From Hormiphora californensis (Eukaryota > Animalia > Ctenophora): DNA of 64,000 bases. The position numbers and the translations under genes were made by a program. Each line of letters begins with the position of its first letter. The first letter of the stretch is position 1. Below the pieces are notes generated by a model. That model ran no database searches and was not told the DNA's origin. It saw only the letters and a list, made by a program, of their open reading frames with translations. Of the stretch, positions 1 to 64,000 are shown piece after piece. Where the stretch lies: contig CM035359.1 of assembly GCA_020137815.1 (NCBI GenBank), forward strand, positions 2,232,001-2,296,000, written 5' to 3'.

Positions 1-215
1 GACGTCACAAAACGACGTCACATATTGTGATATAACCAACCATGAAATCAGTACTGCAGAGCTGTACTGTGTTGAATCTCGCTCATCATTTCAAGAACAT
101 ACTCGCAGAGAAAATATCGACTTCCTCTCGCTCTCTTTGGTTGTTGTATATAAATAATTTACTTTGAATATAATTATATAGATCTGAATATTACAATAAC
201 AAACACGAGTGTTTT

Positions 216-262
216 AGAAAACAATTGTTTCACTACCAGTGGCCTGGTAGATCGTCAGTTCC
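216..262 (-). ncRNA. minimal type I hammerhead ribozyme motif in the inverted pLTR
   Basis: Minus strand reads GGAA-CUGACGA-u-CUACCAG gcca CUGGUAG-u-GAAAC aauu GU-U-UUCU: core boxes, 7-bp stem II, palindromic mini stem III, short stem I. Confidence 0.7.
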
Positions 263-291
263 GATAATGAAATATCAACAAGCAAACAAAT

Positions 292-1477
292 TTTTTTTTT
301 GGGGGGAAAAATTATTAAAAAGGAATAACAATCAAATTTATGTCTTCTTCCTCTACAGATAGAGCAGGTTATAGTCCACACTGTCATCAACTCGACAAGG
401 ACGCCTTCCTCGGTATCCTCTAAGACTGATGATGGTCGTCTTCAACAGGCAAAATGCTAGCCTTTGTCTGATGTATCGAATAGTATCAGCATAGGTGTTT
501 TTGTTTCGGGTACTGAGACTTTTTGCAATTTGTTTGTACAGTCTATCCGCGTCATCACCCATTGCACCAGAAGTGGAGAATACTACAGGTGTGAAGGTGG
601 CCTTCTCAACCTGAATTACCCGGTCCATATAGTTCCTCTTCTTTTCCTCCTCGTGTCTCCTCAACGTTTTCTCCACTGGTTTTGACCTGTTCGATGGAGC
701 TCTTGAATTGAACACTCTGATGTCAAGGAAACATTTTTCTAAGGGATTGTCCCATATTCCAAGTGCAGCCACATCCAACCTGGCATCATTTGCTGTAATT
801 GCTGTCTTGTGGTCGAATTCTTCTCCGGTGATAGGCAGAAGTCGGGGCTCTGTTGTTACATCCTTGCAACCTGCTTCCTCAAGCAAGTTTGCAGTCAAAT
901 CACGGATCTGATTGTGCCTCATGTGGACATATCCACCTTTAGGACAAGTAAGGCAGTGTTCGATCCCATTAATCTGCCCACAGGCACATCTGTTTGGGAC
1001 ACCTGGGATTGGGAAACTGTATCGGAGAGCAAGAGAGTCTCTAAACTCCTGCTTATTTAAGGTGAATCCGTGCTCTGACAAGGGAAGGGAAGTTAGCCAT
1101 GTAGATGCTCCTCTCTTACAGTGTTCCTCATGTAGTCTCAGTTGATTTGGTGTCATCTGTTTCCTCAACTCCTCCATCACTTCTGTGGATGCAGTACGTT
1201 TTTGGGATGTTATTTTCTCTCGTGCCTTTCGCAACTCAGCTTCAACTTGTTCGCCTCTTGAACTATCAATACTTATTTTCTGTTCTGTGATCAGTTGTGT
1301 GAGGGGAAAAGTAGCAATGCGGGATCTTTCGTATTCAGCATCAGCCTGAATTGTGGGATTATCGATACCCAAACCACCGTTCCTCGCCGGGAGTCTGAAC
1401 ACATCCCTGAGAAACTCAGAAAAATGGGTACCAATCAACACAGGAAGGAGTTTGGTACGGATTGCATCCTCCAGCGG
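292..1477 (-). mobile_element. 5'-truncated RLE-type (CRE/R2-like) non-LTR retrotransposon
   Basis: ORF 353-1441 has a CCHC knuckle (CACG..H..C), RHNQIRD and ARLDV..FLDIRV restriction-like endonuclease motifs. Poly(A) tail at 292-300. TSD GCAAACAAAT at 282-291 and 1478-1487. Confidence 0.85.
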
Positions 1478-1532
1478 GCAAACAAATCAATCCCTGCTCC
1501 TTTAGAAACATTTTAATAGCATGAACTTCCGG

Positions 1533-1967
1533 TCCTGCAACTGTAGAAGAACAGCTGAATGTCCCCTGCAACAAAAGTGTCTACAAAAAGGTGTGATCTA
1601 CGAGGCCAGTGTAACAACACAAACTGGAACATCCAGCTACGTTGGTCTTACGGAAAATCAATTCAAGACCAGATACAATGCACACCAGAGCAGCTTCAGG
1701 AGGGAAAATGCGAGGAAGTCAACTGAACTGTCGAAACATGTATGGGAATTGAAGGACAGTAACACCGACTTCACCATACAGTGGAAGGTTATTGACAGAG
1801 GGCACCCACCCAATGGACCCACACAATCGTGCGACCTCTGCACCACGGAGAAAGTACAAATACTGGAAAACTCCAAGAGGACGGATATAACCCCCCTGAA
1901 CAAGCGCTCGGAAGTTGTGGGAAAATGCAGACACACCCGGAAGTTCATGCTATTAAAATGTTTCTAA
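1533..1967 (+). pseudogene. Penelope-type GIY-YIG endonuclease domain (C-terminal fragment, RT missing)
   Basis: CNC..CPL..KC..KGVIY..YVGLT..FKTRY..H..SF..TELSKHVW.LK..CDLC..EK..LNKRSE..KCRH is the PLE GIY-YIG pattern. The ATG at 1521 comes from the inverted pLTR piece. Confidence 0.85.
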
Positions 1968-2010
1968 AGGAGCAGGGATTGATTTGTTTGCTTGTTGATA
2001 TTTCATTATC

Positions 2011-2057
2011 GGAAGTGACGATCTACCAGGCCACTGGTAGTGAAACAATTGTTTTCT
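2011..2057 (+). ncRNA. second hammerhead motif copy with a core change (GUGACGA instead of CUGACGA)
   Basis: Same sequence as 216-262 except C3>G; lies just downstream of the GIY-YIG stop. Confidence 0.6.
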
Positions 2058-2174
2058 AAAACACTCGTGTTTGTTATTGTACAGTACTCCAGGAAAATTT
2101 CATTGCCCTGTCGAGTTCTCCTGAGGACGCAATCCCCACAAATCACAGTGATAGATCTGAATATTATATATTAT

Positions 2175-2283
2175 CAGGAACCGACCGAAACAAGTAAACA
2201 CCCAATCAGAACTCGTTATTTAGGTCACGTGACTGGTTATCAGCCAATCAGGGACCAGTATTTCCTGATTCGGTCGGTTCCTA
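2175..2283 (+). mobile_element. ~109-bp hAT-like MITE (family A)
   Basis: TIR CAGGAACCGACCGAA...TTCGGTCGGTTCCT; other copies at 16046, 21640, 23061, 27308, 60035 and a partial one near 31395-31460. Confidence 0.85.
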
Positions 2284-2916
2284 ATATATTATATATATAG
2301 CCGCTCTAAAACACAGAATTAAATTAATTAATTGACACACGTCCTGTACGCTAGTTGCATCACTAGGCTAACTTAACACACTTCTTTACTTCTTGCAACA
2401 ACTATTTAATATCTGTTCACGACAGATTTGTATATATATCTATCTGAGCTAGAAATTAAGGTAGATGGGACTATTATAATTCTCACTCTGCTTTCTCTTT
2501 CTCTCTCTCTCTCTGTCTGACCAAGTTTGGTTTGGGATTATCAATTTTCTCTCTTTTAGTTTTGAGCTTTTCTTCTCTCTGCTGCTATATACATGCAGCC
2601 AACTAGAACATTATATCAGTCTTCTTTACTATATTCCCTCTCTATGCCTCTCACCCTCTCTCTCTGTCCCACTCCCTCTGTATCTCTTTCTCTCACCCTC
2701 TCTCTCTGTATCTCTTTCTCTTTCTCTCTGTCTCTCTTTTCCTTTTCCTTTTACCACATCCACAAGTCTCCATATATCTGGAATATACTCCACACACACA
2801 ACACACACATAACATCTGGTACAATCTGGTCTATACTCTATATATAATTCTGTATATATATAACAATATATATAACAGAAGCTCTATCATTTTCATAAGA
2901 ATCAATGTTTGAAGAT

Positions 2917-3089
2917 TCAAGAATGAGTAAGGAGATGCGACTTCAGATAAGCATTAAGTCCAAATCTCTTGCCGCATATGAAGCACTGATAAGGTTTCAG
3001 CTTCAGGTGAACCAAGTTTATATGACGTTGGAGGTTCCGTTTGTTTCCTCCCAGGAATTTTCTCCCGCACACTGGACAGGCGTATGTCG
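2917..3089 (-). CDS. alternative terminal exon encoding two C2H2 zinc fingers
   Basis: After acceptor TTCTAG, phase-1 reading gives TYACPVCGRKFLGGNKRNLQRHINLVHLKLKPYQCFICGKRFGLNAYLKSHLLTHS*. Confidence 0.8.
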
Positions 3090-3387
3090 CTAGAAGGTGT
3101 TGTTTGATTCAGTTTTTATTTGTAACGGTGGCGATATTTGTTGTGGATTGTTCATACTCTCTGTATAATCATCAGAGTCATTGTAATCTCCAGAGAGTGA
3201 ACAATACGACCCGGTACTACCGGTACCACCAAGTAGACGCTTTCTGAGTCTGCAGCGCTGCTGTGCCTCTCTGTTCAGCCTGCGCCGTCGATCTTTCCTG
3301 TCTTCCAGCTGCTGTTGCGTTGGCGCGGCGGCAGAGGGGGGTAGAGCGGCGTTGGCGGCGGCATTGAGGGGTTGAGGAGGATTTCAC
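3090..3387 (-). CDS. alternative terminal exon with a bZIP-type basic region (one probable 1-nt deletion near 3325)
   Basis: Acceptor ACTCAG, phase 1: EILLNPSMPPPTPLYPPLPP, then after a 1-nt shift PTQQQLEDRKDRRRRLNREAQQRCRLRKRLLGG...IKTESNNTF*. N-x7-R basic motif, no leucine zipper. Confidence 0.65.
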
Positions 3388-3772
3388 CTGAGTAGAGAGT
3401 CTCTCAGCGGTGCATTGGTATATTGTGGTACACGGAATAAGAGTAGGGAGAGAGGGTTGGTTGGTGATATGGCAGCATGCAGCATGCGACAGTATAGAAG
3501 TTGTGCGCGCGGGCAGAGAGCCGCGCACACGAGAAGAGATAATAACACTTTCAACAGATCCAAGACACTTTTCTGCTAGTTGTGAGGTGATGTTGCAGTT
3601 TTGTCCCAATTCTCTCGAGTGACCCCACTCCTGTTTCTTAGTCGCTTACAGCTGTAGTAGTAGTAAAGGGAAAGGAGAGCAGGCGAAAATTGAGAGTGAG
3701 AGCACGGGAATGAGATCCACAATTGTAGACGTGTAGGGAAAGAGGGAAGGAATGAGAAAGAGACAAGTGAGC

Positions 3773-3821
<49 letters not shown>

Positions 3822-5378
3822 AGTAGAGTTAGTCGTTAGCCGAGAGAAGAGTAAACTCTACGATCAGATAGATCTAGCTCCTCGTCACTTTCCTAGAGGG
3901 GCCTCGCGAACTCTACGTCTCAGCGTCTCTGTTTGGCGGCTCTCTCTCCTTTGATACGGAGTCTCGTCGCCGACGCCTCGATCTATCTCTTTCATACCCC
4001 CCCCCCCCTTACCTACCCCTCTGTCGCGCCTAAAGAAAAGCTTGTAACTGAAACGTACAGTTCCCCTCTTCCCTCCTCTCAATTCTCAATACCAACACAA
4101 CCGCCCCTATTTTGTAGAAGATGAAACAGCAGATGCAAAGGATATAAGTAAAGTGTATGAGAGAGGAAATAGAGTATGAGAAAGATATTGAGAGAGAAGA
4201 GGAGAAGAGAGATAAAGAATAGATGTGAGACAACACACAGAAAGGATAGAGCACTGGAAAGTCACTGTGTACACGTGAGAGGTAATGGTACACATGGTCC
4301 TGTGAATCTCTACTTCTCTCTCTCTCCGCTCAGTTTCCATCTCTTCTCTCTCTCTCATTATCAGTGAGGTATCTTTCTACCACTCATCTCTCTCTCTCTC
4401 TTTTTCTCTTTTTCTTTCTCTATCCATTTCTCCCTGGAGTAGTCTCTGAACTGGAACTATCTTTATCTAATCTCTCTCTTCGTTAACCCGCTAATCACCT
4501 TTCCCTCCTTATCTTAGATCATGGTCAATGTGAAGTGACATGTGTGAAGAAAGAAGGGAAAAAAAAGTAGAACTAAATTCTTTACTCTGTAAAGATAAAG
4601 TAAACTCTTTCTCTGACTCTCTCTTTTTCCTCATTTATTCTTCCTCCCTTTTTCTCTTCTAGTGCCACTTACTCGCCTGGAGTCATAAATCTCTGAACTG
4701 GAACTAGGTCTTTTATCTAATCTCTCTGCTTCGTTAGTACCCGCGAAGCAGCACTTTCCCTCCTTATGCTTTGAGATAATGGTCAACATGTGAAGGTGGC
4801 ATGTGTGAAAGAAGAAAGGGGGGAGCAGAGAAGAGATAGAAACTAAATTCTTGTAAACTCTGGAAAAAGATAAATGTACTAACTTATAATAGCAACGTCA
4901 TTAAAATCAAAAAAAAAATAAAAAAAAAAAAGCTAGTAAACTATCCACATAGACCGATCTATGATTTAAGATTTGTTTGATTTGAGTGTAAAAGAGATAT
5001 CACCTAAACGCTATTTCGCGCTCATATGTATACTTTTCGCGACGTTGTTCCACACTGGATGTTGTTTGTTGGCCTTGCCTACTAGCAGGGTACGATGAAA
5101 AGGAAATTGGGGTCAGAAATGCTTGAGGTCGGCAAAATGAGAAAAACAAAAAAAGTTTACCAACTGGACCGGAGGGAGGGTAGGAAAATATGAATCTGTA
5201 GAATTATTCTATGGATTTTCCATTAAGAACTAGAAAAGTCCAATACATTCTAACCCGTTCGCTTCTCCCCTTTCTAAGAACGCAGTGTCAACGCTTTCTC
5301 TCCCTTTCTAAACCCAGTGTCAACCTCCTCCTTTCTCCAGATTAATGACGACATCTGATCACCATTATGACGTCATAA

Positions 5379-5629
5379 TTAGGAGCTGATAAGCTGAACC
5401 AAGACGTCATTGTGCCGGGTGCTCATGTGATGTTTCAACTGCTTCTTCTGCCCAAATGCCGCTCCACACAGCGCACAGTTATACCTCCTCAGCCCCAAGT
5501 GAATGACGGAAATGTGCCTGTCGAGAGATGACTTGAAGCTGAAACTCTTGAGACAGTGGGCACATTGGAAGGGTCGGGCACGGATCGGTGTCCCTCTTCT
5601 TCCCCTCTGCTGCTGCTCCTCCTGGTCAC
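5379..5629 (-). CDS. alternative terminal exon encoding two C2H2 zinc fingers
   Basis: Acceptor CTAACAG, phase 1: DQEEQQQRGRRGTPIRARPFQCAHCLKSFSFKSSLDRHISVIHLGLRRYNCALCGAAFGQKKQLKHHMSTRHNDVLVQLISS*. Confidence 0.85.
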
Positions 5630-5739
5630 CTGTTAGTTGGTCTGTGTTTATCTGTCTCTCAAATATTGAGAGGGAGTAATCACCTGGATATCAGATCTCT
5701 GGACATTTCATCAGGATCACCATTATATTGGAACACGGA

Positions 5740-5897
5740 GCATTTCGTAGAACATAGAGAATCGTTTTGGAGCATTTCGTAGAACATAGAGAATCGTTTT
5801 GGAGGAATTCGTAGAACATAGAGAATCGTTTTGGAGCATTTGGTAGAACATAGAGAATCGTTTTGGAGGAATTCGTAGAACATAGAGAATCGTTTTG
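5740..5897. repeat. ~30-bp minisatellite
   Basis: About 5 copies of (GC/GA)ATTTCGTAGAACATAGAGAATCGTTTTGGA. Confidence 0.9.
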
Positions 5898-6034
5898 GTC
5901 TTTCATTGGGAAACGGAAACTTAAAATTTGGAGATATGGAACACTGAAGATCTTTTTGAATTCGATCAAAAACATAAATAATTGATTATTTTGTATTTCT
6001 TCCTCTCAAAAAAGATGACACTAATAAAATCAGA

Positions 6035-6144
6035 TTAGTTTTTTAGTTGATTCATCACATGAAGTAACTCTTTTGTAAGGAGGTCACGAGTTTTTATGAT
6101 GCAAGAATCATTTCGCAATAGTTGTAACGTCATTTCATGAATAC
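6035..6144 (-). CDS. candidate alternative terminal exon (short helical peptide)
   Basis: Acceptor ATTGTAG, phase 1: IHEMTLQLLRNDSCIIKTRDLLTKELLHVMNQLKN*; no recognised domain. Confidence 0.4.
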
Positions 6145-7100
6145 CTACAATGAAGGAGTGAAGATATCGTGAATGACGAGGTGCGGTAGAGAGAGAGAGA
6201 GATGAAGAAGGGGGAAAGAAGGAGAAGAAAAAGGGGGCGGAGAAAAGGGGAAAGAATGGGGCCCTTTTGGGGGGCAAGCACCGGGGGTTTAAAAAAAAGA
6301 GAGGGAAGAAGAACCCAAAAGGGGGGAAAAGATTAAAAAGGAAAGGGGGGGGAAAAAGGGGAGGGGAAAATTTTAATTAAATTCTGGGTTCCTGGCCATC
6401 CCCCCAAAGGGGGTTCAAGGATTACACACACAAACTAGGGGGTTCATCTTTTTTCCAGGTTTTTCCCAAACTCTGTTTCATCTATCTATCTTTCTCTCTA
6501 TCTCTCTCTTTATCTCTCTCTCAGTATCTCTCTCAGTATCTCTCTCTATCTCTCTCTATCCTCCTCTCTCTTCTAAGTTCTCCAGTATCTCTCTCAGATC
6601 TCTATCTTCTGGTTTTTCCTTATCTCTCATTCCCTATTTGGACAAATGTCCTAAAATGCGGGGGAATGATCATGCTTCATGAAGAAAACCCCCATCTCTC
6701 GTGCCCCTTTTTTCCCCCCTAAAACCCTCTTGCACTTCTTTCACACAAAAACTTTTACTGGATAAAAAATGATTTGAATCATTGTGCTCCACCCCTTTTC
6801 TTTCTCTTCCCCTCTTTGGGCAGTGATGTAATGCACTTCATTCTAAACCCTGCAGATATCATCTCAACCACGGTCTTCTAATTTCCAAAATAAATCCCAA
6901 CTATCGTTCTATATTAACCCTTCCCTTTAACTCCGGGATAAACTCATCAACGAATTACCGCCTGTGAAATTGTGTGTAGGAACCTGAGAGTGTAAATTTG
7001 GGCTAATTGGGTACCGCACACCCTTTATATCATTGTCACATATCTCGCTCTCCTTCTCTCTCCTTCTCTCTTGATGAAACAACACCAGTCACGTGAGTCA

Positions 7101-7183
7101 TTAGATCATGTACTCCTTCATAAAGATATCTATCACGTGAATGTTGCCACAGTACTCCCTTCCGCAAACACACCACTCCCCCG
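7101..7183 (-). CDS. candidate alternative terminal exon with a CxC-x4-C-x3-H motif
   Basis: Pyrimidine tract plus weak GAG acceptor, phase 1: GEWCVCGREYCGNIHVIDIFMKEYMI*. Confidence 0.4.
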
Positions 7184-8496
7184 CTCGAGAGAAGAAGAGA
7201 TACCGAGAGATGAGAATATGTGAAAGAGATGATAGAGCGACGAGCGAGCGCTCGATCTAAGAGGTAGTAGAAGTACATATATATATAATCTCTCTCTCTC
7301 TCTCGCTCTCTGCTCTGCTATTTTCGATCTCTATTCTCTTCCCCCTCTTGGACTCCCTGGTCCCTTCTTTTTACCCTCAATTAATGAAGTGGAAAATGGT
7401 CTCTCTCTGATCAGGTTCACACACACACACCCACAGGCGAAAAGGGGGGCATCACCACTAAGCTGCACACAAAGCAAACCTAGGTTTATGGCAGCTACCC
7501 CCTCTCTCCTCCTTCTATCTATGATATATCAACTCAAAAAGGAAAAGGAACCAATCATATTTCCATTGCTTCTTTTAAAATTCTTACTGTTTTCACTTAG
7601 CAATCAGGTTCGATGAGATAGGTATCGGAAAAGTTCAAACTTTTCAACATAATTTTAAACAAATTAATTTGAGGCTGAATGCTGATAAAGATGTAGTTAT
7701 AACATCGAAACTGTTCCTGAACAATAAAATCACCTCGTTTTTCTTTTTGCCACCTCAATTGAAACCGGAAGGAGATATCATTTCCGTCGATTGATAAACA
7801 ATAATAATTACTGAGCTACTATCTACTCCGAAGTGGCAGTCCTAATTCCTTTTTTACAACTTTAAAACACGTGTCTCTCTGTATTACAATCCTTCATTCT
7901 CTCCCCCTCTCTCCCTCTCTTTCCCCTTCTATCTCTTTCTCTCTCTGAATGCCTCAATAGTGACACGAGGCAGCATAATCAGTAAAGGAGAGGCAGAGAG
8001 AGAGAGGCAGAGAAAGGGAGAGAGAGAGAGAGAGGGAGATAGACTGTGAGATGGAGAAAGAGAAAGAGAGATGGAGAAATAGAGAAAGAGTAACTGCTAC
8101 GTGTCACTCGCACACGATGCACCACAAATCCCACAATTCTAGAAGAAGGAGGAAGGGCTTATACATTCTTTTAAGAAGGACTGAGAGTTTATAAATGTTG
8201 GACCAGGGAAATTATTAAAGATTCTTGTTATTTGAGAAAAAGGAGTTACTATTTTAGAGTAAGAAGATATATCCCAAAAGTAAGCATTACTGAATGTTTT
8301 AGTATACTAACCAAAAGTTAACCAAAAGTTAGTCAATTTTTGCTTTTTTTAAAATGGTAACCCACATTAAAATCGGCCTATTACTACTTTATATAATTCA
8401 TATTTAACCCATTTAATCCCTCAACCTTCACAGCTACTACATCCTGTCCCGCCCGTTTCCCTACCTAACCCATCTGGCATCCGCTCTGTTTGTTTT

Positions 8497-8797
8497 GTGG
8501 TTACTCAATTCAACTCTGTATTTAGGGGTTACTCAATTTAACTCTGTATTTTGGGGTTACTCAATAACTCTTTGTTTAGGGGTTACTCAATTCAACTCTG
8601 TATTTTGGGGTTACTCAATTTAACTCTGTATTTTGGGGTTACTCAATAACTCTGTATTTTGGGGTTACTCAATTTAGGGGTTACTAAATTTTGGGGTTTC
8701 TAAATAACTCTGTATTTTGGGGTTACTCAATTCAACTCTGTATTTTGGGGTTACTTAATTCAACTCTGTATTTAGGGGTTACTCAATTCAACTCTGT
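8497..8797. repeat. ~29-bp minisatellite
   Basis: Tandem GGGGTTACTCAATTCAACTCTGTATTT(T/A) variants. Confidence 0.9.
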
Positions 8798-11241
8798 ACC
8801 ATGGCTGCACCTTATCTATCACACGGGGGGAGTTGAATCGAGTTCACTCCCTGGTATTTAGTGAACAAATTAAGCCGACTGAAGATATATTATAGAGAGC
8901 TATGAGCTCTCAAAAGTTTAAATTTCCTAATGAAATTTGCGATTAGCTCTCTCACCTCCCCATTTCTGAGTCGCCTCTCCCTCTATCTTCTCTATCTAAT
9001 ACACAACACCCAACCTCCCCCTCTCTCTCTTTGATTCACTCTAAAAGGTAGTAAAACGAACACATAACTCCCATTTTCTTATCTCGATTGAAGAGTGTTG
9101 TGGGTTGTGACCAATGGGAACTCTCCGCTCCGGTCACGTGACCCTAACTCAAAGCTCGGTATGTGGTCACGTGACTACAATAGAGCACCTCCATTGGTCA
9201 AAAGGTGTGTCACGTGACCTGCCCAACATAGTGTTTCTCTTATCACTAACTAATTACTCTCTCTCTCTCCCTCCTTTGGGCTATGAATCACTGCCCAAAG
9301 AAATAGAGAACCAAGGTAGCACACTGTTTTATTCGACCCGAGAGAGGGAGAGAGGGGAGTTATAGGAACATCACGAGCATAGTAATATTAGAGTCTGGTA
9401 CGAAATAGTCCCATGATCACGGTCTGGACCGTATCTGGGGTATATATAATGACAGTAAACTCTAGCTCAAACATAATGATTTGCATCGAATATATAATAC
9501 AGGGTGTTTTTTATATGATCGAGTCACATCCAAAAACGCCATAATTCTCTCCAAAAACTATGTGTCGTCTAGATGTGTCATGATTATCTTCTCATTTTCC
9601 CATCATGTACCCGGATATCGCGGTTTGCGGGGCACTGTGAGAGGTGCATGCTCGGTTTCACAGTGGTTTGTGGTCCCACAGTCCCTCACATACGGGTAAA
9701 TGAGGCTCTCTTTTTTCTCTCTCGTTATCTTGCTACCCAATTCCAGTCGAAGGGGTAAATAAATTTTGAAACGTTAACCATCCCCCGGTTCGTTATTACC
9801 CACAAAAATACCTACCATCTAGCATAAAATATAATAGTGCCGCATTTTTCGGTTTGTACAGGAAATGAGGATATTAAATGCGACAAAGCGAGAGATAAAG
9901 GAGGGGAGCTAGAGAGAGAAGGACCGTTATAACAGAGATAGAAATAAAAAGCGGCATGGACTGAAGAAAATAGTGGGTGAGAGCGGTGAGCGGTGAGAGG
10001 ACGGGAAATAGAGAGAAAAATTGTTTATTGTGTACAAGTTTGCAGGTAAAGAGAACTCTGATATAATGTCAATATCACCGGGACAGGAAAATAGTGCTAC
10101 GTGTAAACGATGCTATATAACTTGACTAATATAACATGATAGTTGTTACAGAGTCGAAAGTGCATTTTATATTATTCTTGAAATTGAACAACATGAATAT
10201 TAATTTCTTAATTTCCGAACTCACTCCCCCGATATTCATTTCAGCACTCAATTCGCTCAATTCTTCATAATTTTGTCCTAAAAGCCACCTTCCCTTACTC
10301 TCGTCTCTTCAAGTGTGCGATAGGAAAAAGACCATGTAGCCCATCCGCAAGGAGAGCTAGAGGGGGGGAAGATCTTAGCGAGAGAGACATCGCGCGAGTA
10401 TCTCATAGCTCAGGCGCGCGTCGAAGAGCAGCGACGTAGATCCTAATCTCGCTCTCTACTCTTGTCATCTCCCGGATCTCTGCTACGCAGCTCTCGAGCT
10501 TCGCGCTTTTTCCATCTTTCATCTCTCCTCTCTCCTCTCTCTCTACTCTCTTGCGTCGTCTCTCTCTCTAGCGCTCTCTGCGGCTCGTCGCTCTCGCATC
10601 TCTCCCTCTCTCGCGCGCGCTCTCTCTCTCTCTCTCTCTCTCCTCTCTCCTCCCGCTTTAGCCCAAGAGAGCTGTAAAGATTCGGGGTTCATAAAATGGA
10701 CAAGGGAACGATTTAACTGATACATGTAATATAGAAAAAGAAAACATCTGAAAAGCCCCTACTTTTTGAAGCTGGTAACGGAAACGACCTCCTTAATGTT
10801 TGTGAACGATTCTATAGCCAAGTACGTGACTCAGACCAAGTACGTGACTAAGATCACATGTACGTGACTCAAATCATGTACGTGACTCAAATCATGTACG
10901 TGACCTCATGACTCATGAGGCAGCTGCGGATTCTGATTGTGACGTCATGAGGAGGAGACAATGAAATTGTGAAAGCAGTTGTGAAAGCATGCAAGGATTT
11001 GTAAGAGAGTTTTGGAAGATGAAAGAAGAGTGTATATTGACATAAAAGAATACAAAAGCATTGGCAGCACGAGAAGTAGTACACAAATATATATATTCCT
11101 TCCCGTCTGAATCTTCTAGCCCCCCTCAGGGATAATCCAGGGGACGAGAGAGAACGATGAAGAGAGAGAGAGATAGAGAGGGGAAGGAAGTTATCGACAC
11201 ACATACAAACATACAGACACGTAATGTATTTAACGACTTAC

Positions 11242-11798
11242 TGTTAGGGCTGGATTTGCTGTTGTTTAAATTGGGCGTGCTATTGGTTGAACTGCACTCT
11301 GTCTTTGTTGGGCCATCCGGCCTGAAAGGGATCGAGGGATTAGGACTGGTACAGGGTTAGGGCAGGGTTAGGACTGGGACGGGGTTAGGGCAGGATTAGG
11401 ACTGGGACAGGGTTAGGGCAGGATAAGGACTCGGACGGGGTTAGGGCAGGATTAGGACAGGGACAGGGTTAGGACTGGGGCAGGTTTAGGGCAGGGTTAG
11501 GGCAGGATTAGGACAGGGACAGGGTTAGGGCTGGGTTAGGACTGGAACAGGGTTAGGGAAACAGTTATAGTGTGGAATAAGAAACATCCATTGCATTTGA
11601 TTCCGACCGGTCCTAAGATTTCAGAAAGGATCATATCCAGTGTTTTCTTTACTAACTGACGTGACACAAATTCCTAATGAGGTTCAACATTTCTCAACTT
11701 GACACATGTACTCCTTAATGAGGTGTCCACCTAATTAGTTCGTTCACCCAAATAATTGCATTCGAAAATGTACAGAAGGGAACACGAAGGATTATATG

Positions 11799-11842
<44 letters not shown>

Positions 11843-12050
11843 AGAGAGCGAAAAGAGAGAGAAAAGAGAGAGTTGAAAGCTGTTTCTTCTCAAATTTCTA
11901 AGTTCATGAAACCTAACTACACCTGCCAGTGTGTGTACCCTCCTTCTGTCGCAATGATGCAATGCGGTGACCTTTTTGTTCCCCCGCAAGTGTGTACAAC
12001 TTCACATCATGTTAGCTTACAGGAAAGAGAGGGAGAGAGAGAGAGAAGGG

Positions 12051-12141
<91 letters not shown>

Positions 12142-14235
12142 GAGAGGAGAGAGAGAGAGAGAAAGAGAGAGAGAGAAAGAGAGAGATAAAGGAGGAAATA
12201 AGAGAGCATTATATCTTGCGGGTGCTCACGTACATTTGTGAAAATAGAACAATAAGATAGTATCTCATAGGGTGCGGCCGGAATGAATCTATAGGTCTGA
12301 CGTCATCTTAGCGGTTCTATCGACAGAGGACAGACAACAATAATTGGCCCTCATTTTATCGGGCGAGATTTGGTCGCTGATGGTATGAAGAATTTCTTTT
12401 TTTTTTTTCTACACAGTTCTACACGGGTACATTGGTAGCTGTGCAGCTCAACACCTAGAAACAGTACCATTAGGTCATCTCTCACAGACACACACACACA
12501 GGATCACCACATACAACTATTCCCTTTCTCTCCACAATCCCTCATTCTAACGAACGGACTCTCTTTACTCTCATTCTCAGGAACCAACTCTCTTCACTCT
12601 CATTCTAGTCGTTTTCTCCCTCTCTCTAAAATTCTCCCATTTGCTCTCGATTCTCTCATTGAAGCCTTTTTCTCAAATAGAAACACAAGTACACAATGTC
12701 CTCACTACACCGTCATTTCCCCCCCCCCCCCCCCCATGCATGGCCTGCCGGCCATATATTCCATGAAAAAATGAACTTACGATGATTGAGCGTTTCTATC
12801 GCACAGGGCGCTGAAAAGAGAGTTCTGTTCGAGGGACGATTGGCTAAGATGAAGCATTGAGAGAGGGTTCTTCTTCAACAGAGGGAGGTTGTTGAGGGAG
12901 GCAGCCGCTCCCCCCGACGCGGCCAGTGAGGAAACTAACTGTTGTAACCGTTGTTCACTCTCTCCAACGCCATTAACAATTGCTGCAGCGTCGAGGGGTT
13001 CAGTTTTAACATCAGTTAGACCAGCTTTATAATCGATTGTTTTGTTGTAGAGAAGCGATTCTTGGAGCTGTTTGATGATGTCCAGTTGAGCGTCTTTACC
13101 ACCGAGCAAATTTGTAATCAGACCCGGGTCTTTGTTGGGTAACACAGGAGGAGAATCGGACGTCCGGCCTAGAAAGGACCCAAAATCGTTTGATCGTGTT
13201 GGACCACCACCTCCTCCTGAACTTGTTGTGGTGACGGTAGCAGGTGAAGTTCGGCTGATCTCAAGGGCTTGTGATACGGTGTCCAGTTCCCGTTGTAGCT
13301 GGGAGATAGTTTTATTGATGTCTGTTAGGTTGGCGGGTGGAGCTGTTTCTGAAGAGGACGAAGAGCATTCTGATGTACGGTGGTGCATGGCTGCCAGGCT
13401 GAAGCTAGGGATGTTAGCTGGCATGCTTGTGGAGGTGGGCATGGTAGCCGCTAGTTGGGAGAGTACCACTTTTGGGGAGAAACTGGATCCAACTGTTGGT
13501 AAAGGTGAGGACGTCGTGGGTAATCTGAAAGAAATAACAAAAATTAAAACAAATAATATATATTTGAGTGGGTACTGAACAATTTAAAAAAAAAACAATT
13601 TAAAAAAGAAATCAAAAATCACACTTACTCTGGTTGAACTTCATTAGTCTCCATATCAAGAATCTCCTCCTCTTCCTCGTCCGGATGTTGTCGAGGAGAT
13701 GAGGAGGTTTCTACTGATGTCTTGGTTGGGCCTGCTGATACAACCTCAAACACTGGCGTCAGCTGTTCCACTGTAAGAGAAAATGGAAGGTTAGTAATAT
13801 AGTTGATTTATGATGGAATATTACATATCCTAGTGAGTAGTGCCGGCTCTGCGATATTCCCATGTGGGTTTGCCCAGCCACTCTGTAGATAGATAGATAG
13901 ATGGAATATTACTATGACGACTTGAAGATTAATTGTAGGAATATTAATTGCACTGGTTTGGGTAGTTGGCAGCCTACTTGGAGGATTCTCTAGTTCAAAC
14001 AAATTGGCGGTTAGTGCTTTTAACACCAGGGTGACAACAAATAAAGCTGCAGCGTGCCGACTTCTGAGTGGTTTCATAAAGGCTCACCTATTGATATGAC
14101 ACGCATTGTGGTGTCGAGTAGAAAGTATAAAAAGTCATTGTCGCTCTTCTGTTGGAACCGAAACTCAAGTTTTTGTTTGTGATACAAGGAAAGTACGCTG
14201 GGATCATCTGCTTTTATCGTCAAAACTTCTGCCAT
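11242..14235 (-). CDS. shared 5' exons of a putative transcription factor (exons 14235-14088, 13770-13629, 13524-12781, 11321-11242)
   Basis: GT-AG junctions with consistent phases 1,2,2,1. Protein: MAEVLTIKADDPSVLSLYHKQKLEFRFQQKSDNDFLYFLLD..., acidic and S/T/P/Q-rich middle with a short coiled coil and VKTEP SUMO-like motif. Last shared donor at 11242 is phase 1. A possible phase-2 cassette exon lies near 12010-11923 in noisy sequence. Confidence 0.75.
11341..11560. repeat. telomere-like GGGTTAGG minisatellite in an intron
   Basis: Repeats of GGGTTAGGGCAGGATTAGGACTGGGACA and variants. Confidence 0.85.
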
Positions 14236-15013
14236 CTTTCTAACGTTTCCTAACGATCAGTTAAAATAAAATTAGTAATCAATTTAAAACTGAAAAATAT
14301 TTTCCATGCGTATTGCGTGTGGTCTCTCCTGGTTAATAATAATAATAAGTTTCTGGATAGTGGATGGGGTGCACCCCTGGTCCCGGCCGGTGCGATCTTG
14401 AACTTTATTATGGTTCACTATGACTTATGAGCATTCTCGGAAATTTTCAGGTCGGGCACATTCAGGTCAAACCCACAAATCACAGCTAATAACGTGCGGG
14501 TCACATGTGCGCGATGGAGCTGTTCTGCGCTGTGATTGGTTGAAACTGTTCACGCTGTGCCTGACATGAACACGAGAATGTTCATTAGCATCAATTTTTA
14601 GCAGCGGCCAACGGGTAGCGAAGAAGAAGCTGCCGAAGAGCGAAAACTCAAAACCGAAAGCCGAAAGGGTGGTTACTGGTTTTGAATTTTGACGCTTAAC
14701 TTTTTCGAGTTTCGCGACTTGAAATTCACAGTTTTTAACGACGCGACGCGCACCCGAGTCCTGCAGCGCATACTAGGAAGAAATTGCGCTACGCGAAAAT
14801 AAACGTGACACGCGGATGATTGCCGATACGCAGTGCGGCGCGGCGCATAGCTTGGATGGTGCAGATTCACCATTTTTCCAGGTGCGATCTTTTTCTTTCT
14901 TTCTTATTTTTTAGCAAAAATTGCAATTTTGGGGGCCCTTTCACCATCAAACCGGTCTCTGGCTGCACCGAAAATCACAACAATCCTTGGAAAAGACATT
15001 CAGATCATCGAAA
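14236..15013. promoter_or_regulatory. probable bidirectional promoter between the TF gene and LRRC58
   Basis: Divergent start codons about 780 bp apart; CpG-rich core near 14740-14860; ATTGG (CCAAT) box near 14535. Confidence 0.5.
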
Positions 15014-18000
15014 ATGGATATCAACCTCAGCAACAGAAGTTTATCACATTTATCCTACACGGATCTCATGGCATCAGTGAAACACTTGGACTTGTCGAGA
15101 AACCAAATCTCTGAAATTGACAGTGTTTTTCGGAAATTGAAGCGGCTTGAACGGTTAGACTTGTCAGATAATCAGATCGGGTTTTTGTCATCAGAATTAA
15201 AATGCCTGCGGTTTTTAAAGACAGTAATCATTAAAAAGAATCGAATAAAATCAGTTGCTATTGACTTTGGTGTGTCACAGTCGATCGAGAAGCTCAATTT
15301 GGCAGGTATATTTGTACATTTAACGCATTCATCAAGCAAATCCAAATTTCAATTACTTTTAGGTAATCAACTGTTGGAGATGCCGATTCAGTTCACTATG
15401 TTAACTCGATTGGTTCATCTTAATCTGGGAGCCAACAAAGTAACAGCCATCCCCCATACAATATCACAACTTATGAGGTATATAATTAAGTGGTATATAT
15501 TGGCTTTATCTGGTAGCAGGTTTCATTGCACCAACTTGTCTTGTAATATCTTATTTGGCTGACTTTATATTCTTCAAACAACTGTCAACTACTCGTTCAT
15601 CGTCTCACACATCTGTTTCACTTTTTCAGTTTGGAGTATTTGTATTTGGGTGGAAATAGAATTATCTGTCTCCCTATTGAAATGGGTTATCTACCTCGTT
15701 TATCAGCGCTATATCTTCACAATAACCGGATACAGCATGTTCCACCTTCTTTCAGGTATAACACATTAAATTACACAATTCCTTGGAGTTGAAAAATTTG
15801 AATTTTGATAATTCAATTCCGCAGGTTTTTGAGGAGCCTGAGGACTCTCACACTCCACAACAACAATCTAAAGTCCCTTCCTCATGGTCTAATGGCTCTT
15901 AAAAACTTGGAATCCCTAACAATACGGTAAAAAAACGAGTTCCTAAAGTCATATCTCACCACCCCTGATACATATTTGTCTTTTTGACAAAACGAGGGTT
16001 TTGCGCTTGAATTGACAGTGAATATTGATTTACATATACAGTGACCAAGAACCGACCGAATCAGGAAATACTGGTCACGTGACCTAAATAACGAGTTCTG
16101 ATTGGTTGCTTACTTGTTTCGGTCGGTTTCTGACAGTGACCGTCCAATATTCCAGGCAAAATCCTCTGGTTCAAGACTTCGTTCGAACGTTACCCTCAGG
16201 ACCACCTACACTGCAGGAAGTGGCCGGTAGACTCATTAAAAATCTGGGTACATATAATCATAATGTGGTTTGTTACTGTGTTAGTAAATAGGGAGTCGAT
16301 CCCAATGGGAGAACTTTACAGAGAACTCGAGTTTTGTTTTGGATAATGTGCATTGTGTATTCAGTATTGTGTGTTGCACCCGTCACATCTTCTTGGTTAC
16401 GAAGTTACCCCTTGCCAGCGTGCACAGAGTGTGAGGTGTCTTCGATACCAACGCATCTCCGCCCCGTGATGACATTGTTGTAGTTATCTTGTGAATAGGC
16501 AGCATGACAACTTAGGGGCAAAGCTTGGGTGGCTGTGTAGGTAGGCCTGTTCGTTTGTTTGTTACGACGACGGTCCGTGGAGTGGACACAAGCTTGTCTG
16601 TCTGTTTTGTTTGTCCGCTTCGGTTCCAGTTTATACACAAATGATAAAACATTTAGTCTTCTCTTTATCTAATAACGAACGTTGAAAGTAAAACCGCACA
16701 ACAAACAACAACAAAACAATAAATTAATTCATCCTCGGATCAATTCATCTTCGGATCCTCAAGTTCTTCTCATTCCTCTCTTCCTTCCTTCCTTCCTCTC
16801 TTTATCTAATATCTGATCTTGTATTCCTTTTTTTTCTCAGTTTTATATTTCTCTCTTTCTTTCTCTCTTTGTTTCGACTGTAATTACTTTCAGAGAAATA
16901 TATGATAGTAATTCTAAACACATCAAACCACGTCACAATTTACAGACGACGTGTTGATTGTAATAACAAACGTTAAACTCAGCTAATAGTAGGGACGAAT
17001 CTTAATTTTTTGACACACTATTTGGTGAAAAGCAAATTCCGGTTGTAACCCACCTATTTTGACCCGCTGAACAAGATCCCATTCATAGGTAAGGTCGAAA
17101 AATTGGAGAACATGCCCAAATCGGCCACGCCCTTTTACCTGTATTTTTAGCCTGTAGCCAAAAACATAAATCCTCTTAGAATAGGAGAAGAGACAAATCT
17201 GAAGGCACTAAAGTGATCAGCGCCCTCGCATTAGTGGGGGTAGGTCCCGGAATTAAGTCTCTATCTCATCTGGTTTTCGATGAGCGAAAAACGGTAAAAA
17301 GCCCGATTTTGAGCATCGTTTAAGCCAAATAACGGCTAAACGGTTGGAGATAGAGCTTAAAAGTCCGACGTCGACCCCCCATAACTTGGCTATTGCCTAC
17401 AAAATGGCGCCAGTGAAAAGCCTCTAAACCATTCCTAAGTGGCTATAGCCATATAGCCAAAAAGCGGTTATGCGCAAACCTAATTATCCAATTATCTAAT
17501 TAACCAGATGAGATAGAGACTTAATTCCGGCACCTACCCCCACTAATGCGAGGGCGCTGATCACTTTAGTGCCCTCAGATTTGTCTCTACTCCTATTCTA
17601 AGAGGATTTATGTTTTTGGCTACAGGCTAAAAATACAGGTAAAAGGTCGTGGCTGATTTGGGCGTGTTCTCCAATTTTGCGACCTTACCTATGAACGGGA
17701 TCTTGTTCAGCGGGTCAAAATAGGTGGGTTACAACCGGAATTTGCTTTTCACCAAATAGTGTGTCAACCACTTCTTTTTATAAAATCTAAAAATTAGATA
17801 CAAATCTCAAACAAACGAAAGTATTAAACAATCAATTACATACAAAGTACAGAAAACACGTACACGCAGTGTTCATTTCTCATTCCTAGTTCTCTCTCTC
17901 TGTATCTACAATTCCAGATATATTCACACAAACACACACACACACAAACAAACACACAAACACTCAGTCCTCAGACACACACACCTGCCACTATCTGACG

Positions 18001-20507
18001 TCACAAAACACCTGTGTTTTCATATTACAATTTTGTGGGTGTGTCGGTGTGTGTACGTGTAAATGTGAAGTCCAAGTTTTTAACCTTTTTCATGATACAG
18101 CATGTTAAATAACTACACAATGCAGTCTTTTGTGAGACAAGTTCATCTTGTATTCGTTTGTGTCGTTCACATGCATTGATTACATACCGCGTGGCCCAAA
18201 TTAAAGGGAGGGTACGTTGGCCTTCTTTTCACCCAGAAGTTTAATTTCAATCACTCTGATATTTTGACACAATGTCTGCATGGTTACTCATTCGAGGAAT
18301 CCGAAGTTTCAGCCCTCTGGATAAAAGTTCATTTTTTTCGACCGAATGAACATTGTATGAACACCAATGTGGGACCATATTTCGGTACCAAAGTTTCACA
18401 AATTTGTTTGGCTATCGATTTCCTTTCGAATGGGACCAGATTGAGCTTAATTGGATCACCACAAGAATCACAGTGATCCATTTTCTAAGCCTAGGGTAAG
18501 TCATGTGATCCCCATCAAATTATGACGTGTTAGCAAGAGAGCTTACATTTTAACGGATGCTGTATCGGTACACCATCCTCATTAGCAGACGTGATACGTG
18601 ATACTCGTCCGTTACACCTGCTTATTGGCACTTAGTAATGACGCTATCGTCTCATTAGGTATCAGATGACCAAACCTAGGGTTAGATAACTAGACACGGT
18701 GTCTCTTGTGGTGGTCCAATTGAGCTCAAATTAGTCGCGTTTGAAAGGAAATCGATACCCGAAGGCGACTGTGAAATTCCGGTTCCAAAAAGCATTCCTG
18801 TTTTCAAGTTCATTCAGGATTCATTCCGGTCGGAAAAATGAATTTCAAGATAGAGAGCTTAAATTCCGGCTAACATCGACATTGATCAAGTGTAGTGGCC
18901 GTACAGATTTTTAGCGCCTGAATTTACCGATTTCTGGTCAAAACAGGTCAAAATCGATGTTTGGTAAAAAATATGATTTTTAAATAACTTATTTCACCCA
19001 CTAAACTTGATTCAATTTTAATAAAAATTCAGATTGCCATTTGTTGATACTTGCTCTATTGTATGGCGGTTTTTAAAATAATAAAATCGAATTTAATCGA
19101 GAGAAAACCTCAAAAAACCCGAAAAACGAAAAATTGAGTTCATTAATGAACTTTCAACTTTTATGATTTGAAACTTCGGATTCCTCGAATGAGTACCCAT
19201 GCAGACATTGTGTCAAAATATCAGAGTGATTGAAATTAAACTTCTGGGTGAAAAGAAGGCCAACGTACCCTCCCTTTAATTTGGGCCATGCGGTATATCA
19301 CGAATTAACCCATTGTTAGCAAGCATTATTTTCTGTCCTATGTAATTCTAAGAATCGTACATACTGCATAATTAAACAAAGGCATTGTTAAAGGCATTCT
19401 AATTTAGGCTACAAGTAATGTAGGTACGCGGTTTCTCTCTCTCTCTCTCTCTCTCTCTCCCCCTCTCTCTCCCCCTCTCTCTCTCTCTTTCTAAATATGT
19501 TTGTTGATTTAAGACCTATTATCTCCCAACACCACCCATTCCGCAGAAATCCCCTACTCGAAAGAAACACTACCCACTCCACTTGTTGACTACTTAGACT
19601 CTGCGAAACGATGTGTTAATCCGGAATGTGAGTGTGTCTACTTCGACACGCGAATAGAACATGTTGAGTTTGTGGATTTCTGTGGGCTTTACCGGATACC
19701 ACTCCATCACGTAAGTTTATGAGTTTATCCTCATCCCACTTACAAAACAACAAGCTTGGGCTGACCCTATTCTCGGAGCACGCGAGAACTGTGGTCAGAG
19801 CACTAGCCTGACCGAGCTTTACCGTGTTTCAGTTGCACACTGCCCTTTTCGGTTCGGAGAGGGACGTATTTTTGCCCAAAATATCGAGCCAGTTAACTTT
19901 TTACTTTTTTAGTGTGTGGGATTCCATTTAGTGGTATCCCAGCTAACACTGAAATTAGAGTTCTTTGCACATAAGGTATCATATAAGCGAGCGAGATGTT
20001 TCAGTCATTGCCTGACAACGAGAGATTTAAGTAATATAACTATTGCGTGTGTGTGAGTTTAAATTCTTGGAAATGCCGCTGCAAAAGTCACACCACGTAC
20101 GCTGCAAAAACACAGTGGAAGTTCAACTGGCGACTTAGTATTTGAATATGTCTGAATAGAAAGAGAGTGGAAGTGTAAAAGTCGCAGTGTCGTGACAGGA
20201 GAGCTGGTTTTGCTGATGCGGAGCGCGCGAGGTCTAGAGGGTAAAGTTCTGTGCGCGAGGAGTGGCGCGCAAGGAGTAAACAAACTGTGAAGTGTGTGTA
20301 AAAATAAAATTTTTGTACACATTTCTTTTTGTAAATCTAAACAAAACACACACTATAATTAGTACACATAAACTACAACCGTTACCCGATCTAACCCCAT
20401 TTCTTATCCCTCAGTATCTATGTTGCGACCACTCTGTTGACAACGACTCAGGACCAACCTGCTCTTATACCAATGCCGACCGAATGAGAAGAGTATTACT
20501 TGGGTAA
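15014..20507 (+). CDS. LRRC58: leucine-rich repeat-containing protein 58 (exons 15014-15305, 15363-15477, 15630-15755, 15825-15926, 16156-16247, 19547-19710, 20415-20507)
   Basis: Tandem LRRs, then PPTLQEVAGR, YLDSAKRCVNPECECVYFD..FVDFCGLYRIPLHHYLC and terminal MRRVLLG*, characteristic of LRRC58. All junctions GT-AG and phase-consistent. Confidence 0.92.
16046..16132 (-). mobile_element. family A hAT-like MITE, internally deleted
   Basis: 8-bp TSD ACAGTGAC at 16038-16045 and 16133-16140. Confidence 0.85.
17010..17767. mobile_element. non-autonomous DNA transposon with ~255-bp TIRs
   Basis: 17010-17263 is the inverse of 17503-17767 (CACACTATTTGG...CCAAATAGTGTG); no clear TSD. Confidence 0.8.
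18187..19293. mobile_element. Tc1/pogo-like non-autonomous element
   Basis: ~125-bp TIRs CCGCGTGGCCCAAATT...AATTTGGGCCATGCGG flanked by TA on both sides. Confidence 0.8.
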
Positions 20508-21193
20508 ACAGGGTTTTTGGCAACACGGCCTGTATGAGCGAGAATGGGATCCAAGATTCCAAGGACTATGTGGGAAAACTAACAGTAAAATGCTATGGGA
20601 GAGTAATTCAGGGTGGAACATCCTTTATAAATCACTGTCTGACGCTGCTTGTCTGGCGCCGCGGCCCATCTGAGCGCACTGGGGTATAGCTCCGCCATAC
20701 AGGGCGCTGCCAGACCCCAATTTGATTCTCAGTGCGCTTATAGATCGGGTTGGCGGCGCCAGACAGGTTTGTACGAATTGCATACATGTGAGCATTCGTC
20801 TGATTTTAAAATCATACAATTACTTATGTGTGTGCATGTTAGCAAACATTGATAATTTGTAACCAGACATTATTCCCTGGTTACGGATGGGTAATTTCAA
20901 ATTATTGCCCTCCAATTGTGTCCTCTCAGAGAGAGTATTTTTATTGGTTACGCGAAGTCACCCCTAATATTTCATTGGGGCGCTCGCACCAAGTATTTTT
21001 AAGGGACCCCCATTGGTTTGTCAATATCTCAACTGATTTGCCTGCAAAATAAAAAACTGTGTTTTTAAAGTGTTTAAATTGATTGTCCATATATATTATA
21101 AATACAATCTAGGGCACACAATCTAAAAGAAGCGATATACTGAGCAATAAACATATCGTAAACTCACTATCTCTCTCTCTCTCTCTCACTCTC

Positions 21194-21260
<67 letters not shown>

Positions 21261-21639
21261 ATCTCTATCTTGCTCTCGCAATCTCTATCTATACACCGTA
21301 CCCGTTAATCAAGCTACCTCGAAAAGCTACTGAAGGATTCTCAGCACCAAGATCTATTTACAATAAGACCACAGCGATGCATTGATAAACTGTACATCTA
21401 ACGAGAACTGTATGGCGGCGCCATACCCCCCATTCGACAGTGCGCTCAGATGGGGTCGGCGGCGCCAGACAGAACGAGAAGGGAATATTACTCGAGGAAA
21501 ATCATTCCTATTTTCTCTCCAATCCTCAGCTTATTTTAACTAACACATTACAACTACACAATATCACGGTCATGTGTGGCTCAATCATCCTTGAAACGCA
21601 TAACGGAGCTTGAAAACAAAATTCTAATGTACTAAATAT

Positions 21640-21748
21640 CAGGAACCGACCGGACCAAGTAAACAAGCAATCCAAACTCGTTATTTTGGTCACGTGACTG
21701 GTTATCAGCCAATCAGGGACCAGTATTTCCTGATTCGGTCGGTTCCTG
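21640..21748 (+). mobile_element. family A hAT-like MITE
   Basis: Full-length match to the family consensus. Confidence 0.85.
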
Positions 21749-22652
21749 GCACTAAATATCTAACTCTGCAAGTTATAGGAGAGAGACACAATACTATTAA
21801 TTTCTTTACATACATATCAGACAATTACTATATTACACCTCGCATCATGCTCATAAACTCAGCCGTATATTTTCAACAAGAGAAACACAAAAATCATCAA
21901 AACTTTAAACTCGGGTAAATCTTCTCAAATTTCTCTTCAAAATATCGCAAAATAAAACAATTTTTGATTTCTATAGGTATGTACGAACAGCATATATACT
22001 TATATATATTAGTTATTGCCCACTGCACAGTGACTTGTGTGTTCTAATATGTATTTTGTACTCCCTGACCCCTGAAGGAAGGGGGGTGTGACTCAGGGTC
22101 TTCGGAGCTCCCGGTGTACAATAGCAGGGGACACTAGCGTGGTACACACAAAAGAGGAACAGTGTTTCTCGAGTACATCCCTACTAGTATATTATGCACT
22201 AATTACATGCATAATTAAATTCACACTATCACAAATAAAAACAACATGCAAATAAAAAGAGGGGAACAGAGAGAGAGAGGTCCGAAAAAGCTTAAGGAGA
22301 CCCCCCCCCCTCTTTCAAAAATTACCCATCTTTTTCAAGACAATCTCTCTTTGTCTCTCTTAGTCTCTCTCTTTGTCTCTCTCCTTTTCACACAGTCTCT
22401 AACTCTAATATACATTATACATCTCTATAATATTAGCACCTCAAAAACATTTTAGGTTCAAAAATGAATGCATAATATTAGGTAATCAACAAAATATGGA
22501 TCAAATTCCCTCCTCCAATTTCTTTTCCAGTCTACTGCAGCTCACACACATTCATTACCATGTTCGATTCAAAGGTGACTACGCATTCAGTTAAACTCGA
22601 GCCCAGTACTGTATGTCATACGATATATTATAGTCAAATATTATAACTGGAT

Positions 22653-25523
22653 TCAGCTTTCAATATATCCAATTTCCTGAATTTCGTTTTCGAGCCGCTC
22701 GATCTCCTGCTTGGGTATCTTCATCAAGAGCCTTCAGTCGCTGGAGAAAGTGAGGAAAAGCTGTTAGATTAAGGGCTTTATAGATTGTGAGAACTGGTTA
22801 TCAATGGTCTGTAAAATTACATAGTTATTTGATTTTGGGCAATATACGCCATATAATTGGGAGATTATTTGAAATAACGGGCTCAGGAAGCTTGTAGTTG
22901 TCGAAGAAGAAGAAGAAGAAGATATGGGCTAGAGCTGTCTAGCGCCGCCGACCCCATCTGAGCGCACTGTCAATTTGAGAATCGAATGGGGGTATGGCGC
23001 CGCCATGTAACAGGGCTAGAGTAGATGGTGGAGCTGGACTATGGCAGATCTCCCCTGAAACCAAGAACCGACCGAATCAGGAAATACTGGTCCCTGATTG
23101 GCTGATAACCAGTCACGTGACCTAAATAGCGAGTTCTAATTGGTTGTTTACTTGTTTCGGTCGGTTCCTGCTGGAATGTTAGGTGGAGATCTGCCAGGTA
23201 GCGGGGACGAGAATGTATTATAGGGAAGAAAGGGGAAATTAGATTTGCTCAATCTTTTATTATTACTGATCGCCCCTTATATAGCTTTAAATTAAATTAA
23301 TAATTGTATGTAAACGCATGGTGTTTTAATACAATATAAATGTTATGTGCTATTGAGTTAGTTAAATATAAATCAGATGAACTTGTTACCATTTTACAGA
23401 CACACCAATATAATACACACTGGAAATAAACAGGGAAACTTCAAAATTGGACAATAAAGATTCGTGAGAAATTCGTATAAAATGTTCAAACAGCTTACAG
23501 CACTACTAAAATGGTGAAATAAGAGTATTAAAATATACCTTGAAGTAGGATTGATCCGCTAGTTTAATTTGCTCCTTGTGCTCTGCCACAACTTGCTCTC
23601 GCCTGATCTCTTGGTTTCGTTTCAACTGTTCAGAGAGGGAAGTTGTTGAGTAAAAATTGTCGGGAAACTAGAGCAGAGAAATTAAAGGGAAGCAATTTTT
23701 GCTCTGACAGTAACGGAGGAGCTAGTTCCAGTACCTTAACAATGTCTCCATCAAGTTTCTTGTCGGCCTTCTCATCGACCTCCTTTCTCTTCGCTTCTAG
23801 CTCTGACTTGTCCTTAATCTCCAGACTGTACTTGGCCATTGAATCAACCTGAAAGCGAGAGGTTGTTCAAACACATGTGCATGGGTATTGAATTTATTTG
23901 GGCATTTAGCCCAGGAAACAAACGGGCGGTTCAAAATCAATTTGAGATAGTGCGTGACATATAAACTTTTAACATGATAATTCTAAGTACTTTGAAAAAC
24001 AGAGAAGAATTGATTCCCGGTTGATAAGAGATGACATTTTATTTATTGAGGAACTGACCTTTTCTCTTTTCCTCAGATTCCAGCTTACTCGTTTTGTTCT
24101 AAGACGGTGCGTTTCAATTTCAGCGGGACCTGTATTCTTCGTGTAACTATAAGAGGCAATTTGTTCTGATAACAGTCAGTTAACTTAACAATTCCTCATC
24201 AATTGCTCTTCGGTTCTAACCACCCCTCTCTACCCCCTTCCAGCTCTACTCCCTTAATCTCCAACTGTACTGCCCTTGAATCAACTGAAAGCGAACGAGT
24301 TGTTCAAACAACAATATTCCTATCTCCAACAAGCCATTTCTAAACTAATAGAACCTCCTTCTTCTTTTCTAACGAGTCTGCTTAACCTCTAACACCATCG
24401 ACACTTCTCGATTTCTCTACTCTTGCATCTCTGACCTGTAAAATCATCTCTAACCTTGAACTGACCTTCTTTACCCTCATTCCCAGCTTAACCATCGCTT
24501 TTTCGTTCAACTGGTCCTCGAACGATTGCCACCACCATTTACGCCTACTCATCTTTGTTTCCATACGCAAATGAATCTTAACTTCTTTAATCATCCATCT
24601 TACTCTAACCTGCCCCCATCTCTAACCACCCCATCTCTAACCTCTAACCATCCCATCTCTAACCTCTAACCATCCCATCTCTAACCTCTAACCACCCCAT
24701 CTCTAATCACCCCATCTCTAACCTCTAACCATCCCATATCTAACCTCTAACCATCCCAATTTCTAACCTCATCATGATTTTCTTTGATAAGCTTCTTCTT
24801 CAATTCGAGGACTTCATTCTTGTGAATCTTTTCGAACTTTAGGCTCTGAATCTTGTGAAGATTCTCAATATTCTTAACCTGAAAGAGAGATAGATAGAGA
24901 TAGAGGAATGGGGACAGAGATAAAGAGAGATAAAGATAGAGGGGTGGGACAGGGAGATAGGTAGAGAGTTAGAGTGTGAGAGAGACATATTAATGTTCAT
25001 ACTTTATACGAACAAGGCAAGGGGAGGGACTAGGGAGGGTTGTTTTGTTCAAACCCGGGGCGCGGGGAGGGAGGGTCGAACAAGGGGAGGGGAGGGGGGG
25101 CAAGGGGAGGGGAGGGAGGGTCGAACAAGGCGCGGGGGGGGGGGGGGCTCAATTGCTATATACCTCTTTAGCTTGTTTCTCGTCGAATTTCTTCATATAC
25201 TTATCAAACTCTTCTTGGCTATCACTGAATGGAAATATATAATGTTAGTTGGCGATGGAGTGCTGTACAGCCAAACCCCGATTTACCGGAACAGCTCTGC
25301 GGTTTCCCGATTCAATTCGAGGTTTGACTGTACACAAGATTTATACTATAGTTCATATATTGCTTCACTTTACTGGTATTGCATCACCCAAACAACATGC
25401 ACACACGGAAAACAAGCTAGGTTTGTACATGCTAAATCGGGTATATATATATTGATCATACAAGATTTATGAGGGGGTGCTGTGCTCTGCTGTCGTAAAA
25501 AGTGTGAGAGAGATAGGAAGAGT

Positions 25524-25599
<76 letters not shown>

Positions 25600-28500
25600 T
25601 TTGGGTAGGTACCTTTTCGTACTGCAGGAGAAATAATGCAGGAGTGGGTAGTTCCATGGAAAAGGGGTGAGGTGCTGCAGGGGAAAGGTCAGGATAGAGC
25701 TCCATAGAGGCCAGAGGGCAGAGGTAGGGAAATAGAGAGAGAGAGAGAGAAAGAGAGGGATGAGAATGAATTTTTCTTCTAAATGCTGGGGAATGGACGA
25801 GGAATTCTCAGAAATTCATCTTTATATGAGAGCTAACATGCAGCAACAAAGGCTGCGTTAGTTATGCAGCACGGCGTGCCTGGTGAAATTTTAACACGAC
25901 CTAGCATGCGACGGGAAACCACCACTTGTACGTGGTAGCTGAGGGTCTACAGAATGGCGCTACGGTGCGGGAAAAAACATTCCATTCCCTAAAATCTTTT
26001 TTTTTACTTTTATTTGATTTGGGTCAAAATTGGCTATATTAAACGTGGTCCCGAAAAATCCATAATGACTTAGCACACGAAATATGTCACCCCCACCTAT
26101 TTTTGGACGTAGAATCGATTGCCGTTGAAGTCGAATCTCTAAAATGACTGTAAAATGGTCAAAAGTTGATTTTTTAACCATTTTTTGGAGGTTTTTGGCC
26201 CCTAAACCATTGAAAACGTTGAGATAGGAATTTGAAACTAGTGCCAATCGTTAAAATGGTCATTTTTCCTACCAAGAACCAAGTTTTCGTGTATATCCGA
26301 TTTATGGTTAGAATTGGGCAAATTGTTGAAATCTGCCAACTAGGAGAACCGTACCTTGATTTTTTCCTTTTTTATGTTTTGGTATTTTTGATAAACTTCT
26401 GATTGAAATGGCCAGTCGGGACCATGCTTAAGTTGTTTATTGGGATAAATTTCGACTAAAATCCAAGATTTCATACCAATCCAATAACAGATCGTTGATT
26501 TATAGAAAATTTAGGTAGGCAAAACGGTCAAAATATCAACTTTTTTTGCTTATTTTGACCGTTTTGCCTACCTAAATTTTCTATAAATCAACGATCTGTT
26601 ATTGGATTGGTATGAAATCTTGGATTTTAGTCGAAATTTATCCCATAAACAACTTAAGCATGGTCCCGACTGGCCATTTCAATCAGAAGTTTATCAAAAA
26701 TACCAAAACATAAAAAAGGAAAAAATCAAGGTACGGTTCTCCTAGTTGGCAGATTTCAACAATTTGCCCAATTCTAACCATAAATCGGATATACACGAAA
26801 ACTTGGTTCTTGGTAGAAAAATGACCATTTTAACGATTGGCACTAGTTTCAAATTCCTATCTCAACGTTTTCAATGGTTTAGGGGCCAAAAACCTCCAAA
26901 AAATGGTAAAAAATCAACTTTTGACCATTTTACAGTCATTTTAGAGATTCGACTTCAACGGCAATCGATTCTACGTCCAAAAATAGGTGGGGGTGACATA
27001 TTTCGTGTGCTAAGTCATTATGGATTTTTCGGGACCACGTTTAATATAGCCAATTTTGACCCAAATCAAATAAAAGTAAAAAAAAAGATTTTAGGGAATG
27101 GAATGTTTTTTCCCGCACCGTAGCGCCATTCTGTAGACCCTCAGCTACCACGTACAAGTGGTGGTTTCCCGTCGCATGCTAGGTCGTGTTAAAATTTCAC
27201 CAGGCACGCCGTGGCAGTTCGAAGCTGTCCATGAACACCTGTGTTCTGAGCAAAATGCAATGCTTAGAAAGAATTTAATTTATACTAATTCTCCAATGAG
27301 CAAGTACCAGGAACCGACCGAAACAAGTAAACAACCAATCAGAATTCGTTGTATAGGTCACGTGACTGGTTATCAGCCAATCAGGGACCAGTATTTCCTG
27401 ATTCGGTCGATTCCTGGCAAGTACCCGAATTGTATAATAGTTCTGTTATCTGTTTGTTTGTTAGTTTGCCCAAGATGGATCGGATTCGGACGACGCGGGG
27501 CCTGTCGTGCAGATCGCGCTGGCAAGTTCTCGCTCAGAATTGAGAGCGAAGAGAGCGGTCAGTATATTGCCATGTAACGCAGTCTGCTGTCAGAGCATTG
27601 GCCTGACAGGCAGTCTGAGAGCTGACAGACTAAGTCTGAGAATGTATGAGGGCTAAATACGATACACATGGCCTGAAGTTGTACTTACAAATTAGATCTG
27701 TCCAGTTTTGTGTCGCCTGTACTGTGATTTGTACACAGTACCCTGTCACGAAATCTAACAAAAATTTAGGACATTGCTTTTTACTTTAGTTATGATAACT
27801 TTAATTTTGTTCTTAGTAACCGTAACAATCTCACATCTCTCTTATATATATACGTGCAGTCGGTTAGTAGTCTAGTCTAGTCCGAGTAAGTAAAATTGTT
27901 AAGGATAAGCTAGTTTCAGACACCCCGACCCTGGGCGGGGGGTTGGGGTATCTAAAAAGCCACTTTCGGGATGTGGATGTGGTCATCGACTAAAATTGAT
28001 TACCTGTCCAACTTGAGTGGTTTTGTCTTAGTTGCTAAGCCACACAATCTGCTATGAATTGTCTGTCTGTCTGTCTGTCGGTCTGTCTGTTGTACTCTGT
28101 CTTGGGATGGTATCCTTGTCAAAGTCTAAATGCCGGGGAGTTATAACTGTAGGTGGATCTGTGACATAGTCAGATCAAACCCTAAACACATTGTTTTGGT
28201 ATGATTTTGGGTATTCACATAATCCAATACAATATGAGTATATCGAATTCGATTGCATATATATATCGATTGTATTTGTTTGCCCCACCTAACACCTTGA
28301 TCAATCCAAAGTTAAAGAATGAGATATATAATATGCAGATTTGTATGCAGATATCGATATATTTATTTGAATTGATAGCCCAGAGATATCATCATGCGCT
28401 CCAGGGAGAGGGAGATCAGAGCACGTGCAAAAATTATAGAGAACAACACCAAGTTTAGAGAAGAGAGAGGAAGAGAGGGAGAGAGGAAGAGAGAGAGAGA

Positions 28501-29073
28501 GAGGGGAGAGAGAGAGAGCGCGAGAGAGAGACGGTTGGGGGGGGAAAGAGAGTGTAACTCTAGAGATATTAGAGATCTAGAGAGAGAGCGATAGATAGAG
28601 AGATGATGAGAGAGAGGAGATAGAGATCGAGAGAGAGGAAGAGAAGACTAGGAGAGATAGAGTGGTAGGAAGGCCCTTCCTGAAGGGTAAAAAAATAATG
28701 ATCAAAGCATCAGAAGAAGGCAAAGGCGAGGCGCGTGTTGGTTTTCATGCGATATAACCACAGCAGAGAGGTTGATTCTGATTTACAATTAGATATCGCG
28801 AGGTATGAGGGTCATTGTTTCATTGAGATAATATCTCAGATTATATGTAAGAGCAAGATGCAAGGGATATCATTTCTTCACAGATATGATAGAGCGGAGA
28901 GGAGATTTATATAATCCTACTCGGGTGGTAGAGCAACTTCCGGCGGCAGTTTATCGAGGGCCGTTATTAACTGGGGGTCGGAACGGACACAAAATATTCG
29001 CTCCCTCCATGACCCAGGCGTGGTGTCTTGGTGGTGGGAAATACTGAAGAAGGGGACGTCAAAAGAGAGAGAA

Positions 29074-29105
<32 letters not shown>

Positions 29106-32100
29106 TAGAGAAGAGAGAGAGCGATAGCGTAGAGATAGAGAGAGCGCGAGTAGAGAGAGAGAGAGAGAGCGAGAGCGAGAGAGAGAGAGAGATAGGAAAG
29201 TTATGGTGTTGTCCTCTTGCTAAATGGATGGTATCGTGCTGCACTAACTAAGCTACTGCCCCACATGCTAAGTTTTCTACAGATCTAATACACATCACGT
29301 ACACATCACGTCACATAAACATGACGTTTGATGGAAAACATTGTAATCAGGACTGCACAGGTTCAAGAAATAGAGAACAAGAACTATATTTGGAAGTTGA
29401 GTGGGTATTATTATAGGGAAGAATTGGTCACATTGATACCTGAGTGAGATCGAAGTCGTGCGCGACTGAGATCGATCTCACATACATTATTCGCAGAGCG
29501 AGAATAGGTTGCAATGGATCCAAGGGGAAGAAGGGGTGAACAATTAGTAGAGAGAAAATGTAAACCGAATTATCAAGACTCCAAAACGGCGTGAGAGAAA
29601 AACAGGAGTTCTGTGCAGCCCCGAACCCACATGTATATCAAATTCAAACAAAAAAGGGGCAAAAAGTGTATCACAAGGAGCTGTTGTGTGTTCATACAAT
29701 GTTGTCTGTTCGGCATCTTTTGACTTCTTTTTTCTGTAAAATGGAGTTAATATAACTTCTTTTTTTCTGTAAAATTGAGTTATTATAACTACTTTTATCT
29801 GGAAATATATAATCTAGCTAAACGAGACAGGGAGCTCAAAATTGGTTTATAACCCACTCGCAGCTATCCCCGGTTATCCAACAGCAAACAGAGAGAGAGA
29901 GAGAGATAAGAAAAACTAAAGCAGGAGAACCACCACACCAAATATGACGTAATAGCATGACGTCACCTATTATTAGTTACTAATTAGTTACTAATTAGTT
30001 ACTAATTAGTTACTAATTAGTTACTAATTAGTTACTAATTAGTTACTAATTAGTTACTCACCCTTTCCTGCTCTTCTCCTGCTGCTTGATCTGGTTTTGC
30101 CTCTGGCATCCGTTGTCTTTCAACAACTTATCCATTGCTGCTTGATGTGATTTCTCCATATTTGCCTTTTCCTGAGCGTGGTGTGGGGGGTCAACACCGG
30201 GTTACAAATTACTAAAGTATTGTATTGCTAAATCCAACTACGATATAATCAATTAATTAACTAATTATAGTTTTTTACCTTGGCATGTTTCTTAAGAAGA
30301 TCTGCTTCACGTTTCTCCTGTTTAGTGTAGAATTTGATCCATGCTTTGGTCTTCTTAACGGCCTCCTCAGTAATCTCACTCCAGTCGATTCCAGCAATGG
30401 CTGGGGGTCGGGGGAGGAAAAGTGTTATAATGATTATATTATATTGAAAAGTGTTATAATGAGTATATTATTGAAAAGTGTTATAACATTGCTGATAGTA
30501 GTAATGAGTATTATATTGAAAGCAATTTAAAAGGGAGCAACTACGGTATATGTCCTGGCCCTGAGCCAGATGGAAGCAACTGCAGTAGGTTTTTTATTTG
30601 ATTTGATAGAAACGGTTGCCATTAATGGAATGAACATTTTGTACGGAGCCAAACGGAGGTCAAACTATTATAACTCATCCTGATGAATTCCTATTATATT
30701 GTTTCATTAACTATAACTACGACCGCAAGTTTTGGGTACCTAAAAAAAGATATAATAACTAAAGAAACTAAACGGCAGCATGAGGCAGCTATAATAGTAT
30801 AACTTAATGATATTAAAACAGAGCGTTAATCAAACCGAGTAATTCACTGCGTCTTCCGGCGGTGCTAAGTTTTCCCTGTAACGAATATATTATATTAATT
30901 GATTAAATGATATTATATAACAAATCATCAAAGAATTTAATAAACCTGCAGCGTTGAAAAGGAAATGTGTAAAAAGCGATATTCAACATAATCAATTATA
31001 AACCGCAGCATAAACCATTTTAAACTACAGCGGATAATAATAAATAGGTACTGAAAACTAAACAAAGCATTATAACATTATATACCCTCGCTCTATAACA
31101 ATGATTACGTCTTCCTGTTAGAACGTATAATGTATTGATACGAATGTTAGAAAACATTGTTGAGTAGGGGGTGAACTTGTTTTGTTCAAACGCGGGGGGG
31201 GGGGGGAAGGAGGGTCGAACAAGGCAAGGGTGCACCCGGGTGAGAGACCTTCTCCAGAGAGACCTTCTCCACTCCTTACTCAACAGAGAAAACAGGGGGA
31301 AGTTGATCTACCGAACCATGACAGAAACGAGCACGAAATAAAATGACAGTATGAGCCACACAAGGGCCGAGAAGCAACTCAATAACGAGGTGGCCAATCA
31401 GAACTCGTTATTTAGGTCACGTGACTGGTTATCATCCAATCAGTGACCAGTATTTCCTGGCCGGGAAGCAACTCAATAACGAGGTGGCCGGTTGGACTTG
31501 TCGAGTAAAGAGGTGCAGCCTTTAACAAGGTATGAATATATTTGTTGTGCAGTAAGGGCCGGTAACGCAACAAAAGTACACCCCAGCAATTCAAGTGGGT
31601 GTAATAATTCAAGGAGGTACAAACATAAAGGCAGTACCCATCGTGATTGGGATAGATCAGCCACGAGGAAATCACCTCGTTTTTTAGAGTCTAAATTTAC
31701 TAAGTAGACTCACTTGTTTATTGACTTGGCTGTAACCTCCCCCCCCCCCTCACAGTACTAAGTAGACTCACTTGTTTATTGACTTGGCTGTAACCTCCCC
31801 CCCCCCCCCTCACAGTACTAAGTAGACTCACTTGGCTGCTCGCTCCCCCCCCCCCCCCTCACAGTTTATTGACTCACTTGGCTGTAACCTCTCCTCCACA
31901 TCAGGTATGTCCTCAGCCTTCACATCCCATTGCGTCGTGATCCTACTCTTGTTGTTCGCCTTATCATCCGTCACCAGATTAGCCCGATCATCTCCGACGT
32001 AGAGGCCACCCACGAACTGCTCTTTTTTGATCAGATCTTGTGGTGTCTGGCCCACTTTGGGCATTGTGTTCGTGAAGCTGTCCAGGTTGTTGAGGACAAT

Positions 32101-33822
32101 GGCCGCTTGTTGGGTTGGTTCAGGTTTGGGCGGTGGAGGGGCGGTGGAGCCATCCGGAGCAGCTCGTCCCTGGGATAGGATAACCAGCGATAAATTCAGC
32201 GGAACAACCAGCACATGATAATAATAATAATAATAAGCATGTTTATCAAGATATATATTTCAGCAACTTTTTACCTCTGTTATTCCAGATCTTTGTATTC
32301 TTACCTTGACACGCCTCTTGTGCCGGTTGTTAGTTTGTGTTGCAGGTCCACTTTTCTCGGCCTCAGCTTTAGGTTTGTTATCGTCCACCAAATCATCATC
32401 ATCAACTAGAGTCTTCAGGGCATCAGATCGCATGGACATCACCTCATCCTGCGAAGAGAGGTGTCAGAAGATTCAGGGGGTTCAAATGAGAGGTCAGGTG
32501 TCAGAACTTTCAGGGGGTTCAAATGAGAGGTTGCAGGTGTCAGAACTTTCAGGGGGTTCAATTTAGAGCTTGGTTAGAAGTTAAATTATTGTGTGTCTGA
32601 TATCTGTTTCACCCAAAAAACATCGCAATAGTCTTCAGACTGGTCACCGGGGTCTAGGGTTTTCTCAGTTGCAGTGGGTAGGGTTTATTGAAGTGCGTTT
32701 CGGGGCGTTAATTGGGGGTTTTAGAGGCCATCCTGTTGTCGGTGAGGTGAGGTTTAAAGGGGTAGAGGAGAAGATGGTAGCGAACGTTCAGGGTTAAGAG
32801 ATTGGGAGTAAAGTAAAACCATGAAGGGGTAAGGGGGAAATCGGCAAAATTGAACAAAAAAAAAGGTTCGAACGTCCTTACTAGGTCCTACGAATCCTAC
32901 CTGTTTTGTGCGCGTGGGATACCCAGGCATTAACAAGTTTAGCTCTCACGGGATGATCGCGCCTCAATTCTGGCGAAAATAAGCCATCCTGTTGGGGGGT
33001 GAGAAATTTAACGGTGTGGAAGGAGAGGGGAAAAAGGGGGAAAAAGGGGGGAGAGAGGGAAAAGAAAGAGAGGAAAAGAGGGAAAAGGGAAAAAAAAAAA
33101 AAAAATTTGGGGGGGGGGGGGCCCCGGGGGGGGGAGGGAGGGGGGGGGGAGGGAAAAAAGGGGGGAGAGAAAAAGGAAAGAGGGTTTAGGGGGGAGGGAA
33201 AAAAACTTTTTTGGGGAAAAATTTTTTTTCCCTTTTTTTTTTTAAAAAAAATTTTAAAAAACCCCCTTTTATTTGAAAATTTTTTTTCCCCCTTTTTTTT
33301 TCCCCCCCCTCCCTTTTTAAAAACTTTTCCCCTTTTTCTTGACAGTGGCTGCTTGGTTTGGGTCATGAAATCAGGCTTCAGTAGGTACCCACTTTTGTTG
33401 TTAAACTCAAACTTGCCTGGAGAAAAGGGAAGGGAGAGGGGGGTTGAGAAAATGGGGAAAGTGATGGAATTCTGATGGCAATAATAGAACAATCAACATT
33501 TAAAATTCACATTTATTGTAAATCTCAGCAAAGGTTGGCTTCAAAATAAGGCACTTGTCACAATATTTCCACCAAATCAGGCCGCGAGGAAGGGTGCAGA
33601 GTGGGAATCTTTGATCAACTCTTCCTCTCTATCTCTCTCTATATATATATATCTCTATTTATATATATCTCTCTCTCATCACGGTATCACGTACAACTCT
33701 CTCTCTCTCTCTCTCTCTCTTTCACTGGACCAGGACCAGATATTATCTTCGGACGCCATGTGGATAGTAATATATTATTCCCCAAGTCGTATGTGGTGTT
33801 TTAGGTCTAGCTCTTTCTCTTT

Positions 33823-33874
<52 letters not shown>

Positions 33875-36800
33875 ATTTGGTTGTTAATACACCAAGAGAC
33901 TGCACACGCATACACTCAGGGAGATGAGGAACTCACACGAGAGAATAAAATGGGGCCAAGAGGTTTAAAATCAGCAAAAATGGAACGAAAAAGAGCATTC
34001 CAAGAAGAAAAAACGGAGCGAAAAATAGCAAAATGGATCAAATAAGGGCTGGAGGAATTTGAGAAAACGATGCCGTGATGGGAGCAGGGAGGAGGAAAAG
34101 ATTGGAATAATTTGAAAAAGAGAGGAAGAGAAGAAAAGAAAAAGTAGTCGAAAAATGATAATCCCAGATGGGACTGAGACAGCCTCGATCAACGAAGAAG
34201 TTCAGAAGAAGAAGAATGAACAAGATAGGGAAGTAGGCCGAAACTGAATTAGATACTGATAGGGACTTGAAATAAAGAGGGAGGTAGACACTAGACAGAA
34301 AATAAAGATATGGATCAGATAGACAGAATATTAAGATAGGCCTAGATAGACTTGTTGAGATAGATTTGTTGAGATAGACAGAATATAAAGATAGGCCTAC
34401 ATAGACAGAAAAAAAGTAAGATAGAGAGAGTGAAAAATTCACATAAAACTGCATCATCACGTCATTTCTCATTGATCAACAGTGCTAGACCCGTAATCTT
34501 TGCTCTCTCTCTCTCCATCTCTCTCTCTCCATCTCTCTCTTACCCAGCGCCAACTGCATTGGCACATCCATAACTTGGTAATTCATTGCCACCAATTGGC
34601 AGCCGAAATTCCAGAACAGTTGTGGCTGGAAGTTGTCCGACTTGTACCGACCCACTGATTATCAGGGGGTGAGGGAGGAGGGGGGTTAGAGCTGACGGTG
34701 GTGGGGGATTCTCACCTATGTTAAGCTGCATGGGGAGATCGAGTGTTTGGTAGTTTAGGGCGACCATCTGGCAGCCTGTGTTCCAAAACATTTGAGGTTG
34801 GTAATTATCCGAGGCTACCCTTGCTCCTATGATATGAGATTAGAGATGGGGGTCAAGTGATTGAACTAAGATCAAATAGAGAGCTGTTGATCCCTGGAGG
34901 GGTAATTAATTTATACAGAGCGGGAGGGAATTAATTAAGGGGAGTTTTCACCCCTAGCATATTGTATCTCGAATTAGAGAACGCTGGATATGTTGAATAT
35001 GTAAATATGGAGCCTTTAAGGGTACGCTAACCAAAATTTTTTTTCGAGTGCAGGGAAATCTCTCACCGTAGGGTTGTAGGCCATGCCAAGGAGACCTCAA
35101 ATATGCAATTTGAGCTCTCAAGTCGAATTCATATTTTTGCAACAGCTGCTTGAAAAATGAACTGAAAATAAGTTTTTGGCATCTCAAAAAATTTTTTTCA
35201 AAGATAGGAGCATGAAAATTTGGGGATTTGAAGAGGACATGAAGGTGAATAACCACAAAAAATTTTTTTGCAATCCGAGCTGATTTCCGGTCCTGAGATG
35301 GATTTCTTTTTTTCCACTTTAACGCCCTATTTGGCAAAGTTCCGAAAACATGTGAAAGCTGTAAATTGGTGAAAAGTTGCGTCTAACGATTATCTAAGTG
35401 CCCATAAATTTTGGGCGTGTCCTTATTTGAGATAAGCTGTACAGAATTTTTTTTGTGAAAGCCGTCATTTCAGAAATAAATAAATTCCCTGTATCTCAAA
35501 AACGGCTGATCGTAGAGACCTGAGACTATGCTTAAACGATTCAGAAGGTCCGATTTTGGGGGGGTCTTCTGAGAGACATTTTGCTCCTACTTCAACCGTT
35601 TTTGCTGTAATTGCGAAAAACAAATTCTATGAAAAGGGCAAAAGCTAAACTCCAATATCCTGTAATTAGGGAATTTTAGCTAAGAAAGGACCGAAACTAT
35701 GGAAAAATGTTTAACAAGCTAATTCCTTCACTATTTGGTCCATATGGGTCCCTATAATCATCAAAAACAAAATCACAAAAAATCCACGATGGCGAAGATG
35801 GGTTATTGTTTTTCGCAATTACAGCAAAAACGGTTGAAGTAGGAGCAAAATGTCTCTCAGAAGACCCCCCCAAAATCGGACCTTCTGAATCGTTTAAGCA
35901 TAGTCTCAGGTCTCTACGATCAGCCGTTTTTGAGATACAGGGAATTTATTTATTTCTGAAATGACGGCTTTCACAAAAAAAAATCTGTACAGCTTATCTC
36001 AAATAAGGACACGCCCAAAATTTATGGGCACTTAGATAATCGTTAGACGCAACTTTTCACCAATTTACAGCTTTCACATATTTTCGGAACTTTGCCAAAT
36101 AGGGCGTTAAAGTGGAAAAAAAGAAATCCATCTCAGGACCGGAAATCAGCTCGGATTGCAAAAAAATTTTTTGTGGTTATTCACCTTCATGTCCTCTTCA
36201 AATCCCCAAATTTTCATGCTCCTATCTTTGAAAAAAATTTTTTGAGATGCCAAAAACTTATTTTCAGTTCATTTTTCAAGCAGCTGTTGCAAAAATATGA
36301 ATTCGACTTGAGAGCTCAAATTGCATATTTGAGGTCTCCTTGGCATGGCCTACAACCCTACGGTGAGAGATTTCCCTGCACTCGAAAAAAAATTTTGGTT
36401 AGCGTACCCTTAACACACAGACGGGGTAAAGAAGAATCGAATAAGAACTTTACTTGGATAGAGAGATGGTATTTTTTTCACGACCCATTATACACAGATC
36501 TTAGTATAAATAACTGGACAGTTCTCCCCTTAGTTAACGTAATGGTCTCTCTTTTTCTCTCTTAGTAATTAGTAACTATCTCACTTTCTCTCTCAGTAAT
36601 TAGTAAAGATCTCTCTTTCTCTCTTAGTAATTAGTAACTATCTCACTTAGTAATTAGTAACTATCTCACTTTCTCTCTTAGTAATTAGTAAAGATCTCAC
36701 TTTCTCTCTTAGTAATTAGTAACCATCTCTCCAGAGCAGTAATTTATACCTTTGGGGTAAATCCTACTCAGTTGGCGCTTGTTATAAGATACAAACTTAA

Positions 36801-37987
36801 CAGGTTTCTCCTTCAGGTGATTGAGTGCGGTTGTCTCCACAAATGATGACATCTCGTAACTAACACCTTTCTCCGCCGCTGCCTCGAAACCTAAATAGAG
36901 AGAGAGGCGGGTTTAGTAGCTGTAACTAGAGAGAGAGAGAGAGGCCGAGTAAACATAAATAGAAGATTATAATAGTAAATAGTGATTCGGTGTAATCGAT
37001 GAAAACACCCGGTAAAATAAGATACCTCTAAACTTGAGGGCAGGCATGATATAGTTAACGAGCTTGGAGAGAGAGGCCTCAGCGTCCTCCTCTCGATCCT
37101 CCCAAGACTAAAACAGGAAAGGGTGTGTGTTAGAAAGTTGGTTCACCCACGGGGTGTAACTATTGCACGTGTCATTGATCATATACTATCATCTTCGGTC
37201 TAATAGATCCTAGACTTGTAAGGATCTGACATCTCACAGCAGTTTTTGGTGTCTTGTGACTCGATCAATGAACATAATCCAACATAACACATACACATTC
37301 AATTCAAGTGTATTCCAGAGTATGATCTGGACCCTCGATCAATGTACAGGGTGTTCATTTTGGATCTTTACAAGTTTCATGGCCTAAAATATTGTCACTT
37401 GATCTCTTCTGGGTGAAGCCCAACGCTTGTAAAGATCCAAAATGATCACCTTGTACAACCAAATATCTCGCAAACTTAATCCCACAAATATACTTCACGT
37501 TTAATTTGTACACACATCACATTATATTATCAGTACACATTCAGATTACAACGTGTATTCTACACGGTTTTCATTATTTGTCACGTGCACCACTTACTGC
37601 TGGTTTTTTCTCTTCCTCAGCCTGAATTTTAAACGTGAGAGATGATGTATATATTGGTCGTGGATAGATAATGAGATAATGTGGTTAATTTGACATAGAA
37701 TTTGGTTACGAAGTCACCCCTATTATTGCATATCCGTGAGCTAGCGCAGAGGGGGAATTTCATTACCAAACATAGAATTTACCTTGTGACTAACTAAACT
37801 TGAATGTTTATTGACAGATCTCGAGTTCATATTCCTGATCATGTCATTAACTCTCTTTACTAATAACTAATCACACTACTACTATAATAACTAATAACAC
37901 TACTAATTACTAGTATTGCACTCACCCCCGCTTTTGCTTCGTCCTCAATATTTTCTTGAGGAGGTTCCACCCCATCGAGATAGATAC
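22653..37987 (-). CDS. phospholipase C-beta-like gene, 3' half (X-Y linker, Y box, C2, coiled-coil C-terminus); several exons frameshifted in noisy sequence
   Basis: Exons 37987-37926, 37621-37598, 37107-37026 (LSKLVNY), 36890-36750 ([20 protein letters not shown]), 34826-34716 ([34 protein letters not shown]), 33416- ([14 protein letters not shown]). K/E-rich coiled-coil exons follow near 32.4, 30.4, 30.1, 25.2, 24.8, 23.8 and 22.7 kb. Confidence 0.85.
23061..23170 (-). mobile_element. family A hAT-like MITE
   Basis: Reverse-complement copy of the family consensus. Confidence 0.85.
25870..27213. mobile_element. Chapaev-like foldback element, copy 1
   Basis: ~665-bp near-perfect arms with a ~15-bp spacer; CAC...GTG termini; 4-bp TSD GCAG. 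Confidence 0.8.
27308..27416 (+). mobile_element. family A hAT-like MITE
   Basis: 8-bp TSD GCAAGTAC at 27300-27307 and 27417-27424. Confidence 0.88.
35020..36409. mobile_element. Kolobok-like foldback element in a PLC intron
   Basis: TTAA|GGGTAC...GTACCC|TTAA with ~600-bp inverted arms. Confidence 0.8.
37347..37453. mobile_element. Tc1/mariner-like MITE
   Basis: TA|CAGGGTGTTCATTTTGGATCTTTACAAG...CTTGTAAAGATCCAAAATGATCACCTTG|TA. Confidence 0.7.
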
Positions 37988-39204
37988 CTACAGGGAAATT
38001 GCAGGGTGTTATAAGAGAAAAGTAATGGCGTGTCGTACATAGAGAGAGTGCTCAGAAAAGTAATGCCTCACGTTACGAGATAAACATGCAAAGAGAAATT
38101 AAAAACAAATATATTGATTATTGCTCTACAACGAAGAAACCAAATTCTCAAGACTTGCTGATCATTAGATAATTTAGGACGGATAAAATAATAATAGTAT
38201 AGTGCGAGTGAAGTTGAAGCAACGCACATTACCCACACGCACACTCACTATTTCTTGGGGCTGTTCCAACTCGGCTGCGCTTGATCCGATGCAGGGCGCG
38301 TGAGAGGAGAGGGTTGGAGGGAGAGAGAGGAGAGATGAGACGGAGCAGAGAGAGAGAGAGCAGAGATCGAGGAGAGACGAGAGAAAGAGAGAGAGATGGA
38401 TGAGAGAGTGAGAGAGGAGATGAGAGAGAGAGAGAGAAGAGAGAGGAAGAGAGATGAGGACGAGAGAGAGAGAGAGGGAGAGAGAGAGAGAGAGGAGAGA
38501 GAGATAGAGGGAGAAGAGCGAGAGAGAGAGAGAGAGAGAGATAGAGGGAAGGAGAGAGAGAGAGAGAGAGACGAGAGGAGAGAGAGAGCCACTCTGCTAG
38601 AACGCTCGTGTACAACACATACAGAGAGCAGCAGCTAAGGTGTCATTAGCAAAGAAAAAAAAAGAAAGTGGACCTTAGCTCTAGAGTAAGAGAGAACACA
38701 GGACTAGGAAATATGAATTGAGAAAAGAAGAGAGGACTGGTATATTATAACAGGTCAGTTAATTTCCAGATTGGGGAATATAAATTGCGTCATGAGATAA
38801 AGAAGTTGAATATTGGAAAATTCCATCTGTAATAACAGAAAAAAATTTCGCATGTGTTTATCACACATCGATTGAATGATTGTGTTCTATCTCCAACTGT
38901 TTTTAAAATGTTAAGCAATAAGCATATTTCTGAGCGGGGACCACCACTGGTTCATACCCACTCATCTTTAAATGAAATATATATGAATATATTTATTCAT
39001 CCACTAGGGTATACCGGGGCGATTTGAAGTACTTTTTACTAGATCGGCTTCTCGTGTCTCTAATAAGGTCTACATCATCTATTTTGATGGGGATCACTCT
39101 TTTCTTTATACCACGAAGCTAAACCTAATGAAGGACATGGTTTCTCCAACTAAATCTCCCGATGTGGAGAATACCAGAAGTTTTGGCCAGAAATTGAAAA
39201 AATA

Positions 39205-39288
39205 TATATTGTAAACATTTGGCGTACGCTGCAGTCCCTCTCACCTAGGTGAGAGGGACTGCAGCGTACGCCAAATGTTTACAATATA
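39205..39288. repeat. 84-bp perfect spacer-less palindrome
   Basis: TATATTGTAAACATTTGGCG...CACCT|AGGTG...CGCCAAATGTTTACAATATA. Confidence 0.9.
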
Positions 39289-39963
39289 GGTGCACCTAGT
39301 AGCAAGTTTTTCAACTGTTTACAGCCCTTGTAAACATTTTTAATAATATCTCTGGTTCATGATACAAAAAAGAAGGCCCATAACGTGTGTTTTGGTAAGA
39401 AAATTGCAAGAACTTTTCAAGTTTACAAGTTTACAAATAAAGTTATGGTGATACGTGATACACAACAGATCTTCCTTTTATGGGTCCACCTAAATAAAAA
39501 TCAAAATAATCGTCTCCTCACGCCCTCTCTCTAGAAACATACAGCACATTGAGGGGGAAATCGTTGGGAACTGACGGATAACCTCTGACAGGGGGACTAA
39601 TGTCCATTTTTTTCAACTGTTCACACCCCCTAGTTTTGGGGAAGTTTATTTCTTCCTTATGAGATGAGAGACTTCATCTCGGGACTCGAATGCATTGGCC
39701 GGGCTCGGGGGCGGGGGGCTTGCCGCTTGAACACGAAAGTCGAAGCATTTAAAAATGTGCTTTATCTGATCAGGATATTTATTTATTCAATCTAATTTGT
39801 ATACATTGAATCACAATCAACATACACGCCCCTTCTATCTGATCAATTTTTTTTCAATTCAATTCAATTCAAATAATTTGCGCACAAATACACAGGATAT
39901 TTAAAAAAATAAACCTCCTCATTAGTCATTAATAACACACCAGCTCAGCAACAACAACATTCA

Positions 39964-42900
39964 TCAAGATTGGAATTGATCAGGACGCCACTGCAGGATA
40001 GAGTTGTTGTTCGATTGAGATGGATACCCGATAATAGGTGGAGTATCAGGGATGAACAAAGGTGACACCCAGGCGTGATTTAAAATGGGAAAGTGTCGGT
40101 CCCTCCTTAACATGTCGTGGTAGAGTGTTCCACAGTTGGGGCCCTTAACTGCAAAAGAACCCTCAAACATGGTGAGATTTGATCGTTGAGCTTCATAAGA
40201 ATATCTGGAACAATTGCTCTTGGTCCAGAACGGGGGCTCTCCAAAAAGCCCATGTTGGTGGTGTTTTGTGATTCACCATTGTATATTTTCCAGACCATTA
40301 TCATAGTGTATCTCTCACGACGTCTTTGAAGTGACAGTAGACACAGGGATCGAGTCTCTGCCAGTATCCAGGCCTTTAAGGCCGGCGATTTTACGAGTAA
40401 AGCACGTTGAATATCCTCTAAACGACTGATATCGCCAATCTTGGTGGGGGACCAAAGAGTACAAACAGTAGTCCAGGTGTGGACGCACCAGGGATTTGTA
40501 GAGGGTAACCATGGTGCTCCGAGAACGGGACCTGAATGCACTGAGGGTCCAGCCGCAATACGTCTCGCCTCTGATATTACACGAGTATCTGGGTTGACCA
40601 TGAACGTCGGAGGAGAGAAGAACGCCAAGATCACGACGGTACGGGAAGGATAATAGCTCTTACCGTCTAAAGATGATATGTATAGTTCTCGGCACTAAAG
40701 GGCATTTCCCTGAGAGATGATGTGTGATTTAGTGTATAGTTCATCACTTCAAACTTTGCTTGGTGGAGCGACATATTGTTGATATCTGCCCAAGAAATGA
40801 TGCTGTTGAGATCCTCTTGAAGGAGGACCTTATCCAGTACCGTTCGATAGCAGAGAAGATTTTGGTATCGTCTGCAAATGACAAGGACGAGCCGTGTTTG
40901 ACTACAGAATCTAGGTCGATCACATATATGAGAAATAGGATTGGGCCTAGAACTGTCCCTTGGGGTACACCACTAATCACTTGAGCGAAAGAGGAAGGGA
41001 CCACCGTCGACCATAACAGTTTGCATCCGATCGGTAAGGAAACTACTTAGCCAAGATAAAGTCTGCCTTGACACCATATTTCTGGAGTTTTTCCAATAGA
41101 ATGCCATGTCCACCTTATCAAATGCCTTCTCAAAATCGAGGTAGATAACATCTACCTCGAGAGACCATTGAGATTGTTCAGTAGGTTGTCAATATGACGA
41201 GTGAGTTGCGAGAGACAGCTCCGCTTACTTCTGAATCCATGTTTGAGAGTCATTAAAAAGATTTTCTGACTCAAAATACGATACAAGTTGGGAACGAACA
41301 ACTCTTTCGAAAGTTTTAGTAATGTGACTGGTCAATGAAATTGGCCATAGTTTGCAGCACATGACTTAGAACCTTTTTGTAGAGGGGTGATATGAACTGC
41401 TGCTTCAGGTACGTAGGAACTGCACCTGAGTTGAATGATTTACACCACAGGATATACAAAGGGTAGATAGAGATGACCGACAGTCACGTAGAATTCTGGC
41501 GGGAATATCCCCTGTGGGCCTGCGGATAAGGGTTCAGATCGGCTAACGCCTTCTCAATGTCCGATGAGAGAACAATATGTCTGAAATACTGGACGTTGAT
41601 GGCGATATAGATGAGGCTGCAGCTGAAGGGGATGTAGAAGGGAAGCTAAATACAGAAGTGAATTGGGACTGGAATAACTCGGCCTTTTCAGAAGCGTTCA
41701 TCCGTTAGTGATCCATCCTCTCGTAAAAGTGGTGGAATCCGTGAACGCATTTTACGCTTTCGATTTGCATAGGACCAGAAAAACTTCGGATTTGACTTGA
41801 TTTTATCCAAAGCCCCCTGTTCCTCATCATCCAACCGCTGTGAGATGTGGGCCATTATCCTCAGCGTGACCCTGGCAACACTAATTTCAAGTTGTGATAG
41901 ATTTGGAGTAGTGTGTTGCCGAGCGATAGACAAACGTTTGTTGAGACTTCTCTGCTTGATTTTCAGGCGCCTCAAAATAGGATCACGACGTTTGTTTCCC
42001 GCTCTCTTTTTCCTCTTGGAGTGATGAGACACACTGCAAGATGGTCAAATTGAAAAGTTGGACAAAATCTGATCCGTTCCCTGTCATTACAGATATCAGC
42101 AAGAGCATCCAGTCGATAGGTTTAGCTCGTTACGCATTGATGGGAAGTCCGCTTCATGAAAATTGAATGCAAGAAAATCCTCAAGATTGGAGTCACGAAC
42201 TGGCTGGGACTTGATACCAAACCAAGAGTACATGTTACCATTTGGTGATCGGAAGTTTGGATCTGATACATTGGTAGGAGTCTATGACATAATCAGGTCT
42301 GTTAGTCAAAACAAGGTCCAGGGTATTGGATCCTCTGGTTGGACCATCGACAATTTGAGTCAGAAAATGAGAGGCTGAGAAGTCGAGCAGGTTCCGGGAT
42401 GCAGTATCAGGGGCTTCCATGGACACCCAGTTGATGCCAGGCATATTAAAGTCCCCTGTTAAGAAAATGTCCGGTGAGACGTTGTCAGCGCCACAACTGT
42501 CGATGAATTGGGACACACCGTTGAGAAGATCGGCAATTGGAGCATTTGGTGCACGATAAACCACGCCTAGAATGGAGTGGCTCTCTTTAAGGGTACACCT
42601 GGCGTTTTTCATTATCGAGTGCCCAACCAAATGACTTCACCAGGGTTTAGGCCATACAAAATGGACCTCAAATATGCAATTTTAGCCCTAAATTCGAATT
42701 CATATTTTTGCTACAGCCTATTTTCAAAGTGGCGTTTTTTCAATTTTTGTTGGAATTTTTAACCTCAGGACCACTTTTTTTGAGATAGAAACATTAAATT
42801 CTTGGAATTTGAAGAGATTATAAAGGTGAATAAGCCCAAAGAAGGATTTTTGAAATGGAACGTATTTCTGGCCATGAGAACGGTTTACTTTTTTGCTTCT

Positions 42901-44387
42901 TTGACACGCTGGCTGAGAATGTTCCCATGCTTCATTAGAGATGAAAATCTGGAAATAGTTGCTCAAAACGATTATCTATGTGGCCCAAAAATTTTGGAAC
43001 TTTCCCGCCAAAGATGCGGTGTACAGAGCTTGTTTTGTGAAACCCGTCTTTTTGAAAAAGAGGGAAATTCCCTGTATCTCAAAAACGGATGATCATAGAG
43101 ACCTGCGACCAAGCTTAATCGATTCAGAAGGTCCGATTTTGGGGGGGTCTTCTGAGAGACATTTTGCTCCTACTCCAACCGTTTTTGCTGTAAGTGCAAA
43201 AAACCAATTCTATGAAAAGGGGAAACAACTCTATTCCAGTAGCCTGCTTCGGGCTGATTTCCCCCTTACTTGCTGATACCTTTTTCGCAATTACAGCAAA
43301 AACGGTTGGAGTAGGAGCAAAATGTCTCTCAGAAGACCCCCCCAAAATCGGACCTTCTGAATCGATTAAGCTTGGTCGCAGGTCTCTATGATCATCCGTT
43401 TTTGAGATACAGGGAATTTCCCTCTTTTTCAAAAAGACGGGTTTCACAAAACAAGCTCTGTACACCGCATCTTTGGCGGGAAAGTTCCAAAATTTTTGGG
43501 CCACATAGATAATCGTTTTGAGCAACTATTTCCAGATTTTCATCTCTAATGAAGCATGGGAACATTCTCAGCCAGCGTGTCAAAGAAGCAAAAAAGTAAA
43601 CCGTTCTCATGGCCAGAAATACGTTCCATTTCAAAAATCCTTCTTTGGGCTTATTCACCTTTATAATCTCTTCAAATTCCAAGAATTTAATGTTTCTATC
43701 TCAAAAAAAGTGGTCCTGAGGTTAAAAATTCCAACAAAAATTGAAAAAACGCCACTTTGAAAATAGGCTGTAGCAAAAATATGAATTCGAATTTAGGGCT
43801 AAAATTGCATATTTGAGGTCCATTTTGTATGGCCTAAACCCTGGTGAAGTCATTTGGTTGGGCACTCGATGATGAAAAACGCCAGGTGTACCCTTAATGT
43901 ACACGATAGCTGCACTGCTGGAGGAATCAGAGTAACGGTAGTCGAGTGAGATAGGAAGTTGGCTGTTTACATAGAGGGCAACACCCCCACCTCTTCTACC
44001 ATCACGGTCACTCCTGATGAGGTGGAAACCTTCAATGTTCAACTGAGCATCACTAAATGCATCACTCCACCAAGTTTCAGTTATAGCAGTGCATAGTATG
44101 GGGTGTGAAGAATTCTGTAAGGTGTCCCTGAGATAGGGAAGCTTCCACTTACATTCGCTACCCGCAGAAGGGGTTAAACTACGGGCGTTGATACTGAGTA
44201 ATTTCGAAATCTTTCCAGTGCTCCTGGGAATAGCATTGGAGTTGTTGCACAGGGCTGGCTGAGGGGAAGATATTGGGGCCGTGGTGGAGTGTAGCCCTGG
44301 AATTCCTGTCTCATTGAGTCCAGGGACAGTTTTACCTCCCGTAGTATGTCGTCCCGTACAGTTTCCATCAAGTTCATCAGAAAATCC
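39964..44387 (-). pseudogene. LINE ORF2 (endonuclease + reverse transcriptase), fragmented
   Basis: Motifs are spread over several frames, and the APE domain is split by the insertion at 42591-43893. Confidence 0.85.
42591..43893. mobile_element. Kolobok-like foldback element inserted in the LINE endonuclease
   Basis: TTAA|GGGTAC...GTACCC|TTAA; ~610-bp arms; shares internal blocks with 35020-36409; the APE frame (VYIK/ESHS) resumes across it. Confidence 0.85.
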
Positions 44388-45679
44388 TGCTGCGTATTTT
44401 GGCGTTTTTCGACGGCAGGAGGAGCAGATTTGTCACCTGTGTTTTGGGGACGATTTTGTGAGCCAGACTGAGATTTCCTGTCACCAGATTGGGGTTTTCT
44501 GGCATCGTTATTGGGTTTCTTGGCATTAGGGCGGGGCGTCCTTTCCTCTTTTCTGCGGGTGAACTTAAGATGAGTCCTCTTGCAGTCTCTGTTCGTACAG
44601 ACCCGGGCAATCTCAGACTCTTTGCAGAGTGGAGGATGGAGATAGGAGCAGTTGTTCCCTTTGTTACAACCGTGATTCCTAGTCGTCCCGTATTGGCTAA
44701 ACCTAAGACACATTGGAGGGTGTTCTTTCTTGCAGGTTTTACCATTAACCAACTTGTCACCTCGGGTACCGTGCGGGCAGTCCCTTAGTAAGTGGCGTTC
44801 ACAGACATTTTTGAACTTGGATTTGGATTTGATAGGAAGTTTGGGTTTCTTATCATCCTGATCCTCGTCTGTGCTTTCCTCCTCCGAACTCAACTCGGGG
44901 ATGATCTTGGTGTCTAGAACAGTTAAACCACCGACTGGAGTTGTCATGTCGGGATCATTTTGTTGGCTTTGAGAACTGTCGATGTTGGCCTGGGATTCAC
45001 CGACTTGGGAAGTTTGAGAATTTTTGATCTCTTTTTTGTTCACCTTGGTCTTCTTCTTTTTCTTCATCCCACTTCTGCCTACTTTGGGACTGATCTTGAG
45101 TTGGAATTCCGAATCAGACAGGTTTGGGTTATCTGGGTTAATGTCACCGGTAAAGGTTTCGGTTATCCCATTTTTCTTCTCACAAGGTGAACATATCCAG
45201 TGGGAGCCAGGAATAGATCCAGGAGACCCTGCCATCGCGTCACATACGTGGGCTCCTTGGCCACAAAGGTAGCAGCGAATAGAAGGAGATTCGCCGAGCT
45301 TAAAGGCGTACATTTCGTTACACCCCTTGCATCTACAGGGAAAGTGGCTTTCGAGCTGCATGATAAGGTAGTCCGATAGCGTGGTGCGATTTTGGTACCG
45401 TTTTGTTTTTTCAGCATTTGACCCGGGAGAAGCACCAAAAAATCTTCCGGCAGCTTCGAGGTGTTCGCAGTTAAAAGCTCGAAACACTTCTAGGTTTTTG
45501 TTGTAGTGGACATCGTGACGGTATGCCGATAACACCTTCCTCGTAAGTGAGTCAGCCTGGTTGATAAGAGCTGCAACGGCAAGGATGCTACCATCGACAT
45601 CGACATCAGAAGTTTCATTTGATTCATTAACCATCTTTGACATAGGGCTAGACCCTAGATAGGAAGATTTGAAACGCAC
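44174..45679 (-). CDS. LINE ORF1 protein with a PHD-like finger and three CCCH-type fingers
   Basis: Intact ~500-aa ORF: C..C..CYLCGQGAH.C..WICSPC, CERHLLRDC..CKKEH, CLRF..CNKGNNCSYLH, C..C..C..H. Likely ATG near 45643. Confidence 0.85.
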   Translation of the reverse strand: MRFKSSYLGSSPMSKMVNESNETSDVDVDGSILAVAALINQADSLTRKVLSAYRHDVHYNKNLEVFRAFNCEHLEAAGRFFGASPGSNAEKTKRYQNRTTLSDYLIMQLESHFPCRCKGCNEMYAFKLGESPSIRCYLCGQGAHVCDAMAGSPGSIPGSHWICSPCEKKNGITETFTGDINPDNPNLSDSEFQLKISPKVGRSGMKKKKKTKVNKKEIKNSQTSQVGESQANIDSSQSQQNDPDMTTPVGGLTVLDTKIIPELSSEEESTDEDQDDKKPKLPIKSKSKFKNVCERHLLRDCPHGTRGDKLVNGKTCKKEHPPMCLRFSQYGTTRNHGCNKGNNCSYLHPPLCKESEIARVCTNRDCKRTHLKFTRRKEERTPRPNAKKPNNDARKPQSGDRKSQSGSQNRPQNTGDKSAPPAVEKRQNTQQDFLMNLMETVRDDILREVKLSLDSMRQEFQGYTPPRPQYLPLSQPCATTPMLFPGALERFRNYSVSTPVV

Positions 45680-46312
45680 GGGCGCGCGCTCAAATTAATT
45701 TGTTTAAAGTAGTGTTGAAAAGTTTGAAACAATACAATTTTCAAACTTTTATGATATCGCAGAAAAAAAAATTCACGAATGCCAGGGGTGAACTGCTCAA
45801 CAAGAATTATTGCATTATAATGCGGTGTTTCCCTGCCCCAGATGGATGTAAAATTGATGACTAAGCTTCAAATTCAGATTTTCCGATGAATTTTGCACTC
45901 TAAGAGCAATTTTTGGCTGATAAGATGATAGTTGCTATGGTAACCAGGGTGGTTGCTATGATAACCAAGACAGTTGCTTAGGAGACCCTAGTTGGTGACC
46001 AAGCGCTTCACCTTTACCCTCAGGCATCAGTAATCTTAACACCAGTCACTTGCAATTATTGTGTGATAGTAGTTTCATGCTTGGAAGACTTGCTACCACG
46101 TCATGGTACGGCTGTAGGGTACCCAAAGTGATTTCAGGTGAAAATAGGAAGTGATACGAGTGAGTAATTGCGCGCCACAATATGTGTTAATCATTTCCTT
46201 TGTTGCATCAACAAAGTGTGAGTTGAAAGATTTATGAAGGAGCAGACTTTGTTGCTATGTGTAACGGTGGACAGACGGACGGACATTTTAGTTAACTACA
46301 CAATCTGCTGAT

Positions 46313-46593
46313 TTCTAAACCCTGAATGATCTTTTTAGCACGTGCGTGCTAAAAAGATCATCCCGGGTGATTGCCTTCGGCAATCACCCGGGCAGGGAAA
46401 AAATAAACCTCAGGGCTTAGAAGACTGCAGTGAGTAGTGACAGACGGCAGTCAGCAGTGACTAGTGAGCTGTGAGAGTAAAAACTGAAAAGAAAAAAAAA
46501 GAACGTCGCGTGTGTAAAATTTTTTCCCCTCCTGGGTGAATGCCGAAGGCATTCACCCAGATGCCTTTTGCAAAAAGGCATAGGGGTTTAGAA
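46313..46593. other. two inverted modules of tandem hairpins
   Basis: Each module reads TTCTAAACCC, hairpin 1, hairpin 2 with a TGCC-TTC/GAA-GGCA apex, GGGAAAAAAT; the modules face each other. Confidence 0.75.
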
Positions 46594-47949
46594 TTCGACA
46601 ATTTTACATACTAGTGAGGTGTCACGGTCACAAAACCGGCTGTAACACGCTCAGTTGCGAGGGACAACGGTGTTGCTCCTTCATCAAATACTTCAATGGC
46701 ACGTTTTCAGGAAATGTGAGCCGCGCAATGCTGCACACAATTTAGTGCCACTAAAACACAAGGATTTGTTCTATACGGTTTGAGTGATTGATAAATGATC
46801 GGAAATGTTTGTGATTTGTCCCCTTCACATTAGATGGTTACGAAAATAAAGGTTGGCGGGGAAACATAGCATTATGAAACATAATGCAGTTATTCTTGTT
46901 AATTTGAGAAATATGAAATCTAAAAATTAGTTCTAAAATCGACGCGGCCGCGGCGTCAATAAATTGGAAAGCGCGAAAAGTTGCATTTTACGTTGCATCA
47001 ATAAGCTTTACGCACACGCTAGTGGGGAAAATACCCCCCCAAAAAGGCACGTTTTTGTGACCTATTCAGGAGTGAAAAAGGGCAGTTTATGAACAGATCT
47101 GTGGAAAAATTTTTTTCAAAAAGTGTTTGTACCCGGGTCAAATGACTAATTGAAGCCAATTAAACCCCTGTTTGCCAGTTAAACGGACAAATGCCTCTCA
47201 TTTCTGATTGATAGATCGGATTTGAGTCTAGTAAAAACCTTAGTGTTTTAAATTCATGTGTTCACAAGATACAGTTTAAAATTTGATCAAAATAGGTTCC
47301 AAATTAGGCTTTTGAGCCTAGGGCACCTTGCATGGGTGCGCGTCTTTTTAGAACGATAACAATGCTTACTTTCATCGCGCGCAAGACCTATGAATATCGC
47401 GCGCAAGGTAAGTAGACCTCATTTTGGACAGATTTCATCCAGACAGAGCACTGGCAATTATAGTCTAAATCATGTTTGATAATTTCTTCCTCATTTCATG
47501 ACCATTTCCAAGGTTTCAGTAATCCGATATCAAACTCACAGTTTAAAACATGTTTGTATGGAGATAGAAATCGAGTAAGAGGGTGAGAGAGAGGTAGAGA
47601 GGGGTAGGGAGAGACAGAGAGAAAGACAGATAATTATCTACACACATGTTTTAATTATTCAACGACACTATTCTTTGTATTTGTTTACCAATAACTTAAA
47701 CTGATATGGATAATAAAATGGTAAACACTGCAAATATATTAAAAACATAAACAATTTAAAACATCATCACATTTATATACAAGAGAGAATTCTCCCGCTT
47801 CTTGCGGAACAAAGATACAAAGATTGTGAGTTAAATTCGCTTGAGACTATCTTTTTTCCATGGCGAGGAGTGTCACTCTTTCACTTCGAGGGTTCAGAGG
47901 AAGACTGAGAGAGAGGACACTACTGAAGTAATTGGTTGTTTTAAGTGCC

Positions 47950-48009
47950 TTATAGCACAGTGTACTTTTGGCGACAGAGAGCGCATTTATCATGTACATC
48001 CGAGCACTC
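47950..48009 (-). CDS. possible last exon of a RING-finger gene (fragment)
   Basis: ECSDVHDKCALCRQKYTVL* resembles a RING C-terminus; upstream exons not reliably resolved. Confidence 0.35.
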   Translation of the reverse strand, partial: ECSDVHDKCALCRQKYTVL

Positions 48010-48306
48010 TCGGAAATAAGGTTTTAATACGGGAGCCCTCCCCCCACCACACATTTATAAAAATTAAAAAACAGTCCATTTAAGTAAACAGTATAATAAG
48101 CTGGGCAAAAGATACACCCGATGGCTGATCTATCTGGACCAAGATGTGCTCCATCACTTTGCGGTATATATAGCTGTGTTTTCCTGTCTCTCATCAATTA
48201 AATAGCAAGAATCCAACAATTTAAAGGATTACAGTCACCACTCCTCCAATCACACCTAAAAATGGAATTGGGGATTAGGGGTTACAATAACAGAAGAAGT
48301 TACCAA

Positions 48307-49440
48307 ATTAGGGGAAATTAGGGAGAAATTAGGGAGAAATTAGGGGAAATTAGGGATAAATTAGGAATAAATTAGGGATAAAATAGGGAGAATTTAGGGA
48401 GAATTTAGGGAGAATTTAGGGAGAGTTTAGGGAGAATTTAGGGAGAATTTAGGGATAAATTAGGGATAAATTAGGGATAAATTAGGAATAAATTAGGAAT
48501 AAATTAGGGATAAATTAGGGATAATTTAGGGAGAAATTAGGGAGAAATTAGGGGAAATTAGGGATAAATTAGGAATAAATTAGGGATAAAATAGGGAGAA
48601 TTTAGGGAGAATTTAGGGAGAATTTAGGGAGAGTTTAGGGAGAATTTAGGGAGAATTTAGGGATAAATTAGGGATAAATTAGGGATAAATTAGGAATAAA
48701 TTAGGAATAAATTAGGGATAAATTAGGGATAATTTAGGGAGAAATTAGGGAGAAATTAGGGGAAATTAGGGATAAATTAGGAATAAATTAGGGATAAAAT
48801 AGGGAGAATTTAGGGAGAATTTAGGGAGAATTTAGGGAGAATTTAGGGAGAATTTAGGGAGAATTTAGGGAGAATTTAGGGATAAATTAGGGATAAATTA
48901 GGGATAAATTAGGAATAAATTAGGGATAAATTAGGGATAAATTAGGGATAATTTAGGGAGAATTTAGGGATAAATTAGGGATAAATTAGGAATAAATTAG
49001 GAATAAATTAGGAATAAATTAGCGAGAATTTGGGGAGAATTTAGGGAGAATTTAGGGAGAATTTAGGGATAAATTAGGGATAAGTTAGGGATAAATTAGG
49101 AATAAATTAGGAATAAATTAGGGAGAATTTAGGGAGAATTTAGGGAGAATTTAGGGAGAATTTTGTTTTGTACAAACGGGGCGCGCGAAAAACAGTCTAA
49201 CCTGGCAAGGAGAATTTAGGGATAAATTAGGGATAAATTAGGAATAAATTAGGAATAAATTAGGGATAAATTAGGGAGAATTTAGGGAGAATTTAGGGAG
49301 AATTTAGGGAGAATTTAGGGAGAATTTAGGGAGAATTTAGGGAGAATTTAGGGAGAATTTAGGGAGAATTTAGGGAGAATTTAGGGAGAATTTAGGGATA
49401 AATTAGGGATAAATTAGGGATAAATTAAGGAGAATTTAGA
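48307..49440. repeat. 11-bp TTAGGG-containing satellite
   Basis: Arrays of TTAGGGAGAAT / TTAGGGATAAA / TTAGGAATAAA with higher-order blocks. Confidence 0.95.
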
Positions 49441-50514
49441 AGGGAGGGGAAGAGAAGGGAGGGGAAGAGAAGGGAGGGGAAGAGAAGGGAGGGGAAGAGA
49501 AGGGAGAGGAAGAGAAGGGAGAGGAAGAGAAGGGAGGGGAAGAGAAGGGAGGGGAAGAGAAGGGAGGGGAAGAGAAGGGAGGGGAAGAGAAGGGAGGGGA
49601 AGAGAAGGGAGGGGAAGAGAAGGGAGGGGAAGAGAAGGGAGAGGAAGAGAAGGGAGGGGAAGAGAAGGGAGGGGAAGAGAAGGGAGGGGAAGAGAAGGGA
49701 GGGGAAGAGAAGGGAGGGGAAGAGAAGGGAGGGGAAGAGAAGGGAGGGGAAGAGAAGGGAGGGGAAGAGAAGGGAGGGGAAGAGAAGGGAGGGGAAGAGA
49801 AGGGAGGGGAAGAGAAGGGAGGGGAAGAGAAGGGAGGGGAAGAGAAGGGAGGGGAAGAGAAGGGAGGGGAAGAGAAGGGAGGGGAAGAGAAGGGAGGGGA
49901 AGAGAAGGGAGGGGAAGAGAAGGGAGGGGAAGAGAAGGGAGGGGAAGAGAAGGGAGGGGAAGAGAAGGGAGGGGAAGAGAAGGGAGGGGAAGAGAAGGGA
50001 GGGGAAGAGAAGGGAGGGGAAGAGAAGGGAGGGGAAGAGAAGGGAGGGGAAGAGAAGGGGAAGGGAAGGGGAAGGGGAAGGGGAAGGGGAAGGGGAAGGG
50101 GAAGGGGAAGGGGAAGGGGAAGGGGAAGGGGAAGGGGAAGGGGAAGGGGAAGGGGAAGGGGAAGGGGAAGGGGAAGGGGAAGGGGAAGGGGAAGGGGAAG
50201 GGGAAGGGGAAGGGGAAGGGGAAGGGGAAGGGGAAGGGGAAGGGGAAGGGGAAGGGGAAGGGGAAGGGGAAGGGGAAGGGGAAGGGGAAGGGGAAGGGGA
50301 AGGGGAAGGGGAAGGGGAAGGGGAAGGGGAAGGGGAAGGGGAAGGGGAAGGGGAAGGGGAAGGGGAAGGGGAAGGGGAAGGGGAAGGGAAGGGAAGGGAA
50401 GGGAAGGGAAGGGAAGGGAAGGGAAGGGAAGGGAAGGGAAGGGAAGGGAAGGGAAGGGAAGGGAAGGGAAGGGAAGGGAAGGGAAGGGAAGGGAAGGGAA
50501 GGGAAGGGAAGGGG
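49441..50514. repeat. ~1.07-kb pure polypurine tract
   Basis: 15-mer AGAAGGGAGGGGAAG array, then (GAAGGG)n, then (GGGAA)n; only A and G on the + strand. Confidence 0.95.
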
Positions 50515-51458
50515 TAGTGGCGCTTGGGGTAGCTGTACGCATAACACACTAACCTATCATGGAGATATCTCCAGATGAGGGTCAACAGAAGAAGTGGACT
50601 GTCCCATTCCGCATGTGGTAGTCGAACACTCCGTTGACTGTGGATTACACACCATCGTAACTCTCGGTGCCCGGTGGTGGCACATTTTAATAGCTAGAGG
50701 TACTCCTGAATGGGATTTGGTCGTTATAAATTCGTTTTTGGTAGCCCATTACCCATATTGACACTTCTGTCAGTGGACCCGTGCTGACAAGAAGGGGAAG
50801 AAATGAAAAGAGAGCCGTGGCTTGAAGTCAATACCTAGAACAAACCTTTTTTATTCACATAACCCTCCAACTCCACCTCTTCCATCAAAGTTTAGTACTC
50901 GCCAGACGCCATATATGCCCTTTTTTCCAGAATTCCCGACGGTCAGAGGACAACCAATCGCATACCATAGACTGTTTGCTGGCATTTTTTACTTATCAAT
51001 GACGGGAGAATCATAAATTCGCCTTTCCGAAGGTTTTTTATTGTTTGGGAAGTCGTTCTTAGAAAAGCAAAAGTCAAAACAAAAATGCACACTTTTTTTA
51101 AAAAATGCACACTTTTTTTAAAAAAGTCTGGGTCAAATTGAGCTTGGAATTTCGAAATCGACAAAAATTTTCAAAATATACAAAACGCGCAGCGCGCTCC
51201 GACGCGCAAATCGAAAAACGACGCCGCGCACCCCCCCATTTTCCCCACTACGCCGCGCGTTAAGCTTAAACTTAGAAAGTCTGGAATTCACAAAAATTAC
51301 AAGATCTTTAAACTTTTTAAACACGAAACTCTGGCTCAATTCAGTCTTTTTCACAAATTCCAGCTCAGCTCTGTTTAATTCGCCTCCTTAACCAGCTCAC
51401 AAACTACTAGGCTTTAGCTTTAAACTTTTTGTTGTAAATAGTATTCAGAAAACCAGAT

Positions 51459-52051
51459 ATGACTGATCTTGCCCCCGCCTACTCTCCCTTCTTCGGCTGC
51501 ATGGGAGCCGCTTCAGCCATCGTTTTCGCATGTAAGTATCATGAACCTGTTTTAATCACTTCCGGGTTCTTAGTACTTCCGGTTTAAGCTATTTAGTTAA
51601 CTGAAAGTAGTTCTAGATAGCTTTCAGAGCTCCAGGGTATGGGAAATTCCTAGCTTTTGTAAGCGAGTATTGATCGGAAGGACGCTGTATTACAATTTGA
51701 ACGAGATAAACACTTTTTGCTCTAAAGCGATTTAAATACTTATTATTTATTTTTATTATTACTCTTCACTTGTGAAAGATTTGCCAATTTTTTAGGAAGA
51801 TTAACAACGTGGAATTAGTTGTTTCTAACCTAGAATCTAGATTCTAGATACCCCACATTTGGTTCAAGTTTATGACACTTGTAACTTTTCAGCTTTTGGA
51901 GCAGCCTACGGAACAGCCAAATCAGGAATTGGTATCGCTTCCATGGCTGTGATGAAGCCTGACCTGATCATGAAGTCCATCATCCCCGTTGTCATGGCTG
52001 GTATTCTGGCGATCTACGGGCTGGTTGTGGCAGCCCTAATTGCTCAAGGAC
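51459..52051 (+). CDS. ATP6V0C: V-ATPase c proteolipid, 5' half copy A (exons 51459-51531, 51893-52051); no private 3' exons visible
   Basis: [77 protein letters not shown], ending at a phase-1 donor. Confidence 0.85.
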
Positions 52052-52708
52052 GTATCCTTTTCATGCTCAGCTAACCTGACAAATAATTAATACCCCTGTA
52101 CCATGATACGGGCAGTATCCTTTTTGACCAGCTGACAAACTGACAAGAGTGCAAATGTGTTCACTGTGTGTGTGTGCGTGTGTTTCAATGTTGCTAAAAG
52201 ATTCTTGCGATCTTTGCTACTAACTGGGTCAACCTTTTGAGGATTTCGTGAGTTACAGCACTATTTTATTCTTAAATCTGAGGTCCAGATAATTTTTAGA
52301 TCTAGATCTAACTTATCTTATACAACCACCACTTGTAAACTGCAGCAATCTAACGCATTTGTTGTAATCCCATCTTTCTCTCTCTCCCTCTCTCAATCTC
52401 GATCCTCTCCTTCGCCATCTCGGTTCATCTTTCTCTCCCTCTGTGTGTAACCAGTGGTAATTGGGTGGGGCTACTAACCACTCCCAATCACCACTTCATA
52501 TTGAGACTTTAGTACCCCCCCCCCCTTCTACTCACCATAATAATTTGATTGTGAGTATAAGCATTTACAATCACCACCCCTTCCCATGGTACTCCTAATT
52601 GGTTTCTCCCCTCTATTCTATCTCTTTCTTTCCCTTATATTGTCCCTTTTGTCTATAAAGATCTTCACATCTTTCCCCCGATATTTCTGTTACAGCTTTC
52701 TCTCTCTC

Positions 52709-52755
<47 letters not shown>

Positions 52756-53236
52756 ATTTTTCTCTCGATCCACCAAATATCTCCCTCCATCTCTACAGAT
52801 CCATAGCCTCAGTAGATCTTTATAATTGGTGTGTGTGTGTGTGTGTGTGCAGCAGTAGTACACTCCACGAATTATATACACGATTCCCTCTCCCCATCTG
52901 TTTCTCTTACTCTCTCCCCTCTCTTTTTGTTTCTTTCTCTCTCTCATTCCCTTTCTCTAATTGCCCCATTTCCCAAGTCCGCGGGTATTAGAATTAGCGT
53001 AAAATCCCTCCCAATGAACAGTATGTTTTGCTCTCTTTTCAGCCCTGCATTTTACCTCTAACTTCTTAATAGCCTGTAATTGTATACTCACAACTTTTGA
53101 ACTTTTGTACCCTACTTTCTGCCTGACCCCAGATATTCTAAAAAATGAAATACAAATAAAGCAAATAAAGTGGTTTATTTGACCAATATCGTTGTATATT
53201 CTGAAAACTAACGCCCATTTAGCACTTTTCACAGCC

Positions 53237-54689
53237 ATGGCACTTTCAGCACTAGCCCCCGCTTACTCTCCCTTCTTCGGATGTATGGGTGCCGCGTCAG
53301 CCATCATTTTCAGTTGTAAGTTTAATTGAAGTGTGGAATTCAGACACGTATTGTTTTTGAAGATCTAGGAAGTGCTGAATTAACATGGAGTTGGGAACAT
53401 GAGATAATAATTCTCCATTATATGTAACTCGGGGGAGGAGGGAGAAACTAAGAGACATGTATAGGCCAGGTCTGGTTGTGACTGTTTAGAGTTATCCAGG
53501 GGGATGTGTAACATGAGAAATCTCTCTCTTTACCATGGATTATGATATAGTGTCCCACTTAAATCTCAAGGGATAATACTAGGTACTTTCCAAGCACATA
53601 GACACTGGGCTATTTAGCACTCTCTAATATCTCTTTTCTCTCATAGTTACCCCTCTAAGGAGACTATGAACATACTATTTCCCAAACCCACACCCCTCTT
53701 TCCCTCAGCATTGGGTGCAGCATATGGAACAGCTAAATCAGGAGTGGGTATCTCAGCTATGGCCATCATGAAGCCTGACCTGATCATGAAGTCCATCATC
53801 CCCGTTGTAATGGCTGGTATTCTGGCCATCTACGGGCTGGTAGTTGCAGCTCTTATCATTGGAAAAAGTAGGTGTTTTCCCCCTTCCTATCTACCCAGCT
53901 TTGTCCAAGAAAATTAAAATTTCCCAAAAATCAGATAGTATGTTTTTAAGGTATGTTCAATATTTCCTGAGATGTCTTCCGATAACAATTTGAATTAGAT
54001 TTGCTTGATTTTCTATCAGCTGACTCGATAGCGTGCGCCGCCCAGTGCAGGAAGACACCCCAGCCGAACACCTTGCTAACACGCGCGCTTGATAGTTGTT
54101 AGCATTTGGACCGCGCGCCACATTTTCACTGATGTGACCTGCGACATCAATCCGAACCCGGAAATTGCTCTAGAAATATGATCCAAGTTCCCAACTACCC
54201 TCCTGTACACAAATCCCGGAAACACTCACCCCTCTCCCAATCTCAGTTGGAGCAGCCCCTGGATACACGCTCTTCGATTCGTTCTGTCATTTCTCTGCTG
54301 GTCTCTCCGTCGGAATTTGCGGTATCGCCGCTGGATTTGCTATTGGTATCGTCGGAGATGCTGGTACGTAACTCGCTCACACAGTCTCATCCTCTTTCTC
54401 TCTCTCTCTCTCACTCTCTCACTCTCTCATACTTCCTCTATTTCTCTTCTACACGGTCATTCGTCTCTAATTTCTCTAACACACCCAGTTTCCTGTTGCC
54501 TAGCTCGATCCCCTTTACGCGAGCTCCGTGAAGGAGGGCTAGAACAAGTTTACTGCTGTTCAACCTTTTCTCATTTTGTATTTCCGCATTCTCATACATA
54601 CGTGGCATCAGGCCGCACCAGGCGCAGTGTAGAAAAGTGACGTGTTTTATCATCCAGGCATCCTCAATAGTGATAATCAGCATACACAT

Positions 54690-54738
<49 letters not shown>

Positions 54739-54995
54739 CTCTCTTACTCAGGAAGGCCGCAGTATTTACTCAGCAGCATTACTTGTAACACGTACTCCCC
54801 ACTTACTGTGAACACTGCACTGAGTTATATGTACGTGTATGGCACGCCCAATTCAATCTCGTAACCTTTCTCTCTGTATAGTACACACATTCTATCTGCA
54901 CCAACTCAATTCTCCTTCTATCAGTCTTCCTCTCTCTCTAGCTCACTCTCTTTTGTCTCTCTCCCTCTCTCCTTGTCTCTCTGTCTCTAGCTCTT

Positions 54996-55077
<82 letters not shown>

Positions 55078-55225
55078 ACTTTCCTCCTTTTATCCAGGTG
55101 TACGAGCCACGGCCCAGCAGCCCAGGCTTTTCGTCGGTATGATCCTGATTCTCATTTTTGGAGAAGTCCTTGGTCTGTACGGATTCATTGTTGGAGTCAT
55201 GCTGCATCTCAAAGTACAATCTTAA
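53237..55225 (+). CDS. ATP6V0C: V-ATPase c (16-kDa proteolipid) subunit, complete copy B (exons 53237-53315, 53709-53867, 54247-54363, 55098-55225)
   Basis: Four TM helices; [65 protein letters not shown] with the essential Glu; all phase-1 GT-AG introns. Confidence 0.93.
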
Positions 55226-55964
55226 AATGGTATGTTCTGGAAGAATATGTTCTGGAAGAATATTTTCTGGAGGAATATTTTCTGGAAGAATATTTTCTCA
55301 TCACTATTTTTATAAAACTGACAACTTTTCAACCTCTCGTTGTGAGTTTTAGGAAGATGGTGATAGAAAATTTTAGAATAGTGTGAGAGAAACTTGGAAT
55401 TCAAGTGAAAACGCCAGTGTTTACACAGCCTCCACATCAAAGATGTCCTCTTTTCCTTTCTCGGAAAGTTGTGATTTCCTCTTTTCCTTTCTCGGAAAGT
55501 TGTGACCCGACTCACCGCACAGATTTACATTTTCTATCCACTGACGCTGGCTGCCCATCATTATCCCACACCCAATATATTCCCATTCTAACCTTCTTTC
55601 TTTTTCAGTGTATTCGGTTCAAGATCATCGTGTCTGCTGATGGTACATGACGTCACACGTTATGACGTCACCCTTTGAAAAGTGCTGAAAAGGTGTGCAT
55701 GAACATTCCTGCGGGACAGGAAACTATACGAAAAACTGATCTGTGCTTCTCGACTGGGCGATATATAGATATTATCTGGCGGTCCTCATGTGTTTTAAAA
55801 TAACATATCCTCGCACCCTCAACTTGCCACTTTTTAGAAATCACCCTCATCCCTCATATAATGATGATTCACTTTAAACGATGTGTTTGCCATTCACCTA
55901 AAGTCTGTGCCATTCATATTTAATCTTTCCCTTCCCTCCGTTTTTTAGCCACTTTTAATTAGCT

Positions 55965-57305
55965 CACGGCGTGCCTGGTGAAATTTTAACACGACCTAGC
56001 ATGCGACGGGAAACCACCACTTGTACGTGGTAGCTGAGGGTCTACAGAATGGCGCTACGGTGCGGGATAAAAAAATCCATTCCCTAAAATCTTTTTTTTT
56101 ACTTTTATTTGATTTGGGTCAAAATTGGCTATATTAAACGTGGTTCCGAAAAATCCATAATGACTTAGCACACGAAATATGTCACCCCCACCTATTTTTG
56201 CACGTAGAATCGATTGCCGTTGAAGTCGAATCTCTAAAATGACTGTAAAATGGTCAAAAGTTGATTTTTTACCATTTTTTGGAGGTTTTTGGCCCCTAAA
56301 CCATTGAAAACGTTGAGATAGGAATTTGAAACTTGTGCCAATCGTTAAAATGGTCATTTTTCTACCAAGAACCAAGTTTTCGTGTATATCAGATTTATGG
56401 TTAGATTTGGGCAAATTGTTGAAATCTGCCAACTAGGAGAACCGTAACTTGATTTTCTTGTTTTTTGGATTTTGGCATTTTTGAAAAACTTCTGATTGAA
56501 ATGGCCAGTCGGGACCATGCTTAAGTTGTTTATGGGACAATTTTCGACTAAAATCCAAGATTTCATACCAATCCAATAACAGATCGTTGATTTATAGAAA
56601 ATTTGCGTAGGCAAAACGGTCAAAATAACAACTTTTCTTGCTTATTTTGACCGTTTTGCCTACGCAAATTTTCTATAAATCAACGATCTGTTATTGGATT
56701 GGTATGAAATCTTGGATTTTAGTCGAAAATTGTCCCATAAACAACTTAAGCATGGTCCCGACTGGCCATTTCAATCAGAAGTTTTTCAAAAATGCCAAAA
56801 TCCAAAAAACAAGAAAATCAAGTTACGGTTCTCCTAGTTGGCAGATTTCAACAATTTGCCCAAATCTAACCATAAATCTGATATACACGAAAACTTGGTT
56901 CTTGGTAGAAAAATGACCATTTTAACGATTGGCACAAGTTTCAAATTCCTATCTCAACGTTTTCAATGGTTTAGGGGCCAAAAACCTCCAAAAAATGGTA
57001 AAAAATCAACTTTTGACCATTTTACAGTCATTTTAGAGATTCGACTTCAACGGCAATCGATTCTACGTGCAAAAATAGGTAGGGGTGACATATTTCGTAA
57101 GCTAAGTCATTATGGATTTTTCGGAACCACGTTTAATATAGCCAATTTTGACCCAAATCAAATAAAAGTAAAAAAAAAGATTTTAGGGAATGGATTTTTT
57201 TATCCCGCACCGTAGCGCCATTCTGTAGACCCTCAGCTACCACGTACAAGTGGTGGTTTCCCGTCGCATGCTAGGTCGTGTTAAAATTTCACCAGGCACG
57301 CCGTG
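55965..57305. mobile_element. Chapaev-like foldback element, copy 2
   Basis: Same family as 25870-27213; CAC...GTG ends; 4-bp TSD AGCT. Confidence 0.8.
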
Positions 57306-58042
57306 AGCTAGTTAATAGTGTGAGTGAGAGATATTTAGGATTTTTGGGTTTTCTTCGGGCCATTCATTTCGAGTTTAAAATGTATGTGTTCTTTCTGTTT
57401 TGAGAATAGAATAACAATCTGTACCATCTCATCATTGATACAATTCATGATTTTGATTTCAAACATTTAGGAACATGAAATAATATCTTCGAGAGTGAGA
57501 GTGTGAGTGTTGTTATATACATCTCTCCATTATTGTGTATGTGTGTAAGATGTGTTACAATTGAAAAATATACGAGTTTTACCACGCTATATATAAATAT
57601 AATTATACATACACGTACATATACAACGTATTTATACAACAATTTTACAAAGTTAAATCTTTTAGCAAGGTTCAACTTTAAAACTTAAAATCCGCTAACA
57701 AATTCTCAAACGCAATACAATTCATGCAGACTGCATGATGCAGTACTAATATTGCATGAATTACAACCTTACTCCTTTAAAAAGGGAAGAGGTTCAAGGC
57801 ATTTAATGGCCTGGTTGCTTCTAAATTGGTCGCGTTCATCAGAATTCCACTCATAATAATTCGATATACAAGTCCCTTACATAAATCGGGCTACAAAGCC
57901 AGTATCACGTCCCAAAAGATTGCCTTGCTCGACCCTGTTTCACCCGTAAAGGAGGGTTAGAACATAATATGTCCCTATAGGGATAAGGATAATGTCCATA
58001 TAAGGAGTTGTGTCCCATGTTGGGTGTGTCCCATGTGATATT

Positions 58043-59936
58043 TTAGAAGGGTAGCGGACCACCACTGGGAGCAGGGACATGTACGTCAAGTTTCTCGAAG
58101 TACTTCTCAATCTCTCCCTTGCACCACACCGTGTAGATGAATGTAACGAGCATGCACACTCCAGCACGGAATATCTCGTATAAACCTCCTCCGTCACCGA
58201 TGTGACAGGCAAAGGGGAATCTCTGGGAGGGAGGAAGGGTGTTAAATAGGAACCTCTCTTCTAGAACTAGGGAGGTTTTTGGTGATAATTGATATGCTGT
58301 GACCACCCCCCCCCCTCCTGCTGTGACATAGAACCTCAAATGGGTTCTATATAATCCCCCCCCCCCCCGTCCCATAATTTACCTCAACTCCGAAGATAGT
58401 CACCCAGTATACAAAGAATGTAGTGATAACAAATACGACATTTTCAGTTTCCTTCCACTTCAGGAAGACAATAAGGAAGGACATGATTGCGATTAGAACC
58501 CTGAAAATATAGTTGTTGTTGTGTGTGTGATCTGATCACGGTCTATTGAAATTTCAACAAATAGAAATAGAAGAATAGTATGCTACCCCTGTCTGGCGGC
58601 GCCATACCCCAATTTGACAGTGCGCTCAGATGGGGTCGGCACTCGGCCAAACAGTGCTACCCCGGCCCCCTGTATGGCGACGCCATACCCCATTTGATTC
58701 TCAACAGTGCGCTCAGATCGGGTCGGCGGCCCAGTGTCCCGATCTCTGGAATATGAAGGAAAGATAAATGCAAAAATTCTGCAGCAAAACAAAATCTATG
58801 CAGCAAAATGAAAAAATATTAGGGCACTGCAGCAGCAGCTGCTACTGCAGCAGAAGATATTTCCCATACTTACACACAGAGCAGTGATGAGTGCTGCAGC
58901 AGTGTGTAACATATTCTCTCTCTCTAACATATCTCTCTGTTATAACAGAGAGATAGAATATGTTGGGGCATGCCCCAGTTGTGCGTAGTGCACCGACAAC
59001 AGTCGAGTAAGGGAGAAGGGGAAACAAAAGAGAGATTCATACTTTGACATAGCTCTCTTTTTTCCCCATAGCTTTACAAAGGGGTGAGATCGTTACTGTC
59101 ACTGTTGCAGTCTCTGCAGTGGAATTTTCTTGGAATTTTCCATCTCTGCAGTCCCTGCTGCAGTGCTGCAGGGACTGCAGCAGTGGAATTTTCTTGGAAT
59201 ATTCCATCTCTGCAGCACTGCAGCAGGGACTGCAGAGAATTTTCAAGGAATTTTGATAACTGTGAACTGCAGTAGGGAATATTCTAGGGAATATTCCAAT
59301 ATCATAGGGACTGCAGGGGACTGCAGTAGGGGAATATTCTAGGGAATATTCCAATCTTATAGGGACAGCAGGGGACTGCAGTAGGGGAATATTCCAGGGA
59401 ATATTCCAATCTTATAGGGACTGTAGGGGAATATTCCAGGGAATATTCCAACCTTATAGGGACTGCAGTAGGGGAATATTCCAATCTTATAGGGACTGCA
59501 GTAGGGGAATATTCCAATCTTATAGGGACTGCAGGGGACTGCAGTAGGGGAATATTCCAGGAAAAATTCCAATCTTATAGGGACTGCCGGGGTATTTTTT
59601 CCAATGAAATCATGTTTAGGACGGTAGAAAATTTGGAAAATCCCTATCCATGACTGCAGCAAACAGTAAAATTCTTGCAGCAAAACGAGCCCCCAAAATG
59701 AAAATTCCAGGCGTGAAAAAAAAATCGGGACACCGGGGTCGGCGGCGCCAAACAGTACAGTACAGTGCTACCCCGGGGCCCCTGCAGGTACCTACCTGTC
59801 AGGCCAATGCTCTGACCACGAGAATGAGTCAGGCCAATGCTCTGACAGGTACCTACCACATTAGAATGGGGGTAAAGTTGTCTCCACAGCCACTCTTGTC
59901 CATTACTTTATCGATGAAGGCAGTGACAGACTCCAT
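58043..59936 (-). CDS. small multi-pass membrane protein of unknown family (clear exons 58500-58383 and 58222-58043; probable first exon from 59936)
   Basis: VLIAIMSFLIVFLKWKETENVVFVITTFFVYWVTIFGVE|RFPFACH..IFRAGVCMLVTFIYTVWCKGEIEKYFE..PF*. Middle exons uncertain. Confidence 0.55.
59105..59590. repeat. CTGCAG/GGAATATTCC minisatellite
   Basis: Tandem variants of GGGACTGCAGTAGGGGAATATTCCAATCTTATA. Confidence 0.9.
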
Positions 59937-60034
59937 AGCGGAAATAAACTGTAAAGTATAGATTATCACTGATAATGCTCTGACAATTTGATTATCATAC
60001 CTCCCACGCTGATAGTTATATCAGGCATCAGCTG

Positions 60035-60143
60035 CAGGAACCGACCGAAACGAGTAAACAACCAATCAGAACTCGTTATTTAGGTCACGTGACTGGTTAT
60101 CAGCCAATCAGGGACCAGTATTTCCTGATTCGGTCGGTCCCTG
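60035..60143 (+). mobile_element. family A hAT-like MITE nested in other short inverted repeats
   Basis: 8-bp TSD ATCAGCTG at 60027-60034 and 60144-60151. Confidence 0.88.
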
Positions 60144-60413
60144 ATCAGCTGATAATATCAACCTGGGGGGGTATGATAATCAAATTGTCAGAGCATATTT
60201 AGACTGTCAGACCAATGCTCTGATCACAGTTCTCGCTAATAGTCGCTCGTTGAAGAAATGAGAATAGGGTCAGGCCAATATATATGCTCTGGCAGCCATA
60301 TAATTAATTCATTCCAATGCGTGAGCAGAGCATTGGTCTGACCCATTCTCGGAGCGCGCGAGAACTGTGATCAGAAGCATTGGCCCTGTCTGGCGCCGCG
60401 ACCCATCTGAGCG

Positions 60414-63400
60414 GGTAACCCCCCTACATACAGACCGACACTATACAGAACGACACCATACAGACCGACACCATACCGAATCTGTATGGAGTCGTATATA
60501 CCCGACAAAACGACGCCATACAGACCAAATATCTTTCTCAGCCCAGTCTGTATATGGTCGTATTTTTCCGTGATTCCGACGCCATACAGACCAGTTGTAT
60601 GTTGTACATATAATGCATATTAAGGTACAGTGTACACACTAAATAATTTTGGTTTGTTTGGGAAACAAAGAAAACAGTTTATTGTTTGATTTTCTATGCC
60701 AGTAGCAATGAAATAACTTTGTAAGGGCAATCGATTAACTCACAAAAATACTGATAAATTCCGTATTAAACTAATTTCGCTTAATACTAATTTTAAAAAC
60801 ACAGCACTCATTACTCAATCCTGATTTATATTAACCTCGCTTCTTTTGCGTACTAGAGAAATGACTCATTTTCCTGACAAATCCTAGTCGCTGTTCTCGG
60901 TCAACAAAACGGTAATCTCTAACTTGCCTACTTATCATCTCCTGTCTCTTGACCTCACTCTTCTTCTTTTTGGACACATTAGATCCCCCAGACATAAACT
61001 GGTTGATCTTAAAATCACTTTTAATCTGCACATTACGAATTGTTTCAATAAACTTCCAAATCACGGGCTTTGCACACCCCATAGCTAATCTAAGTCCATT
61101 GTTTCCTCCTTCTGAAACATTGTTCGTTCTGGGCTGTCCGGCCAGGGTTCTGTCATAACAGTTCCACTGTTTACACGTGTACCTACCGTCAACCCAGGTT
61201 GACTCAACGTACTCACAAAAGTCTTCCGATTCAGGAAAAGTTGCGAAAAGTAGGTGCTTGTAGTCGTTCCATGCATCAGCTACCTCGTCAGTCGGAAGAA
61301 ACGCCATACCAAATAGATGATACAGCATCTCCTGAAGATCCTGTTTGGTGAAAAATCCTGGCACATTCTTCATATGTTTCAGGAGGGCCTGATCCAGATG
61401 GAAGTTACATCCCTGCATCCAGCTGTCAGGGAAGAGATCCTCTACTGCTCTGATGATCGCTGTCTCGTAGTCGGAGAGGAACCCCACTGGTCCCCATTCT
61501 GGAGCTGCTTCTTTTAGGCAGTTGAGGGCCGCCTTGTATGAATCCTTCGTCTTGTTCTCCAACAGGCAAAAGGCAACCGGGATGTGGTCCTTGGTGTCTG
61601 CCAAGTAAATCCTGATGATGAAGACTTGATACCAGCCGGCAGGAGCGGTGGCGAAGGTTCCATCTAGGAACGTTATCGTGGAGTTCTCCAGCTGAGTCAG
61701 GTTCTTGTCAGTTGCGAAAACTACCACCCGTTTTCCAGAGCGGGTATATGAGTCAGAAAGCAGGAATCTGTTTCCGTTGGAATCTAGTTGGAACTCTGGG
61801 GGGATGACAGTCTCCCTAGCTGTGTTAGGAGCTGGTGGCGGTGCGTGAAGTTTCTTCCTTCGTCGCTGCACATTTCGAGAAAGAGAGTCAAACGTGGCGA
61901 GGTGGTCGCCCTGGCACCGGTCCGAAACTCCCTTCAGGGCGCTGGTAACAATTTGGGACGTGGCTGTTTGGGTAGCTGCTCCTTCCTTCAACCTGTCAAA
62001 TAAATGGTGTGTGTTAGAAAAACCAAAAAGGGATTTAGATGATCAAGACAAGGTGTATTATAACATTCCCCTAATTTCTGCAAACACTTGCCTGGCAATA
62101 ACTTTAGCAGCCTCAAATGCGAGAAAATTGGGCTCGTGTGGGTGAGTAGGAAGCTGGTTCCCCTGTATTTCAGTCCCTTCATCATTCGTGGTTAATCGTG
62201 CACGACAACCAATATCAGGCCTCTCTTGACAATACCTAATGGGAGATGGAGATAGTAAATATTAGGATTGGGAGAAGGGCTAGGGAAAGGATAAAACTGC
62301 ATGTTAAAGAAATGGCATTATTTGTTGAAGCCTTAATCGAACAATGAACATAATATGATATCTATTAATGGAGCATCAAATTATTGTCAACTCACCAGTA
62401 TCTGACGCATCTGTCTGATAGCTTTTTCCTCTTTTCATGGACATAGATGAAGCCAAGGATCCCTAGCTGCCGACCTCCCTTCCTTCCATACAAGTGGTGA
62501 ATTTTAACTTTAGTTGGGTCACTGATATCGCCTGAAAAGAGTTTTATTAAGTAATGTGCATGTAAAAACTAAAAACATTCATGTTTGCCACATAACATTC
62601 TTATCTACTATTCTAATCTACTATAAACAAACATTAATTCTGTTGGTCACGCCTATAACTTCGAACTTGGGTAATGGGGCTTTACTCGCTATCTCCCCCT
62701 TATTAGGGGCTTCTATCACGCTAAGGCTCTCCAAATAATTTAGTTTGAATCACGGAAACCCGCTTCGGGTGTCCGAACTACACTGCAGTACACGCAGCAC
62801 ACATACGGTAACTGAGAAATACTTCTCTCTCCCTCTATCTAAAGACATCATTGAGGCAGTGCAACTTACATTCTTGGGTCTCTGATGTTGAAGTACTGCT
62901 CGCTGCAACACTATCATCAATGCGGGGTTCACTGTCATTTATATCAATATCTGCTTCTGTTACTGAAAAAGTTTACAATATTAATAACAAGCAATAAAAT
63001 TTGAAGCATATATCAAAAATGTTTCAATTTCAACTTGTGGGAATGCAGTAGGTTTGAACATACCAATCATTGCTGTGTCCAGATCAAGAACTGTAGAAGA
63101 AAAGCCAGGCAAAGAAAAATCCATGTGGTCCGACTCCAAGTTAGAATGAACTGATGCATGGTACGGCTGTAAACTGATGTAGGAGTCCTCTAGAGGGTCA
63201 AATCCTAGAGACTGTGGCGAGCTTGGAACAACGGCAAATGGGTCTTGGCCCGAACCATCGGTATCAATATTGGATAGCAATTCAGTAAAGCTCATTGAGA
63301 AAAGTTTTTAAAACAGATAGCTGCAGGTAGTAAGCCTGAGTTTGATTTATATACCAAGTTGAGTCAATTATTCATTGAAATCGAAGTCGGATACCAGACC

Positions 63401-63898
63401 CCCTCCATTCAATGTTTAGACACCCCATCTAGCTACTCTTGCTGACTAGAACCCAATTTATTTCTAGTCCCCGCCGGATCAAGTAGCTAGCTGAGGACTC
63501 CCCGGCTAGCTACTTGATCCCAATTATTCATTTATACACTCTGATTAGCTACTTGATCGGTGATCCCAGACCCAATCTATTTGTACATTTTGACTAGCTA
63601 CTTGATCCCAATTTATTCATTCACTTTGACTAGCTACCATATATTATGAAACTGCTTCATTTGGTTCTCAAAATTATTTAGTGTGTACACTGTACCTTAA
63701 TATGCATTATATGTACAACATACCACTGGTCTGTATGGCGTCGGAATCACGGAAAAATACGACCATATACAGACTGGGCTGAGAAAGATATTTGGTCTGT
63801 ATGGCGTCGTTTTGTCGGGTATATACGACTCCATACAGATTCGGTATGGTGTCGGTCTGTATGGTGTCGTTCTGTATAGTGTCGGTCTGTATGTAGGG
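60414..63898 (-). mobile_element. Mutator-like (MULE) DNA transposon
   Basis: 230-bp TIRs (60422-60651 / 63669-63898) with repeated CATACAGAC motifs; inserted into a short dispersed repeat (CCCATCTGAGCG|CACTG). Confidence 0.9.
60831..63295 (-). CDS. FLYWCH-MULE transposase, 5 exons (63295-63064, 62962-62870, 62531-62396, 62235-62092, 61992-60831), ~588 aa
   Basis: FLYWCH (GFIY..RYWYC..GCRARL..HPH); DDE core LDGTF, LSDYE, CNFH, RTNNVSEG; phases consistent if intron 4 is GC-AG. Confidence 0.88.
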
Positions 63899-64000
63899 AG
63901 CGCACTGAGAATCAAATGGGGTATGGCGCCGCCATACAGCATTGGCCTGACAGAGCTTTCAAGCTCATGACTCATCACGTGGTTCAAGTTTCAAGGCACT

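Follow-up and report, generated by a model that had tools for sequence, protein, structure and literature searches.

Organization of the locus

The window analyzed here is a 64-kb stretch of Hormiphora californensis DNA, and the gene in question occupies its minus strand. The common body of the gene consists of four exons (14235-11242) that encode 371 residues up to a phase-1 donor. The first (14088..14235) contains the ATG and residues 1-49 of a front domain, ends at a phase-1 donor, and has 27 phmmer matches. At its end, the intron is read through at the identical point in 25 of 28 homologues and is spliced out in the other three. The second exon (13629..13770), which is entered in phase 1 and left in phase 2, encodes the final 13 residues of the front domain followed by an acidic low-complexity region, and it aligns directly after exon 1 in all seven of the full-length homologues aligned. 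The first gene model included two extra exons (13989-13913 and 13882-13825); these were dropped because exon 1 of the homologues runs directly into the 13770 exon, and neither piece has a homologue match at E ≤ 1. The third exon (12781..13524) encodes a Ser/Thr/Pro-rich linker, ends in phase 2, and has a few short conserved blocks, one of which is a heptad-like helix. This large exon matches the Bolinopsis body with a tblastn E of 4e-6, mostly at 22-27% identity, and the intron position at its end stops five of five genomic ORFs of the orthologue cluster. Used as the query of a word search, this exon had no hit at E ≤ 1 in a set of 7993 candidates 434-2000 residues long; orthologues do exist, but the exon is too diverged to retrieve them in this way. 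The last common exon (11242..11321) ends in phase 1 at a GTAAGT donor, and its final four residues are those that close a 461-residue prefix common to four Bolinopsis isoforms. A preliminary description of this DNA had the shared exons ending at a phase-1 donor at 11242; the GTAAGT confirms this, and the donor coincides with the Bolinopsis branch point.

The front domain is a conserved region of ~62 residues, predicted to form two helices, with no strand in the monomer model. Pfam searches for a BTB domain gave no match at E ≤ 0.05 in the four orthologue isoforms and none at E ≤ 5 in 26 members of the front-domain family, and no family in Pfam, PHROGs or NCBIfam is common to more than two of these 26. 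The best match to PDB sequences has an E of 0.061, Foldseek returned no PDB structure at E ≤ 10, and the Atlas search gave no match. In a wide structural search, the best matches, which include MatP and MazE chains, had Z-scores of 5.0-5.4 (rmsd 3.5-5.2, 49-60 residues aligned); a Z-score under 8 may arise from an arrangement that is common, and the MatP and MazE chains score no better than bHLH and unrelated helical ones. A ribbon-helix-helix fold, an intertwined dimer with a short strand and two helices, is one candidate for the front domain; the monomer model shows no strand, and no family with this fold was matched by sequence. Prediction of a two-copy complex scored 0.02 against a mark of 0.32, with the alignment unused and the fold uncertain, and so weighs neither for nor against pairing.

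Zinc-finger terminal exons

Two exons downstream of the donor encode C2H2 zinc-finger pairs. Terminal exon A (5379..5629, minus strand) opens in phase 1, encodes its fingers in frame (Pfam zf-C2H2, E 2.8e-10), and ends at its own stop. It is the orthologue of Bolinopsis isoform X3, with 84% identity to X3 over 64 aa, 83% to Mnemiopsis P0043 and 72% to JGI P0041, the next best matches being at 40-43%. Terminal exon C (2917..3089, minus strand) likewise opens in phase 1 and encodes, in frame and with its own stop, a different C2H2 pair (E 3.2e-9). It is the orthologue of isoform X2, with 74% identity over 53 aa to both X2 and Mnemiopsis P0067 and a next best match of 55%. In a tree of the tails, the exon A/X3 clade has support of 97/97 and the exon C/X2 clade 97/98; only these two orthologue clades were used from the tree, which gave long-branch warnings and left out the basic-region tails, candidates 7183 and 6144, P0055, and four tails with a single pattern match. 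A six-frame search with a 28-tail profile identified A and C (E 4e-25 and 1e-20) as the sole zinc-finger exons of the window, with no other on either strand (best other match, E 1.7). These results bear out the claim that 5629-5379 and 3089-2917 are AG-preceded, phase-1 exons with two C2H2 fingers and their own stops, Pfam and the reading frames being in agreement.

The acceptors of A and C have weak pyrimidine tracts (0.35 and 0.53), and both fail a filter that requires a pyrimidine tract and 24 codons. The acceptor AG of exon C sits inside the TAG stop of the exon upstream, exon B. There is no in-frame Met in exon C, and the first in exon A lies where the second finger ends; neither exon could therefore encode its fingers as a separate gene.

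Two weaker tail candidates of the preliminary description, 7183-7101 and 6144-6035, did not survive. They have no Pfam match, and comparison with 30 homologous tails gave a best E of 0.20 and none at E ≤ 10; candidate 7183 has a GAG acceptor. The pyrimidine/24-codon filter was applied to the 320 YAG sites downstream of 11242; those passing numbered 24 in phase 1, compared with 27 in phase 0 and 30 in phase 2. Since these counts are alike, an open phase-1 frame alone is at chance level. A tail of the X1 type is absent from the window, as is a second copy of the front domain, and positions 1-16000 contain no Rfam matches. A seemingly related locus on metagenome contigs was rejected as a single bacterial locus and a chance match. 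Five sequencing runs (word shares 0.00-0.12) yielded no splice joints; the joints obtained derive from repeats, and the matching pieces are short and DNA-like, some of them intronic.

The basic-region exon

Terminal exon B (3090..3387, minus strand) contains a bZIP-type basic region at 3305-3234 and is the orthologue of isoform X4. Over 24 residues, the basic region and the X4 tail have 83% identity (E 2e-11; next best, E 0.34), and both sequences have the hallmark of a basic helix, an Asn with an Arg eight residues later. The match of the window sequence to Pfam bZIP_2 has an E of 0.021 and falls below the cut-off of that profile, which Bolinopsis X4 exceeds. The Pfam basic-region matches end at profile position 25-29 of 54-64, and inspection found no leucine zipper after the basic region in the window, where a Gly/Ser/Thr stretch follows, or in X4, which has no Leu heptads.

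In the assembled sequence, acceptor 3387 and the basic region are out of register by one base. Joining this acceptor to the phase-1 donor yields a 37-residue proline-rich peptide, and the frame of the basic region has a TGA at its start (3386-3384) and 97 open codons up to its own stop. Only two of the nine AG sites in 3460-3270 enter the basic frame (AAG at 3301 and 3292), and both lie inside the start of the motif. The 82 bases between acceptor 3387 and the motif contain runs of three A, four C and six C; homopolymer runs are common places for assembly slips. Matching read pieces elsewhere in the locus have no homopolymer slip, only a 4-base intron deletion and 3-base and 2-base insertions, and none of the matching pieces spans 3387-3306. 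The basic-region join is known from a single RefSeq model, X4. The proposal that 3387-3090 is a phase-1, bZIP-type exon is thus upheld in part: the basic region, the stop and the X4 match are present, but the exon is not in phase 1 as assembled.

Isoforms in other ctenophores

Evidence that the tails are alternatives of one gene came from the orthologue. RefSeq isoforms X1-X4 of Bolinopsis LOC134821797 have exactly 461 residues in common, followed by wholly different tails; RefSeq X isoforms are automated models, and these are uncharacterized in RefSeq. The tails in the window pair one to one with X3 (84%), X2 (74%) and X4 (83%), each being the clear best match, and the body without the front domain scores highest against LOC134821797 (120, versus 91 and 60). 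All named homologues are from Bolinopsis microptera or Mnemiopsis leidyi. These data sustain the original description of a BTB-less body with alternative C2H2 and bZIP-type ends in a ctenophore, in that the orthologue isoforms split at the equivalent position and include the three tails of the window.

Additional evidence came from other sequence records. Mnemiopsis P0043 has the X3-type join and P0067 the X2-type join, and P0066 carries the X1 join. Three JGI records (P0041, P0072 and P0073) combine one body with three different tails; their ORFs cross intron positions on contigs of only 1.4-1.5 kb, and so they look like spliced transcripts. All 25 of the Bolinopsis tails start with a residue that can be encoded by an A-initial codon, versus 41% of other tail residues, a condition set by a phase-1 donor whose last base is A. 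At the level of sequence, this pattern fixes the split point; it says nothing on expression.

A Bolinopsis paralogue, LOC134813369, has the same design on a larger scale. All 21 of its isoforms that were seen share 373 residues and bear 21 different tails, 20 of which have zinc fingers; 21 is a minimum for the number of tails, since the isoform numbering reaches X34. Logan contigs P0026 and P0031 carry the X9 join of this gene.

A splicing model and its alternatives

From donor 11242, the four common exons are probably spliced to one last exon out of three, each use excluding the other two. Under this model, all three mRNAs would be made in Hormiphora californensis, and the frame break in exon B would be a one-base assembly slip or a rare allele. 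The tails are all on the same strand, downstream of the donor, in order and within 8.2 kb, such that cis-splicing suffices. Weak acceptors competing in cis, with the outcome coupled to polyadenylation, would decide which tail is used; few polyadenylation signals follow the tails (AATAAA at 4639, ATTAAA at 2410). The isoforms would be expected to bind different DNA sites. The two-helix front domain may be a self-association module, taking the role that BTB has in lola, and could also provide a basic region that lacks a zipper with the pairing it would need.

A somewhat unlikely alternative is that just the zinc-finger tails are live in this species, with exon B either dead through a real frameshift or used in a short form via the AAG at 3301. 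The broken frame of the assembly and the lack of homopolymer errors in read pieces elsewhere in the locus are consistent with this, and the X1-type tail may likewise have been lost. However, the 83% identity of the basic region to X4 over 24 residues, set against 22-27% for most of the large exon of the body, argues for an intact exon B, as do the 97 open codons and the slip-prone runs of A and C ahead of the motif.

It is distinctly unlikely that the isoforms are at least partly trans-spliced, with internal promoters driving transcription of the tails, as in the case of mod(mdg4) and lola. All of the more than 30 mod(mdg4) isoforms are made in this way (PMC13490949), and the paralogue array matches mod(mdg4) in size. 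The weak tail acceptors could also be explained by such a mechanism. Ctenophores do possess spliced-leader trans-splicing (PMC4824033), but that is a different reaction, and the ordered, same-strand arrangement of the tails within 8.2 kb and the absence of an opposite-strand zinc-finger exon from the window argue for splicing in cis. That the tails are separate genes, or that a single tail is in use and automated annotation produced the isoforms, is very improbable: while RefSeq X isoforms are models, and no Hormiphora californensis splice joint was found in the short, DNA-like matching pieces of five sequencing runs, these joins are found again in records from Mnemiopsis, JGI and Logan, the JGI contigs bear three tails on one body, neither exon A nor exon C offers a usable Met before its fingers, and the window has a single front-domain copy.

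Implications

The literature searched, which had most subscription papers outside it, contained nothing on this locus or on lola-like loci in ctenophores. A design with a constant head and many tails has been described for arthropod BTB genes. Its occurrence outside bilaterians, with an unrelated and unnamed domain, and its retention tail by tail between diverged ctenophores would point to a separate and old origin. It is unusual for a single donor to switch between C2H2 fingers and a basic helix that lacks a zipper. Orthology has been assigned from longest-isoform gene counts, as in PMC12221973; such counts would miss at least 20 distinct predicted DNA-binding proteins from one ctenophore locus, and the missed isoforms bear on both ctenophore cell-type specification and chromatin-loop factors.

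A broader proposal, conceivable though on balance doubtful, is that these genes form a modular ctenophore transcription factor family, in which a new two-helix pairing domain is combined with banks of up to 30 or more DNA-binding exons of three folds (C2H2, zipper-less basic helix and SIX homeodomain). Pairing of isoforms might then provide a combinatorial code for cell types, including nerve cells, or for chromatin loops. Such a family would have an evolutionary origin separate from that of lola and mod(mdg4), and trans-splicing might also contribute.

Comparison with known systems

Tail B resembles bZIP factors (Pfam PF07716, PF00170) in its Asn/Arg spacing and in the Pfam match of X4. It differs from them in having no leucine zipper and in being encoded by one of the alternative last exons in a gene with zinc fingers. 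SKN-1 of nematodes is also a zipper-less basic-region factor.

According to PMC12221973, CTEP1 and CTEP2 are ctenophore-specific C2H2 loop-anchor proteins with five and six fingers. They have in common with the proteins described here that they are ctenophore-restricted C2H2 proteins. Identity with them was rejected, since the published sequences (supplement 5 rows) are unlike by eye and the tails here are two-fingered.

The closest parallels are lola and mod(mdg4), with the difference that the hosts of those genes are arthropods and the named homologues found here are from ctenophores. As in both, common exons lead from one donor, in one phase, to alternative ends, as seen for exons A and C and in the isoform records, and the ends appear from their sequences to encode different DNA-binding modules, namely two C2H2 pairs and a basic region. 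According to PMC11426971 and PMC13490949, mod(mdg4) has over 30 isoforms, mostly with FLYWCH domains, all trans-spliced from independent promoters (the latter from PMC13490949). The ctenophore gene is like mod(mdg4) in attaching many DNA-binding ends to one common part; unlike mod(mdg4), it has no BTB, none of its tails scanned matches FLYWCH, and the window contains no opposite-strand zinc-finger exon.

The parallel with lola extends to a constant front, one donor, and a bank of alternative last exons that mostly bear a zinc-finger pair. lola has a TTK-type BTB, a class described as arthropod-specific, and 20 isoforms, 17 of them with different C-terminal C2H2 fingers (PMC11426971); the number of tails is similar at LOC134813369 (at least 21, with numbering to X34). 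In contrast to lola, the ctenophore gene is without BTB and has instead a front domain of ~62 residues, predicted to be two-helical and about half the length of the BTB constructs of 120-133 residues in PMC11426971, and one of its tails is a bZIP-type basic region.

A common body with alternative tails

The gene lies on the minus strand and begins with four common exons (14235-14088, 13770-13629, 13524-12781 and 11321-11242), which comprise 1114 stop-free bases, or 371 codons plus one A, and end at a phase-1 GTAAGT donor. Two extra small exons in the first model (13989-13913 and 13882-13825) were dropped, since they match no homologue and since homologues run from exon 1 straight into the 13770 exon. 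Exon 1 is 74% identical to homologues, versus 22-27% for the large exon. Where exon 1 ends, three of 28 homologues are spliced and 25 continue by read-through; in the orthologue cluster, five of five genomic ORFs terminate at the intron that precedes the last common exon. Judged from sequence, intron positions are conserved between this gene and its homologues. A leucine-rich-repeat gene (14915-15792, plus strand) lies head to head with it, ~700 bases from its ATG, and the two may share a promoter.

A phmmer search with exon 1 gave 27 matches, and the 13 candidates from a word search with the front domain, the conserved N-terminal domain, included 11 proteins 260-828 residues long. Every named homologue belongs to Bolinopsis microptera or Mnemiopsis leidyi, so the window probably comes from a ctenophore, which the low identity of the large exon marks as a diverged one. 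The Bolinopsis orthologue, LOC134821797, has four RefSeq isoforms (X1-X4), in which a 461-residue common prefix, ending like the last common exon here, is followed by four unrelated tails. The preliminary description proposed one body joined to alternative C2H2 and basic-region tails, and X3, X2 and X4 match those tails one to one. The 5629 tail matches X3 (84% over 64 residues, against 40-43% for the best non-orthologue), the 3089 tail matches X2 (74% over 53 residues; next 55%), and the basic region matches X4 (83% over 24 residues; next E 0.34). A tree of 26 finger pairs supports the X3 and X2 orthologue groups at 97/97 and 97/98 and resolves little else. The X1-type tail, the third finger pair of LOC134821797, has no counterpart in the window, and either lies beyond base 1 or has been lost.

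Mnemiopsis records contain X3-type and X2-type tails. Three JGI contigs of 1.4-1.5 kb join one body to three different tails, one X3-type, one X1-type and a further one, and one more contig has the X1 join. The ORFs of these contigs run across intron positions, suggesting that they are spliced transcripts. The basic-region join has RefSeq model X4 as its only record. In another JGI contig, P0001 (1183 bases), an exon 1 homologue (78%) is followed from the exon end by a galectin-like stretch (Pfam E 0.004); this is a chimeric contig, read-through or an odd splice.

Tail exons in the window

As claimed, exons 5629-5379 and 3089-2917 are both in frame with the phase-1 donor, and each encodes a C2H2 pair; the 64-kb window contains no further zinc-finger exons. 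For a third proposed tail, 3387-3090, the basic region held up and the phase-1 opening did not. The basic-region frame (3383-3090), in which this tail is presumably read, meets a stop right after acceptor 3387, and a phase-1 join there yields 37 residues unrelated to the basic region. Entry into the basic frame is offered by AAG sites 3301 and 3292 only. The break may be a one-base assembly slip, a rare allele or a dead exon; read pieces elsewhere in the locus lack homopolymer slips. The basic-region exon's stop codon contains the AG that serves the 3089 exon as acceptor. Two weaker candidates, 7183-7101 and 6144-6035, were discarded as chance-level: of 320 YAG sites, one and the same filter passed 24 in phase 1, 27 in phase 0 and 30 in phase 2, and comparison with 30 homologous tails gave no match for either candidate.

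Paralogue and front domain

Isoform numbering of the Bolinopsis paralogue, LOC134813369, reaches X34, and 33 different named proteins of this locus are on record (27, 3, 1, 1 and 1 across five clusters). All 21 that were compared share 373 residues and differ in their tails, of which 20 have one to three finger patterns and one has none. Logan contigs confirm one of these joins. RefSeq names for the isoforms follow unrelated proteins (sal-like, myoneurin-like, ZNF236-like).

The ENA records P0028 and P0032 carry the front domain and a low-complexity body, then a partial SIX domain and homeodomain. Each reads through the position of the exon 1 intron as a single ORF, apparently intronless, and one copy lies on a 194-kb contig. 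They are possibly a retrocopy of another isoform, whose tail would represent a third DNA-binding class, or else a fixed fusion.

The front domain spans ~62 residues, with 11 invariant columns among 26 sequences. Its predicted structure (mean pLDDT 84) has an extended start and helices at 12-24 and 32-63. Comparison with sequence families and solved chains gave no match. A wide structural search gave Z ≤5.4, a level that common arrangements also reach; the top rows include ribbon-helix-helix and bHLH chains. A possible role in pairing is suggested by where the domain sits, by its hydrophobic pattern and by the lack of a zipper in the basic tail.

Other elements in the window

Mobile-element remains lie left of the last tail, between copies of a repeat (192-291 and 1982-2081). 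One frame of 377 codons (353-1486, minus strand) looks like the final part of a non-LTR retroelement, and another of 153 codons (1506-1967, plus strand) like a GIY-YIG nuclease; neither matches Pfam at E≤0.001. A dispersed ~110-base repeat, whose translation probably also occurs in Pleurobrachia gene models, has at least seven copies (2172-2282, 16049-16133, 21637-21747, 23065-23170, 27305-27415, 31394-31459 and 60035-60145). Several palindromes or inverted repeats, 0.7-1.4 kb long and with 96-99% arm identity, lie at 17010-17767, 25870-27213, 35016-36413, 42587-43897 and 55950-57320; two are copies of one family. A 403-codon MULE transposase frame (60831-62042, minus strand; Pfam E 2e-10) is flanked by direct repeats (60422-60651 and 63669-63898), in inverted orientation. 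Tandem plus-strand exons at 51841-52074 and 53618-53917, ~86% alike, resemble V-ATPase proteolipid subunit c, and are a duplicated gene or alternative exons. Distorted homopolymer stretches at 6200-6380 and ~32900-33300 look poorly assembled, and gene frames nearby may contain errors.

Proposed mechanism and comparison with known systems

This is a genuine, conserved transcription-factor locus with alternative last exons. Most likely, a single pre-mRNA spans the whole tail array and is spliced in cis, the 11242 donor choosing among three weak acceptors at distances of 5.6, 7.9 and 8.2 kb. Every tail has a stop of its own. Choice of acceptor 3089 would skip the basic-region exon; with 3387 chosen, the 3089 exon would become untranslated 3' sequence. 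All products would have the front domain and linker in common and differ in their putative DNA-binding module. That one body has two or more live tails is very likely. The full three-tail cis model is favored with more reserve. Against it stands the frame break at acceptor 3387, and the RefSeq isoforms are automated models. The gene is probably expressed in this species; the sequencing runs compared with the window yielded no splice-junction reads for the locus.

Ctenophores are among the animals with spliced-leader trans-splicing (PMC4824033). Identity with CTEP1 or CTEP2 was rejected on comparison by eye with the supplement 5 rows of PMC12221973. No description of this locus was found in the literature searched, mostly at title level. 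Drosophila lola (PMC11426971) and mod(mdg4) (PMC11426971, PMC13490949) work in the same way, with one body and alternative ends. However, the ctenophore gene has no BTB, as had been proposed, and its host is not an arthropod; it is therefore not a member of the lola/mod(mdg4) group. The novelty is that a known design, a common body with alternative DNA-binding tails, is built on a new domain.
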